Source: Nymphaea colorata
Lineage: Eukaryota
DNA: 64,000 nucleotides
Direction of reading: 5' to 3'
Assembly: GCF_008831285.2 (NCBI RefSeq)
Contig: NC_045138.2
Location: 5,766,001 to 5,830,000 of the forward strand
A program made the translations under genes and the position numbers. The notes below the pieces were generated by a model. That model was not told the origin of the DNA. It saw only the letters and a program-made list of their open reading frames with translations, and did not search any database. This document shows, piece after piece, positions 1-64,000 of the stretch. Every line of letters begins with the position of its first letter. Within the stretch, counting starts at the first letter, position 1.

Positions 1-929
1 CCAAGTTTCAATGCATTTGGAAAATAAGAAAGATCCTCATGACCCTTGCGTCACCTTGCCACCTGTTTAATCCCTTCATCTGCTTTGGCACTCTTCTCTT
101 GTCCACCATCTGACCCACCATAATTTAGATTTCCGGCTCTGCAATTGGTTCAAATTTCAAAAATATAATGCAGTAGCCAGTAGGTTTGACACTTTCTTTC
201 TGTTAGTCCATGTAGACTATGCATAAGTAGATTTTGTTTCTTGGTGTATAAAACTCTAGATATTAAATGTAATGCATGTACTGTAGTTCATTATGCTGGA
301 TGGGGAAATATGGGTTATACATCTTTTGCTCAAGGTGGACGATGGTAGTTCTATTTCCACCTACTGAGATGCGAGGGTGTTCTATCGTGTTCCCTGTTTT
401 AGGTTGTACTTTTGTTCAGGTAATTTTATCTTTACTTATTTTTTGTTACATTTTTTATGTTTGTTTATACTTCAAGAATTAGTTTCTATAAGTTTGAATG
501 ATCATCCTGTCTACATGTTCAATATAGTGGCTTTAATTTAGATTCATTTTTCAATCTATTGTCTGAAATAGAAACATTCTCATGCATTTATTTCTGTTTG
601 GTATGATATTACCAATAAAGAAAGTGATAATAGCTTGATTACTTGATTAGGATGTTTTTCGAGACTATATGATTGTTAGTTTATGTTCAAAAGTCTGTTT
701 ATGCAACTACATATGATTACCTCAGAGTATTCTTTTCCATTGATTAGCTTTTTCCTTCCCAAATGTCAGGAACCTATACGTGTTTCTTGTCTTCTTGGGG
801 AAACCCATAACTCATTTTCATGGTTGACATAGAAAAGGCTTGGAATCTTGCCTTTTCATTCATCTCTTTCTTTTGGTTCTCTGTGAATCAAACCTCATTT
901 TCCTGCACCCTTTCTCCTTAAATGAACCA

Positions 930-1330
930 GATTTTGTTTAACTGTATGTTCCTGTGAAGATATAGGTGAAGATGAGACCTGGAGATTTTATCTAGTCATT
1001 GTCTTTCCTTTTCTCCCTCTCTCTCTCTCTCTAATCAAATGTCTCCTTAGAGGGGTCACTTTTCATTTAATGGTTTCTGCTTGTGAAGATGTAGGTGAAA
1101 CTAATACCTGGACGAATAATTTTCATCTAATTGTATGTTTCCTTTGCCTTTTACCTTTCTAATGCTTGCTTGTTGCGTTTTTAAAGTTTAACCAAAATGT
1201 CTCTTTAAACTTTAAAAAACTGGATTTCATTTAATGGTGTGTTCCCGTAAGCATATAGGTGAAGATGAGGCCTGGAGATTTTTATATAATGATTCTATTT
1301 CCTTTTCCTTCTCATTTTTCTAGCCTGCTT
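930..1330. repeat. Three-copy degenerate tandem repeat (~130-165 bp unit) in an auxilin-gene intron
   Basis: GTGAAGATATAGGTGAAGATGAGACCTGGAGATTTTTA-like core at ~954, ~1083 and ~1247. Confidence 0.75.
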
Positions 1331-1680
1331 GAGAGATTTTGTCATTTATGCTTCAGTAGGTTGTCATACTGAGCAATCAGCCTGTCTGTGATACGTTGAT
1401 TTGGAGAATTATGAAATGATGTTACAGTTGTGTGAAGTACTTTTTGTATCATGAGCAGCACTCAGCAGTATAATGAACTTTATGTTTGTAATATCTAGAT
1501 TTATTTGTACAGGTTATAGAGATGCTAACTAGCATTTCTTCATTCTATTTTGGTTGTTTTGATATTCTGGCCAAACTTTATAAAGCATGAAAGTTCTTCT
1601 CCTTTCTGTTTTGAGAATTGATACCTTTGTATGACTTTGAATTTGTCCTTTTTATGTGTAATTGTAATTTTACTGTGCAG

Positions 1681-4600
1681 GGAACCTAAAGAGGCCAAAC
1701 CCTTTGAGTCATCTGCTTCTCAGAAGTCAACTCCCAGTGCATCAGATGACCCTTTTGTTATCTTAGAATCAAATTCAACACCACCTCAGTCCTCAGGGCT
1801 ATTCACTGATCCTCTTGAGCATATCAATATTCCCAGTAACTCGGGAAGCATGAAGGACTCTTTGTCCGCTAATGGCAGGTTTTTTCATGAGAATGATGTA
1901 TTTGATGGTTTTCCTAAAAGTGTGCCTGTATTTTCTTCTGAGAAGGAGAAAAACTCATCCACAACTGGACAACAAGGTGGTCCTGCACAGACTACTGCCA
2001 ACAAAGTTCAGAGTGATGAGAAATTTGGAAAGAAAATTTTTGAGAACAACATACAGAAAGACCATGGTAGCAATTTCAGGGATTTTCACCAAACTGTATT
2101 TGATGTCCCTGCTGGTTCATCTGATTCTCGTGAAACACATAATAAAAGTAGGAGCCGTTCTTCCCGTGTAAATTTAGAATCCTTTACACCAGAACCGGTT
2201 GTTTCTCCCAAGTCTGATGATAATGTGGAAGCTGCTGATGACATATGGCTTACAGTGGATGAAATTCCTCTTTTCACACAGCCTACAAATGCACCACCAC
2301 CTTCAAGGCCACCCCCATCACTCCCTACCAAAAGAACTACATCAAAAACTGAGAGGAGTGCTTCTTTTACTCCAGAAGCAAAAAGAAAGGACAATGAATA
2401 TTCATCTTTCCCTGCAACTTCTCAGCAACATTTCTCCCAGGGTGCTCCTGCTCCCACTCACATTTCAAGCACATCTCAAATTGATGAACTTGAAGATTTT
2501 GCTATGGGACGAAATCGGACTTACACTGATGGACCTGCGAATGACATGCCTACTGAAGAAGATTTGGAGGCCACTTCTGCTGCAGCTTCAGCAGCTGCAA
2601 TGAAGGAAGCAATGGAAATGGCTGAAGCAAAGATGAAGCAAGCCAAAGAAGCAAGAGAAAGAGATGCAAGGGCTGCTAAAAGTAGAGAATCTATAAGACC
2701 AGAAAGAGATGAGAAAGTTACTCTAGAGCGTGAAGAACAGGAGCAATGGGAAAAGCTAGAGCGTGAAAGAGAACAAAGAGAGAAGGAAGAAAAAGAGAGG
2801 GAGATGAAGAGACTTGAAAGAGAGAGAGAGCTTGAAAGAGAAAGGGAGAAGGCTGCAAGAATAGCAGTGGAGAGAGCAACCAGAGAAGCTCGTGAGCGCG
2901 CAGCTGCTGAAGCGCGCCAGCGTGCTGAGAGAGCTGCTGTTGAAAAGGCAGCTGCTGAAGCGCGTGAACGAGCAGCTGTTGAAGCACGCGACCGAGCAGC
3001 GAGAGTTGCTGCTGAAGCACGTGAACGATCAGCTGCAGAGGCCAGGGAACGTGCTGAGAGAGCTGCATTTGAAAGGGCAGCTGCTGAAGCACGTGAAAGA
3101 GCAAGTGCAGAGGCTAGAGAACGAGCTGAAAGAGCAACTGCTGAGGCAAGGGAACGAGAAGCGAGGGAGAGGGCAGCAGCAGAAGCGAGGGAGAGGGCTG
3201 CTGTAGAAAGGGCTGCTGCTGAGGCTAGGCAGAGGGCTGAGAGAGCAGCTGTAGAGAGAGCTTATGCTGAGGCCAGGGAAAGGGCTGCTGGGAGGGCTGC
3301 TGCTGCTGCCAGAGAGAAGCAGCAGCCAAAAACTGAACCTGACTTGGACTCCTTCTTTGGTATGGGTTCTCGGCCTACCAGTGCACCAAAGCAGCGGACC
3401 CCTACTGTGGTGAGGGATATGTATAAGTATCTTTATCTATGTAATGAAGTAACTTCTGATGATTTTTCTCAGCTAATCTGTTAAGTTGCACATTGTAGGA
3501 GAGCTTTTTTGATACTCAATCTCAGAAGAGGGGAGCTTCAACAACACCATCCACAGCAGCAACTACAATGAGAAAAGCATCATCAACGACAAACATAGCA
3601 GATGACTGGACTTCCTTATTTGGAGGTAGTGATGTTTACCAAATATCATCTTATCTCAACATTTTTTAGCGTGAATTCATTCTCATGTTCGCTAAACTTT
3701 TTCTCTGTTGGCCCCTTCAGCCGCACCATCTTCAGGAGAATTTCAGGAGATAGATGGTGAAAGTGAAGAAAGGAGAAAAGCTAGATTTGAACGACATCAA
3801 CGTACACTTGAGCGTGCTGTAAGTTTACCAATTATGATTCTTCATTGTGGTCTTTCCTGGCTGAGCATTTAAGAAACCTACCGACTCCCAAGCAGGGTGA
3901 GAACAAATCCAATCTGTATCTTGCAACTGCTCTTGTCTCAGACTTGGCTTGTTTTTTGTGCAGGCAAAAGCTCTGGCAGAGAAAAATGAAAGAGACATGC
4001 AAACTCAGAAGGAACAAGCAGAAAGACATGTAAGATAGCAAATGCTTGCATCAAGCTGTCTTAGATTCTAATATTATGGGAAACCATTTATTATTCTCAT
4101 TATTATACATTTAGTCTAGCTTTTTTCAAAGCATGTACTAGTGTCTTCATGCTTATTATTTATTCGGAGAAGAATCCTTCTCTAGAACTTGCATTCATTT
4201 ATAACATGCTTCTTATATGCTTTCTTCGTGATTCAGATGATTGCAGAAAAGCTGGATCCTGAGATTAAGCGATGGGCTGCAGGAAAAGAAGGAAACTTAC
4301 GTGCCTTGTTGTCAACATTACAATATGTGAGCTTATCCTGGTCCCTTAGCAACACTTTGTTGTTTCAATTGCGAACTGTTTTTTTTTTCTTTTTTTTATT
4401 CTTAGTATTTTCTAAGATGGTGCTTTGATGTTAGCTGCATCTGTGAGTTGTATGGTACCAAGGCCTTTTGAAATCTATAGAATCTATCTGCTAGATGCTA
4501 CTTGTCACAGATTTTGCAATGTATGGCCATTGATATCTTACCAATTGGCTAAAAATATTTTAGAGCGTTGCGGTATATGCAATCATCACAGAATAAACTG

Positions 4601-5092
4601 TGTAGTCATCTGTGCACAAAGCTTGATTTTCATAAATAAATATGTATTTGCTTATGTTCTTTTGACTTATGCATAACATAAAGTACCTCATTTATCTCAG
4701 TAAGCGACACAAACTATGTAGCTATAGCAGCTTAATATTCTGTAGGATTTGGTGAAGTTTACCCTTATTTTTTATGACCAACTTACCAACATTTGAAGTT
4801 TGAACCCAATATCATTATGACAAACTGTGCAAGACACTGGAAAAAGTTTATGAAGACATTACATTGCAATGTATATGATATAAGACAATCCATGAGAGTA
4901 GAGATGACAAAAACGGAGAGGGTTTATAACTTTATTATGCATCATTGGGATTTCAACTTTCAGTCAAATATATATGGCCGTTTTAGGCAACATTGTACTG
5001 GAGCCTGGCCTGATGGAGTACTTGCAAGGGCTGCAGGCCTGTGCCTGTGCCAGTGCCAAACTTGCGCTAGTGCCAACAAGTTTGCTGACTGG

Positions 5093-5138
<46 letters not shown>

Positions 5139-7006
5139 GGAAAAGCAGGAGAAAGGGGTGTACACACATACTAGTCCATGGATGGTCACCTGTGATTGCC
5201 CAACCTGGTCATTTATTCTAATGGTCTGGGCCAGGCCTGGTGATCTTGGTCCCCTGGGTTACTTTGGCAACCTGAGCCCCGCTTGTTGCTGGCTGGGGCC
5301 TCAACTACCCATCGGTTCCCAGTCTGTTTCCCACCCTTAGTTGTGACTTGTCAAAGGTTGTTGAAAAAATCATGATATGCAAACAAAAATGTATTTCGAT
5401 GATGCCATGGTTAATGTTGAGAATGTTGCCTAGTATTATTCCTTTCTCAGAAAACCTGCACCCTGCACCTGTGTGACATGGTTGTTCTTTTTCTTGCATA
5501 GTAGTTCCTTTTTCTACGATTGGTGTGCCATAAATGTGATTATTCTTCTACTTGAGGCACTCTATTCAAAGGTTTTAGTGAGTTTTGGGTGGTGGGTTAG
5601 TTTCTGTAATATTCATGATGTGATTGTAGATTGTAAATCCAAGCATTTCAGTGGCTTGAGCTGCTATTCCAAGTTCCAACTAAACTGGGGTTTTGTGATG
5701 TTCTGACTCCATCATTTTTTTTATAGAGATAAACAGCATTGATGGTGGATGTATTTTTGTTCAGTGAGGTGCTTACTGATGTTATTCTTGACAATGAGCA
5801 GATTCTTTGGCCTGAAAGTGGTTGGCAGCCAGTATCGCTAACTGATTTGATTACTGCTGCTTCTGTGAAGAAAGTCTATAGAAAGGCAACCTTGTGTGTT
5901 CACCCTGATAAGGTTCAACAAAAGGGTGCAACTTCTCAGCAAAAGTATATTGCAGAGAAAGTCTTTGACCTGCTTAAGGTACTTCATTTACAATAGATTC
6001 TGCTTCAATTGCTATATTATCATAGGTATTTCATTGTACTTTGCCCATTAGCATCACTTGGTATAGTTGTTGCATTTCAAATAATTGGAGAATCAAGCCC
6101 TTCAAGTTAATTATTTGGTTTTATTTTATCTTATATCACTACTTTAACATGTGATGGGGTATAGACAAATAACTTTAGTATTTATTTATGTAATGTAATA
6201 ATATATTTCTATTTATGCTTATGCATAGATCCTGATTATGTTGGAAGTCTCTGAAAACGAGGCTAATGCAACTATCAAGATCTCATCTCATCGGGAAATC
6301 TAGTTTATGTAGATGAACATGCCAAAGAGGTGTACCGTTTGCAAGGTTACAATGAAATACTAAATCAATAGGGCCATGGCCGAGCTGTTTGTGACCCAGA
6401 TAATTACCATGCCGTGTTCATTGAATAGTTTTACAAGTTGGCATTGTCAAAATAAATCACTGAGTACTTTGGCCTCAATTATTATTGTTATTTTTTTTTA
6501 AGGGGGACATTGAAGGTGCATTTTTTTATATGAAAATGTTAGGTTATCTTTTGAGGTTTATGAATATTGCAATGAAGGAGAAATGAAATATGTTTGTCAA
6601 ACAAAAACTTTTTATTCATGACAATTTATATCTTGACAGTAACAGTTAAACTTTGTTGGAAATTACTTGGAATTTATGGGGAAGCCCCATGAGATGCTTA
6701 AGGGAGATAATGTTTCAGGTCTGCTTATAGGCTTACACTGTAGCAGCTTCAGTTGTTGGGCCTTCTAAAAGATTTTTGTCTTTCTCAATAATTATATTAT
6801 AGCAGATTCAGATGTTTGACCTTTTAAAAGATTTTTGCGTTTCTCAATAATGATAACCAAAACATTGAGTGTATAATGCATTTTGTCTGCAATCATCAAT
6901 GAAATGGAGGGTAAGCTATTATTTACTTCATTATTTTTATACTCGTTCAATTCTTGGGAAATAACAGGAAGCATCAAATAAGTTCAATTCAGAGGAGCTC
7001 TTTTGA
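1681..7006 (+). CDS. Auxilin-related / auxilin-like protein (C-terminal DnaJ domain, clathrin uncoating co-chaperone); 5' exon(s) upstream of the window
   Basis: GT-AG exons 1681-3409, 3499-3625, 3721-3818, 3964-4029, 4237-4326, 5802-5978, 6968-7006 join in frame. Contains an [12 protein letters not shown] coiled-coil repeat, then '[21 protein letters not shown] / [38 protein letters not shown]' (HPD motif) and C-terminal 'KFNSEELF*', all typical of plant auxilin-related proteins. Confidence 0.93.
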
Positions 7007-8166
7007 AGTCATTGAATTGCTCAAGGATTCAAGATATCAGCTTGGAAGCTTCACACCGTTTCCTGTGCGTGGGCAATTGTCATGGCCTGCAATTTTAAGC
7101 ACCAACTTTTTGGCCATCACTATGCGTGCTTGGTTTGTTGTCCTTCATGCTGCCCATGCCGTTCCTGCCACGGCTCAGAATAAGAGTTCTTTTTTCTGAT
7201 GTAAATGGTAATGCCTGGGCATCTTTTTGCATAGAAAAATTTGTGTAAGTTTATGCTGCTGATTCCTGTAGATTAGCAATGGTGGGTTTGGCACCATTTC
7301 TGCAGCTTGTCCCACGTCCAATGTCATGTTCTACATGCTGTCTGGTTTGTGGGTGTGTAGTAGGATAGTATTCATTTTTTTTTCGACTGATATCTTTGAA
7401 CCCTTCAATGAATGTCATTATATTATTGCTTTGCGATGTATCCTGAATAGACAAAGTGCAAATACGTGGTTACTTTTCTAGTTGGAGTTCTTCTTAGAGA
7501 ATTGGGCAATGCAACGTGTGCACACAGAAGCACATAAACAATCATGGTCCTGCATATCTGATAATTGTCTCTTCTTTACAGTTGATCTGAAATTAGCAAC
7601 AAAAAACTAGGTAAGAACATCCTTGACCTTATATTATGATTAACTTGGTGACCATAGAATCAACTCTGGTAAAAATTAAATGGACAAGCGCTTTTTACTT
7701 ATCATTTATACTATTACATTTTCTTTCTACTGTCGGAAACTGCTAGTGCTATGCAGGATTTCTAATTTTCCTTTTTGCTATTGGTATCTTGGCGACTGCT
7801 GTAGTGTGAAGGTCTTGTTGATGCGGATCATTCTTTCCTCTTTTATTGTTTTTTTATCTTTGTTTTTCTTTCTTATTGCAATGAGAGAAGTTTTGAGTTC
7901 AGGTGGTGGAATCAAAAGAGCTCATGACTTGCAATATGGCCTACGCTCTCAGTTTCTTAATCCTCTCTCTTGCCTTTTTTGCACATAAGGGAGCCAGCCT
8001 AACTGCTGTTTCTGGCTTCAGTTTTGCATCTGCAGCAAGACGTTATGTCCTTCAACTTGTAAAAAAGAAAAAAGAAAAGAAAAAACAAAACAAAAGCAAG
8101 GGAATTGCATATCTTTCAGATCTTCAGCAAATGCTGCAGCACTACATTGTTCTTTGTTGCACCAAG

Positions 8167-8217
8167 GGAGTGTTGGTAAAACTGCAATGGTTTCGGGTCA
8201 TTATCGATGAAAGTTGA
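8167..8217 (+). pseudogene. Possible relic of an SNF2/RAD5-16-type helicase Walker B region
   Basis: Translates GVLVKLQWFRVIIDES*, similar to the G.LAKV.WFRVVLDEA motif of plant RAD5/16-like SNF2 proteins; short and isolated. Confidence 0.3.
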
Positions 8218-8633
8218 ACGAAGTTTCACCTACAAAGAAGCCTTAGATAAAACGTAAGACATGAAACATGAATCAATTTGTGCTTGAATGCGCGGAAACA
8301 AGTTAGGCAAGCTAATATGATATTTTTGAGGAACATGTGGTGTAAAAATTTTGCAGATTAAACTCTTTTTCATAAGCTTCATTGTGCCAAAAATTCTCTT
8401 CTTTGAAATGCAAACACTGTTTTTAGCATGGAACAAGCTATGCTTGTGTAAAAGTAAATTGATGGTTTACAAATTCGTACATCTAAAACTAATTTTTTCC
8501 GAAGTCAAAGTGCTATATTTATTTTATTGGGAAAGAATTTATATACCATATTTTGTAAACGAACCACTAAATTAATTGAAGACTTGTAATTAATACATAT
8601 GTTTCTCATTTATTTGGTGCATTTACCTTTTGA

Positions 8634-8682
<49 letters not shown>

Positions 8683-9117
8683 TGTTTCTCCATATGTTGT
8701 TGTATCAAATCCATATGAATGGCTTGGCTTCTAGAGTTTGTTTTTAGACGTTTTAATAAAACGAGAAAAAAGTTGAGAATAATATGAACAGCGAAGTAGG
8801 GTTAATTGACTAGGCCTATATTAAAGTGCGGCATTGTGGGTCCTGCAATTTTAGTACAATATTTTGTTGAAAGTTTATTCATGCGTTTGTAATGTAACAA
8901 ATCTATCAGGTTATTTGACTTTATTTTCCCCGACAACTATAAGCACTCCTTCACCATATGTACAGGAAAAGTTAATGTTGATTTGTTAAAAAGTTCGTTG
9001 ATCATCATAAAATGTTTTCACATCATACACCATGGTTCATATCTATTTAATGATTTTTTTTAACGATAAATTTTAACCATCGGACAACATTCATTGTATG
9101 GTAGCATAGCATTGAAC

Positions 9118-9156
<39 letters not shown>

Positions 9157-9381
9157 TTTATTTCCTTGATATTTACTCCAATATTAAGCTTTCTATGTAT
9201 TAAAGAAAGGTAATGGTAGAAGTCATCTCCGGCCCAACATCGGGGTGAGTTTCCTCAGAATACGGCAGAATCAATAGGAGAATTGGAGACAACCAACTAT
9301 CGGGATGGCAAGAGCCAAGGACGCATATAGGATTATTGACGATGCACCCATTGAACAAATGTCCTTGTTTTAATTTTTTAC

Positions 9382-9745
9382 TAGGGCTGTACACAATCCA
9401 AGTTGAGCTTGACTTGACTCAAATATTGCTCGGCTGGAGCTCGGTCAAGTTGTACAAGGTCAAGGTCAGCAGACTGAGTTCTGGCTCGAGCTCTACTTGG
9501 TTAAATTTGTTAACCAACTCTTCTTTTGATTTGAATTTTTTTATTAGTTTTAAGTTTGGAAATTACAAAAAGAAAGATAACCTAAATAGAACGAGTTTAC
9601 TAGAGTTTAATTGAGTCCAGTTCATGTAACTCCAACTTGACTCATTTATAAGCTCGAATTTTCAGTTACGCTCGAGATTGACTTGTTTACAAACAAGTAA
9701 AGCTCGAGTCAAACTAGACTTGGTTTGACTCATTGTATAGCCATA
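9382..9745. mobile_element. hAT-like MITE with CTCGAG/GAGCTC subterminal repeats
   Basis: TAGGGCTGTACA / TGTATAGCCATA ends and many (G)CTCGAG/TTGACT motifs. Confidence 0.6.
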
Positions 9746-10112
9746 TCTTTGAGTCCGAGCAGACTAGGGTTTATGTGGAACCCTGCCACAATATGCTTAG
9801 ACATGCAAGTGTTTCAGACCCAATGGATATTGAATGTTGGATCCGGATAAGATCTATAGTGACAAAAAATAACACATTTTTTAGGCGTACCCTGACCCAT
9901 TTGCAACTCTACGGGAGTAAGAAGAACAATGTCTCGTTAGTAAGCATGCAATGTTTTTGTTTCAGCATGTGATTATGTCCAGCGCTTAATTACTTAATTA
10001 AATATATGCTCATAATCAAATTATACTTTTTAGGAGAAGAATATAGTGTTTTTGAAACATGTGTTATGAGAACATGTGTATCCAAGAATAACATGTTCAG
10101 TCCGATCATATA

Positions 10113-10410
10113 CACTATAAAAAAACCTAGGCATTACCGATGGTTTAAATGTGTCGGTAAAATATGGCAACACTCAGGTTAAGGTTTTCCTGATGGTTCC
10201 TTCCATCGTAGGTGAAGATAGTGTTGGTAAAAATCTTCACATACGCAATGCTCTGTGCGTGGGTGTAGGTTTCCATTACCGACGCACGAAACACGTAGGT
10301 AAACATTGTTACCGACGTTCAAGCGCATCGGTAATAGTCCATTGTTTTCTGACGTCTAACTAAACGTCGGTAAAATGTTATACGAACACTTGTCCTGGAC
10401 GTTGGTAAAA
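10113..10410. mobile_element. CACTA (En/Spm) transposon terminus
   Basis: CACTATAAAAAAA followed by repeated TTACCGA/TCGGTAA subterminal motifs in both orientations; the other end was not found. Confidence 0.65.
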
Positions 10411-12497
10411 TTTTAGCTGAAATCCACCAAAGGTTGCTATTATAATAACTATAACTTATTGAGAACGGAATTACTTTAGATAAAAAGTTTTTTTTTCTCT
10501 TTTATCTTTATTTAAGAGTTATACTTATGTAGTTAAGTTATTGTTATGTATTAGTATTAGTAGTTATTAGTGATTTTCATTCTAATATAATAGTGAGATG
10601 CAATAGAATGTCTAGGTTCACGACATAACATATGCGACTTAGCAGAATTGGCAGATTCCTTTATTTGGTTCATTAACATTTCAGTGTATAATCTTCATAC
10701 ATAATGCTTGAACCAATTAGATTCCTTTTTTTCCTTGTACCAGATTCATGCTGAGGAACCCTTACATTTACATATAACATAAGAAAACAACTCATTATAA
10801 GACTACCTTGAACCCCTATTGAGTTATTTAGTTAAAGTTAGACATCTTGAAAAAGTCACTCCATTTCGAACCAATTCTTAGTACCATGCGATTTGGATTG
10901 ACTCAAAATCCTTGTTTTGTTAATGGAGTAACCCATAGTTAAATTTCAGGGCATTCAAAAGGAGTTTTTGAAGCATCCCCACATGGTGGAGCGTGACCTG
11001 ACAGTGGAATTGTTTAGTTTAAATCATAAAATCATAAGTACAAGTGAAGTGATCCACATAACAATATAAGATCATAGAAATATATAAATCATAAAATCTA
11101 TAAACCAAACCTATGCTCATAGAAATATAAGAGAGAACAAACATCGATACATTTGTTTCATTAAATAAGACTAGGATCACTTCATTTAACGCTAAGATAA
11201 TAAAAAATAACTCGAGTTTTTAATAGATGAAGAAGGTCGGTTTATTGGGACTTCTTGTTTGATTTTTTTCATCAACTAAACCTAACTAACATGTAATATT
11301 AAATGTTTGAGTATATTGAGTAAAGTTTGTGATATTTTTGCAATCCAGAAAATTACAAACTTTAATATTCAGGAAAAAACAATTGACGATCTCAGCTGAC
11401 TTGGTAGGCCCTCACTCATGATCGAGTAAATGGATGATCCCAATCGACTTGGGTAATTCGCGACTCAGATCCATGAGTTCGTTCACCAACTACGATAAAA
11501 TTTGGGGTGATATAAGATATCGCAGTAAATTTGTAGAGTTTAATCTTTTATCTTCTAAAAGTAGCAATGAAGCTGAAGCTTATGAATTTGATAAAGAGTT
11601 AAAAACTTATACTACAACTATGAATTTTCTGAAGCAGCCTTCATATAATATCAAATCCGTATATTTAAGATGTGAACAGGCGTAGGGGGCAGAGCAAAGA
11701 ATTTTTTGTTGGGCCAAACTACAGTTTCAAAATTTTAACAAGGACCGAAATAAAATTTTTTAATTTTTTTTATATATGTTAAACTAAATTTTTTAAATTT
11801 ACATATAAATTTTTAAAATCTGCCCTGAACAAGAACATGTGCACTCCCGCATGTTCAACAACTCATGAATCGAGTGTCCCTAACTCATGAATCGAGTGTC
11901 CCTTTGACGTAAGCCTGATTATGGTCATTTTTTTTTACTATGATCACCTATTAGGGGCCATAACATATAGCATTCTCCTAAACTCTGGTAGAAAATGCCC
12001 TCAGAAAGCGGAAGTGTGTATCCTTGTTAATTAATTTCAGTTCCTCTTCGGTGTTGATCTCTTGCAAGTCAACCTCTTAGAACCCTGTTTAGACCTTAAG
12101 AACAAGACAGTTCCGACGTACAAGTGTGAGTCCCATTGTCCAGTCTTAAATGTTCCATTCAGCTGTGCCCAAGTTAGATGTGATCTGTATGGGCTATTGC
12201 CAGAATAGACTCACATGGTTTATTTTATTTATATATGAATTTATGCATGTGATTTACTGGTTTATTGTATTTACATACTAATTTCTGCATGTGATTTAGT
12301 TTATTACATATTGATCTCCCTCAAATGTAAAAGTTCTTATATCAGTTCCCCTTAACAAGGCATGTTATGTCATTCCACCGTCACCTAATTCACGAAACAA
12401 CTAACAACATGTGTCTTGTTAGTTGTTTTGTGCATTGCATCAGTGGAATGACATCATACATTACACCTATGATGGTGGAATAACATATAGTAAAAGT

Positions 12498-12498
<1 letters not shown>

Positions 12499-12540
<42 letters not shown>
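12499..12540. repeat. Poly(T)42 homopolymer
   Basis: Read directly from the sequence. Confidence 0.95.
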
Positions 12541-12543
<3 letters not shown>

Positions 12544-12547
12544 TTTA

Positions 12548-13268
12548 GGGACCCTTTGATGCACAGAAAAAATCCTGTGAATCGGTTGAAATATGTACCG
12601 GTGAGTGAAATTTCACTGTTTCACCCGACGACGAAACAAACGTCATGAAATTTCACCTGAAATATCATTTCGATTGGGTGAAATTTCACGTGAAAATAAG
12701 TTGGCCCTTGCAGGCCCGAGTTTTTTTTGCGGATAAAGTTGAGAGTTGTTTGGGCTCTCAACTTTTCCCCTCATTTCCCCGTCGACGCCCTTACCCCTCT
12801 CCTCTCTCGCTGCCTGACCTCTCTCGCAACAGGGTTTCTCGTTTCCCCGTCGATGCCCTTACTCCTCTCCTTTGCTGCCTCACCTCTTTCGCAACAGGGT
12901 TCCTCTTCTCTCTCGCTGCATCACGCTCGCTCTCTTTCCCAGTTGCTCGCTTTTTTGTTGTTCACACGGCAAGGGCAAGAAGCAGGGCACCTTCGCCTTA
13001 GAGCAGCTTCCTTGCGTCAAAAACAACAACTACTAACAGTCTTGAAAAAAAAGTCTCTCAAATTTTCTATCCTTGCATCAAACAGAGTTACTTTTATCCT
13101 GCAAAAAAAGTACCGTGTGCATTAAACAAGGTTAATTTTACCACGTTAAATTCTAACTTGTCAGCTTCAGATTGAAAGAAGAAGAAATTTCGGCATGTAA
13201 ATTTTTTTAGAAAAATTTACCATGGTAAATTTATCACGTTAAATTCTTCATTGCCATCAAACTAGCCC
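12548..13268. mobile_element. PIF/Harbinger (Tourist-like) non-autonomous element
   Basis: TIR GGGACCCTTTGATG / CATCAAACTAGCCC with TTA on both flanks; GTGAAATTTCAC palindromic subterminal motifs; internal ~67-bp tandem duplication at 12774-12905. Confidence 0.65.
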
Positions 13269-14739
13269 TTAGCCATAAATTTTCAGCATCACTAATTAGT
13301 TTTTCAGATTTTCAAGCCTTAAGAAATCTTATATGAATATTTGGAATAAACCCGTGCAAGAGTGGGTTTTTAAGTTTTGAAATACACGATATTAACATTT
13401 TAGAAGAAAGATATGAAATTGACGTTTGCAATGTTACTTCGAACTTTTCATGTGATTACGTTGGAGAGGATCGTTTTCCTTTTCAAGTGAGTTCTGCGTG
13501 ATTAAGTCTTCTGTAAACGTAGAAGTTTTTTTTTCATAATTAATTTAAAAGAAAAACCATTTCACCCATCACTCATTTTTGAGTGAATAGAAAGAGTATT
13601 TTATTCTAGAGTAGTCCCGTTTCAATAATCACCCCATCTCTCTTAATAACTATGAATATAAGTTCATTCGCCTTTTCACCTGTACTTTTCTAAAACAGTA
13701 ACTTTTCACATGCTTTTTAACATGGTTGTATCTGTTTGATCGCTGACATGCGACTGTATATCAAACTGTAATTTTCCCCCCTAGTTTTACCTCTTTAAAT
13801 TAAAACAACTTAAAGTCTTTTAATTCGATTAAAATTGAAAAGTTTTAGGCAAAAAGCAAATCAACACTTAATTTTTAAGCACCCAATTGTAAGAAAAATC
13901 TAGAGAAATTTATAAAATTACCCTTCTTAAACATAATTGTCTTTAAAAGAAAACAAAACAAAATGCGATAATTTTGATTAGAAGAATAATTTTCTAAAAT
14001 TATTCAACCACTCCATCCTTTTCCATTTTTGAGAATTTCTCACGTTAGCTCTAAAAAATTAAGCAAGTGATGATTTGTTATTTGCTAAACAATAAGCATA
14101 TTCTTTTCAGAAACTTTCAAATTAAAAAAAAAAAAGATAAAAAAACTTGTACCAGTCACATAAGAACCCCTTCAACTCATGGTCCAGTGCCTCTAACACA
14201 ACTAGGGGCCTTTCTCATCACTTGACGAAATGATTGGAGAGGGGGGAAGTGAGCTCTACCCAACACTTTCCACAAGAGCTGGTTTCTCGTGGAAATAATG
14301 ACCATATGGCTCTGTTTCTGCTGCGAAACAAACGCCAATGGAGCTTTTCCATGGAAAATAGAGCAACACAGGCAGCGGCAAGTCAAAACTCAGAAGGGCA
14401 GGCTTGCAATTTGGAGATTAACCATCAATAAAAGAATACAGGAAAATAAAGGGGAAGAGTTGCGTCAGTGCCTGTCTTTGCCTGGTCTTTGTTTCTCTCT
14501 CTCTCTCTCTCTCTCTACACCCGAAACGGATGATGGGGCAAACAACCCAAGATCCCAACTCACCATCTCTGCCCTCTAGATGGGGACAACCCTTCCTGAT
14601 CTTTGCTAGCCGTTAAGGGATTCAATTTCAACTTGGTCTCTCTTCCTCCTCCCCTCCCCACAAGGGGGTAAAATAAAGAAGGGGGAAAAATTTATGAAAT
14701 CTCTCTTTCTGCTGTGTACCAACACTAGGGCTTCTCACT

Positions 14740-17700
14740 ATGTCTGCTTCCCCTTCTCTGCCTCCTCCTGGTAACTTCTATGCCCCACTGCAGAATAGAA
14801 GTTTTGTTGGGTTTTTATGTGGCTTTTTTTTTTTTTAGTGTAGTGCTGTTGACTAGGCCTTTTCTTGCCTTTGATTCGGTGTCTGTTCCTTTCTTGTGCG
14901 AATTCTGTTGTTGGGTATTCACGCTTTTGCTGATTTTTAGGCTTTTCGAGCCATATTTTTGGTTTTATTGCCTTACCTCCGTTATAATTAGCTGATTTCT
15001 GTTGTTCGGATTGAGTTCATGACGGATGCCTGTTCTTGGGCTTGGTTCGGATATGTTGGTGGCCTTCGTTCTTGTATTTTAGTTTCGCGCATTTTGGTCT
15101 TGCTGGTATAGTTTTCGTGCTAAGTGTATTGGTATCGTGAGTAGAGTTTGTTCTCTCCCTATTGGTGGTTTTCGCCGCTTTTTATGCTCTCTCTCTCTCT
15201 CAGGGTTTCGACTTTCGTCTGATTTGGTCTTATATGAAGGTTTTGGTAAAAATTTCCGCTTTTGTGAATGTATTTCGTTGGGTATGCCTCCGAGTGCTTT
15301 CCTTTTGGCCTTTCAGTCTGGACTATTTCTGGCATTTCATCTAGTTCTCTAGAGTCTCTTTTTGGGTTTCTCTTGTTTATGCTTTGTGCAGTTCTGTTCT
15401 AACTGTGCTTCCTTTTCCTTGGGACTGATACCGCCAGCGAAAAAGATCAAGCTCAAGAGAAAGAGAGAGAACAACCTAGGCCTGCACAGAGGAGCTTCTG
15501 AGGAGGATGAGGCACAGCTTGCCAATATGCAAGACGGAGACGGTTCTCCGGTAACCAACTCGGATTTTTGGACAGACCCTCCTCCTGAGGTCTTTCCAAA
15601 CAAGGGAATACGAATCTCAGACTTCCCTGCGGCGGTGAAGCAGAAAGTTGGGCGTCCGCATTCTTCCGTTTTCACCCTTGTAGCAGCGGAGCAGGCCGTC
15701 TTTTCTTCGGACCCCGTCGACGAGAGATCAAGAGTCCATTCTTTCTTTCTTGAGAACATTTCTCATGGGCAGCTCCAAGTATTGTCTAGGATTCCTGCTG
15801 ATTGTCCTGCTCTTGTTCCGCTGGACCAGGAGAAGCCGGAGTCATCGTCATTTCTCTGCACTCCGCCTAGTATAGCAGAAGGAAGAGGCGCCCTTAGATG
15901 GTTTAAGGTTCCCGATCAAGCGGGCGCACTCGTACACATATTGCCCACTCACGCTGGTTGGTATCTCCTGTATGCTTTTGAATTGAAATTGTTTGTACTT
16001 TCATGTAAGAACCTCTCAGCTTCCAGATTATTCCATGGGTTGGCTGAATTCATTAGTTTTAACTTTTAAGTTCTCTTTGTTGATTTCTCTGTGGAAAATG
16101 TGGTTGAGCTTAATATGACTAAGACTGCTGTTTTAGTGTTGCTGTGGTTCTTGCTCATTTTTTATCAATTTTTCTGGGGCATTGGTGCAGATTGGTTTTC
16201 CTCCACTAAGATACATAGACTAGAAAGGCAAGTAGTTCCAAGATACTTTACAGGAAAATCAAATGATTGCACACCAGAAAAATATATGGACATAAGGAAT
16301 AAGATCGTCACAAAGTATTTAGAGTGTCCTGAGAAGATGCTTACTATCAGTGATTGCCAGGGGTTGGCTGATGTCAATATTCAAGAGCTGAGCAGGATTG
16401 TACGATTTTTAGACCAATGGGGAATCATTAATTACAGGGCAGCAAGTACACACAGGAGTAACTATTCTGGTTCTGGTGTTGTTCCAACTATCCAGGAGGA
16501 TTATAATGGAGAACTCCATCTTCCATCTGCCTACCTAAGGTCCATTGACAGCCTTATTTACTTTGACAAACCAAGGAGCAGGCTCAGAGAAGAAGATGTT
16601 TCTTCACTTTCCGTAGGTTCTGTTGAAGTCATGCCTGATTTGGACAAGAGAATCCGGGAACGACTGACTGAAAACCGTTGCCACCACTGTGCACAGCCTT
16701 GTTCTTGCATCTATTACCAGTCACAGAAAGAGGTGAGTTTTCCACTGGAATCCTATTTTTATTTTATGCCTTTAAAAGATGCTTTTCTTTTTCCCTCTAA
16801 AGGTTATGTTTATTTAATTGTACGAGATTAATTATTTCACATTTAATTTGGCTATCTGTGGTGGATGCTGTTAAGTCAGAATATACTAATAATTCTCCAC
16901 CGTCTCAAGTTCCTCTTTAGAGCAGACATCTGTTAGTTATTCTCATTAAGGCTTCAGTTGGCTTTGTAACTTAGAGATAGTCTGGTAGCCTTGTTTTGAG
17001 TGTTATATAATTCCTGTTTTTGTTGTGTCCAGTGCCTATCATTACTCTCAAAATCTGTATCACTCTCTGCACACCTATGCTTTCCCTTCAAGACTGGTTC
17101 AATAGCATACATATGAACTCTCAAAATAGAGTACCTGTGGTCTCACTTTAGGAGCATGACCAGTTAGCATTTAGGTAATGATTAGCACCTTAAATATTTA
17201 GCATGTGTTTTTCTGTATATTCCCCTTAGATTTATCCCCTTATTTTATGTGCATGTGTAGTGTTGGGATAAATTAGTCATTGAGGTGTTTGCTTCTAACA
17301 CTTAGTTGGTTATCGAGGTAGTCCTCTGCTGGTTGCATGTACATTTATTTGGATAGTGTATATGTTGGCTTGGACTTTTAGAGCCTATTATGATGCTTCA
17401 TTGAGTCATACTTTATTAGGAAAAGGGGGTCATATTTTTGTTATCTTTTTTATACACTATTTTATAGTATATTGTTTCATGGATATTCTGCTCACTAAAG
17501 ATCTTGGTTGAGGTAAGCTTAATGTTGATTTCCAACAAGAGCTTTGTCCCTGGCTAGAGGTTAGACTTAGGAACTTCAAATTGAGAGAGTTCAACACATG
17601 GGGTGCATATTTGCTGCCATGCTCTGGTATGGGTCTTGCTAGCCCCCGATCTTTTTGGCATTGTTGCATCATAGTGTTGCTTTTCTATTTTTGATATTTC

Positions 17701-20700
17701 ACATGCTCTATTTGGATGGTGACCACTTCTTGGACACTGGTGGATCATGCTGGCTTTCTCATGCACTATCCGTGGTAACTTAGCTATTTCTCATTCGTTG
17801 CAAATTCATTTGAACGTCTTAGTTTTAGTTACATCTTGGGTTAGATCTCCATTATTTTGTTCTGGATGCTCCAAAGTTTTACTTATATAAGAAGCTGTGA
17901 TGCTTACTTTATCTTAAATTTCTAACTTTTTGTGATGCTAACTATATGTCTGGGCCCATTGTTTTCCTATGAGAAAGCTTGCCACAGCTTTCATATTTTT
18001 GAAAGTGGTGGTCACCTGCCAAAAGTTACTGTTTTCAGTTAATCTTGTTTTACTAACAGGCTTCCTTTGTTGTCACACTCCTCAAGGATTTAAAATGTTG
18101 GTTTTCTCTTTATCATATTGGCTCCTCGTAGACAAACATAATGAATCTGCACCAGATTGCTTTCAGGTGGTTTCTTCATGATTTAAGAATTATAGTTTTA
18201 TTTATTTGGATTCTCTCTTCCCTCTTCTTTTGAGACAAAGCTTGCTCCTCACATTTTGGAAAGTGGTGGTTGTCTTGGTACCTGTTTCCTGCAAAAGGTT
18301 AACTGTTTTAACTTTTTAGTTAATATTGTTTTAGCAGGAGGCTTGCTTTGTTTTTGCACTCCGTAAGGATTTGAAATGTTTGTTTGCTCTTTGATCATTA
18401 GTTGGCTTCTCATAGACAAACTTAACGAATCTGCACCAGATTGCTTTCTGATGGTTCCGTTGGCATGATTTAGGAATTATAACTTTTGTTTTGGATTCTC
18501 TCACTCTCTCTCTCTTTTCCTATGATACAAAGGTTGCCATATTTGTCACATTTAGAGGATTGGTAGTCATGTTCATATCTGTTCCCTGCCAAAGGTTAGC
18601 TATTTTCAGCTAATCTTTGTTAATAGTGGGCTTGCATTGCTTTCATACTTCTCAAGGATTTAAAATGCTGGTTTTCACTTTAATGATTGATTGGGTCCTC
18701 ACAGACAAGCATACTGAATCTGCACTATATCGCCTTTTGAGGGTTCCTTTAGTGGTTCTCTCTCTCTCTATGAGAAAAGGCTTGCCATATCTGTCACTTT
18801 TGGAAATGGTGGTCATGCTGATAATCTGTTCCCTGCCAAAGGTCAACTGTTTTCAGTCAATTTATAGCAAGCTTGCTTTCTTTGACTCTTCAAGTATTTA
18901 AAATGTTTGTTTGCTCCTTGATCCTTGATTCACTCCTCATAAACAAGCACAATCTATCCCCATCAGATTGCTGCCGATTGTTCCTTTAGCATGATCTAAA
19001 ATTATAGCTTTTTATTTGGATTCATTTAATTGACCTACTTAAAGTTTACAATGCTGACATAGTATGTCTTTTGTCAACAGGCTGAAGCGATCCTTTGTTC
19101 AGATTGCTTTCATGATGGGAAATTCATTGTTGGCAATTCAAGTATAGATTTTTTGAAGGTGGATGCAGTAAAAGATTCAAATGATCTTGATAGTGACACC
19201 TGGACTGACCATGAGACACTTTTGTTGCTTGAGGCATTAGAAATTCACAATGACAATTGGAATGAAATTGCAGAGCATGTTGGGACAAAATCAAAAGCAC
19301 AGTGTATTCTTCAGTTTGTTCGTCTGCCTATGGAGGATTGTTTTCTCGAAAGTATTGAGTTTCCTACCTCAGTGTTTTCGTCTGATATTGCCAAAGAAGG
19401 AAGCAGAACTAAGTTTCCAATGGCCAATGGAGACTCTTTAGGTACTTGGATGTTTTACTTTTTTCTGATTTAATTTATTAAATGACGAGGTCATCCTTAC
19501 TGAATCCTTCACATTTCATGTCCATGACCATTTCTTGTGTGTGAATGGGGTTTCAGCTTGTCACCACGAGGAGGTCGATTCTGAAGGTCGTCTCCCTTTT
19601 GCAAATTCTGGCAATCCACTTATGTCTGTGGTAGGTCTTTATGTCCCTTCTTGTGTCTGTCATCTATATTTTCTGCCAACAGAATTTATCTTAGACAAAA
19701 ACTTGAACCAGGGTATATATTATTTTATTGTTCTAAGTTGTTTTTTTTTTCTTACTTTTTTTTATAAGAAGGAATTTGTGCAGTAAGAAGCTAACTTTTT
19801 CTTCCTTCAACATCATTGTTTTCCTGAATTAGATCCTTATCTGACAACATCAGTCTATAATGAAGTTAGGCGATTAAGCTATTATCCAACATGGAACAGT
19901 TATAGAAAAAAATTGAAGTAGAGGACTATGCTTCCAAAGTTTTTAATGTCAAAACTTCAAGGATTAAAAATAATAAATGGCAAAATTTAATGAACCTATG
20001 AGTCATTTGACAACACTAGTCTTGCGGAAAGTGAGTTATTGTACATCTGTCTGTAGATTGTGGACATACTTGTGGTTGATTGCATCAACATGGTTTACAT
20101 TGAATTTGGCTAGTCAGAATTTGCATCAGGACCTCCTTAAGTTGCCGTTGTGTATGTAGCAGGTGGGCTACCACTTTGACTGGTCTTTACCAATTCATTG
20201 TTAGCAACATGAATCTCACAGTGGAAAAAGGAAAATAAAATATTCATTTATAGGCTGTGCGATTATCTATTTGTGATGACCAAATATCCTATTTGATAGC
20301 TCAATGTTTTCATGCAACATGTTTGTGCTAGATAAAGGAGGTGAATGTTCAAAACTTCAATGATCTAGATCTTTAACGACAAAAAGGCTTCATAAATATA
20401 TGTTGAAACCTCCCTCTTCTTTCTTCAACAAACACCTGCATTTTAGGACGACAATTCCAAGATGTAAAATAGGAAAATATGTTGCTTAAATTGGTTTTGA
20501 TAAGAGATATGAAGAAAGGAGATAACAACATACAACAGAAACAAAAAGAAGTACTAGATAAATGCATTACAGAGAAATCGAGAACAATAGTTATTCATCT
20601 CAGATATCGTCAGATATGCTGCTTCTTGTTGTTTTTATCCTTTTCATCTTGGGACAGTCCTTTTTCTCTGCATTGAGGCTCTGTATGCAGGAGCTTGATC

Positions 20701-23700
20701 AGTTCCTATTGTCTTGATGGTTGACATGATTGTACTTTCTAGAGGTCCAACCAGAAAATGAACTGTCTGGTCTAACAGATCCCACCCATTGCATAACCAG
20801 CTTCAGTTTACGACCCTAAAAGGATGTGAACCAGAATACAAGGTGGATCCAAGTATGTATTGCAATCAATTTTAGATATGAGACCATTTTGAGGCCATGT
20901 TTTGTTCAGAATTTTGCAATCTACCGTCTTAAATGAGCTTACAGTTTTTGGACCTTGGCTTGCTAGTTAAATATTTTGATGCCAATTGTTGGTAGACATC
21001 AAATCTTGATATCCAAAGTAATTTACCTGTGAGGCTGTGAAGAAGATGAGACAAAGCAGAAAATGGGAATTCTTTCACAATGTAATGGCAGCTTCAAGAT
21101 TGTCAAACATTGCTTATTGAGTGTCTAGACTAGAGCCTATCTTTGGTCAGACATTTGTAAATATATCCACAATCTGCTGCTTAATATGAAAAAACTCCAG
21201 TTCAGTCTTTTTCTCATCTAGCTTTTGCTTCGCACAATGTCGGTCAATTTAAATATGTTTGGCTCGATCGTGGTTGGTAGGATTAAAAGGGATGTTTTAT
21301 GACACTCCGGCTATCAACAATGTCACAAATACCATGAGATTTTTTAAAATCTCACTATATTTACAAGAAAATCAAAACGAAAAATAGGGAAAAAGTTGCG
21401 AGATTTTGAAAATCTTGACAAAATGAAAATCTAGCAATTTTATAGCGATTTTTCCTAGATTTTAACATTTTAATATTTTTCTATAATTTTTAATGTTTTT
21501 TATGATTCTTATATTTTTTTTAATCTTTTCAAAAATTGTCAAGATTTTCCGGAGAACAACTTTGCTGAAAATATCTGGGAAAAATCTCGTGGACTTTTTC
21601 ACGAGAACAATATTTGTGACACTGGAATTAGGCAACGAGGCACATGATGAAATCCACTCTCCAACTTCAGTTAAGAAGTGGCGGATCCTTGATTTTAATG
21701 GTTGCAGCAACCATATGAACCTATATTGAGCCACTATGGTAGATCTGGCCGTAGCTTTATACTTCTTGCTTCTCCATGACGCCAAATCTTTCCTTTCGAG
21801 CACACTCTATTTTGAGATGGATCACCTCTCATCAGGATCTTTCACCCAATTTGCATCACTGTAAACCGCTAGTTCATGCTTCCCTCTTTTGGTCAATCTT
21901 CACCTATAAACCAGACCATCTTCAAGTGCCCTTTTAGATATCAAGGGATATACTCGCTTCCATATGTCTAGTCTGTGGTTTATCCATAAATTGAAAGACT
22001 TGATTAACTAAATACCCAACATTTGGACATGTGAAAGTCAAGTATTGCAATATTCCAACAATGCTACGATGTTCAGTAGAATTGTTATAGAAATCTTCAT
22101 CATGGGTTGCCAACTTGTGATTAGAATGCTGGTAGTAGCTAAGGGTTTGCAATCCTTCATGATTGGTCTACTCATAATGCTAAGGAGGTATTTGTGCTAA
22201 GTTTTGTGTTGTACGATCTTGTTCTACCTTTACTCCATGGAATGGCACAGTTCTCCAAGGCCTTTCATCTTAAATTGCTTGCCCAACAACACCTTTACCT
22301 CGCTGATGGGATTATTGAACTGCCTGTAATAACAATGTCATCCACAATCTACATATAAGAACAAGGTAATGATACTTGATTGTTTCTAAATGAACAGGGA
22401 GTGGTCTAGATGTCCATGATTCTGAAGTTCAGAGGAGAAATTGTGAGACAATGACCATGAAGCTTGCATCAGCCCCATTATTGCTCTCTTTGATCTGTAT
22501 TCATATTCCCTTGAATCTCTTCATCTGTACCCATGCAGTTGTTCCATGTAAACTCTCTCCTTCAAGTCTATGTAAACAAGCGTTCTTGACGTCGAGTTGC
22601 CTAAGGGACCATTTGCATTAAACAACAATGGTTAGAAACTTAGAATAATCTGAACGGTCTGCCATCTTACAATTGGACTGTATGTCTTATGATTCATAAC
22701 AGTCTTGTCCAACATGCTGGGTGAAATCCTTGGCAATAAGTCGTGCTTTGTATTTCTCAATATTCCCATCAGGTTTATGTTTGACTTTGTATGCCCACTT
22801 GCATTCCACAACATTCTTATTGGGTCAAGGCACAACCTCTGAAGTGTCACATTCATGAAGAGTTTCGATCTCATCATTTGTGGCTTCAACCCATTTTGTG
22901 GCATGGACAGTTTGATGAAAAGGATAGGCTTGTCCTCCTTGTTTAAACTTGCTAAAAACACTTGCAACCCCATGGTGTTCAATTAGATGATGAGCTTCTA
23001 TAGGACATTGGAGATTTGATACTTGAGATGGAGAAGAGAGAATGGTTGTTCCTTCCCTCGACGAATGATCTACATGATGTGGAAGAATCTCATGGAGGGA
23101 GGAGTTTTTCAACATGAAGGTGTTGTTTCTGTTGCTGCAAGCAATTTGGAGGTCAACGACCATCAGGAGTAGCAAAAAGTTTGTGCTAGGCCATGGATAA
23201 TACATCTCAATAGCACATGGTGATGCTTGATAATTAATTGTCAATCTAGTCTTTTGTTGTCTTGCGTTTTTTATCTTTGATTGGCAATGCCATTAGTACT
23301 ATGATTTGTCAATGTTTTCCTGCGGTATGATTGGATTTGGTACTTCATTAGTGGATGGAAGTGCATGTTGCATCACAGAGTTATTTTCCCTGAATTGTAG
23401 CTGATTAGCTGTATCTTTATTTTGATCAGATATATTTTATGTCTTCATCTAACTGATAAAATTTTCTAGGTTTCCTTCTTGGCCACTGCAATGGGACCAC
23501 GAGTTGCAGCCGCTTGTGCACATTCAGCACTTGCATTATTATCTAGAGTAGGGAGCAATTCCATATCTGCCGGTAATCTGTCACAGTTGGAGGGTGCTTC
23601 TCAAGGTGATAGGTGGGATGCAGTTTCTTTTCTGGCAAACTTTTAAAGTTTTGTAATAGCTTTAGTTTTCTAGTGGCATTACATGCTGATGCTGTATGCT

Positions 23701-25141
23701 TATTAAACTTTATATCTTTGTCAGGGCTTTTGGTTGTCTTTCCTTCTGCTATGTTTTTCTTTTTGATGTTTTTTTTGATTGCTATACTTTTCTGTTTCTT
23801 TGTACTATATTTGGACATAAACTGAATGATTGAAATATTGAGATTTTTTTTTCTATGAAGAGGAAATTCAGAAAATATGCATCAAGATGGCATGCAGGGA
23901 AGCTTAGGACATCATAAAGGTTGGTCAATGTTAATAGTTTTTCAATTGATTCTGCTAATTGTACTTAATCTTAGTCTATGGGTGCAGAGGAATCTCAAAC
24001 TGAGACCAAAGAATCTGTGGAGCGGTTGTCACCTGAAATAGTGAAAGCTGCTGCCAGAGCTGGACTATCTGCTGCAGCAATGAAAGCAAAACTGTTTGCT
24101 GATCACGAAGAACGTGATATCCAGCGAATGAGTGCGACTATTATCAACCATCAGGTTTGCTGCCTATGATTCTTTAAAATGGTTTGCATATTCTATGTTT
24201 TATGTTTCAGAAAAATCAAAGATGATATTTATTCTGCTTTTGTTGGATCCGTCAAAAGCACCTACGTGGCTACGTCCTTTCCATAAATTGAGAAATAAAT
24301 GAATCATGTACTGTTGTTTTCTCTCTAGCTATGCACCAAAATTATATGGACTCTGCATCCTGATGAGGTTTGATGATGTGCATTCACCATTGTAAGGGAA
24401 CTTGTTAATATGGATCCTGCAATGGATGAGAGAGAGAGCTTCCTGTTTTGAATTCCATATGGCTTTTTGGTTATCTTTAACAATGAGAGGATCTTTAACA
24501 ATGAGAGGAAAAAGAGAGTAAAGATTACTTGCGGCAGCAATTGAAGAGTGGTCCTTGATGAGTCTCTACATATGATGTTAGAGAGATAAAAAAGAGCAGA
24601 GAATTTAGGAGGTGAAGGATGAGTTACAAAATTATCTAAAAAATTTATTTATGCTAAGCCAAAAGGTGAAGTTAACTCCAGTTTCCACTGCCACTTAATA
24701 ACTCTCCCTTTCATTGAGGAACTTAGGACAAAGGACATCAGTTGTTGTCAACGTGCTCACAGCTGCAACATAATCAGTAACTCATGGGTTCCTTTTCTTT
24801 AAAGTGCTCCCAGAAGAGTCTAAGATATATTATGTACACAAGTTGGAGGTTTGTATATCTTTTCTTGTACAAAGTGACAACGATATGAATATGTTCAATA
24901 CACATGAAATATTAGATCATTTTGTTAAAAGTGCTAAGTGGAGCTTAGGCAATAAGTAGAACTTAAAGCTTGCGGGTGGTGTTGGCTGAATTAGGCACTT
25001 CAAGTTCTGCAAGAAAAGAAAAACGTAGAATCTAATGAAATGCAACAATAATGCATTATATCAAGTCACGCCTATAAAGTATAAACACATAAAAATTGTA
25101 AAAGATAACATGGAATAACAAATACATACAGAATAACCTTA

Positions 25142-25172
<31 letters not shown>

Positions 25173-27270
25173 CATAGAAATAGTTAGATGAATCTGGAAT
25201 CTAGGCAGGGACTAGGTGCCTTGGGGTTGCCATCCCCTCAAAGACAAACCAATAAAGTGCACGATGGCACAAACACATTAAACATTTCATAACATGATAA
25301 TAAACATAATTGAAAGTTTGAAAGATCAAATTTAATGATATCGAACAACTCAAGTTTACAGGTTATATACAAAAAAAAAAAGGAAGCTTAAAAGTAAATA
25401 TCAATGTTTCCAAAGCGAAATCTCTAATTTTGATTTCTAGAAGTAAAATCCTCAAAACCTAGTTACTAATCTACTTAGAAAAAAAAAGGAACATAAACCC
25501 TTGATATAATCGTAGTTCATGTTAACATTGCTTGCTGTAAAATTCTCTTTTACTACAATTCTAGTGCACAAGAAAAGTGTTAAGAAGATGATGCACATGT
25601 TTCCAAGCTCAAACTTAAATATTCTAAATATAATAGTATATGAATTATGACAATAAGTGCACATGCATATGATATTCTCTAATGCGACATCACTTGCAAG
25701 TTGCAACAGAGAAAACATGAAAAGCTGAAAAAGAAAAAGAAAATGAAAAAAATATCTCAAAAAACTAAAGAAAAAGAAATAACAAAAATTTAGGTTGTCA
25801 ATGAAAAGAGTCTAGGCTATTTGCTTAGGACAGCTTGGGCATCCAAGTCAGTTTGAAAGTCACATAGAAACAGCTAACTAGGGAATTAGCCGAGCATGGG
25901 AGTCTCGGCGCAAGCCCACCAGATTATTGACAAACAAGATGGCCAACGTGTTATCCTTTGCAAGACCATTGGTTGAGTGACCTCAAGTGCCAATTCGTTG
26001 AAAGCAGCTGGCAGCTGAAGTTCTTTGTATTCTTAAAAGTATCATCTCTTTGTTCATAACAGCTAAGCCACACGGACATTGCAAAGTGACTGCTGCTCCC
26101 ATGTCAACACGACTTGGGTGCGGGTGCGGCTCGGATTCGCACCCAACACAAGTCAACAAGAGTCGGGTGCGGCTGACCACACCCGACCATTTTCTTCCAT
26201 TTTGGACACGCACCCGACTCACGTTTGACTCAAGTCGTACCACGTCAAGCCTATTTTCGTCCTTTTTGATATTTTTTTCTTTTAAAGATTTTAACGTTAA
26301 AAAAAAGGCTAAACATTTTTTTTCTATTTCTGTGTTCTGTCCTGGTTTTGTTGTTTTGTTGTTTTTTGTTTACTTGTTTAATGTTTGTACTTTGTAAGCA
26401 TAATGCTTAATATGTTACATTCATATACACAATACATTATAACTTATAAGTATGTAATCTATGTCACAAGGAGGAGTACCCGTATGGTACCGGTACGACA
26501 CGGGTACCGGTACGGGTACGGGGTTGGGTACACCTTTTTTGTGGGTCAACGCACCGGAGGTCATTTTTGACCTTTTTTAGGTACAGTCAACTTTGACCGA
26601 GTCCAAATGTGTCTTTTTTATATTTTAACGATTTTTAGATTTTAAAGTTTTAAACGATTATAACGTTAAAAGAACTCCAACCTTTATCACATCATATTCG
26701 TATTTTGGTATGCCTTGTCCAACAATGACCTATTCTTCTTTGGATGCATGCCTTCCCACGTTATATACTGAATCAATTATTCACTTATTCTGCATAGACT
26801 GCATATTCATTATTCTGTATTGCATGTTCTATACTGATTGAGAAGAAATCCATTTGATATTGGTGTGAATCGTGTGATATATGTCCAATTACAATGTTAT
26901 CTGCATGACTGCATCAGATATTGTCTTGTACTAATTAGGAACAAAGCTGATGTATTTTGAATGTATTTTGAATGTTAATTATGAGACTGAGGAGAATGAG
27001 AATGTATTTATGAATATGACAATATGTTATTCTGATTGTGTAATTTTTGATATAGATATGTGCATATATGTTATTTTTCTGCATTTTTTGACATATATAT
27101 GTGTGTGTGTACGGCCGTACTCCCGTACCCAAGTTTTTTGAAAATGGTCTGTACCCGTACCAGTATCGGCACCCGTACCCGTACCCATGTGACATAGTAT
27201 GTAATATATAATTTATCCGTAAAGTGTAGAGTGTATAGACTATAGTGTATACTCTAAATTTCTTAATTCT

Positions 27271-27352
<82 letters not shown>

Positions 27353-27706
27353 AAAAAACGTGTTATTTTTGAAAAAAACGCGAAAAAAAAGAAATTCCTA
27401 TTAAAACTTAAAAAACACGTTTTTTGAAAAAAACGTAAAAAATGTGTTTTAATGCACTTTTAACGCGTTTTTTCATTTTTTTATGGCAAACAGTTTTTTT
27501 TTTTCATTTTTCATTTTCTATTTGTTGCAAATCTACTTATCTTTTGATGTTTGTGGTATTATTTTCTCACTTATTTTATTTTTAACCATTTTTAGTTTTT
27601 TTATTTTTATTTTTAAAATACCATTTTTTTCCGTATTTTTCAAACCTACCATATTATACCGAGAAAAATCTCACCGTTTAAAACTCTGAGACGACATTTG
27701 TGATTA

Positions 27707-27739
<33 letters not shown>

Positions 27740-29930
27740 GATTGTAATAATAAATTAATAATAACAAATAAATATTCTCACTGCACCTAATTTTTTGGGA
27801 ATGTCCCGTTCCGACACCCGCACCTGCACCCCGCATCTATGTGACGTAGCATAATAGGCACTTGCTTGGGAAATTCTGTTTTCTCTTGTTTTAAAGATCA
27901 GACTACTCTTTGCTGATATGCAAATCCAGAAGTAGATCTTATATCATGAAGAGTTGCAGGTCCAACCGATCTGCATATAGATTCGTGCATGAAAGAGATC
28001 AAGTGTGGAAAACCTTACCTCGAGCTGGCATGTCAGTCCACGTGTTTAAATGCCTTGGGTCCACGTCATTAAGGTCTTTGATGTACTTGTGAATGTGCAC
28101 TGAATGTGTTGGTTGCATCATAGAGCTAGAGCACATTATTTCTTTGACTGGGTTTCAACTGGATACAAATTCATTAAATTTTTGGATTTTTGTTAGCCGC
28201 TAAATTTTCACCTGTTAATGTGAAGTACCATAGTAGGTATTGGGAACATAAATTGACCGGATTGTAGTTCTATAAATATTCTTGACTATGTCACAGGGTG
28301 CTTCTAAATGGCGACCGCACCCGTGCACTGAACCGGGCCAAAATTGACCATTTTAAATGTGCACATAAATAAACTATCTCTAACACAAAAATTTTATATG
28401 TAAATATAGATAGATAAGGCTAATAAGCAGTTAAATAACTATGTAACAAATGATTTATGTACATAGATATACTATATACATCTTCACTGCACCCACACCT
28501 AAACTTTTTTTGAAAATTGCCGCACCAGCACCTGCACCCCCCATATGATGTGGATTCTTGCTCTCTTTCACAAAAGTAGAGGGTTGATCTGTAGTAGATT
28601 CTGGGTATGTGATGTTGAAGAACATGCATAGTGCAGACTCAATGATTTGACTTTTTTTCTTCAGATTCTCTGGAGAATGTCCTATCATTCCCTTAAACAA
28701 TTCTAGGGAACCCAAACAGTTTTTGTATTTGGTGAGATTATATAAAGGTGGATGTGAATGCAGAAAATAATTCTTTGAATTGTCCTTTGTTTTCCATTGC
28801 TTTTTTTTTTAAAAGATGGGATGTTCCAAAACCTTCCAAGTGGAGACTTGGTCCGCAAGCTTCCGACCTTGAGATCTCCAAATGGAGTTAAAATGTATAC
28901 ATCTATATGATCCCATTCTGATCCCACTCTGAACTTGTCGAAGGAAACAGAGAATCTGCTTCCTGTGTCATTGGTAGCTGCTCTTCAACATCCACTTTTG
29001 TAGTCATTTTATGTTTAGTTTCTATTTCCCTTGTGAGCAGTACTTTATAGATCTTTTCTTTGAAATGCAGGCATTCCGTGATGTCTAAATCTTTATATTC
29101 TTTCTCTAGAAGGAGTTGGGACACTTGCAGTTCCTTTTTGCCTAGTCTTCAGTCTAACAACATTAAATACATATCCAGTATGCATATTGTTGCATTTCTA
29201 TTGTTTTGTATTGGCATTTGGCGTGCAAAAGTCATATAGGGCCATCTAGAGCTGGGAAGCCATATGTCATATAAGCAATCATCAATAAATCTTTAACAGA
29301 GTACCTCTTGATGCTGTACTTTCACTTACTGTTGTCAAGGACAGAAACATTTTGGTAGATCATCGGTGTGAGAGAAAACTTAAAAAGCAAATATTGTGCT
29401 TCTTGCAAACTATCCATGGGGTTTTACCCTGTGCAAGATTAGGTGGTTTTGTTCTATTGTTAACTGATTGAGGATTAATGCAGCTGAAACGAATTGAGCT
29501 CAAGCTGAAGCAGATTGGTGAAATAGAGACTCTGCTGTTGAAGGAATGTGATCAGGTTGAGAGGGCTAGACAGAGAATTGCAGCTGACCGTGCACGCCTT
29601 CTATCAAGTCGATTTGCTGGACCTGTATCTTCCCCTCTTCCCACAGTGGGAGCAGCAGCAGCAGTCACAACCAGTAATCGGCCAGTGATGCCAGCTTCAG
29701 CACCACAACCAACAGTTCCTGCTTTTAATCAGCAAGTGAATCATCCAGCAATGTCTTTCATGCCTCGGCAGCCAATGTTTGCTTTTGGTCCTCGTGTTCC
29801 ACTCTCTGCTTTGCATCCACCACCACCTGTGCCAACTGGGCCTGTCATGGTTAATTCCCCATCTCCAAATCCTAGCGTTTCTCATTCCATGTTGAGACCT
29901 GTTTCTGGTACTAACACAAATGTAAATTAA
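14740..29930 (+). CDS. SWI3C: SWI/SNF chromatin-remodelling complex subunit SWI3C (SWIRM, ZZ-like Cys region, SANT/Myb, SWIRM-associated, Pro-rich tail), ~780 aa
   Basis: GT-AG exons 14740-14770, 15438-15956, 16191-16732, 19081-19441, 19557-19630, 23470-23612, 23861-23919, 23988-24154, 29484-29930 total 2343 nt, in frame. Motifs: 'FLENISHGQLQVLS', SWIRM 'DWFS..KIHRLERQVVP..RIVRFLDQWGIINY', SANT 'WTDHETLLLLEALEIHNDNWNEIAEHVGTKSKAQCIL', 'AAMKAKLFADHEERDIQR', 'QLKRIELKLKQ'. Confidence 0.93.
17968..19025. repeat. Four-copy degenerate tandem repeat (~250-290 bp unit) in SWI3C intron 3
   Basis: Units begin at ~17971, 18232, 18525 and 18772, sharing AAAGCTTGC..GTGGTGGT..CCTGCCAAAGGTT..AAGGATTTAAAATG..AGACAAAC..GAATCTGCACCAGATTGC..TTTGGATTC. 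Confidence 0.85.
21318..21624. mobile_element. AT-rich MITE with CA(A/G)TGTCACAAATA TIRs
   Basis: CAATGTCACAAATA / TATTTGTGACACTG (13/14 match); related copies at 51052-51498 and ~27350-27707. Confidence 0.7.
21625..23240 (-). mobile_element. Old degenerate Ty1/copia RT-RNase H fragment, antisense in SWI3C intron 5
   Basis: Frame-broken motifs KWVEATNDEIETL, TYSPIVRWQTVQIILS, RSIVGILQYLTFTCPNVGYLVNQV, YSDANW, ASWRSKK..ARST. No LTRs seen. Confidence 0.85.
26099..27849. mobile_element. Outer hAT-type MITE of the same TIR family (host of nested insertions)
   Basis: Ends CCATGTCAACA and TGTGACGTAG with GGGTGC/GCACCC subterminal repeats; no TSD found. Confidence 0.55.
26459..27197. mobile_element. 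hAT-type MITE (CTATGTCACA TIR), nested in a related element in SWI3C intron 8
   Basis: TIR CTATGTCACA/TGTGACATAG, perfect 8-bp TSD TATGTAAT, subterminal GGGTAC/GTACCC repeats. Confidence 0.9.
28286..28553. mobile_element. hAT-type MITE (CTATGTCACA family)
   Basis: Left TIR CTATGTCACA, degenerate right TIR; 8-bp TSD ATTCTTGA/ATTCTTGC; GCACC repeats. Confidence 0.75.
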
Positions 29931-32624
29931 AGGCATATAGGTTTCACTTCCTCTCATCTTCCATCCACATTTGGCTCCTGGTGCTAAGGCTTGTGCTTAT
30001 AATGCCTTTATCTTAAATGAGCCAACCATCAGATTTATCAGGAAAATGCTCAAGTTAACTAAAATGATTAAATTTTAGCTTACCACCTACTTCTTTTCTT
30101 GCCTTGTCATAAGCCTGATACATCAAATAGGATATGCAACGAACTGGAAGCTGAATTAGGCAGATTGAATCTAGGCATTCGTCTAATAGGAATAAACAAT
30201 TCTTCAAAGTAGTTGACTACTGCATAATTCTGTATATTGGAGCTACCGTGCAGTTTTGTTTCAAAAATTCGTTTCAAGGAATCTCTATGGTTGAATATCT
30301 AATCTACAGAATGGTTGTTGAAGTGTTGCAAAAATGGATGGATTCATGTTATCAACGCAAATATGGTGAGTGTCATCATTATCATTGTCATTGCCAATCT
30401 GTATCTTTACTACATACGTTCAGCTTTATCAACCCTAATTCTCCATACTTTGATATTGATGGATGGTTATTTTACTAGAAGGTTTTAAAATATTTGTGCA
30501 TGCGGATACAAATTGGAGCTGCTGTGCAGGTATGTTTCATGTTCTATTCAAATGAATTTCTATGACTGTTTGATCTACTGTTCAATGAGATTTTGAAAAT
30601 TAGTAACTCCATGTACTTGATGGTGGAACGTAATCATTATGTCGCTGATATGCCATCCCAACTACGTGCAATTGATTTAAAAATTTCCTAGTTCTTCACT
30701 CTTTAACTAAGGAGATGTCTTGATATTTCCCTTGAAGTCAACTTATCTTTTTGAACTTCGATTATTGTTCTTTTGTTATGTGGTACAAATATCTGATGAT
30801 TTTCACTCACTGTCTCTCTCTCTCTCTCTCCCCAACCGTGTGTGTAGTGTATCTGGCAAGACCTCTGGCGCGTGAATGGCATGGCTTAGGTTCAATTTTG
30901 AGGTGCATTATCCTCCAGTCGGTATTGGAGGTTAAGGGCTTAGGTCGATTAACATGGGTATTACCCTCTGGTCGGTATTGGAGGTCAAGGGCTGAGGGTG
31001 CAGTCCTGTGGGCTTTCCGTCCAAGGGTTGTGGTTGCGTCTCTCTCTCTCTCTATCTCTCCCTCATCTGGCTATGTGTAGTGGCCTGTAGTGGCCTCGTC
31101 TCTGACTCGGTGGAATCTGGCGATGTTTTTAATTCAGGAAAAACAAAACGATAAACATGATATCTAATAAAAACAACAGAGCAAATAATTAAAATAATTA
31201 TTTTAGGTCTAATCTCATTTATGTGCCTTGTAGTTGTAGGGGATTGAGTTACACAAACCTGTTGTTAACAATTTTGCCTTTCCACTTTTTTCAATTGTTC
31301 AAAATTAATCTTGGGATTGAAATTGTCAATGTGAATGATTTTCCTTTCAAGGACAGAGGTATTCTTGAAAAAAAAAAACGGAATACGGTAGTACAATAGA
31401 ACATAAATGTTTTCTACAGCTTCATTTTGTTGAGCCGTAAACATGGTTGGTTGGAGTAGCGAAAGGATAAATTTATCTTCAAAGTGCATATCCCAGAGAT
31501 GAATTTGAGAATTGCCTACAAGGCGCAATGATTTACTTGAAACCAAACCTTGCTTTATGCCATCAAAGTTATGACTTGTTTTGTCGCTTGGGGGCGACCA
31601 ACTTGGATGTTGCGTTTGTTACTGTTTGCAGTTGAGAGGAGTAACGGAGCGTGACAGAAATTATGAGATTCGAACCTTGAACCCTTTAATGGGAGCTGCT
31701 TTGTTGCTCGTTTGAGGTGGACATGTTAGCTTGACATGCACTTCAACTATTTCTGGTTACGGCTGTTCTACAGCTGGTACAAGTTGCTTCTCTTACCAGA
31801 AGACTCTTATCTAGTCCCCAACCCAAGGTGAAACAAAACCCTCTATGAACAAAACCAAAACCCACTGACCGTATAGAAATATCCCAAGCAGTATTTATTA
31901 TAATATGGAAGCTTATGTTTATAAACATATCTATTTTCTTCGGAAAATAAGCATGTCAGTCTCTGTATAGATTGCTCTATACTTTTTGGAACTCTTTTGA
32001 ACAGGTTGGCAGACCAGAGAACACATGGGCCAAAAAATTTCCGTCATGTGTAGTTGTCGAATGAACACATCTTCAGGGATATTGGCCAGTGAAGGTGATT
32101 TATATTGGTTGTCCAACATCAATCTTTCAAGGGAACAGATGCTGACAAGTAATGAACATGAAGGTGCAAAATGCATTCCAGTTAAATTATTGAAGTGGTC
32201 TTGAAAACTTTAGTAGAAACTGTAAATATTACCAATGTAAGTAGGGGGTCATTTCATGCCATGTGTTAAGCCCACATGCCCCGTCCTGCTATGAGTGGTG
32301 TGTTCATGTGAGGTAGACCACAAGAAGTGGAAGCTCATCTTTGGCAGGGCTCGTGAGGATGCCAGCCAACAATATCAAGTGGATCTTTTGAACGACAATA
32401 CCTATATCGCAGGAGAATTTATTAGGGGCCCTCTGTCGGGCTGCTCTTCATTCCAGAAAAGTGTTAGCCATTTCCATGGGGAAATCCTTTCCTGTGAAAG
32501 ATATTCCATGTCACACATTGGAAATTTACACAAAAGCAGGACACTTTGGCCCCCCATTGTGGGCAATCTAATCAAGTGATTCAATATAATGAGTTGTTGT
32601 CGTCAATGAAACAAGTCAAATTAA

Positions 32625-32778
32625 GGGGTCGTTTGGTAATAGGAAGAGTAACATGTATTGTTATATGTATTTGTTCCAAAGATTGAGCAAATTCATATAA
32701 CGCTATATTTTATGAATATGGTCCAATCTGTAGGCATATATACAAAATATATGATTGTTCTTATTGCCAAAAGACTCA
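32625..32778. mobile_element. Tourist-like MITE
   Basis: GGGGTCGTTTGGTAAT.. / ..ATTGCCAAAAGACTCA with TAA on both flanks; related ends at ~43095-43129 and 54095-54243. Confidence 0.6.
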
Positions 32779-33025
32779 TAAAGGACATTACTTGAACACT
32801 ACTGCAGAAACATTTGGAGAAAAGATTAAAGTAGCACTTTGTGCTCCAAAACTGAGTTCTTATTATAATGCATGATGACTTAATAGGAGGAGATAACCTG
32901 AAAAGTTGGAAACCCAGTCCTCCTTTCCACCTGCTCCAAGGGTTCATAACTGTTTTGGTTCTTGGATGGAGAGCGATATACCCATCAACTAGAGTGTCAT
33001 GCATCCATTTGCAGTTTAGAACAAG

Positions 33026-33095
33026 CGTTTTCGGGAATTGAACTGACGACTTGACTTTTACTGGTCAATCAGTTCGACCAACTACGCTATGCCCC
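33026..33095 (-). mobile_element. tRNA-derived sequence (SINE head or tRNA pseudogene)
   Basis: A-box TAGCGTAGTTGG, anticodon-like stem TTGAC/GTCAA and B-box GTTCAATTCC at tRNA-like spacing; no acceptor stem. Confidence 0.45.
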
Positions 33096-33885
33096 ATGGG
33101 GTAATGATGACTTAATATGGGATTCACCACAAACGCTAAATTCACAACTTCTCTCGGAGAATGGCTGGATATATGAAGGCTCAATTACCTTTGAATACGA
33201 CTCGCTTCGATCGTGTTGCATAGAAAAAAAAAAGCTTCTCTCCTAGAACCGGTGGATCCAAGCCAAACAATTGTCTCACTCAATTATTATTCATCCATAA
33301 GTTGTAAGTCACATCCACAGGATCACTTTCATGTGATCATCTGATTCAATGGCTTGTGCACACATGCAGGTTCCCACTTCAACTTAAGTACGCTATTTCG
33401 CAGAACCGTCTATATTGGAGATTGTGACTACCACTGAACAAAGTTTTAGGTTGCTGTCACCAGCTGCAATCTAGACCAGAGCTTCTGTGGAGCCAATTAA
33501 CATTGACAAAGCACCAAAGAAGAAACCTTATTATGAATCCAAGACCATAACCAGTTGATCAATTTCAACGTGGTTCTTTCCATTAAACCAACAAAATAAG
33601 CAAAGCAATTCCAGAATGTGAAGCGAAGCGGCCTTCGAAGTAGGTATATTGTGATGACATTCAAGAATTTAGAAGCTGGGTTTCTATAGGAGGCACCAGA
33701 GTCAGGGTGCAGGTGGGCAGCACCCACCTTGACCTGCTACATTGACTGCAATTCGTCTGTGTGCGTGTTTTATGTTTATATTTCTGAAAGATATGTATTA
33801 TTTCCTATAATGGTAATGCTCTTACATATTTAACTCCCTAGATCTGATCAATAAAATTAATTTACAGTGGAAATCAGCTTTCGAG

Positions 33886-34160
33886 CTATGACACATGGGT
33901 GAACCTGGTTATATGCGTCATACCGATCAACTATTATTCGTGCGCTAGTTCACACTGAAAAAGAAAACTTTTTGTAAAGATAAAATTGAAAATGGAAAAA
34001 AGTAAAATTGAAAATGGTTATTTTGGGGCTTGTTTTATTTCTTTTTTCATCTTTTAGGTATATTTTGGTACTTTTATTCAGTAATATTTCATGAATATAT
34101 GTCATTATACCTAAATTTTTGAAAATTCCCCGCACCTGCACCCAGACCCATGTAACATAG
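33886..34160. mobile_element. hAT-type MITE (CTATGTCACA family)
   Basis: TIR CTATGACACATGGGT / ACCCATGTAACATAG; TSD CTTTCGAG/CTTTTGAG. Confidence 0.8.
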
Positions 34161-34939
34161 CTTTTGAGTTGCCAGAATCTCATAAGAACGATCTGTCCCT
34201 TTGATAATCCAAAAATCACAGAAAATGCGTGAACTTTAATATCAAGAAAACTATTCCATTTGGGTGAAAAACACAGAAAAAGTGTATTAGTTGGTTTTAG
34301 TTATGCCAAGTGAAGCAGACGATCTAAGGTGAATCGTTCTTAACAAAGTGGTGACTGCCGAATCAAATGCAATTTGTAAAGTTTACTAATTAGTATCAGA
34401 CACATGAACAATGTTGCTTGACTAGAAGTTTGCCCTTTGATGCTAAAATATTTAAGATAAATTTTGAGGTCACAATGTATATATTATTATAAAAACATAT
34501 CTAACTGTCGTGATAAAGTAATCCAAGTGTTGATATTTCTAAAATTAAGTATATAGATTGCATCCATATGGTTAGATTTGCAAAAAGATATCTAATTAAG
34601 AATATTGGTAGGCACCACTTTGTTGGGCACAATTCACTTTCTACTTTGCGTGTGAACATGTGAATATTTTAGTGCACCATTTAGGGCGAGGCTACCCTGA
34701 AAAGGCCAATGCTTCTCTCTTTTTTTCCTTTTGTCGGAGTCCAAAATTGCTTGGAGACCTGGGTGGGAGCTATACCTGCCAAATAAAGCGTTGTGTATTG
34801 GCACCATTCGATGTACCATCTTTTGTACTGGTGGGAAATGGGACCGTGGGTGACTATTGAGATGAACTGGGGAAATCATAGAAAAGCATGATCAGAATCT
34901 TCTCTTTTTGCTTTTTCTTCTATAGAATCTCTATTATGC

Positions 34940-34991
<52 letters not shown>

Positions 34992-35381
34992 CTGAATGGT
35001 GACTGCCTTTTTGTAGACATACGTTGACATCAAATCAGAGCCATCCGATCTGGATCAGAGGGCGGGCTTAGCTTCTCCTCCTCCTCTCTCTCTTCACTCC
35101 TCTCCCTCTCTTTCTCATCTCTCACATGTTATGAAACTCCCTTCCTCTACCCAGCATGGAGGAGCCCCGGGTCGTCAGTGGTGGAACCGATATGGCTTAA
35201 GAGGCGCTGGGTGGCTCTCGCTGAAGTTGCTGGTGGAGCCCGTGCCCTTTAGTGGCGCTGATTCCGTCCGGCTAGCCAGCCAACGATAGCAGGAGGAGCC
35301 GTTTGGTGGCTCCCATGAGAGACAGAAAGAGGGATTAGGAAGAGAGACAGAGGGAGAGGTAAGGAGGGAGAAAGAGAAAAG

Positions 35382-35821
35382 TGTTGGGATTTCTTCCCAT
35401 AGCGCATATACAAAACCAAATGTATATACTCTAAGCAGGATCATGCTCATGCTAAATCATTGAAATAAACGAAACCTTAAACTGAAGCGGAAGCGTACCT
35501 GAATCCATCTGATCTTTCAGGGTACGTGCGGTGCGCGTGAGGTCTCTCTCAGATGGGGAAGAGAAAACCCTAGAAACCAAAAGCAACTGTTCGCACGACC
35601 CCAGGGACCACTACCATTATATAATGAGGACAATTACAGATTCAACCCATCAAAGAGTCCGTAATTGCGTATTGGTATCTATACATTTCAAAATTACCCC
35701 ATACCATCTAAAATGACGTAATATCCCAAAATGCAATCACTTAAGCGGATATTTACGTTAAGACAGCCATAATGTCTGAAATTCCTCATAGACATATGCC
35801 GGCCCACCAAATGATCTTACA
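35382..35821 (-). repeat. 3' LTR (440 bp)
   Basis: Copy of the 5' LTR with about 10 transitions (counted by eye) and a 28-bp deletion; adjacent to the PPT. Confidence 0.95.
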
Positions 35822-35833
35822 ATCTCCCACTTG
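35822..35833 (-). promoter_or_regulatory. Polypurine tract
   Basis: AAGTGGGAGAT on the - strand immediately before the 3' LTR. Confidence 0.8.
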
Positions 35834-36215
35834 GGCCAAATATGTCTTAATACATTCAGACATTACATAAAACCTTAGGAGCTCATAATTGCTATCTTAT
35901 AAACGTCATTTTCACCAATCTCGTCCATGACCATATCAACACAGAACCAAAGCGGCTTTCGCTATAATAAAAATTAGCTAAACCTTCAATGATCACAAAT
36001 GTTAACATAATCAATGACATAGATCTGATATGGATGTATAGCATGAGAATTACATGTAATGTGATTACAACATGTCTATTCTCAACTGGTCCAACTTTAA
36101 AACCTTATGGAGATCAAAACATAAACACAGAATGGAACCAAAGAACTTTAAACTTTATTCTGCAGAAAACTGAATATGTGTCCATACATTAGAGTAAACA
36201 AAATACAAACTCCCA

Positions 36216-38283
36216 CTAAACCAGCACATCATCTAAGGATAACACCCCCATATGAACAACATGTTCATGAAAGACCTTAGGTGTTAAACCCTTGGTAAGC
36301 GGATCCGCAATCATAGAGTTTGTCCCAATATGCTCTAAAGACACCTGACCATTCTGTATCCCCTTTTTAACAGTCCAAAAACTTAATGTCGATGTGCTTC
36401 GACTTTGACAAACTGTGGCTGTTATAAGAGTACATAACTGCTGAATTATTGTCACACAATAACCTTAGTGGTCTTTCTACACCATTCATAATGCGCAGCC
36501 CCGTGACAAAATTCCGCAACCACAAAGCATGATTGGATGCCTCGTAACATGCTATGAATTATGCTGCCATAGTTGAAGTAGCTACAAGTGTCTGTTTGAC
36601 ACTTTTCCATGATATAGCTCCTCCAGCCAACAGAAATACATAGCCTGAAATAGACTTGCGACTGTCTTGGCATCCAGCAAAGTCAGAATCTGAATACCCA
36701 ATGATCTCCAACTGGTCTGATTTCTTGTATGTGAACATAAAATCTTTTGTTCTTTGTAAGTATCTCAATACTCTTTTGGCTGTTTTCCAATGATCCATAC
36801 CTGGATTACTTAAGTATCTGCCTAACATTCCCACGATAAACGCAATATCCGGACGAGTACAAACCTGAGCATACATAAGGCTTCCCACAACAGACGAATA
36901 GGGAATCCTTTCTATTTCCTTAGATTCGATTTCACTTTTAGGGCACTGTTTGAGACTAAACTTGTCTCCTTTAGTAACTGGAGTATCTCTTGGTTTACAA
37001 TCCTTCATGCCATATCGCTGAAGCACCTTATCAATGTAGGTCTTTTGTGATAATCCAAGAATACCCCGAGAACGATCTCGAAATATTTGGATTCCTAATA
37101 CAAAAGATGCATAACCAAGATCCTTCATGTCAAACTTTGATGACAAAAATTTCTTAGTTTCATGTAATGTGCCCACATCATTACTCGCCAGCAATATATC
37201 ATCGACATATAGAACCAGAAAGATAAATTTACCCCTACTGAACTTATGGTACACACATTCATCAACCATATTGGTCTCAAAGCCAAATGAAACTATAGCT
37301 TGATGAAATTTGTAATACCATTGACGGGAAGCTTGCTTTAGCCCATAGATAGATTTCTTAAGTTTGCAAACCATTTTCTTTGCATTTCCTGAAGCAAAGT
37401 TTTCTAGTTGCACCATATATATTGTTTCATCAATGTCTCCATTTAGAAACGCTGTCTTAACATCCATCTGATGCAGCTCTAAGTCAAAATGAGCCACAAG
37501 TGCCATTATGGTCCTGAAAGAGTCTTTCGACGAAACTGGAGAGAAAGTCTCTGTATAATCAATGCCTTCCTTTTGAGTAAAGCCCTTTGCAACAAGACGT
37601 GCCTTATACATTTCGATGTTTCCTAATGAATCCCTCTTGGTTTTAAATATCCATTTACAACCAATGGGTTTCACACCTTCAGGCAAGGGAACAACATCCC
37701 ATACGTCATTGTCCATCATGGACTTTATTTCCTCACTCATGGCATCTATCCACTTATGAGATTTAGAACTCTTTATTGCTTGCTGGAAGTTAATAGGATC
37801 ATCTTCCATTAAGCCCATATCAACATCATGTTCTTGGAGATCGACAAAATCATTTGAAATTGTATTTCTCCTCTCTCTAATGAATCTCCTCAGTGGCACT
37901 TCTACTTGATTTTCTTGAGGTTGTTGAGTTTGTTCTTCAGTATGGAGATCGACATCATTGCCTTCTTCTGAATATGTTGATGAAACAATTGCAGGAATGA
38001 ATACCTGACTGTTGCTTACAACACCTGTATGAGTGGACTCAGGTCCATCTTCAAAGGCAATGTTTCTAACCTGATCACCTCCCCCAAACTCAATATCCTC
38101 AAAGAAATGGGCATTTCCCGTTTCAAAGAAAGACTTACTGGATGGATTATAAAACTTATAACCCCTTGACCTTTCAGAATACCCAACAAAGTAACAGCTA
38201 ACCGTCTTAGAGTCCAGTTTTCTTTCGCTTGGCCTATATGGCTTTGCTTCAACTGGACATCCCCAAATATGAAAATATCTCAT
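36216..38283 (-). pseudogene. Copia integrase C-terminus, reverse transcriptase and RNase H (nonsense codon and frameshift in RNase H)
   Basis: FHIWGC..CYFVGYSE; RT KARLVAKGFTQKEGIDY, QMDVKTAFLNG, LYVDDILL; RH GYSDSDFAG..ISWKS. TAA at 36559-36561 falls where a Glu codon is expected, and a frameshift near 36378 precedes MIADPLTKGL. Confidence 0.92.
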
Positions 38284-38437
38284 ACTAGGCGTTTTGCCTG
38301 TCCCAAATATGAAAATGTCTCATACTCAGGTCCATTTTCTTTCGCCCGCCCGCCTGCGTGCTGTGTTCGGTTTTTGGACCGGGTCGGGTCCTGTCGGACC
38401 CGACTCGTATCCATGCGGTTTAATTTTAAAGAAACGG

Positions 38438-39944
38438 CTTTAATCATTTTGCCTAATTGATTCTCAACTTCGGCTTTAAATGACTTGAAAACGTCTAAGG
38501 ATTGAGACTTCTCATGAATCAAATACAGGTAACCATAACGAGAATAATCGTCTATGAACATGATAAAATACTGTTGTCCATTCCAACAAGCCGTAGGGAA
38601 TGGACCACAAACATCCGTATGAATCAGTTCTAAGACGTCTGAAGCTCTACTTGCACCTGTTTTCTTAATGTTTATTCGTTTTCCCTTTATACATTCTATG
38701 CAAACATTAAAGTCTGCAAAATCAAGGGACCCAAGAATTCCATTTGACATAAGCCTTCTTATTCTCTTTTCAGAGATATGTCCTAAGCGCCTATGCCATA
38801 ACATAGCAAAATTCTCATTGGCTAATTGTCCTTTAGTACCACTGGATGTAACATGCAAGGTCTCATGATATGAAGCAACTGTATCAAGCAAATAGAGGTT
38901 ATCGCTACTAGATAAAGAACCAGTGACAATCAAATTTGAATGCAGAAACAACTTGAATTTATTTCCTCCAAAAGAACAATAGTAACCAAATTTGTCCAAT
39001 GAGGAAATAGAAACTAGATTCCGTCTAAAAGACGGCACCACATAAGTTTCTGTCAAATTCAAATAACAACCAGTCTTTAACAATAACCGAAAATCTGCTA
39101 TGGCTTCAACTTTTGCCTTCTTGCCATCGCCCACATAGATGAATCTTTCAGCATCATTTGACGTTCGACAATTTAGGCAGTCTTGCATAGAGACACTTAT
39201 GTGAGTAATAGCACCTGAATCTACCCACCAAGTGTTTCCGGGTACTGAAGTTAAATTAACCTCAGAACAAAACAAAGTGAGAAGTGTATCATTCTTTTCA
39301 CGCCATGCGTGAAACTTAGTACAATCCTTCTTTATATGACCTTTACCCTTACAAAAGAAGCAGCCTAAAAGGCCTTCCTTATGCTTCTTCTGTTTCTTAA
39401 CGGATGATTGGTCAATGGCAACTTCTATAACTGTCTTTCTTTTCTTACTTATAAGAATCGAATCATTTATCTCAATAATAGTACTCAAATTTGCAAATAT
39501 CATGGAAACAGAACTCACTGTATAAAGAACAAACCAAAATACCAAACATGCTCACAATCAATACATGTACAAAGATGAAATAACAAATATAAATGAATTT
39601 AAACATAATGGCCCAAAACCCATCACAAGGTACCGGTGCAACGCTAATATCCAATCTTTGGATTGAAATATTAACTGCAAGTGGCATTCTTGGTCAACAA
39701 TGAATATAGATAATTAACCCTGTCAAACAACGAACCTATCTTTGGATTGACTCGCTATTCACATGGAAAGCTGAAAAATTATCACACATTCATTGCCCTG
39801 TATACTTAAACCTGACCAAACAACAATCCTCCTTTGGGCTGATCATTGTTCGCATGGATCAAGTATACTATCATCTAATATTTAAAACAAGCAAATTCGT
39901 ACAACAGAGGTCACTTTGGCGACATAAAATACAAACTTACTCAT
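38438..39944 (-). pseudogene. Copia gag (internally deleted), protease and N-terminal integrase; putative intron 39518-39940
   Basis: Zinc knuckle CFFCKGKGHIKKDC, protease WWVDSGAITH, GAG-pre-integrase LWHRRLGHIS, integrase LELIHTDVCGPF..FIDDYSRYGY. The integrase breaks off at KMIKAV (38437). ATGA|GTAAGT donor and TTTATACAG acceptor give an in-frame start. Confidence 0.85.
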
Positions 39945-40099
39945 TTCAAACAACAGACATAGCTAAAGATCAAATTCATAATCCAAACATTCATCTAAAG
40001 CACATACACAATTTGCCCAATATTGAATCCAAAACCAAATGATTCAATGATATGGGCCCAAAAGAGACCAAAATTTTATAAACCGATACCATAATTGTG

Positions 40100-40600
40100 T
40101 TTAAGTGGGTCAAGAACCACTGAATCGGCCTTAAAGTGGCCCTTATCGTTCTTAAACCGCAACTAGAACACCCACATGCCCCTAAATAGAGCTGAACCGG
40201 TCAAAAATTGGACAAACCGGTCAAAAAATAGACCGTATCGGTTCTAAAACCCACTGAACTGGTTAAAAATGGCTAAAAAACGGTTCCAGAACTCAATGAA
40301 CCGGTCTGAAAATGCCCGAATCGGTTCGAAAATCAACTTAATCAGTTCTGAAATGCTAGAATCGGTTCTAAAACTGAATGAACCGGTTCTGAAAAGCCCT
40401 GAATCTGTCCGAATCGGTTCTCAAATGAATGAACCGGTCCCAAAATGGTTCGAATCGGATCTGAAAGGTCCGAACCGGTCCCTAGAAGGTCCGAACCGGT
40501 CTGAATCAGATTGAATCGGTTTTGAATCGGATTGAACCGGTCTGAAATCGAATGAACCGGTTCGAGTCTTTTCCAAAACCGGTTTAAAAAATGAACCGTT
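40100..40600. repeat. Degenerate GAACCGGT/GAATCGGT minisatellite in the copia 5' leader
   Basis: Many copies of the gaa(c/t)cgg(t) motif at roughly 10-22 bp spacing. Confidence 0.8.
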
Positions 40601-40865
40601 TCTTTAAAATTAAACCGCATGGATACGAGTCGGGTCCGACAGGACCCGACCCGGTCCAAAAACCGAACACAGCACGCAGGCGAGCGGGCGGAAGAAAATG
40701 GACCTGAGTATGAGACATTTTCATATTTGGGATAGGCAAAACGCCTAGTATGAGACATTTTCATATTTGGGGATGTCCAGTTGGAGCAAAGCCATATAGA
40801 CCAAGCAAAAGAAAACTGGACTCTAAGACGGTTAGCTGTTACTTTGTTGGGTATTCTGAAAGGTC

Positions 40866-41461
40866 AAGGGGTTATAAGTTTTATAATCCATCCAGTAAGT
40901 CTTTCTTTGAAACGGGAAATGCCCATTTCTTTGAGGATATTGAGTTTGGGGGAGGTGATCAGGTTAGAAACATTGCCTTTGAAGAGGGACCTGAGTCCAC
41001 TCATACAGTTGTTGTAAGCAACAGGTATTCATTCCTGCAATTGTTTCATCAACATATTCAGAAGAAGGCAATGATGTCGATCTCCATACTGAAGAACAAA
41101 CTCAACAACCTCAAGAAAATCAAGTAGAAGTGCCACTGAGGAGATCCATTAGAGAGAGGGACTCCTCTCTCTAATGGATCTCCTCAGTGGCACTTCTACT
41201 TGATTTTCTTGAGGTTGTTGAGTTTGTTCTTCAGTATGGAGATCGACATCATTGCCTTCTTCTGAATATGTTGATGAAACAATTGCAAGAATGAATACCT
41301 GACTGTTGCTTACAACACCTGTATGAGTGGACTCAGGTCCCTCTTCAAAGACAATGTTTCTAACCTGATCACCTCCCCCAAACTCAATATCCTCAAAGAA
41401 ATGGGCATTTCCCGTTTCAAAGAAACACTTATTGGATAAATTATAAAACTTATAACCCCTT
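40866..41461. repeat. ~295-bp-arm inverted repeat (4-nt loop) of integrase sequence inside the copia 5' leader
   Basis: 40866-41159 is the reverse complement of 41164-41461, with loop GACT; 41162-41461 is also a direct copy of 37868-38167. Confidence 0.95.
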
Positions 41462-41957
41462 TTCTTACCGATTTTGTGTGTTGCAGCGGCGACGAAGCCA
41501 CCGGCGGGCCGCCGGAGACCGTGGGTGGGTGCCTGAGGGTCGCACGGCCCTGTCCGGCGACAGGTAAGTCGCCGGCAGGCCTTTGACCGATGTCGCCCTC
41601 CCTGCCGTCGCCCTTTCCCTACCTCTTTTCTTCAATGGCTGCGACGGACGAAAAGGTGTTCACCTGCAGGCCACCCAACAGCGTGGGTGGCCGCTGGTGG
41701 GTCGCGCTAGGACGGCTGGAAGCCGTCCGTCGCCTTCCGGCGACAGTCGCCCGCCTAAAACCTGCCGTCCCTTACGCCATACCCTCTGCATCCTTAGGCG
41801 GCTGCAGCGGAAGCCCGACGACTTCCGTTGCTTCCCACGCCAATTTTGTTTTTTTTTTTTTTGAAAAACTTGCAGCCGAAGAACCAAATGAGGAACATCC
41901 GAACGGGAAACAACGCACAAAATCATCCAAAAATCAATGATTTAACGAAGAACATAG

Positions 41958-41969
41958 GCTCTGATACCA
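41958..41969 (-). promoter_or_regulatory. Primer binding site complementary to initiator tRNA-Met
   Basis: TGGTATCAGAGC on the - strand, 2 nt after the 5' LTR. Confidence 0.93.
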
Positions 41970-41971
41970 AA

Positions 41972-42439
41972 TGTTGGGATTTCTCCCCATAGCGCATATA
42001 CAAAACCAAACGTATATACCCTAAACAGGATCATGCTCATGCTAAATCATTGAAATAAACGAAACCTTAAACTGAAGCAGAAGCGTACCTGAATCCATCT
42101 GATCTGGTGCACAGGAAGATCGCAGCAGGGTCTTCCAGGGTACGTGCGGTACGCGTGAAGTCTCTCTCAGATGGGGAAGAGAAAACCCTAGAAACCAAAA
42201 GCAACTGTTCGCACGACCCCAGGGACCACTACCATTATATAATGAGGACAATTACGGATTCAACCCATCAAAGAGTCCGTAATTGCGTACTGGTATCTAT
42301 ACATTTCAAAATTACCCCATACCATCTAAAATGACGTAATATCCCAAAATGCAATCACTTAAGCGGATATTTACGTTAAGACAGCCATAATGTCTGAAAT
42401 TCCTCATAGACATATGCCGGCCCACCAAATGATCTTACA
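41972..42439 (-). repeat. 5' LTR (468 bp)
   Basis: TGTTGGGAT...GATCTTACA on the + strand; direct repeat of 35382-35821; adjacent to the PBS. Confidence 0.95.
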
Positions 42440-42524
42440 AAAAGATATGGGACACCTGATTTTAAATGGATGGTATAGATTTGATGCCCTTGAATGTATG
42501 CTCAAAGTGACAGTCAGCATTCAG

Positions 42525-42621
<97 letters not shown>

Positions 42622-44566
42622 TTCTCATACACAACCTTGGCTTTCTACAAGGTCTATTCCTGTAGTTTAATTTCAAGGGTGGAGCTAGGATTTTTTTCAT
42701 CGAATCCAATAAGTGGCATGACTCAATAAAATTTGGAACATTTTTTTGCAGAAGCAATTACATTCATCAAAATTTTTATAGGCACCAAATTAGAATTTCG
42801 GCTGAACAATTTTAAGAGTTTTTTTTTTAAAAAGAAAAAAACTTGGGGAGTCTTGGTGGCTGCTAGCACACCCGACTCCTCTCCTAAGAGCCTTTTCTGC
42901 AATAGTAGCACCTTAAAAAATTGGGGCAGATTAATTGAATATTTAACACCGTGTTTTATGAATCAGTCTCAAATTTCTTTGTCCCACCTATAAAATAATA
43001 GCTAATAGCAGCTTGTTACCAGCTTTAAAAGCACATAGTTTGTTTATGAGAACTTTGACGTACTATTACAAATATCTTAGGGCAAATGCTTCAAACAATA
43101 TGTTACTGTTCTCAATACCAAACGACCCCTAAAACTCATTGCGAGTCCAACACCAGCTTTTGGTTCATCGAATGCATGCGGCATGCGCTTCATACATTTT
43201 ATCAAGATTATCCTAAAAAATGAGGTATATTCTGTCATCTAAATCTTGGGATTTCACCGCAAGAATGTGTTCGTTTTCAGTGGATATAAAACCTCAGAGA
43301 CGCATCTGTAGTATCGAATTCTGGTCGTCGACTTGAAGTCCGAAACCGTAGCCATGTATTTGAGAACATTTCCAACAGCTACGAGTAGGTCTACACATCA
43401 ATATCATCGCGAATTTCATCTCATAAAAGAGAAAATAGAAAGGACAGCCAGATACCAAGATAGCCCTACTATGCATCGGTCAGACATGATTTCTTGAACC
43501 ACATATTATGGCTTTATGCAGTCAATATCGTACCATAAAGATATGATACAAAAAGTGTATATTGAAATATGCCAAAGATCATAATTCATTTAAACATAAA
43601 AAAGGATCTTACAGGAATTTGAAAAATACAAAGTTCCCTTTATTCAGACCACAGCACATGGATGCCACTGAATTGTCTATCATAAAGGTGGTGAATATTA
43701 TTATTGTCATGACAATCAAAGGCTGCAGCAGTTCCTTGATCTTGTTTCTTTTTTGTTTGTGCTTAGAATTCTTTCACTTTGAGCCGCAGATGCTTAGCAA
43801 TTGGACTTGAGAACCAATGGCAGTATCTTTTTTTATTTAAAGCACAGTTTTTGAATAAAAGGGATTTTGATCTTCTGAAAAGACACGAATCTTTGGAATA
43901 GGTTGGAGAGATATTGTCAAAAAGGATATATATGTATGACCAATTTCGCAACTAGCGGATGGCAAAGGGCCTTGGCGAAGCCTGATTTTAATTAATGGCT
44001 GATTTCTTAATAAATTGAAGGAAAAAAAAAGAAAAAAAGAGTCAGAAAAAAATAAAATTGTTATATCAGAAGAAGGTTTATTTGTTGAGTATCCTATAAT
44101 ACAGTGACTTAACATGTATGGGAGAATTTGAATTTATGTTTATGATGTTTATCATTTTCAAATATAAAATAAAATAGCTTTCTTAATATTAAAATATCAA
44201 TTAATTTTTTCGAAAACACTGTAAAAAAACTTCTGTCCTTACAACTTTTGTCTTCAAAACAAACATTCAAACTCGTGCCTTGTCCTTGCAACACACATGC
44301 AATAGATTGGAGTTTAGAAATTCAGTAATTAATTGATGAAAAAAAGGTGCTGCGGTTCAACAACTTTGAAGTTATCATGTGAACATATATATCATCCTAA
44401 AATTTTCAAAATGGAATATTAAAAAAGAAAAAAGAATTTTCAAGAAAGATGGACCTATTGTGCTTGTGATTTGAGTCAAAATTGAAACTCAATAGCATCA
44501 AACTCAAGATCTATAAGATTTGGTCAATTAGTACTTTAACAAGGTATATATATATATATATATATA

Positions 44567-44755
44567 ATGATGACTCTGACTATCCGGAGTTCGTCCATCT
44601 GAAACAAATGGATGGTTAAGAGAAAAAAAAAGAAAAAAAAGTGTGAACTACACTAGATGATGAAAATGCTAGACACCTATCTATCATGTTTGATTGGGCT
44701 GCCCTGTTTAGATGGCCAAGTCACTCTGAAAAGCCAAAGTCACCATTTAATTTTC

Positions 44756-44756
<1 letters not shown>
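44567..44756. mobile_element. Small MITE in a (TA)n tract, TIR related to the 34992 element
   Basis: ATGATGACTCTGACT / AGCCAAAGTCACCAT ends with (TA)n on both sides. Confidence 0.55.
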
Positions 44757-44795
<39 letters not shown>

Positions 44796-45359
44796 TAAAA
44801 TTAGGCTCTACGTTAAACATATTATTAGCAAAACAGCTTAAGCTGAAAACTGGAGAACAATTTCCTACTCTTCAGAGCTATAAATTTCAAAGAAAATTAT
44901 TACTTGAAAAAGAGCTAGAAATTGTAGACTTTATATAAAGTTTGTAGAGGAGAATTTGAACCATGAGAAACCTTTTATTGGAAAGGACATGATGCTTTTC
45001 AAATTTTCTCCTACAACACTCCCAAAAACCACAACTTTTGCACCTTATAGAGGTCAAAAATTGCTACAAAATAGTGGTGCCACGTTGAAGTATTATTTTC
45101 ACACTTAAAAAGTCAGATTGCAAGAGGACTTCAAAGGGCATCACCTTGCATGCCATGAACAGTAAAAGTACAACACTTGATGACCCATTTTGCAAATGCA
45201 TCCACAAAAAGATTCCCCTTCTAGGGTTTTGAGGTCGCTGTCAAGAGAGTTCAAACACGTTAAAATACATTTGATGCTGAACCCAAAGAAGTTGTCGTAG
45301 AGACAAGTGTCGGCTGTCAGGCAAGTAGTCGTGGTTCGATATGGCGGGATGGACATTGG

Positions 45360-45554
45360 CAGGGGCATAGATAGGTGGGGACTCTGCACGGAGCTCATTC
45401 TCTAAAAGTTTAAATTAGTGGTTGAACTTGGGTGGACGTGGGTTCAGTTATGTACGAGAGCCCCACCAAACCTAGGTGCCTCGTGGCCAATTGGAAATTT
45501 GTTAACCATATACTTAGTGCCCCATAGAAAAAAAAAATTCTGGCTCCAGCCCTG
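45360..45554. mobile_element. hAT-like MITE (CAGGGGC..GCCCTG family; related pieces near 11684-11828, 42674-42890, 53116-53555)
   Basis: CAGGGGC / CAGCCCTG ends, shared AAAATTCTGGCTCC subterminal motif, possible TSD GACATTGG/GATCTTGG (6/8). Confidence 0.45.
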
Positions 45555-48500
45555 GATCTTGGTTACTTTTTAGTAAGTTGTTATGGTTTGAATTCAGTAG
45601 GAACCTCTCCTTGCTTGGGATCTATGATGAGAGAAAAATTGTAAAGGGCATTTAAAACATATAATCTGTTAGAAATGTGGCTCTTTTTGAGTGAGCAAGA
45701 GGCTAACAACCCACTGCCCATGAAAGAGAACGGAGGCTCCCCACAATTCCCACTTGCCCCTAGGGTCCTAGACTACTTTGATGTTTTGTATAGGTCCAAT
45801 ATATGTCAACTAGCATAACACTTTCACATATAAATCATGAGCATAAGGAGTAGAACTACTGTTGAACTCACAAAAATCAAACTGAGGACGTGCTGCTTAA
45901 TGTTAGAAATGTGTTGCTTAAAGTTATGCTGGCTGGTATGGGGTTTGAAATTAAATTTAAGAAAAATTTATTGTTTTATTAAATATTTAAAAAATAGAAA
46001 AAGTGGAAAATAGATCAGCATGGGCCGATGCATATCTGCTAGCCAGCGAACTGATACTGCACCAATACCGATATTCATGTTCAACACTGGTTCTTAGTGC
46101 AAGATTTATCTGAGTTTTTTCCCCAATATATTAACAGTCAAGCAATTACTTTTGTAGATCATCTTTGTTTACTTAGTTCTTTAGGTACCAAGTGGCTGCA
46201 TTATAGAGTTATATTGGTTTTTAAACAGCCACAGAACGTTATAGCGTTGGCTTAACCAGTCAAAAGTTGCTGGGAGATAGGCTCGGACCTTTGTTGCTAA
46301 AAAAACATCTATCCATAATAAAAAAAATATTTATATATTAGAATTAGCGACAGTTTATAGTGCAGCAACAGTTTAAATTTTTTCCGGTCCGGCAACTATC
46401 GAGCATCTACAACAATGAATTATACTCTTTTGCAGAAGGTTCTATCATTTCCCACTTGACTGATAGAGTATCATAAAGATCATGCTAATATTGTATGCCA
46501 AAACTTTTTATTTAGTAAAAAGAAAAGGTCTTGGGAGAAGCACAAGCCAAATTTTTTGCACTGTGCCTAGGCTTTTAGTAGGTCAACTTATTCCAGGGCC
46601 TCCCATTCAGGCCTCTTGTCAAGGCACCCATCAGAAGAGAACAATCAGAAGACTATATATAAAAAGAGCAAGTATTAGGTCAGTTCTCTTCTCAACCTTG
46701 ATTCACAAAGACTTCTAGAGCATCCCATCTCTAGAATCCACCAAAGAACCTTTTGAAGCTGAACTCATGGATACCAAGAGCCATTAGAAAGGCAATTGCC
46801 AACTCTCTCTCCCTCTCTCCCTTGCTCACACACACACACACACACTCTCTCTCTATATAAGAAAGAGGAAAAATGTAACCTTAGTAGTAGGGAGACTTTG
46901 TAGGTATCTTTGTTGCTTTATTGCTCAACAATGAAAAGAATAATGCCTTTAGTGTTATACAACCAAAAGAAGGGCTTCAGGCCAAGGAATCAATGAGTGG
47001 ATCTAGGGATAACTGGCCTTCAGAATAGAAAGGAAAGATTCTCCACAGGACAAGAAGAAACTAAATGGATGGTAGAGCAACAAAGTTGGCCCTAAGTACA
47101 CCACCTCCTTTGAATGTGGTAGTCCATGAAAAAATAATGGATACAATACTGAGACCAGACATAGATACCATCCACTCAATATGCTAAATTGATATTGTAT
47201 GGTAGCAAATGGGCACCTCAGGATGTGGGAATTTTGATGCCACCTCTTTTGCATGAGGCCAGAATTGCATCTGGAAATATAGATACCACAATGTGCAGTG
47301 TATGAACATATACCAACCAGTGAATATATGCTGATAGTCAAAAAGTAGAAAAATATTAATTGCATTTCTACCAAAGGTGGTTTTTGAAATTGAATTGAAC
47401 AAGCTGTTGGGTTGTGGAATTGGCTGACACAGAGATTCAGCCGAATAGGCTGTGAATCATAAAAGACATTTTACAAGTTTTTACTATTTTGTCAATGATG
47501 CTCAAGGGGGTTGATCGAACGGGATTGAATAGGGGCTGGCAGGCACCTATTCTCTACTTTGATTCCTGAGGGCTAACTGTTTGTGCTAAAAATAAGGGAC
47601 CATCGACATGTAAGTTGAAGTGTGGTAGGGGCAGAATCTCGAGGCACCGATGCAGGCCTTCATTGGGTGAGGGCTTTGACCTTTTTCAGGTGCTGGGTCA
47701 AACCCCCCTCACCCGAAAGTACTATTTTGTCAATGATAACTACGAAGAAAAATTAAACTCAAAAAGCATCTCGAGGGAAGAAATATCCTTGAAATATGAA
47801 AGTGACTACACATAAATAATTCTAAATGAGAAATTAAAGTGTGAATGCCAACAGATGCCAATCTTTGATGATGCTTGCTCATAGATGATAGGGAACTCAA
47901 ATTCATTATATAGACTTCTCTAGGTCAGCCTGCGGAATTTTTTCAAATGGATGCTCAGAAATTTCGTGTGGCTGATGAAAGAAAGAACAGTGATCGGGCT
48001 TTGAAAATCTCATGAAATCGGATTTTGTTTGACAATTATGTCACATGAGGTTCAGTGATCAGGAAACCACTCATGTGACATAATTGCCAAAGCTTTTAAT
48101 TTTATATGGATGTGACAATTATGTCAAACAGGGTAAACTTTTCTACAAACAACTATATGGATGTGATCTCCACATACGTGAGATGATTCAACATAAACTA
48201 AGGGCACCTTATACTGTATTTACTAAGCTAAAAGAGTTTAGATTGTGCATCCAAAATGCTTAAGAAAGCAAAATTATGCATAATTAGAACATATTTCCAT
48301 ATTAATTTTATTTTTCAAAAACCAAGGCTAAGGCATTTAGCTAGTCTTTACTGCACTCAAATGTACATGATAGAATCTACAAACACCGTCACACACAAAC
48401 ACACACAAAAACTTGTGTATGTGTGTGTATCTGTATTTAAAATGGAGAAATGACCCAGAAAATTAAAAACCAGACAACTGATCTTTGTCTTCCTTTTTGC

Positions 48501-48731
48501 TAAATTCTCAACGCTTCATTTAATGATGAGAGACCTGTCTGGATTAGTATCGAGTTATTACAATCTAATTTTCTAGGCAGACCTATGCAGCACATGCAAA
48601 CACAAAAAACCTAGATAATGACTTTATCAAATATGATAATATATATGGCAAATTGGCTTATCTCTTTCTTAATTGAATATTTCATAATGAGCAATCCATT
48701 ATAAGAAGCTTAAATTCAAATGTGAACACTA

Positions 48732-48785
<54 letters not shown>

Positions 48786-48803
48786 GAGAAAACAGGACAG
48801 TTA

Positions 48804-49127
48804 GCTACTAGTTAGAATCTCGTATACCAAACTTGATGGGAATAACCTAAGCCGTTGATTCAAGGAGATCGGATGTTGGATATTCACTTTCAAATATAAA
48901 AGAGCAAACTACTTACTTTAAGAATCAGAAATACCCTCCAAAGGGTGAGAAAGAGAGAAAAAAGAGAGAAACAAATGACTTTCCCTAAACAAAGTTCCTT
49001 TCTTTTATCGAGGGGTATTTTGAACTCTTGAAAAAATATTTGTCATTTAATCTCTACCATATGATTTTATTGGAATTAATGACCTAAATGACTGTCATCA
49101 AAGTTTGGTATACGAAGGTCTAGTAGC
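48804..49127. mobile_element. MITE with ~30-bp TIRs beside a (TA)n(GA)n tract
   Basis: GCTACTAG..TCGTATACCAAACTTGATG / CATCAAAGTTTGGTATACGA..CTAGTAGC. Confidence 0.65.
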
Positions 49128-51051
49128 ATATATCTATATGTGTATAAGATATGATGGTCTTAGTAAAAAAGATGGTGATGGAGAGGGTCTCATAGATCAA
49201 GGAAGCTTTCTTATTCTATCTATTTGACCAGGCGATTGAGAGAAAGTGTATATAAAAAGTTTCAGTCTGCATTGAATGAATCAGCCTCCCTAACTTGGGG
49301 TAGGCATTGTTTGTCCTTCAGGCGATTAAAAATGCCTAAAGCAGCAAAAAGTAACTATAACAAGCTAACTAAGACAGGCCAAACCAAGCCAAATCCAACT
49401 TTAGTTTGAAAAATCAAGCCAAATTCTCCAAAGTCATCTTCCTTAACGTTTTTAATGCGATCACAACTTCCTAAAATAGGAACAATGAATCAAACTAGTC
49501 GGCTCATTAAAAGAAGAACCAAATAGAGCTAAGTTCAAACTAGGGGGAAGTTTTTTATCACAACCAACCTCTGGTTGTGCTTTTTCTAATGTACGCTGCT
49601 TGTACATATATTCATTTCTGACTGTAGACTTTACTCTAAAGTCTTATACGCATGAGCACTATTATGATGATTCAAACATTAATTAGCCGGTGAGAAGGAG
49701 TAAACTCATCGCTCATGTGGGGGGCAGAAGCCCCCTTCATTCCCTTTACTACCCAGGGTCTAGAGCTATGTCGGGACCAGGCGAACTACTGAATAAAATC
49801 TTGAAAGATTTGAAAAAATACTATCTCTTTGAAAGGCTCTATACATCTGCCGTTTCTCAACGCATTTCTTTAGACAAAGGTTCCATTTTTTTGCGAATGG
49901 TAAACCTTTCTCAGAACATAGAGTGTGAATCAATCTAGTAACCATTATTCAATTCGCCGACAAGGCCAATGGGATATATGGTCCCTCCATGAGAACTGAA
50001 CACCGTTCAGCTTTGTTTCGTTGATTGAGATAGAGAAGGTGATAGCTTCCAGATCTTATGGAAATTATGAGTCCCAAGAGCTAATCCAGGTTTGATTTTC
50101 TCTCTATTTATGCATGTAGTTTACCTTAATCTAACTTGTAATCACACTTAAATAAATTAACTGTTTAGACGCGGAGAAAGACTTGTTGATGATCATGAGA
50201 CTCAACAGTCAAGGTCATGAAATTAATGCAGTTTTTTTTCGCGGATGATTACGTCTAGAGATGATCAACAGGAAAGTCATATACCAAAGTCAGATTTAGC
50301 ATATGAAAATGTCAATAGATTAATAGCGTGAAGCATGTTTCACTCGTAGCTTTTTGCTTAGAATATTAGATTTTTTGCGGCTCATTAGTTATAAGGCCAC
50401 CTTTGTGACGGGGAAAAGCGAAAAAGTACAGGATAAGATATGAATGAATGTTTATCTTACTCTCAATCTCCACTAAAAACTTCTTCGTTCAATTAATTTA
50501 TTATCATTATATATTAAAACCATGTGTGGATAAAAGAGATTAGTGGGACACATTGGAGCTTGGATTAATTAATAGTCCTTTGTAAGCAACTATAGTACAT
50601 TTTTAGGTATATCACTAATAACGTACACTTATAATTTGGGGTTAATGAACACATGCTTTTAAAACATGTTATTAAAGCAAAAAAGAGCATGTTAGCTTGC
50701 TTTAAACGAGTCGTGAACATGTTAAACACAGATTAACCTAATCAAGCCTAATCAAACTATAAACAAACAAGTAAGTGCTCTCAAACTTCGATCTAATTTG
50801 TTAGAAACAACTGAAAATGTGGCAAAAGAGATTTACATTACTTTTGTAACAGTTAAAATGTGTTAAATGAGAAACAATTTTCACCCCTAATGAGTCATTA
50901 CTGTTAGGTTTTCACTTTTTGAGACGCATAGACTTGAAGACATTGACCTTACATAATTTTAAGTAGGGACTTGAGCAAGTAAATTGCATTTTATCATAGA
51001 CCACCATACTCAATTACTGATGCTTGTATTCCATAATTCAGAAATTAGAAC

Positions 51052-51498
51052 CAGTGTCACAGATATTGAGATATCTTTAAAAATATCTTGATATTAATTA
51101 GAACAATCAGGAAAATGAAAAAAAGTGAAAAAAATCATGATGTTTTGAAAAAAAAGGAAAATATATTTTTTGAGTTTTTTGCGTTATTTTCATGTTTTTT
51201 CATTTTTCTCCATTTTAATGTCAATATCATGTACTCATATCTGAACTTAAACTAAATTATTTTTCATCATTGTTATCATCATTAAAACTTTCTTTTTATC
51301 ACTTTTAACTAGTTTTATTTATCTTTTTTTTATTTAATTTCTGATTTGTTTTAATTTTTACATAGGTTTTTGAAAAATTTTCATTTTTTAAAGTTGTGCA
51401 AGTTTTTAGTGAATTTTTCCTGAGAAAAACAACTTTATCAGAAAATATCTATGAAAAATCTTGCTGTTAAAAACTCAAAAACAGTATTGGTGATGATG
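51052..51498. mobile_element. MITE of the CAGTGTCACA family (hAT-like)
   Basis: Left CAGTGTCACAGATA; 3' subterminal region resembles 21540-21624; possible TSD ATTAGAAC/ATTAAAGC (6/8). Confidence 0.55.
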
Positions 51499-51559
51499 AT
51501 TAAAGCTAATAAAATCTGCCATTAATCTAAAAAATAAGAAAAAACAATGAAAGATGTCA

Positions 51560-52200
51560 ACTTCTATGCAAACTTAATATATAGCCTTTTTATTGGACCA
51601 AACCCAACCTCAAAGACCAAACACTACCAGTCAAGCAAGTATGATAGGCACATGGCAGACTTTGAAGGCCACCAGAAGCCTAAAATTCCAAAACAAAGGT
51701 TTCATAATTCCTCACTTTGAATGCTCCAAAGAACTTGAACCTTTAACCAAAATAGTTTTCCTGTTCTCAGTTTTAACTACCAAACTCCAAGAAGTTCAAC
51801 ATCTGTTAGCTTGCAACGCCCTTCAACTTCTTCTCATTTTGTTACTTTTCGAAGTCCCCAATAAAGAAAGTCTGAAAGAGCCCTTTCTCCACAGTCTGAA
51901 AGTTCCTATTGACATCATAAGGTTGAACATCTGGAACAATGACAACCAGCAGAACTCCCAGCAAGCAAAGCATAAGATTGATGTCTCCATCAAAATCAAA
52001 TTATGGTTATCACACTAAATGAAGTGCATGGGAACTAACCTTTTCATCACAAGATGAAGCTTCATGGTAGTTTCCAATCACAATAAGGATCCATGGCCCA
52101 CTTGAAAGAAGTTTATAGAACAGTGTCTTTCTTCAAACAGGAGGGCTGCCTGGTAAGCCCAAGTCAACCCACTTCCCCAACTTTAATGGTGATCTTAGGT
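51560..52200 (-). mobile_element. Degenerate LINE (L1-like) ORF2 endonuclease-region remnant
   Basis: The - strand reads LLSSGPWILIVIGNYHEASSCDEKV, resembling the LINE APE motif PWLVIGDFNE..EK, preceded by a frameshifted W.T..YGSP-like motif. Confidence 0.4.
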
Positions 52201-52826
52201 CTTGTATGCTCTTTTCTATCATATGACTCATACTGAACATGAAAGCAGTGTGGAATCAAATCTTCAAAAGAGAGGAAAGCTATCTCATCTTGTGTTGACA
52301 AGTGGGGTAGAGAGAGAGAGAGAGAGAGAGTAATCCAACCAAATTAACTGAAATTTATGGTAATTTGCTTATTTTTTTGGCAAAAATAGCAATATAGTTG
52401 TGGTCATATACACTTGTGTTCTGGTTTATCTTTCATATATATATTGGTTCCCATGGAAGTTTGAAAATCAACAGCCAAGAGATTCCATGAATAGTTTAGA
52501 TAAAGGTCTTCTTTCAATAAAATTCACAGAGCAAGTTCCTATTCTTAACAAATTGACCATAACGAACTGACTATCTCAGGTTTGCAAAGAAAAGTTAAAA
52601 AGTTTTACAAATATCAGTTCATAAATATGTTTTATTGGCATATTTGTGATCTCCGACTCTCTCTACCAAATGATGGATAGTGCATGCGATCAGAATGGAT
52701 GGTGTGTAGCAACCACGTCCACACTTAATTTGAGTTTTAGAAGGTGTTATCTTGATGGTATCGATTAATGTTAATCTTGGAATTATAGGTGCTATTGTGG
52801 AGGTCAAGTAGATCACTTCTTGTTCA

Positions 52827-52944
<118 letters not shown>

Positions 52945-54094
52945 CGAACGTTGTTAGCCTTATGGGCTGGAGAGAAATAGTCAGGAAATCCTCATGTTCC
53001 AAGATTGTGTGCTGAATGACGTTCATTTCAATAAAGCAGATCAAGCTCTACTTTTTGACTCTGCTTTTTATTGTCCCAACTTATTGTTGACCCCTGAATG
53101 TGGTAGTGCCCTTTCCATGGGTGGAGGCATGAGCACTGGCAACTTGACACTTGGTAGCCCCCACACCGGTTCGGGGCGTCTTGCTGGCACGTGCCATCTG
53201 TGTACAGCGTGCATCGAGGTAGGTGACACTTGGACAGGCTCATTTGGCAGGTGCAAGTCATTTCCACCCTCCGTGTTCCGTCACACAAAAATATCTTGGG
53301 TGTCACCTTTGTTGCACTATGAGCCGCATGGTAAAACTTTTATTGACATTTTTTCGCTCAAGCCATGCCAGTAAACCTTTCATTTATTTTTTTTATTCAT
53401 TACTGATGTAGGCAATACGTCACACTTGGAACACTACTAAATATAAATAAAAATTACTATTTAAGATTTTCAAAAACTTTAATTTCATCCCCATAAAAAA
53501 ATTCTAAATATTATACAGTATCCCCTCAAAAATAGAAATCTTGGCTCCACCCTTGCCTATGGTTGATGCATATATTGTAGGTCTATATATATATATATAT
53601 ATATATATGTCCGTGTTTTCTACTTTGGCCACCTATGAACTCCTAGGGAGACAAGGTTGATTGGGTTGCTCACCTTTGGATGAAAAGCAGACCTCAGATC
53701 TTGTGGACCAATGGACCAGATTGATTACACTCATTGGAAAGGAAGATTCACCCTAAGGATCCCATAGGCATTAATCACATCATAAAAGATGTGTGGCATG
53801 TTAAGGCCACAGTTAAAAAGTGTTCCCCCACTTTAAGCAGCCACATATAGTTTGGAAAGGAAACTGGAACTGTGTCTTTCTTTATAAAAAGAAACATCCT
53901 TTAGTGGACTCTTTTCCGCACCTTTATCGCCGGTGACCGCCCGCCTGGCGGCACGCCGCCTGCCACATTGGCAGCTCTAGAGGGTTCATTCTTTTGAACT
54001 GGTGGATCAGATTGCTCGTAGAATGACTAGGAAAGGAGGAAACTTTGGGAGCTTTAACGCCGTATCAATGCATACCACATTTATTATTATCTTT

Positions 54095-54243
54095 TGGACT
54101 GTTTGGCAATGGAAACAATTTATTATTGTTCTATGAATATGTCCCAAAAGAATGAAATGCACTTGATAACATTGTTTTATAGCATTCTATGAATCTCTCT
54201 CAATATAAAACGATAACAAATTGTTACTGTTGCCAAACGACCT
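54095..54243. mobile_element. Tourist-like MITE
   Basis: GGACTGTTTGGCAATGGAAACAATTT / AAATTGTTACTGTTGCCAAACGACC inverted ends. Confidence 0.6.
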
Positions 54244-54968
54244 CTTTCTGTTCTTATTTGGTCTTATCTTACCCTATCATATTGAATTATTAACTTGAAT
54301 TAACAGAAATATTCAGGCATGCAATCAATCTACGGAAATGAACTTCATGTGCTCTCTACATATACAAGTAGATCTCTATGGTCTTAGAAGTAGATATCAA
54401 TTGCATATCAGATATTTTTGTTTATGTTAATTCCCTATCTAAGCCGTTCTTGTGACAAAGGCACATCACATCATCACCCCACATTGTGGAGCCTTATCCC
54501 AACTGCAGAAGGTCAGCTTTGTGAGGCTTAATTCCCCTTCTTTTTTGATTTAAAGCTGTGATTCAGGTACTTTAGAAATCTTTTAGGCCACTGTTTTTTA
54601 TGATAAGATCATGGAAAATCTATAATCTTTGGAGTCTTGCAAGGGAATTTAGCATCCAATGAACTGCCATTACAGTAGGCTCTGGAAACCAGCGGTGCTG
54701 CAAACAACTGGTAATTGCACACATGTTACTTCATAATGGAATGGTTCTCAATCTTGAATTGGCTTCACATTTGTGAACATGTGTGTTTTTGTGGAGAGAT
54801 TGATATAGGTAAGCGACAGACCTAAGCTCATCAATGATTATCTTGGCCTTTATTTATTTATTTATTCTATTGTTAAAGGGATAATGGAAGAGATAGATGA
54901 GATCATTCATGATGCCATGTATCTAGCTTTTAAGGGTGACACCTATTTGTGTGTGTGTGTTTCTCTCT

Positions 54969-55034
<66 letters not shown>

Positions 55035-58000
55035 AACATAGATTTCTCGAGCATCTCATACATGCAATACATGCATATACAGTAGTTCTTGTTTTTTAAA
55101 ATCACCTAACCATCTAAGTAGGGCAATCCGATTCATTGGATGGTTAAAAGAAAAATATAGAGAAAAAAGACTATATGTATTTTTGTTGCCTATAAATAGT
55201 TCATAACTTTTTTTCATTGGTTTCTCTCAACCATTTATTTTGTTTTACATTGATCGTTAGAATAATCATTCACTCATTATGTATATATATATATATATAC
55301 CAAAGGGAAAAAAATTTTTTTTTGCTGTATATAAAAAAACTAAAGGAGAAGTTTTTTTTTGGGGAGGAGATAGACGAAAGAATTGGCCAGTTTCGTCATT
55401 CGTGGCAGGCAACAGCATTGATTGAAATATAATTAAAATAAACAAAGCCGCTCATTGCAAAAGTGAAAAAGCGTGGGGACTGATTATCTATTTTAATTAA
55501 TTTTCCTATGCACGAGTCGGCAACAATGACATGGACTAGGCGTATCACGTATGACTCCAACAGGAACAACATTAACGGAAATCCTCGTTCAAGCGCCAAA
55601 ATTTATCAGAATTTCAAACACCCGACTCCTCTTTTTCTGTTTTCTGGTAGGCGGCTTCAATTTCGTTGATCACAGTTTGCTATCACCATCCCTTTTAAGT
55701 TGAAAACTGATTTTTTAACAAACTTGACCGATTTTTAAGCTAGTGAAAAACTAGGCCATTATTCGACAGTTAATAGCAAGCCAGGCTCATATAGGGGAAA
55801 AAATTCATAAATCAAGACTCAATGTTAAAATTGCATTAAAAGTAGGCCCGGGAATGAAATTTCTACTAACAAATGATTGGGCAAGTTGGCCAGACGTGAG
55901 ACCCACCTCCTCAGGCGTCAGAGTTGACTGCGCACCGCCCAAAGAGGGAAGAAACAAAAAGGGAATTGGTTGGTTCCCATCAAAAGGCAAAGTTCCTGTG
56001 TCGACTAAATCATTGAGCAAATTTTAAATAAGAAAAATGTTTGAACAATTTTTTTTTAAAAAATTATTTGCTTATTTTGGCTAGATTTGAATTTCAAATC
56101 TCAAATCAGAGCATGAAAAATGCACATAGGGGCCATTGATCACTCCATATTTGAAATCCATGTATATGATATAATGCTCTTTTACCAATATGGCAAAAGA
56201 TTTATGGTAAAATCTATTATTTACAAAACTAACAATCTTATGTCAGACCTAACCACACTTAAGATTCTTTAAGTTTTTTTTTTCTTACATTAAGAAAAGG
56301 TTGAATTTAAGATCGGAGGGGGAGAATCTGATCTTAAATCCATATTTTTTTAAAGCTTGAGCAACAACTTTAAGTAGACTACAATGAGAGCCGAGAGTTT
56401 ACCTATCAAATAAGAGAGTAAGGTCTGTCCTTCCAAGCTCGGCTTTCCGTCGCTAAAACGAGGAAAGCGTGGTTTCTGCACCATAAAATCTATGCATAAG
56501 AACACAATTTATTCAACCTAAGCATAATTAATTTTCAGCAACTACCAATTGATCCTCAATAGATGCTCTCTGCCTTTTATGTACCACACAAACCTCACTA
56601 TATATATTCATTCTTCGTTGATGGAACAGTTTGTTCTTTAAAAGGTCATTTGGTAGGAAGAATACTTAGGCAGTGTCCAATGAAACTGCCCAAAACATTT
56701 CTTACACTTCTCAAGTGTCATTGCTATCAAACTACTCATAACTAGTTCAAAATAATCTCTCTCTCTCTCTCTCTACATTAATTTTTTGTTGTAATAGGAA
56801 ATGTCCAAAATGAATTATTGGTAGGAGTTCAAACTTCAAAGACAAATCTGGGCAAGGTCATATTCAAGTCTAAAGCAATAATTTTGTCTGGTGGACTTTC
56901 TTTGAAATGGGAACTCGCATTTATTGAGTGTACACATTTGGGACTATGTTAGTCACAAATAGCTGCACATTCCCAAAATTTGTTTGAATTTTTCATGATT
57001 CTATTAACATGAAATAATAACTTCGCTGGTTTAAATCACACCTTAATGCAAATGACATATATGTGTGCATGTATAAGTCTATGTAAACTAATTATGAGTT
57101 ATCAAAATAAGATAATGATAATTTACAAGGTACATGTCGATGTTGCTTTTGGAATCAAAGTATAATTTATGATCATTTACTTGAAATAATTTTATACACA
57201 ACATCTAGCTGTAAAGCATGCATCAAGCAAGTTTTGAATGACTCATGGTCAGTCTACATAATTCTTGTATTACTTAATCTATATATTATATAATGACTTT
57301 TTTTTTTTGTTGAACTTTTTCAAAAATAAAAAAAAACTAACATTTTACTGACGATTCTCTGGAGAACATTTTGTGTCGGGGATTTGGATCTGCCACTTAG
57401 GAATCCTATGCAGGAACTTACAATTAGAATTGTTCATATGTAAGTTGATGATGATTATCTCATATAAAAATATAACGAGGATTACTCCTCAGAGCCTGAA
57501 AATTAATTTTGGTTTGTGATAATATTTCTTCTTCTGTTGAAGCATTTGAAACAACGACTTGTGCGTGTATAAAAAGATCAAAATCAAATAAAGATCTAAA
57601 ACCGATGCTTTGTATTCATAGATAATATATTTAATTAATTACTTTGCATCTCGACCGCTTAAAATTGAGGCCAATTATATGATATCACTTGATGGTAGAA
57701 CTAAATGGCCTCAATGGCTAGAGAATGAATTAAGTTATGGGAATACACTGAACTCTAGCAATATAAGGAGAAGATAAAGATAAAAGACTTTGAGTAAGAA
57801 ATTAAATATGCAACAAAAAGGAACCGGATTCCCTCATCCCCCATCGTTATCCTCATATAGACAAATGTTGTGGTGTCGTAACAACTCAGTGTACATCAAG
57901 TCAGATGATGAAATTATATGTGAATAATATGGGCCGTTTAGCAAATATTAGCATTTTTTTTCATGAAATTAATCTCCATATTTTATTTTCAATGTATAAA

Positions 58001-61000
58001 ATGAAATTTTTAAAATTTGAATTCAAAATATATGCAAAAACAAACCAGCCCTTCCTTTTTCTTGTAGAAAGATTAATTATTTTAAAATTTACTAAAATTT
58101 CCCGCCTTTTTCCCATAAAAAAAGAACTTCGTCATTTTATACATGTACAAAACCTTGCTATTTAAAATCCGAAATTGATATTTGTGGCTATGGTCGGGAC
58201 CCATGTCATTTAAAGTAACAACTACAATCTACCAGCCACTAGCCCGAGCCAGTGGGCCGAGGTACGATCAAATTGAACAAATAGAAAGGGGGTGAACTTT
58301 CTAGTGTAAGACTGAGGATGACCATAGGGATGGTGTTATAAGACCCTGAAGGTACATCAAGTTCAAGTTGTTGCAAGTCTTGAGACAAGTCCATGCTTAT
58401 CATCTTTTTTATAACAGTTTTAATGGCTGGAAAGCACAATATCTTTCTTTCTTTCTTTCTTTCTTGTTAGATATATGCGCAAACACCGGTTAGATAGTCC
58501 CAAGAAAGTTTACACAACATTTAGAACAAAGGCTGGTTTGCGGCCAAATTTCATTTTGAATCTCCGGGTGTCAACTCTTTGTGTCGCAACAGAGAGGCCA
58601 CTGACATGCAAGTTAAAAGGTGGTGGAGGAGGCACACTGGGACACTAAAAACAAGCCCTATACCCTGAAAGTACGAGAGGTTGAGTAGTAGGATGAAATA
58701 CTCTTCTTACTTGCCCATAACTCGGGTTGGGTAGACAACTGTCAGATTATGCCCACAGAGACGAACTGCAAGCGTTGAACCAAAAATTCATGTTGACGAC
58801 CACCTAAGTTTGTTAAAGCGCTAAATCCTACATGCTTTGCATAATCTAATCTCAAATGGCTTAATTTTTAATCTAATGTCATAAGAAACTCGGTACTTTC
58901 AATTAGAGTAGTGTGGCTGTTCACATACATAATTGCATGGTGACAAACTAGGAGCAAAGAATGTCAACTTGACAGAAGAATAATGAACACACTGTTGGCC
59001 TTGATGTGTCCTTATATGGCTAAGTCCTGCCATGTTCTAATCTATCCAGTAAAGCCTTGGGTCACCTTCATAAAAAGTATACTCTAAGGTATAATTTTAG
59101 CCATTTCATGCAAGAACACTCTTGCAAGCAAGAAACAAAAGATGCTCTAGACATATTTATCCAACTTGAATTCTAAACTTAACCCTATCTTTAGATGCTA
59201 GCTTTTTTTTTTGGTATTTTCTTGAAAAATATTGTTTTTTCTCAATTGGGTTGTCTTCTAGTTGCATTATTGATAATATTTTTACAATTATTTATCAATA
59301 TTTTGGACAAAAAGAGGGTTCAAATTAGTCAAACATCTATTGTATGCTAGATGTTTTGTTTTTGACTTGTTGCCGACTAATTCCTTGCTGTGGCTGACAG
59401 CAACCGCCCATAAGCTTCAGGCCAAGAAAGAAAACATTGGGGAGTGACCGTTATGGTACTTGACTTTTTTGATGCCAATATTAGCCCTAGCTAAAAGGAT
59501 AAATTTCCTATTTATCATTATTAGGAGAAATTTTTTATTGAAGAAACCAATTTTTGGTCATAATCCCTAAGACATGCTTTATGTTCTTAAATATTCCTTA
59601 GAGCTTTTTGTTATGCCATCCATATGGCCCCATTTGTTTGATTTTCTAGAACTTTTGCTTACGTTCTTTTAGTACCATGTTTAGTTGTGCATGGAATTTA
59701 AATACCATCTATTCCTAACAATAGGTCAGCGGAAGTAAATTAAAAAAAGATGTTGAGATTTTCAAGGTAAGAAAAGGCCAAAAACAAAGTTCCACCTATC
59801 TATATTGTTGGAACTTTACTGCTGAGGATAAAGTTCCACATATCAAGAGAAAGTCCCTGGTGTTTTAGCTCTTTGTTTGTTTTATGACAATCTTTCTATC
59901 AAATTTGAACTTTTGTTCCACCTCTAGAATAAAGTTCCAGCTAATCAAACGGGTTATAGTGAAATAACCACAATCAAATGTTAAACCAATATAGGAAATA
60001 TATTTATGAAAAAGATATTCTACACTTTGTGAATTTTTAAATAACTAATATACATTACATAGAAACCCATCGCTTTCTATTAAATTGCTTAATAGGACTC
60101 CTCCCCACATCAACTTTAAAAAAGCTGCAAAAAGCTCCTGCCGTTGTGAGGCCCAATCTAATTAAAAGAAAAAAAAAAAAACGCCTGCCCAGTGGCCAGC
60201 TTCCACTCTCATGAACCCACAACAGACCTGTATAATATTTTTGCTTAAATAATATTATCATCAGACTATGTATCCTTTAAACCTGCGTTACTAATAGAAC
60301 CACGTGTAGCATTCATGATAATGATAAGAAAAAAGATATTGAGATGATGAATACCTAAAAGGGGAATCGTCTTCATAGATACTCGGATGAATTTTAGCTT
60401 TCCCATGGTCTTCGGGAACAGAAGGAACAAAGTTACTTTAACTTTGTGATCACTTATCTCGCGCACAGTGATGACGTGATTTTTTATCCCCGTTTTAGAA
60501 AAGTGTAGTGCACTCTCATTCGCTGGTGTTGGCCTTCTTTTATAGGGGAAACTACTGAGAATGAACGGTGTAGCTTAGTGGAATAAAGCTCGGCTATACA
60601 TGATTCAAACCGTCTTCTTTGACTCGCTTCATGAACCACTAATTTGCTTTGCTGTTGTTAATTAATTTTCACGTCCACACACACACACATTATATATATA
60701 TATATATATATATAATGTGTAAATGATGATTTTAGCTATCCAAACTCACCCAACCATCTCATTGGAGCCGTTTATTTGAGGGGCATCGATATGTAAATGA
60801 GCAAAATAAATATGAGGTATCAATATATAAATAAGTAATTTGTATGTCATTATGGACAATTGGGCCCACATGGGTTCACACTACCTCTGCCAGGGGCCGG
60901 ACCAAATCTGCGATCTAAGTTAACCAAGAGGTGCCCTTGCAGTCGACAACCAGAGCTGAGACAATCCATGTTTGTTAATTTCGTTGGGATTCTTTGCAGG

Positions 61001-62038
61001 TTTTAAGAGTTGTTTGGTTGGAGAGATATTTTGTAAGTGACTCATAAATTTGCTTCAAAGGTTGAAGCATATTCATAAAACACTAAAATAATATTTCAGG
61101 CATATTTAAGGGAATGCACAACGTTTTCCGACCCAGTAGATAGCTAACAGGGTGGTATTTGAATAAGTAAGATGTAGTAAGGTGCAAAAGCAAAATAATT
61201 CAAAATTTGGTGTTGAAATGTGACGGCTTTTATTAAGTATTGAACACCTAAATATTGAAGGAGAATTGTGTAATTATCTTTGAGAGAGGGGTAGAGAGAG
61301 AGAGTTCCACTAGGCAAGTAGGGAAGATTCTTAATATCTTGACCTTTGTTAGGAAAGGTGGGTACGGGAGGAACCCTATGCTCTTCCAAACAAGGATGGA
61401 CCAAAGGCTACACACATGTGAATTCGACATCTAACACGTGTAAACAATTTCTTCCGACAAAAACTTTTCATGCAAACTTAAAAAAATATTAAATTATTAA
61501 GTTAATAATTATTATTTTATTTCTTTTATTGATTAATTAACTTGGTCATTGAAAAATGAAGACAGAACAAAGACTAGGTTGTCATATCAGGTCTGTTGTT
61601 ATTTGTAGGGCAATGTGGGCTCAGCTCCATGCATATAAGGACCACAGAAACCTAAGCAAGAAGGAACAAAAATACAAAATACTATATGAAAGGTAAACGA
61701 TCGATGTGCGTTCCTTGCCAAGGATTAAGTAAATGTAAGAAGTATGCGGAGTAATAAACCTACATATTCCATAAACTTTACTTTTAAGTTCAGGCAAATA
61801 CTTGATTTGATTATGAAACATTCGATCAAGTTGATTGAAAGTTCATATATAAAATAATTTTCTTAAAAAAAATATGGCGAGTAGAATTTTGATTCTTAGA
61901 AATAACCCTATACATGTTATCTTGTGAACTAACAATCAAGTTTATTAAATGAGCCATAATCGATACCCACAGTCCTCACTTGAGCTTATCCTTATTTCAT
62001 GATTGTATGCATAATGAAGTAGCAATTATGTGCACGTA

Positions 62039-62124
<86 letters not shown>

Positions 62125-62683
62125 AGAGAGAGAGAGAAAGTACATATTTGTCAACCCACCTTTTCTCAAAGCTACCAAATTTGCATAAATAAATGATTCT
62201 GTTCATTCTGAATCAGTATATGTGAGATTACCTACACTTTTTTGCAATTTGTACGTGTTTTGTTTACTCGATGGTAGAAAATTCAAACACTTTTAATTAA
62301 CATAGCAGGATATAATTGCAAAATAAGTATCAAAAAATATATCAGCATCATTATGCTGGAGGAAGAACACTAAATTTTGCTTATGAGTTAGAAACCGCAT
62401 TTCATCTAGAACAACAAATGCACAGCAAATCTTCACGCTGTTTTTTTGCTGAGTGCTAGTAAATCTAGTCCCTGTAGATCGAGATTATGTGAAAAGGAAA
62501 TTGGTTTCTTGGTTTTGTTGAATTTCTCTAATGTGGTGAAGAATGCACCAGATAGCAAACAGATGGTCGGCCTTTGTCCTTCTCTCCTGGTTGGGTTGGG
62601 TTGAACATATTATCATTATGTTTTTAGAGAGAGAAAGTTGATGAGAGAGGTCCGCGTTGACATGGCATGGCGTCTGTCGACGA

Positions 62684-62729
62684 GGCCCCACAGTCTTTTC
62701 TCTCTCCTTCCCAGCTTCACCATATATAC
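62684..62729 (+). promoter_or_regulatory. Possible core promoter of the AAP gene (TCP-type GGNCCCAC site plus TATA-like TATATA)
   Basis: GGCCCCAC at ~62684 and CATATATACC at ~62721, about 300 bp upstream of the ATG; motif match only. Confidence 0.25.
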
Positions 62730-63025
62730 CCGCGTTCCTCGACCCATTTGCTTCAGAGTTTCCATCGTCTTGGTCCCTAGCTTTCTTCACGATATCACTC
62801 CTGAAGACAGCCAGGAGCCAGAGCGACCTGTTTCTCTGTTTGTGGCTACTGGTTCCTTTTTGGGAGCTGCCACCTTAGTTCTGTCAGCTGAATAGGCACA
62901 GAAACTCTCTTAATTCACAGAATCCCAGTTAGTGCCACAGTAACAGAGAGGCCGTACTCCTTCATCTCCTTGCTTCCGCCATTAATTCTGTGGGTTTCTT
63001 GGTGGTGCCACCAATTTGGGAGGAA

Positions 63026-63523
63026 ATGGGAGAGGGCAAGGGTGCGCCGAAGCAGTGCTTCGCCATTGATGTGGCTCAGCAGGACCCTTCCAAATTCTTC
63101 GATGACGATGGACGTCCCAAGAGGACAGGTGAGATAGAGAGCAACAGGGAAAAAAATTTGAGTTAGAATTGCTCTTGATAATGGAAGGGGCTGTGTCTCT
63201 AATATGGAGTCTTCTTGTTTTCTTCTTCTGTTCTGCGTTTTGCCAGGAAACATGTGGACTGCCAGCGCTCACATCATCACGGCCGTGATTGGGTCTGGAG
63301 TTCTGTCTCTGGCTTGGGCCATTGCCCAACTGGGATGGATAGCAGGCCCTGCTGTAATGATCCTCTTCGCCTTTGTTATCTACTATACTTCCACGCTTCT
63401 TTCAGACTGTTACAGGTCTGGAGACCCTGTTAATGGCAAGAGAAATTACACCTACACGGATGCTGTTAAGGCCAACTTAGGTATGTAGCATTTTTCTGCT
63501 GCAGCTCTGAAACTCAGAGAGCG

Positions 63524-63556
<33 letters not shown>

Positions 63557-64000
63557 TCTCAGTTTATGGCCAATATGATCAGAAACTGAACAGGTACTTC
63601 CATTAAATCTTGTAGGTGGTGTTCATGTTCAGATTTGTGGGTGGATTCAATACTTGAACCTTTTTGGTGTAGCAATTGGTTACACAATTGCTGCCTCCAT
63701 TAGCATGATGTAAGTTGCTCTGTCTTCCCCTTCTGAAGCTTTTTTTCTTCTTGGTGTCTCCAGTCATGAGATGAACCCATTGTTTCTTATATTCTGAGTG
63801 TCCTTTTTGTCTCATGCAGGGCAATCAAGAGGTCCAATTGCTTCCATAAGAGTGGAGGGAAGAACCCGTGCCACACATCCAGCAACCCCTACATGATAAT
63901 CTTTGGTATATCAGAGATAATACTGTCCCAAATTCCAGACTTTGATCAGATCTGGTGGCTCTCCACTGTTGCAGCAGTCATGTCATTCACGTACTCCACA
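63026..64000 (+). CDS. Amino acid permease (AAP family, AAP2/3/4/5-like); runs off the 3' end of the window
   Basis: Exons 63026-63128, 63247-63480, 63616-63709, 63820-64000+ in frame. Motifs 'FDDDGRPKRTG', 'WTASAHIITAVIGSGVLSLAWAIAQLGW', 'AIKRSNCFH', 'LSQIPDFDQIWWLS'. Confidence 0.95.

What the first reader, a model, noticed from the sequence alone, without database searches (positions are those of the whole stretch)
39637..39950. Array of four long C(CAAA)G-tetraloop RNA hairpins in the copia gag leader intron
Seen: on the element sense (-) strand, four stem-loops share an identical CAAA loop closed by C-G. The loops lie at 39915-18, 39833-36, 39741-44 and 39657-60 (spacing 82, 92, 84 nt), and the hairpins span ~39881-39950, 39800-39868, 39721-39763 and 39637-39679. 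The stems differ in sequence but all pair, and many pairs are G-U on the - strand (A-C mismatches on +). This points to selection on sense-strand RNA structure rather than DNA palindromes. Inference: this is a repeated protein-binding RNA module such as a Gag/nucleocapsid packaging or dimerisation signal. Being inside an intron, it would be kept only in unspliced genomic RNA, as retroviral psi is. I know of no description of this module in plant copia elements.
Basis: partly seen in the sequence, partly recalled or inferred. Interest (0 to 1): 0.88.

Follow-up and report, generated by a model that had tools for sequence, protein, structure and literature searches.

The report
Conserved hairpin array in plant retrotransposons
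A widespread group of plant jumping genes keeps four to eight predicted RNA hairpins with the same four-letter loop inside a predicted intron, and these likely act as docking sites by which the element's own coat protein recognises the RNA to be copied, a signal not yet pinned down in plants.

Summary
Confirmed and extended. Four C(CAAA)G hairpins lie at the stated places and fold on the element's sense strand only (z -7.8 vs -0.55). The copy is a dead, rearranged copia element, but the array belongs to its whole lineage: a model of hairpin 2 hits 61 of 61 related loci with enough upstream DNA, always on the sense strand before gag. Stems covary (47 compensatory events on a tree vs at most 19 in controls; G-U 374 vs A-C 102) while loops stay CAAA. 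The array sits just before the acceptor of a predicted intron whose donor and gag start codon lie in the 5' LTR, so splicing would remove primer site and array together. One family amplified it to 4-8 hairpins, including six copies with shared reverse-transcriptase deletions; one element switched three of four loops to CGAA. No Rfam family or paper found. Best reading (0.55): multivalent Gag-binding signal that selects unspliced RNA for packaging. Rivals: splicing switch, nuclear export element. Binding, packaging and splicing are untested.

The parts
41972..42439 (-). 5' LTR (468 nt, TG...CA)
   Evidence: 430 matches, 10 mismatches, 28 gap columns against the 3' LTR; 5-bp target duplication CTTTT on both sides
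42089..42098 (-). predicted first coding exon inside the LTR: start codon, two codons and one base, followed by a GT donor at 42088
   Evidence: same motif in 12 of 19 distinct LTR ends; public gene models P0137, P0106, P0221 begin with it
41958..41969 (-). tRNA-Met type primer binding site, inside the predicted intron
   Evidence: TGGTATCAGAGC; assignment to tRNA-Met from established knowledge
39518..42088 (-). predicted phase-1 intron GT...AG holding LTR end, primer site, leader and hairpin array (lengthened here by an insertion)
   Evidence: inferred, no read-level evidence
39873..39958 (-). hairpin 1, loop CAAA 39918-39915
39800..39868 (-). hairpin 2, loop CAAA 39836-39833; the unit that is tandemly amplified in one family
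39692..39798 (-). hairpin 3, loop CAAA 39744-39741, with a long covarying basal stem
39631..39686 (-). hairpin 4, loop CAAA 39660-39657, 143 nt before the acceptor
39518..39545 (-). U-rich tract and CAG acceptor
38433..39517 (-). gag-protease-integrase remnant; most of the capsid part of gag is missing near 39450, zinc knuckle kept, integrase cut at 38433
36219..38301 (-). integrase end, reverse transcriptase, RNase H (broken)
40596..41461 (.). inverted duplication of internal sequence inserted in the leader; specific to this rearranged copy or its sub-branch
35382..35821 (-). 3' LTR (440 nt)

Best explanation
The four hairpins are a lineage-wide, selected RNA structure of a plant copia group, and they likely form a multivalent binding platform for the element's own Gag protein that would mark intron-retaining RNA for packaging. 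Shown: sequence, fold, strand, covariation, position, variable copy number. Inferred steps: (1) the transcript is spliced from a donor in the 5' LTR to the acceptor before gag, giving an mRNA without primer site and array; (2) RNA that keeps the intron is the only form that can be reverse-transcribed; (3) long stems present 4-8 equal CAAA loops (and conserved internal loops) to several Gag zinc knuckles, nucleating the particle on this RNA; (4) because the array ends shortly before the branch point region, bound Gag may also hold back splicing and so shift output from mRNA to genome as Gag builds up.
For: Loops fixed while stems turn over: 119 of 151 flank-anchored loops read CCAAAG, 24 are C-to-T variants typical of decay; leaders are 43-64% identical to the window's. 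35 of 52 pairs change on both sides, 0 of 500 shuffles reach it; 33 compensatory events on a tree vs null mean 4.1, max 11; with the window's own fold 47 vs max 19, G-U 374 vs A-C 102. All 164 model hits in 392 kb are sense-strand and upstream of gag. Donor motif in 12 of 19 LTR ends, acceptor in the matching phase in 45 of 52; 3 of 260 stored proteins are gene models that start with the LTR exon. Six insertions with shared RT deletions keep 4-8 loops, and L014, without integrase core but with 99.1% identical LTRs, keeps four: the array travels with RNA mobilised in trans. L014 reads CGAA in 3 of 4 loops, seen in no other locus, and has Trp at a knuckle position where 0 of 106 other knuckles do.
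Against: No binding, packaging or probing data. No read-level splice joint was seen (one search listed only the best 15 of 225 joints, none of them this one). [quoted passage not shown] The array keeps its distance to the acceptor (87-174 nt) and not to the primer site (380-1332 nt), which also suits a splicing role. The loop/knuckle link rests on one decayed element with no close relative (best 59%). The RT-deleted copies do not form one clade in a poorly resolved tree, and one has only 4 loops. Ser-Ala codons alone can give the acceptor phase bias.
Confidence: 0.55

Rival explanations
1. Splicing switch only: the hairpins bind Gag or a host splicing factor next to the acceptor and set the ratio of spliced mRNA to intron-retaining RNA; packaging uses other signals.
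For: Fixed distance to the acceptor, variable distance to the primer site; the element needs both RNA forms.
Against: Four to eight equal loops and their amplification exceed what one splice site needs; one family has an in-frame start at the acceptor and still amplified the array.
Confidence: 0.2
2. Nuclear export element: a host export factor binds the repeated hairpins and carries intron-containing RNA out of the nucleus, as retroviral constitutive transport elements do.
For: Lies only in unspliced RNA; loop conserved across families with 54-74% Gag identity, as expected for a conserved host ligand; export of unspliced retroviral RNA needs such elements (PMC5035971, passages).
Against: Three loops of L014 changed together to CGAA and three of L009 read UAAA, easier to explain with a ligand encoded by the element.
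Confidence: 0.13
3. Dimerisation or internal translation start: loops join two genomes, or the array recruits ribosomes to unspliced RNA.
For: Paired GACG tetraloop hairpins stabilise MuLV dimers (PMC5874298, passages); one family has a start codon right behind the array.
Against: CCAAAG cannot pair with itself; most families lack a start codon there and keep it in the LTR exon.
Confidence: 0.08
4. Not selected RNA: chance folding, DNA palindromes, transcription-factor sites or a neutral tandem repeat.
For: AU/G-rich strands fold easily; hairpin 2 does occur as a tandem repeat in one family.
Against: z -7.8 on one strand only; G-U over A-C; tree-aware covariation; the four stems differ in sequence.
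Confidence: 0.02

Closest known systems
Gammaretroviral psi/DLS (MuLV SL-C and SL-D, GACG tetraloop pair)
   Same: Repeated hairpins with one conserved tetraloop between primer site and gag; tied to genome selection (PMC5874298, passages).
   Different: Here 4-8 long AU-rich hairpins, loop CAAA not able to self-pair, no palindromic stem-loop shown; the predicted intron also removes the primer site and splits gag, so unspliced RNA is not predicted to be the Gag mRNA.
BARE1/BARE2 (barley copia, Angela lineage)
   Same: Separate RNA pools for translation and replication; a 104-nt intron at the gag-protease border gives Gag only; a non-autonomous partner keeps predicted packaging and dimerisation signals (PMC3735527, passages). 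This lineage has a matching ~108-nt intron.
   Different: BARE separates pools by two promoters; no leader intron or repeated tetraloop array appears in the passages read. The paper that predicts the BARE signals (Tanskanen 2007) was not seen.
EVD/Ty1-copia splicing of Arabidopsis (PMC5580714)
   Same: Splicing is used to balance copia products.
   Different: Recalled as an intron in the protease region; the passages searched mention no primer-site intron or secondary structure.
Repeated-loop packaging signals of RNA viruses (coronavirus SL5 loops, STNV AXXA loops) - recalled, no call
   Same: Several stem-loops with one loop motif read by a capsid or nucleocapsid protein.
   Different: Unrelated viruses and sequences; analogy only.

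Membership tests
Ty1/copia LTR retrotransposon | LTRs, 5-bp target duplication, order gag-PR-IN-RT-RH, RVT_2 | tested here: met
TAR lineage (REXdb) | self-priming in 89% of members | tested here: not met
   tRNA-Met type site in window and relatives vs PMC6317226 Additional file 5
Bianca lineage (REXdb) | half-tRNA-Ile primer site | tested here: not met
Ikeros or Angela lineage (REXdb) | tRNA-Met primer site | tested here: met
   shared with several lineages, so not diagnostic
Ikeros or Angela lineage (REXdb) | placement of RT/RH/INT among reference domains | not testable with these tools
   REXdb sequence file too large to read; Ikeros is my recalled guess
Retroviral-type packaging signal (psi) | structured RNA between primer site and gag | tested here: met
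Retroviral-type packaging signal (psi) | absent from spliced RNA | tested here: inconclusive
   splice sites conserved and in phase, three gene models agree; no reads across the joint
Retroviral-type packaging signal (psi) | specific Gag/NC binding; needed and sufficient for packaging | not testable with these tools
   needs bench work
Kissing-loop dimer initiation site | self-complementary loop | tested here: not met
   CCAAAG and CAAA are not palindromic
Any Rfam family (incl. plant miRNA precursors) | score at the family threshold | tested here: not met
   window element, nothing near threshold; 0 hits in 9 loci

The most novel reading that the evidence does not exclude
The array is a Gag-read RNA barcode that couples splicing to packaging: Gag bound to 4-8 loops blocks the acceptor and captures that RNA, loop letters co-evolve with the zinc knuckle to set family specificity (CAAA, CGAA, UAAA), and parasitic copies add hairpins to win Gag from autonomous ones.
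Probability: 0.25. Interest if true: 0.9.

Novelty: new variant of a known kind. Interest (0 to 1): 0.76.

Why it matters
How plant LTR retrotransposons choose RNA for packaging, and how non-autonomous copies borrow Gag, is inferred mostly by analogy with retroviruses (PMC6844567, start of abstract, says little is known for LTR retrotransposons). This gives a defined, covariation-supported RNA family, absent from Rfam, with natural loop and copy-number variants that make the question directly testable. The predicted intron that carries primer site and array out of the mRNA would be a neat one-step way to separate message from genome, and it corrects the N-terminus of many annotated Gag proteins.

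Tried and rejected
No whole genome is held for the window, so copies in the same plant were not compared. Viral contigs: 13 pattern matches, 0 relatives. Genome contigs: 1 of 47 matches was a relative, with no upstream DNA. Sequencing runs: no RNA holder listed on record; two runs guessed to be RNA have contigs over the hairpins, but they may be DNA and contigs show neither strand nor splicing, so this was not used; read-level evidence for the splice is still missing. Rfam miRNA-like matches at 41104-41219 come from the inverted duplication, below threshold. L029 first looked array-less; its array lies 1.3 kb further upstream behind an insertion. L067 has foreign sequence in place of the array within its 332 nt. 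The z-scores use 8 shuffles each and are noisy; not relied on. In one search two strict donor hits (L023, L025) belong to a different LTR and were not counted; the value 95 for L001/L035 is a false match (128). In one search one L039 loop lies upstream of the primer site and was dropped. A search for relatives of the L014 knuckle found none above 59%. Literature: searches listed no paper on this array or on a primer-site intron in plant copia; the citrus Tcs1 paper (recalled to describe an LTR splice donor) is not held; subscription papers and REXdb Additional files 1 and 3 were not seen, so the LTR donor may be in print. Earlier scan findings: none on this sequence.

Full report
Observation. 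The - strand of 39630-39960 folds into four hairpins, each capped by CAAA closed by C-G, at exactly the loop coordinates given. The fold is far better than shuffles on the - strand (z -7.82, 0 of 100) and not on the + strand (z -0.55, 30 of 100); each hairpin alone behaves alike. 27 of 124 pairs are G-U. Hairpin 3 is longer than stated (39692-39798).

Setting. The hairpins lie in a copia element on the - strand: LTRs 41972-42439 and 35382-35821 (10 mismatches in 440 aligned bases, one 28-nt gap), target duplication CTTTT, tRNA-Met type primer site at 41958-41969, zinc knuckle, protease, integrase and RT domains. The copy is dead: about 200 residues of Gag and the integrase core are missing and an inverted duplication sits in the leader. 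The lineage is not TAR- or Bianca-like by primer type; Ikeros is a recalled guess that I could not test.

Relatives. An alignment of 14 Gag N-termini found 152 relatives in metagenome contigs, of which the tool kept 80 (54-74% identity). CCAAAG recurs at about -410, -325, -230 and -145 from the Gag match: 42 times in 4,650 nt of the array window of 12 representatives, 0 on the other strand, 30 in 86,510 nt elsewhere. 51 distinct leaders fall into 10-12 families, 43-64% identical to the window's. A covariance model of hairpin 2, built from 20 hairpins (window plus 18 loci), gives 164 hits in 81 loci, all sense-strand and upstream of gag, covering 61 of the 61 loci with at least 430 nt upstream (counted from the table), and one hit in the window. 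L001 has the Gag of a cluster with Populus and Salix members, L010 is 87% like a Hibiscus protein; the hosts of the rest were not determined.

Selection on RNA structure. On a sequence-only alignment of 25 of these leaders, 35 of 52 consensus pairs change on both sides; 94.2% of cells pair; 0 of 500 shuffles and no slid register come near. Counting events on a tree gives 33 compensatory changes against a null mean of 4.1, maximum 11 in 500. To avoid circularity I used the window's own fold and left out its branch: 47 events against a mean of 10.7, maximum 19 in 200; five other references gave 31-46 against maxima of 14-20; G-U outnumbers A-C 374 to 102. Loops are fixed: 119 of 151 flank-anchored loops (up to 2 mismatches allowed, near-duplicate loci left out) read CCAAAG and 24 are C-to-T variants. 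Rfam has no match.

The intron. ATG plus two codons, one base and a GT donor lie 66-129 nt inside the 3' end of the LTR in 12 of 19 distinct LTR ends, with decayed forms in three more, and in L014. A YAG after a U-rich tract lies in the matching phase in 45 of 52 distinct loci, 1 in another phase, 6 without a candidate (Ser-Ala codons can add to this bias). Three of 260 stored proteins, gene models from Populus nigra (XP_061961363.1), Trifolium pratense and Camellia sinensis, start with this LTR exon joined to Gag; their supporting evidence was not seen. So splicing is predicted to remove primer site and array together; no read across the joint was obtained. The array keeps 87-174 nt from the acceptor but 380-1332 nt from the primer site. 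A second, BARE1-like small intron behind the knuckle is precisely missing from the DNA of 2 of 32 loci listed (L014, L058), so the lineage does splice, and RNA that lost that intron but kept the leader intron was copied into DNA.

Natural variants. One family lacks hairpin 1 and carries 4-8 hairpins by tandem copies of hairpin 2. Six of its insertions share RT deletions (five both breakpoints, one the second) and have 8, 6, 4, 6, 7, 8 loops; two without the first deletion have 4 and 5. The trend is weak, and the tree does not resolve the deleted copies as one clade. L014 lacks the integrase core and has many stops, yet its LTRs are 99.1% identical and its four hairpins are intact. Its loops read CGAA three times and CGCA once; no other locus has CGAA; its knuckle has Trp where 0 of 106 others do, but no close relative could confirm this. 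L009 reads UAAA in its three visible loops, L075 in its one.

Mechanism. Shown: a selected, repeated, sense-strand RNA structure at a fixed place. Inferred: it exists only in intron-retaining RNA; equal single-stranded loops on unrelated stems are a binding surface; joint loop changes point to a ligand encoded by the element; survival in elements moved in trans points to a cis role in the genome RNA. I put a Gag-binding packaging signal, perhaps also damping splicing, at 0.55; a pure splicing switch at 0.2; an export element at 0.13; dimerisation or internal initiation at 0.08; no function at 0.02.

Comparison. It works like the GACG hairpin pair of MuLV (PMC5874298, passages) and fits the two-pool logic of BARE (PMC3735527, passages), but differs in loop, number, lack of self-pairing and in the intron that removes the primer site. 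Also read: PMC6317226 (passages, Additional file 5), PMC5580714, PMC13192763, PMC5035971 (passages), PMC6844567 (start of abstract in the listing). Ten searches listed no description of this array; closed journals and two large supplements were not seen. Verdict: real, lineage-wide, apparently undescribed; new variant of a known kind; interest 0.76.

Noticed in passing
L014:6784-6830 and L058:1291-1330: The ~108-nt intron behind the Gag zinc knuckle is precisely absent from these DNA copies, giving the Gag-only end seen in several public proteins; the window copy has no GT donor at the matching place (~39293).
   Followed up: partly
L027:5960-6000 (family L019, L023, L030, L048, L073, L078): The ten bases of the LTR exon (start codon included) recur right at the acceptor, so unspliced RNA has an in-frame gag start; other families have the last seven bases there. 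May reflect recombination with spliced cDNA or the intron's origin.
   Followed up: no
L023, L030, L039, L050, L053, L062 (RT region): Shared deletions in reverse transcriptase mark a non-autonomous subfamily that spread in trans.
   Followed up: partly
window 40200-40600: Cluster of AACCGGTT-type palindromic repeats with about 41-nt spacing in the leader, upstream of the hairpins; less well covered by other copies than the hairpins.
   Followed up: no
window 41104-41219 and 40596-41461: Perfect inverted repeat at the joint of an inverted duplication of integrase-region DNA; a possible source of hairpin siRNA against the family.
   Followed up: partly
window 37041-37160 (-): A 120-nt window inside RT folds well above mononucleotide shuffles (z about -7.7, 10 shuffles).
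   Followed up: no
window 18050-18983: Three to four diverged direct repeats with 240-290 nt spacing, and a similar set at 910-1282.
   Followed up: no
L081:1-2114: A plant copia fragment lies in a bacterial MAG of the genome collection; likely contamination.
   Followed up: no

Follow-up and report, generated by a model that had tools for sequence, protein, structure and literature searches.

The window analysed here, a stretch of 64,000 nt from the Nymphaea colorata genome, carries on its minus strand a copia retrotransposon with two LTRs (TG...CA), a 5-bp target-site duplication and a primer-binding site (PBS), the structural hallmarks of Ty1/copia elements. Profile matches to zf-CCHC, Pol_BBD, gag_pre-integrs, SH3 and RVT_2 follow the Ty1/copia order of gag, protease, integrase and RT. 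An autonomous element would have an intact gag-pol frame with a capsid domain, and none was found; the pol part is split over two frames and interrupted by an internal stop, and its integrase region is rearranged. By these sequence features we classify the element as a decayed plant Ty1/copia retrotransposon. Its main parts are as follows.

42444–42440 and 35381–35377: target-site duplication CTTTT
41972–42439, minus strand: 5' LTR with TG...CA ends
42235–42241, minus strand: TATA-like box, putative promoter element
41958–41969, minus strand: primer-binding site TGGTATCAGAGC
40596–41461: rearranged insert, direct and inverted integrase-region copies with a 138-bp palindrome
39450–39458, minus strand: break point, capsid-coding part of gag missing
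36559–39517, minus strand: remains of gag-pol, split over two frames (zinc knuckle, protease-region, pre-integrase, SH3, RT)
35382–35821, minus strand: 3' LTR, 27 nt shorter than the 5' LTR and otherwise about 98% identical to it

The PBS at 41969 is, to judge from its motif, presumably of the tRNA-Met type, and on the basis of protein motifs we tentatively place the element in the Ikeros lineage. The tRNA-Met PBS, the single ORF, the 5-bp target-site duplication and the length of about 6.9 kb agree with the entry for Ikeros in the REXdb table, but they are not diagnostic since Angela, Tork, Ale and Ivana share them. The PBS type and the single-ORF layout exclude Bianca, our first guess, which has a half-tRNA-Ile PBS and split ORFs, as well as TAR, which is self-priming. 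No relatives were found among the viral contigs scanned. It should be mentioned that integrase-region copies, both direct and inverted, are located at 40596–41461 and 37868–38437, with the 138-bp palindrome at 41022–41301; inverted copies in the leader would yield long double-stranded RNA, a possible source of siRNA. The leader also contains degenerate repeats with 41-nt spacing (40278–40565) that are rich in AACCGGTT and vary among relatives.

At the start of gag lies the following feature.

39518–39560, minus strand: U-rich tract and conserved phase-1 acceptor TACAG

The U-rich tract ends in TTTATACAG, and the acceptor proposed there by the initial annotation is well supported by comparison with related plant elements (the best 80 of 252 loci, from metagenome contigs). 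A phase-1 YAG was found at the gag start in 54 of the 60 distinct loci with upstream DNA, a phase-0 one in 2 and a phase-2 one in 18. In seven loci the U content was 47–57% upstream of the acceptor versus 29–40% downstream, and the ORFs read from unspliced contigs of relatives mostly start with an intron-like translation that ends at the acceptor. As judged from these alignments, gag begins behind a genuine conserved 3' splice site at 39518. A Met codon between the acceptor and the first conserved motif was present in 21 of 43 loci and absent from the other 22, so that part of the Gag might be initiated independently of exon 1. The PF14223 capsid domain is present in nearly all full-length relatives; a profile search did not find it in the ORF joined at 39518.

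Upstream of this acceptor, the initial annotation had placed the gag start codon and the donor inside a stem, at ATG 39944–39942 and at GTAAGT from 39940 on the minus strand. The letters are correct: donor and acceptor are 423 nt apart, in phase 1 and in frame with the 39551–38280 ORF, the arms 39950–39930 and 39901–39881 pair at 21 of 21 positions (six of them G-U), and a small uORF (MSVV and a stop) is present at 39960. The combination of ATG and donor is not beyond chance: among 2000 base-shuffled leaders, 29.6% had some ATG followed within four codons by a phase-1 GTRAG, and 1.85% had the exact ATGNGTAAGT; the stem is far beyond chance (-33.6 kcal/mol, z -7.4, reached by 0 of 200 shuffles). 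At the homologous place of this hairpin GTRAG was found in none of 41 distinct loci, a count that omits 2 loci lacking the loop, and ATG-N-GT in just 7 of the 41. The predicted RNA joint 39941–39517 was not among the joints listed in eight runs, whereas an LTR donor at 42089 is used in one of them, X21; reads of this run span 39819–40052, and no joint at 39941 is listed for it (threshold of 3 reads). Finally, 36 AUGs (18 without the insert) precede AUG 39944 in a leader that extends 2267 nt from the presumed cap.

Thus, donor 39940 is probably not the one used, and in ATGA/GTAAGT the 5' arm of the hairpin happens to spell such a motif. The stem held up as a conserved RNA structure, but not as a device for hiding an AUG and a U1 site, since that site varies freely while the pairing is kept and no joint at it is listed. 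A separation of mRNA and genomic RNA by splicing is very likely, though probably not through the AUG and donor first proposed. That reading had left out that the stem is one of four, that the joined ORF has no capsid domain, and that the LTR contains an in-frame AUG with a donor.

The true partner exon of the acceptor likely lies in the 5' LTR, where the following features were located.

42089–42098, minus strand: coding mini-exon ATG GAT TCA G in the LTR, phase 1, conserved, with a donor used in RNA-seq of relatives
42088, minus strand: donor GTACGC after the mini-exon
39518–42088, minus strand: proposed intron 1 (2571 nt here, insert included) with the LTR end, PBS, leader and hairpin array; both ends conserved, joint predicted from gene models

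The mini-exon with its donor reads ATGGATTCAG followed by GT (42098–42089), and its phase matches that of acceptor 39518. The ATG at 42098 is the first AUG past the TATA box, no ATG being present between 30 nt behind the box and 42098. An ATG with a phase-1 donor was found 89–208 nt before the PBS in 12 of the 19 distinct loci in which the end of the 5' LTR is present; these represent about five families and not 19 independent cases. Among shuffles, it appeared in 65 of 2400 (2.7%). Seven loci failed the scripted test, three of which keep the donor with a changed ATG; in one locus (L050) the motif is visible by eye and was counted as a miss. The mini-exon takes a 10-nt form (MDS, MDP or MNP) or a 13-nt form (MANS), the latter in one family with an extra codon that preserves the phase. 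The same mini-exon motif is present in the 3' LTR (35508–35499).

No RNA set was listed as containing the stretch itself, the shares being 0.06–0.13. All reads that use the LTR donor stem from a single run, X21, of which about 6% was read, with 196 reads aligned and none at least 99% identical to the window copy. In this run the LTR donor at 42089 is connected to 39421 in 23 reads (19 distinct starts) and to 39415 in 16 (13 distinct starts). Both joints are in frame, and the 42089–39421 joint is bounded by GT..AG on the minus strand. The depth across the LTR donor falls from about 33 to 0.7, and 12 further reads leave the alignment at this point. The two acceptors are located here:

39415–39421, minus strand: two in-frame acceptors joined to the LTR donor in expressed relatives (RNA-seq), probably cryptic

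In the loci listed, no conserved YAG or pyrimidine tract was found at 39421 or 39415, and a conserved Pol- or NC-only isoform made through them was on these grounds rejected for now. In the 42089 joints observed the capsid region is left out, and decayed copies may be their source. The canonical joint 42089–39517 was not among the joints listed in the eight runs; neither a 39941 nor a 42089 joint was found in X22 (108 reads) and X3, or among those listed, all but eight of the joints, for four Logan contig sets, which are possibly DNA and in which contigs drop rare forms. A 951-nt contig of X1 matches the gag-start side over 63 letters, up to the CAG common to the LTR exon and the acceptor, a weak hint that we kept out of the evidence. 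It should be mentioned that past the LTR donor (42088–42089) X21 reads run into mixed sequences absent from the stretch, which suggests splicing of this donor into other copies or host DNA.

Evidence bearing on the canonical joint comes from proteins of relatives, 12 of 100 of which start with M[DE][SPQ] or MANS exactly at the gag start. For example, the hop model XP_062088878.1 reads MDS/AVATVSAN versus MYCSIS/AVATVSAN in the unspliced P0158, the Lonicera model KAM7488859.1 reads MDS/ALMSTT versus MFSIS/ALMSTT in the unspliced P0186, and the clover model CAJ2635047.1 reads MANSNS/ATIAS versus ...VLNI/ATIAS in the unspliced P0144. A sister ORF that reads the intron at the gag-start point was found for hop, Lonicera, Henckelia and clover. 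The mulberry model MDS/VNTS and a second clover model, MDP/VAAATAP, also fit a start in the LTR exon, the latter matching the LTR exon of L069, while P0130, an ORF of a 1383-nt Logan contig, has both an MDS start and a spliced C-terminus. We infer the LTR origin of these starts from the motif. An MDS or MNS start is by itself no proof of splicing since in the DNA of some families (L060, L071; P0181, P0191) a similar in-frame ATG stands at the acceptor. The gene models, read as sequence, support the canonical LTR-to-39517 joint and do not prove it. The MNSA starts of Vitis were dropped as evidence, P0181 showing that ATG in an unspliced context. In the gag starts of L060, L067 and L071 and in P0191 and P0216 an in-frame ATG-GAY-xCA-G is located right at the acceptor and mimics the LTR mini-exon; it may stem from a spliced junction that was copied back into the element, or offer a way around splicing.

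A further intron was found behind the zinc knuckle.

39183–39289, minus strand: intron 2, 107 nt; in relatives it shifts the frame of Gag to a stop; both its splice sites have diverged in the window copy

In relatives, its G/GT donor is present in 23 of 23 loci and its CAG acceptor in 8 of 23, in six of these eight at a length of 107 nt. A joint 39180–39292, which we interpret as intron 2, was seen in 5 reads and one contig, and 13 of 100 relative proteins carry the frameshifted spliced C-terminal tail. The relatives thus possess a post-gag intron frameshifting to a stop, of the type known from BARE1 and EVD.

In the 460 nt before the acceptor lie four long stems that all end in a C(CAAA)G loop.

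39873–39958, minus strand: hairpin 1, the stem reported earlier, loop CCAAAG at 39919; holds the non-conserved ATGA/GTAAGT
39800–39868, minus strand: hairpin 2, loop CCAAAG at 39837
39696–39797, minus strand: hairpin 3, loop CCAAAG at 39745
39620–39695 (approximate ends), minus strand: hairpin 4, loop CCAAAG at 39661

The array was found again in relatives whose Gag segments are about 40–90% identical, with up to seven loops in loci of the L060 type, and the fold z was below -3 in 37 of 44 leaders (8 shuffles each). Changes on both sides were seen at 12 of 16 pairs of hairpin 2 (91.7% of cells paired, 18 hand-picked sequences) and at 10 of 22 pairs of hairpin 4 (94.3% paired, 16 sequences), counts that are inflated by kinship among the sequences and refer to structures derived from the same alignments. 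The covariation score of both hairpins was reached by 0 of 500 shuffles, and in slid controls their paired fraction went down to 27–47%. The frequent G-U variants suggest a structure formed in RNA of this strand. Hairpin 1 has a covarying 5-bp tip and, in most single folds, a long lower stem; for this lower stem RNAalifold gave no consensus structure, just the 5 apical pairs, as the arms slide between families. The last loop lies 100–190 nt upstream of gag in most leaders; the PBS-to-gag distance ranges from 770 to 2460 nt. A search of Rfam gave 9 weak matches, all below the gathering score, and pairing of the loops with the PBS was rejected since, by eye, the complement is not conserved. In X22, six reads, which may be duplicates, stop with an adapter-like tail at 39912, the tip of hairpin 1, where reverse transcriptase was perhaps arrested by the stem.

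Together, the motifs, their phase and conservation, the covariation of the stems and, in RNA of relatives, splicing at the LTR donor and of intron 2 are established, and we consider it probable that in this lineage the Gag-Pol AUG lies inside the 5' LTR and that the donor 10 nt further on is spliced to 39518, with removal of the PBS and the hairpin array. Removal of intron 1 alone would yield a Gag-Pol mRNA, and removal of both introns an abundant Gag mRNA. Without the PBS and hairpins, these spliced RNAs would be translated and could not be primed for reverse transcription, while unspliced RNA would keep both and serve as the genome; from the LTR AUG it opens just an 18-codon frame. The array, which only unspliced RNA would carry and whose distance to the acceptor is kept, would bind a protein several times for packaging or export. 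We lean, with a little more than even confidence, to the hairpins being a multivalent binding site for a protein, by which unspliced RNA would be singled out for packaging or nuclear export. As packaging would operate in trans, gag-deleted copies such as the one in the window would be favoured.

The same intron could also be subject to feedback, with Gag or a host protein on the four CAAA loops, which adjoin the branch point and acceptor, blocking intron-1 splicing and so tilting the balance from mRNA towards genome. The distance of the array is constant to the acceptor and not to the PBS, in X21 the LTR donor skips acceptor 39518, and the Logan ORF P0144 joins a spliced C-terminus to an intron-like N-terminus, consistent with retention of intron 1. 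However, the last loop is at least 100 nt from the AG, and the same spacing is expected of a packaging signal beside gag; we hold such a switch to be unlikely. Still less probable is that the LTR donor mainly recruits U1 to suppress the poly(A) site of the 5' LTR, with Gag-Pol translation starting at an internal Met of unspliced RNA and the splicing seen being a by-product in decayed copies. Foamy virus offers a precedent in the part of the report covered here (Schrom et al., 2013, PMC3694450), and the usable Met in 21 of 43 loci and the absence of the canonical joint from those listed in the eight runs agree with it; yet it does not account for an LTR exon that has kept its in-frame ATG and its phase, for the conservation of the phase-1 acceptor, for the 22 loci that lack this Met or for the MDS/MANS gene models. 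Such a U1/poly(A) role can coexist with a Gag-Pol start in the LTR.

The 423-nt intron bounded by AUG 39944 and donor 39940 within hairpin 1 has in its favour a perfect GTAAGT, in frame and within a stable stem, and 39940 might be a minor alternative donor in the window copy's own family, whose close copies fell outside the comparison. Against it are the missing GTRAG in all 41 loci, the many upstream AUGs in a long leader, and unspliced reads over the site with no joint listed; moreover, the PBS would stay in the mRNA. At the lineage level this intron is largely refuted, and we regard it as very improbable. Returning to the start codon in the LTR, a wider and rather doubtful proposition is that an entire copia lineage found throughout the flowering plants relies for all of its proteins on spliced RNA devoid of the PBS, with the PBS and the four-hairpin C(CAAA)G array in intron 1, and that Gag, once bound to the array, picks out the genome for packaging and at the same time stops intron-1 splicing. 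If true, the lineage would limit itself by a switch that makes packaging in trans obligatory and gives rise to non-autonomous parasites.

AUGs within the LTR occur in Ty1 and Tto1, and foamy virus gag is made from unspliced RNA. A close parallel to split RNA pools is barley BARE1, for which the portion of the study covered here (Chang et al., 2013, PMC3735527) describes separate RNA pools for translation and replication and, after gag, an intron of 104 nt whose frameshift leads to a stop, compared with 107 nt here. The gag-defective BARE2 does not splice this gag-side intron, just as the gag-deleted window copy has lost both intron-2 sites. Unlike in the element described here, the two pools of BARE arise through a pair of TATA boxes and capping, and the gag AUG follows the leader, with no PBS-spanning intron described in that portion (PMC3735527). 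Arabidopsis EVD and other Ty1/copia elements of that plant similarly have a short spliced Gag mRNA and a U1-type donor behind gag; in the part of the work considered, their splice sites centre on protease and Gag-Pol comes from full-length unspliced RNA (Oberlin et al., 2017, PMC5580714), whereas here Gag-Pol would need splicing.

Sunflower Tyran/Varan form two-intron short isoforms with nucleocapsid and no capsid (Kirov et al., 2020, PMC7730604), comparable to the LTR-to-39421 joint with intron 2. The passages of that text covered mention no LTR AUG, PBS removal, conservation or hairpins, and Tyran/Varan may be a partial precedent, depending on the position of their first intron (PMC7730604). 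Foamy virus also has a splice donor in the LTR, at both ends, but it is a retrovirus and its donor governs the choice of poly(A) site, as far as the report was covered (PMC3694450). Structured cis-elements on unspliced RNA are likewise known as the RTE of IAP and the MTE of MusD; the covered part of the 2025 review that discusses them (PMC12786077) names just Ogre and EVADE as intron-bearing plant elements and states that RNA export of plant LTR retrotransposons has not been the subject of direct study.

In the full-text literature, which included few subscription papers and left figures and bioRxiv supplements outside its scope, we found no description of a PBS-removing intron, an LTR start codon or a CCAAAG array in a plant copia element. 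No PBS-removing intron appeared in the parts covered of papers on Cer1 (PMC10309623), triticale (PMC7765848) and Arabidopsis VLP (PMC7197481), and the literature search found no papers on the Tto1 leader. It is a long-standing problem how a retroelement allots a single transcript to both translation and reverse transcription, and the only plant answer documented in the literature covered, itself seen in part, is the two promoters of BARE (PMC3735527). A PBS-removing intron would give a second clean answer, and the covarying array of four hairpins offers a tangible candidate, open to mutation, for a packaging or export signal of a plant retrotransposon. In practical terms, reading gag of these elements as a plain ORF would place its start wrongly, and each solo or 3' LTR would bring a promoter, an AUG and a live donor able to splice into host genes.

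Two other observations were made elsewhere in the window. At 1622–3484 on the plus strand lies an open frame of 620 codons with A/E/R-rich repeats, which may resemble an exon of an auxilin-like host gene. At 18050–18983 a degenerate repeat of 240–290 nt is present in four copies.

Follow-up and report, generated by a model that had tools for sequence, protein, structure and literature searches.

A defective copia insertion in Nymphaea colorata with a self-copied integrase fold-back predicted to form a 295-bp RNA hairpin

The transcript of Muk is described as forming a hairpin of MuDR's own sequence (PMC8224964; PMC10827316); this hairpin and its small RNAs overlap the terminal repeat, which is the MuDR promoter (PMC8224964), and transcription is driven by a nearby promoter (bioRxiv 2020.01.07.897926). 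The Ac killer alleles p1-ww-id1 and id4 are reported as natural inverted duplications of partial element sequence, id4 being apparently self-promoted (bioRxiv 2020.01.07.897926). According to the accounts of these loci, what is duplicated in Muk and in both Ac killers is the 5' terminal region with the promoter (PMC8224964; bioRxiv 2020.01.07.897926). Four features are said to characterize killer loci: an inverted duplication, its transcription into dsRNA and siRNAs, silencing that is heritable and acts in trans, and mobility of the siRNAs (bioRxiv 2020.01.07.897926). The endoIR loci, of which hundreds are reported in Arabidopsis, are long, mostly transposon-derived fold-backs, polymorphic between accessions (PMC10827316). 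For the copia element EVD (COPIA93), body siRNAs are reported to lower the RNA level but not to stop transposition, while 24-nt siRNAs of the LTR mark the switch to TGS; moreover, a hairpin was proposed for an antisense nested EVD insertion, as a candidate silencing trigger (PMC11624286). Truncated EVD copies with two LTRs are described as new insertions in Arabidopsis, two of them having clear TSDs, and that study leaves their mechanism open (PMC10462705). The literature searched, which excludes most subscription journals, contained no LTR retrotransposon with a demonstrated killer, and the antisense nested EVD insertion is the nearest case in it.

The locus described here lies in a 64,000-nt stretch of Nymphaea colorata DNA, called the window below. 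Like Muk, it is a rearranged transposon copy whose transcript would be a hairpin of the element's own sequence. However, Muk derives from a DNA transposon, contains a promoter-bearing terminal repeat, and has been shown to produce siRNAs and heritable trans-silencing, whereas the water-lily locus is an LTR retrotransposon with pol-coding arms, has its own LTR as the sole evident promoter and is known from sequence alone. With the Ac killers it shares the natural inverted duplication of partial element sequence, the only feature of killer loci shown here; the Ac alleles differ in being products of alternative transposition, in carrying 1.8-3.9 kb repeats of 5' terminal sequence and in their demonstrated function (bioRxiv 2020.01.07.897926). 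The long near-perfect fold-back in genomic DNA is a feature of endoIR loci; in contrast to these, the water-lily fold-back is confined to a single LTR element, whose LTRs allow it to be dated. The nested EVD insertion is similar in being a copia-derived potential hairpin, and the truncated EVD copies are similar in being internally deleted with two LTRs. However, the EVD hairpin, which results from a second insertion, would form between LTRs separated by 1.9-2.6 kb, whereas here the fold-back is internal to one element and has a 4-nt loop.

The host element is a copia element on the minus strand (35382-42439, 7,058 bp), 5.5 kb downstream of the SWI3C gene. Its features, including those of the rearrangement discussed below, are as follows.

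35377-35381, no strand: left TSD, AAAAG, matching the 5-mer at 42440-42444
35382-35821, minus: 3' LTR, 440 bp, TG...CA, without 28 bp that the 5' LTR has
35822-35832, minus: purine-rich tract adjoining the 3' LTR, a putative PPT by its position
36225-37869, minus: linker end, RT (RVT_2) and RNase H
37870-38303, minus: native integrase C-terminus (SH3-like domain) and linker
38302-38326, minus: slip duplication, 25 nt, of 38262-38286, at the integrase deletion junction J4
38327-38437, plus: 111-bp leader piece, inverted, replacing the integrase core, with a 5-nt microhomology at 38433-38437 (J3)
38433-39551, minus: gag start joined to the gag end, with zinc knuckle, protease region, pre-integrase and the first half of rve
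40184-40562, no strand: degenerate 10/21/41-bp tandem repeats, AACCGG-rich, in the long 5' leader
40596-40706, minus: leader piece at its native position and in its native orientation, from which the inverted insert in pol was copied
40707-40865, plus: left-arm extension, an inverted copy of the slip duplication and pol 38168-38301
40866-41159, plus: left arm, antisense integrase C-terminus in the element RNA, with a private 4-nt deletion
41160-41163, no strand: loop, the fold-back tip (J2)
41164-41461, minus: right arm, sense integrase C-terminus, joining the leader by a 6-nt microhomology at 41456-41461 (J1)
41462-41956, minus: first part of the native leader, GC-rich; family contigs differ at 1 site over 113 and 143 nt
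41957-41969, minus: PBS
41972-42439, minus: 5' LTR, 468 bp, with a TATA-like box at 42235-42241
42440-42444, no strand: right TSD, AAAAG

The TG...CA LTR pair, the 5-bp TSD, the PBS, the PPT and the position of integrase upstream of an RVT_2-type RT are those of Ty1/copia elements. An autonomous copia element requires complete gag, integrase core and RNase H, and none of the three is complete here. In the capsid region, ~190-220 codons are unmatched and a gag-start-like stretch abuts the gag end; in comparison with five full-length relatives, the first 203-247 residues are unmatched. The integrase core lacks ~100 codons relative to the same five (P0004 residues 561-660). The RNase H region is broken by an in-frame stop (36559-36561) and a frame change near 36380. 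With such lesions the element is dead on its own. Weak gag-like matches in the leader at 40591-40650 (E 0.01-0.2) were taken as chance. Relatives in the RT region reach up to 75% identity (5,707 matches among the 7,970 candidates scored). The PBS is presumably of the initiator tRNA-Met type. The lineage is probably Ikeros (REXdb) by size, TSD and PBS type: the element shares with Ikeros the GAG-PROT-INT-RT-RH order, the 5-bp TSD and the tRNA-Met-type PBS, and is 7.06 kb long against the Ikeros mean of 6.9 kb (PMC6317226, supplement 3), these traits being common to several lineages and TAR being merely disfavoured as mostly self-priming.

Elsewhere in the window, the SWI3C gene (14740-29927, plus strand) has nine coding exons; apart from the exon edges, its translation agrees with the Nymphaea colorata protein P0123, which places the window in this water lily or a very close relative. 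Its introns contain an old frameshifted copia RT fragment (21669-22920, minus strand; 23-36% identity to the relatives used) and four diverged repeat copies with a spacing of 238-289 bp (18050-18983). A 620-codon open frame at 1622-3484 (plus strand) ends in an Arg/Glu/Ala-rich repeat and gave only a sub-threshold Casc1_N match in Pfam; it is presumably a long exon of an auxilin-like J-domain protein. The start of an amino-acid transporter gene (Aa_trans) is found at 63162-63485 (plus strand).

By global alignment the arms of the fold-back occupy 40866-41159 (294 nt) and 41164-41461 (298 nt) and are separated by a 4-nt loop (41160-41163, GACT on the plus strand). The alignment has 287 identical columns out of 298, the differences being seven substitutions and one 4-nt indel, and the longest perfect runs are 124 and 74 bp. 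A repeat search recovered the same structure as two pairs, 40866-41024/41303-41461 (96%) and 41022-41159/41164-41301 (99%, 4 nt apart), in agreement with the arms, GACT loop, few mismatches and single 4-nt indel of the original prediction. The right arm starts 495 bp from the PBS, where about 500 bp had been proposed. The only other inverted repeat in the 64-kb window (E<1e-5, microsatellites masked) is an imperfect palindrome of 64 bp at 48028-48091, possibly a small MITE remnant. The arms consist of integrase C-terminal and linker sequence (SH3_retrovirus, PF25597), the catalytic core not included, and align to residues ~704-814 of the relative P0004 (tblastn). The minus-strand RNA, which is the element sense, is predicted to form a single stem of -563.6 kcal/mol, compared with -185.7 +/- 6.8 kcal/mol for 20 shuffles (z -55.7). 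This prediction, together with the intact 5' LTR and PBS upstream, bears out the suggestion that LTR-driven RNA would fold into long dsRNA. In the full-length RNA the predicted alternatives are the local duplex (-536 kcal/mol) and a pairing across 2,158 nt (-1,079 kcal/mol); the latter comprises 568 bp with a loop of 2,158 nt and includes 111 nt of the 5' leader. Once the local stem is formed, a further 270-bp long-range pair stays free (-525 kcal/mol). The stem would still be a near-perfect Dicer substrate if the RNA were made, because G-U pairs persist in the sense RNA at four of the seven substituted arm sites.

The fold-back is real, but it is one part of a larger self-copying rearrangement in a broken copia element. 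Integrase sequence was originally held to have been copied into the leader; the palindrome does lie between the 5' LTR/PBS and gag, but instead of a simple copy it belongs to a rearrangement with four junctions. An inverted copy of 37870-38437, 568 bp long (97.5%), occupies 40596-41159 and has the left arm as its first half; the right arm repeats 37868-38167 in direct orientation (97.3%), the integrase C-terminus being present in three copies (native, right arm, and left arm). Pol 37868-38167 is the source of both hairpin arms, and 37870-38303 also supplied the arm extension. The composite junction J4, made of the slip duplication and the leader piece, occurs twice in opposite orientation; therefore, one copy was templated on the other. 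Read along the RNA, the 5' LTR and leader are followed by J1, the sense integrase C-terminus (300 nt) and the tip, then by the antisense copy with 160 nt more, J4, the native leader piece, the tandem repeats and the gag remnant; next come protease, first-half integrase, J3, the inverted 111-bp leader piece and J4 again, and finally the native integrase C-terminus, RT, RNase H and the 3' LTR. The native ends are given by public family contigs (integrase to 38303, in X6, and from 38433/38436; leader to 41456, in X1 and X3), and this fixes the microhomologies at 2 nt for J4, 5 nt for J3 and 6 nt for J1, with some loss of native leader between 40707 and 41455. As these contigs run into other sequence at the same positions, unrearranged family relatives exist and could supply proteins. 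All the rearranged DNA is element-derived, the LTR ends and the TSD are intact, and nothing outside the element is touched.

The LTRs differ by 10 transitions and no transversions in 439 aligned sites and by one 28-bp indel (K2P 0.023); the exclusive occurrence of transitions fits a long-methylated copy. The CG/CHG/CHH context of substitutions was tabulated with C/G taken as the older letter, and gave counts too low to reveal any additional methylation of the arms. If the grass rate of 1.3e-8 per site per year is assumed, the LTRs would be ~0.9 million years old, although this may not be the water-lily rate. Divergence between the arms is 2.4% versus 2.3% between the LTRs, i.e., 1.1% per branch for copies and LTRs alike. 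Over the 296 bp common to the three integrase copies, private substitutions number two in the native copy, six in the right arm and one, plus the indel, in the left arm, a 6:2:1 split that is not significant (P 0.13). The alleles private to the right arm are at 41288, 41351, 41426, 41432, 41438 and 41439, and the 4-nt deletion of the left arm is near 41022. The extension pair has seven differences in 270 bp: the leader part of the inverted pair differs at 2 of 111 bp and the integrase part at 5 of 159 bp. In total the copies carry 16 substitutions in 1,424 branch-sites and the LTRs 10 in 878, which gives an age ratio of 0.99 (95% CI 0.42-2.43, Fisher P 1.0) and a likelihood ratio of 2.6 for formation at insertion versus a uniform later time. 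By these counts the rearrangement is likely about as old as the insertion. Since the leader part is not older than the integrase part, there is no sign of an earlier step, and the divergence gives no support to an older parent with the integrase deletion only.

In the public sequence runs, one 109-nt DNA contig of run X1 (1 of the 98 aligned) crosses J4, matches window 40624-40732 at all 109 letters and carries both alleles private to the leader-side copy, with 26 letters on the integrase side, below the 31-letter bridging rule; X1 may derive from the same sample as the window. The depth of this contig is 13.2, like that of other single contigs, while neighbouring family bins sum to hundreds. 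None of the contigs listed spans J1, the tip or J3. The DNA contigs of X3, X6 and X8 do not cover 38310-38335, and those of X1 and X3 do not cover the flank at 42451-42520; holes in a contig set carry no proof. Loose ends of family contigs are seen at one LTR end in X1 (11) and X3 (23) and at the other in X3 (18), and the family is multi-copy. Of 2,061 aligned X1 contigs, 421 are at least 99% alike to the LTR, leader and arm. In many family contigs several arm and extension positions depart from the window copy. Some family contigs of X1 and X3 skip 56 bp of the integrase-RT linker (window 41268-41325) and represent linker-length variants. The stretch 41135-42520 is partly present in 20 of the 24 runs listed, half or more of it in none; none of the holders listed is an RNA run, and none of the 24 is labelled a small-RNA library. 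In the RNA runs X21 and X22 of organism B, each sampled to ~6%, 51 of 11,567,375 and 9 of 12,092,265 reads, respectively, match the LTR and leader and none falls on 41135-41416; neither run is known to carry the insertion, so these counts have no bearing on its transcription. A 23-nt leader motif had no matches in metagenome contigs.

The reading that we consider probable is that a defective copia insertion acquired its three copies of the integrase C-terminus through a chain of template switches near the time of insertion, that its RNA would form a 295-bp hairpin, and that the copy, instead of being a killer of its family, is likely silent and in neutral decay. Along the cDNA (plus strand of the window), synthesis would have left pol at 38303, slipped 40 nt back and recopied 25 nt, then copied 111 nt of leader backwards and re-entered pol at 38433 via a 5-nt microhomology, with the loss of the integrase core. 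The strand would then have passed gag into the native leader piece, snapped back on the inverted leader copy made earlier in itself, recopied 450 nt of integrase, doubled back at the 4-nt tip and re-entered the leader via a 6-nt microhomology. We infer this order of template switches; the polymerase would have been a reverse transcriptase rather than a repair polymerase acting soon after insertion, integration would have relied on integrase and Gag of intact relatives, and the locus is presumably methylated today. During cDNA synthesis RNase H cleavage leaves the new strand single-stranded, which fits the snap-back path, and the dating mildly favours such an origin. The truncated EVD copies offer a precedent for damaged copia copies that integrate with both LTRs (PMC10462705). 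However, the dating interval is wide (0.42-2.43), the LTRs may mutate faster than internal DNA, and the first inverted leader insert needs a template missing from a single first-round cDNA, i.e., a second co-packaged genome or an earlier step.

That insert is easier to obtain by microhomology-mediated template switching in break repair or replication restart after insertion (MMBIR/FoSTeS or polymerase-theta-type filler synthesis), as chromosomal DNA offers every template on both strands within 3 kb. Such repair typically leaves a slip duplication, 2-6-nt microhomologies and a near-zero-loop fold-back like those seen here, and the lower bound of the age ratio (0.42) leaves time for it; on the other hand, the point estimate of 0.99, the likelihood ratio of 2.6 and the untouched DNA outside the element count against it. 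Reverse transcription is accordingly ranked first, as the probable origin, and chromosomal repair second, as a possible but doubtful one. The rearranged element, or a parent with the integrase deletion only, could also represent a non-autonomous subfamily copied to several sites: it retains intact LTRs, PBS and PPT, its loss of gag and integrase resembles that of non-autonomous derivatives, and the X1 contig with J4 could come from a sibling. However, this contig carries the private alleles of the window's leader-side copy (109/109), its depth of 13.2 against hundreds for the family bins is a hint in the same direction, although depth is no copy number, and with a long stem close to its 5' end the RNA should be poorly packaged and reverse-transcribed, so that a subfamily is very unlikely. 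Finally, near-zero-loop palindromes are a known artefact class, and the absence of contigs spanning the tip and J1 among those listed would suit a fold-back chimera of long reads or amplification. Yet each copy has its own substitutions, mostly of the C-to-T type and at the LTR rate, and arms with private substitutions are no assembly echo, since an artefact would give identical arms; likewise, the X1 contig that crosses J4 agrees with the leader-side copy, private alleles included, within the limits of its 26 letters and possible origin from the window's own sample. An assembly or library artefact is thus highly improbable.

A working or once-working killer, in which the 5' LTR drives the hairpin and Dicer siRNAs silence intact family copies in trans, is unlikely. 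The intact 5' LTR with its TATA-like box and PBS lies 495 bp upstream, the stem contains perfect runs of 124 and 74 bp, the second, 568-bp pairing (2,158-nt loop) brings in 111 nt of 5' leader, close family copies (the 421 X1 contigs) offer targets, and one Ac killer allele is apparently self-promoted (bioRxiv 2020.01.07.897926). However, the short-loop arms are pol coding sequence only and contain neither LTR sequence nor the 5' terminal, promoter-bearing region, the long-range pair adding leader but no LTR, and for EVD body siRNAs are reported as not preventing transposition and as dispensable for TGS (PMC11624286). If the locus is transcribed, Dicer products would be directed against the pol body, trimming full-length RNA and methylating coding DNA more than shutting LTR promoters. 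Moreover, many family contigs differ at several arm and extension positions, and a hairpin transcribed from its own LTR would presumably bring about its own methylation and shutdown. The arms have drifted at the LTR rate, and the arm alignment contains no compensatory change; the pairing is thus not visibly under selection. Read-through from SWI3C is an unlikely promoter source, as 11 kb separate the arms from the end of its last coding exon (29927). It is decidedly unlikely, too, that the locus was a killer at birth, with reverse transcriptase snapping back on its own cDNA, the copy being integrated by relatives, and siRNAs of the own-LTR hairpin silencing the parent family. The locus is probably an inert TE-derived inverted repeat.

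Hairpins from rearranged copies are a proposed answer to the question of what first triggers the silencing of an active LTR retrotransposon (PMC11624286). If a killer at birth did arise in this way, LTR bursts would have an intrinsic brake that depends on copy number, and the locus would be, within the literature searched, the first killer for a class I element. As it stands, it is another inverted repeat of TE origin, from a non-model plant; it is dated, fully mapped and has arm-private alleles, by which small-RNA reads could be assigned to it. Its main value is that it cleanly documents template switching within a copia element.
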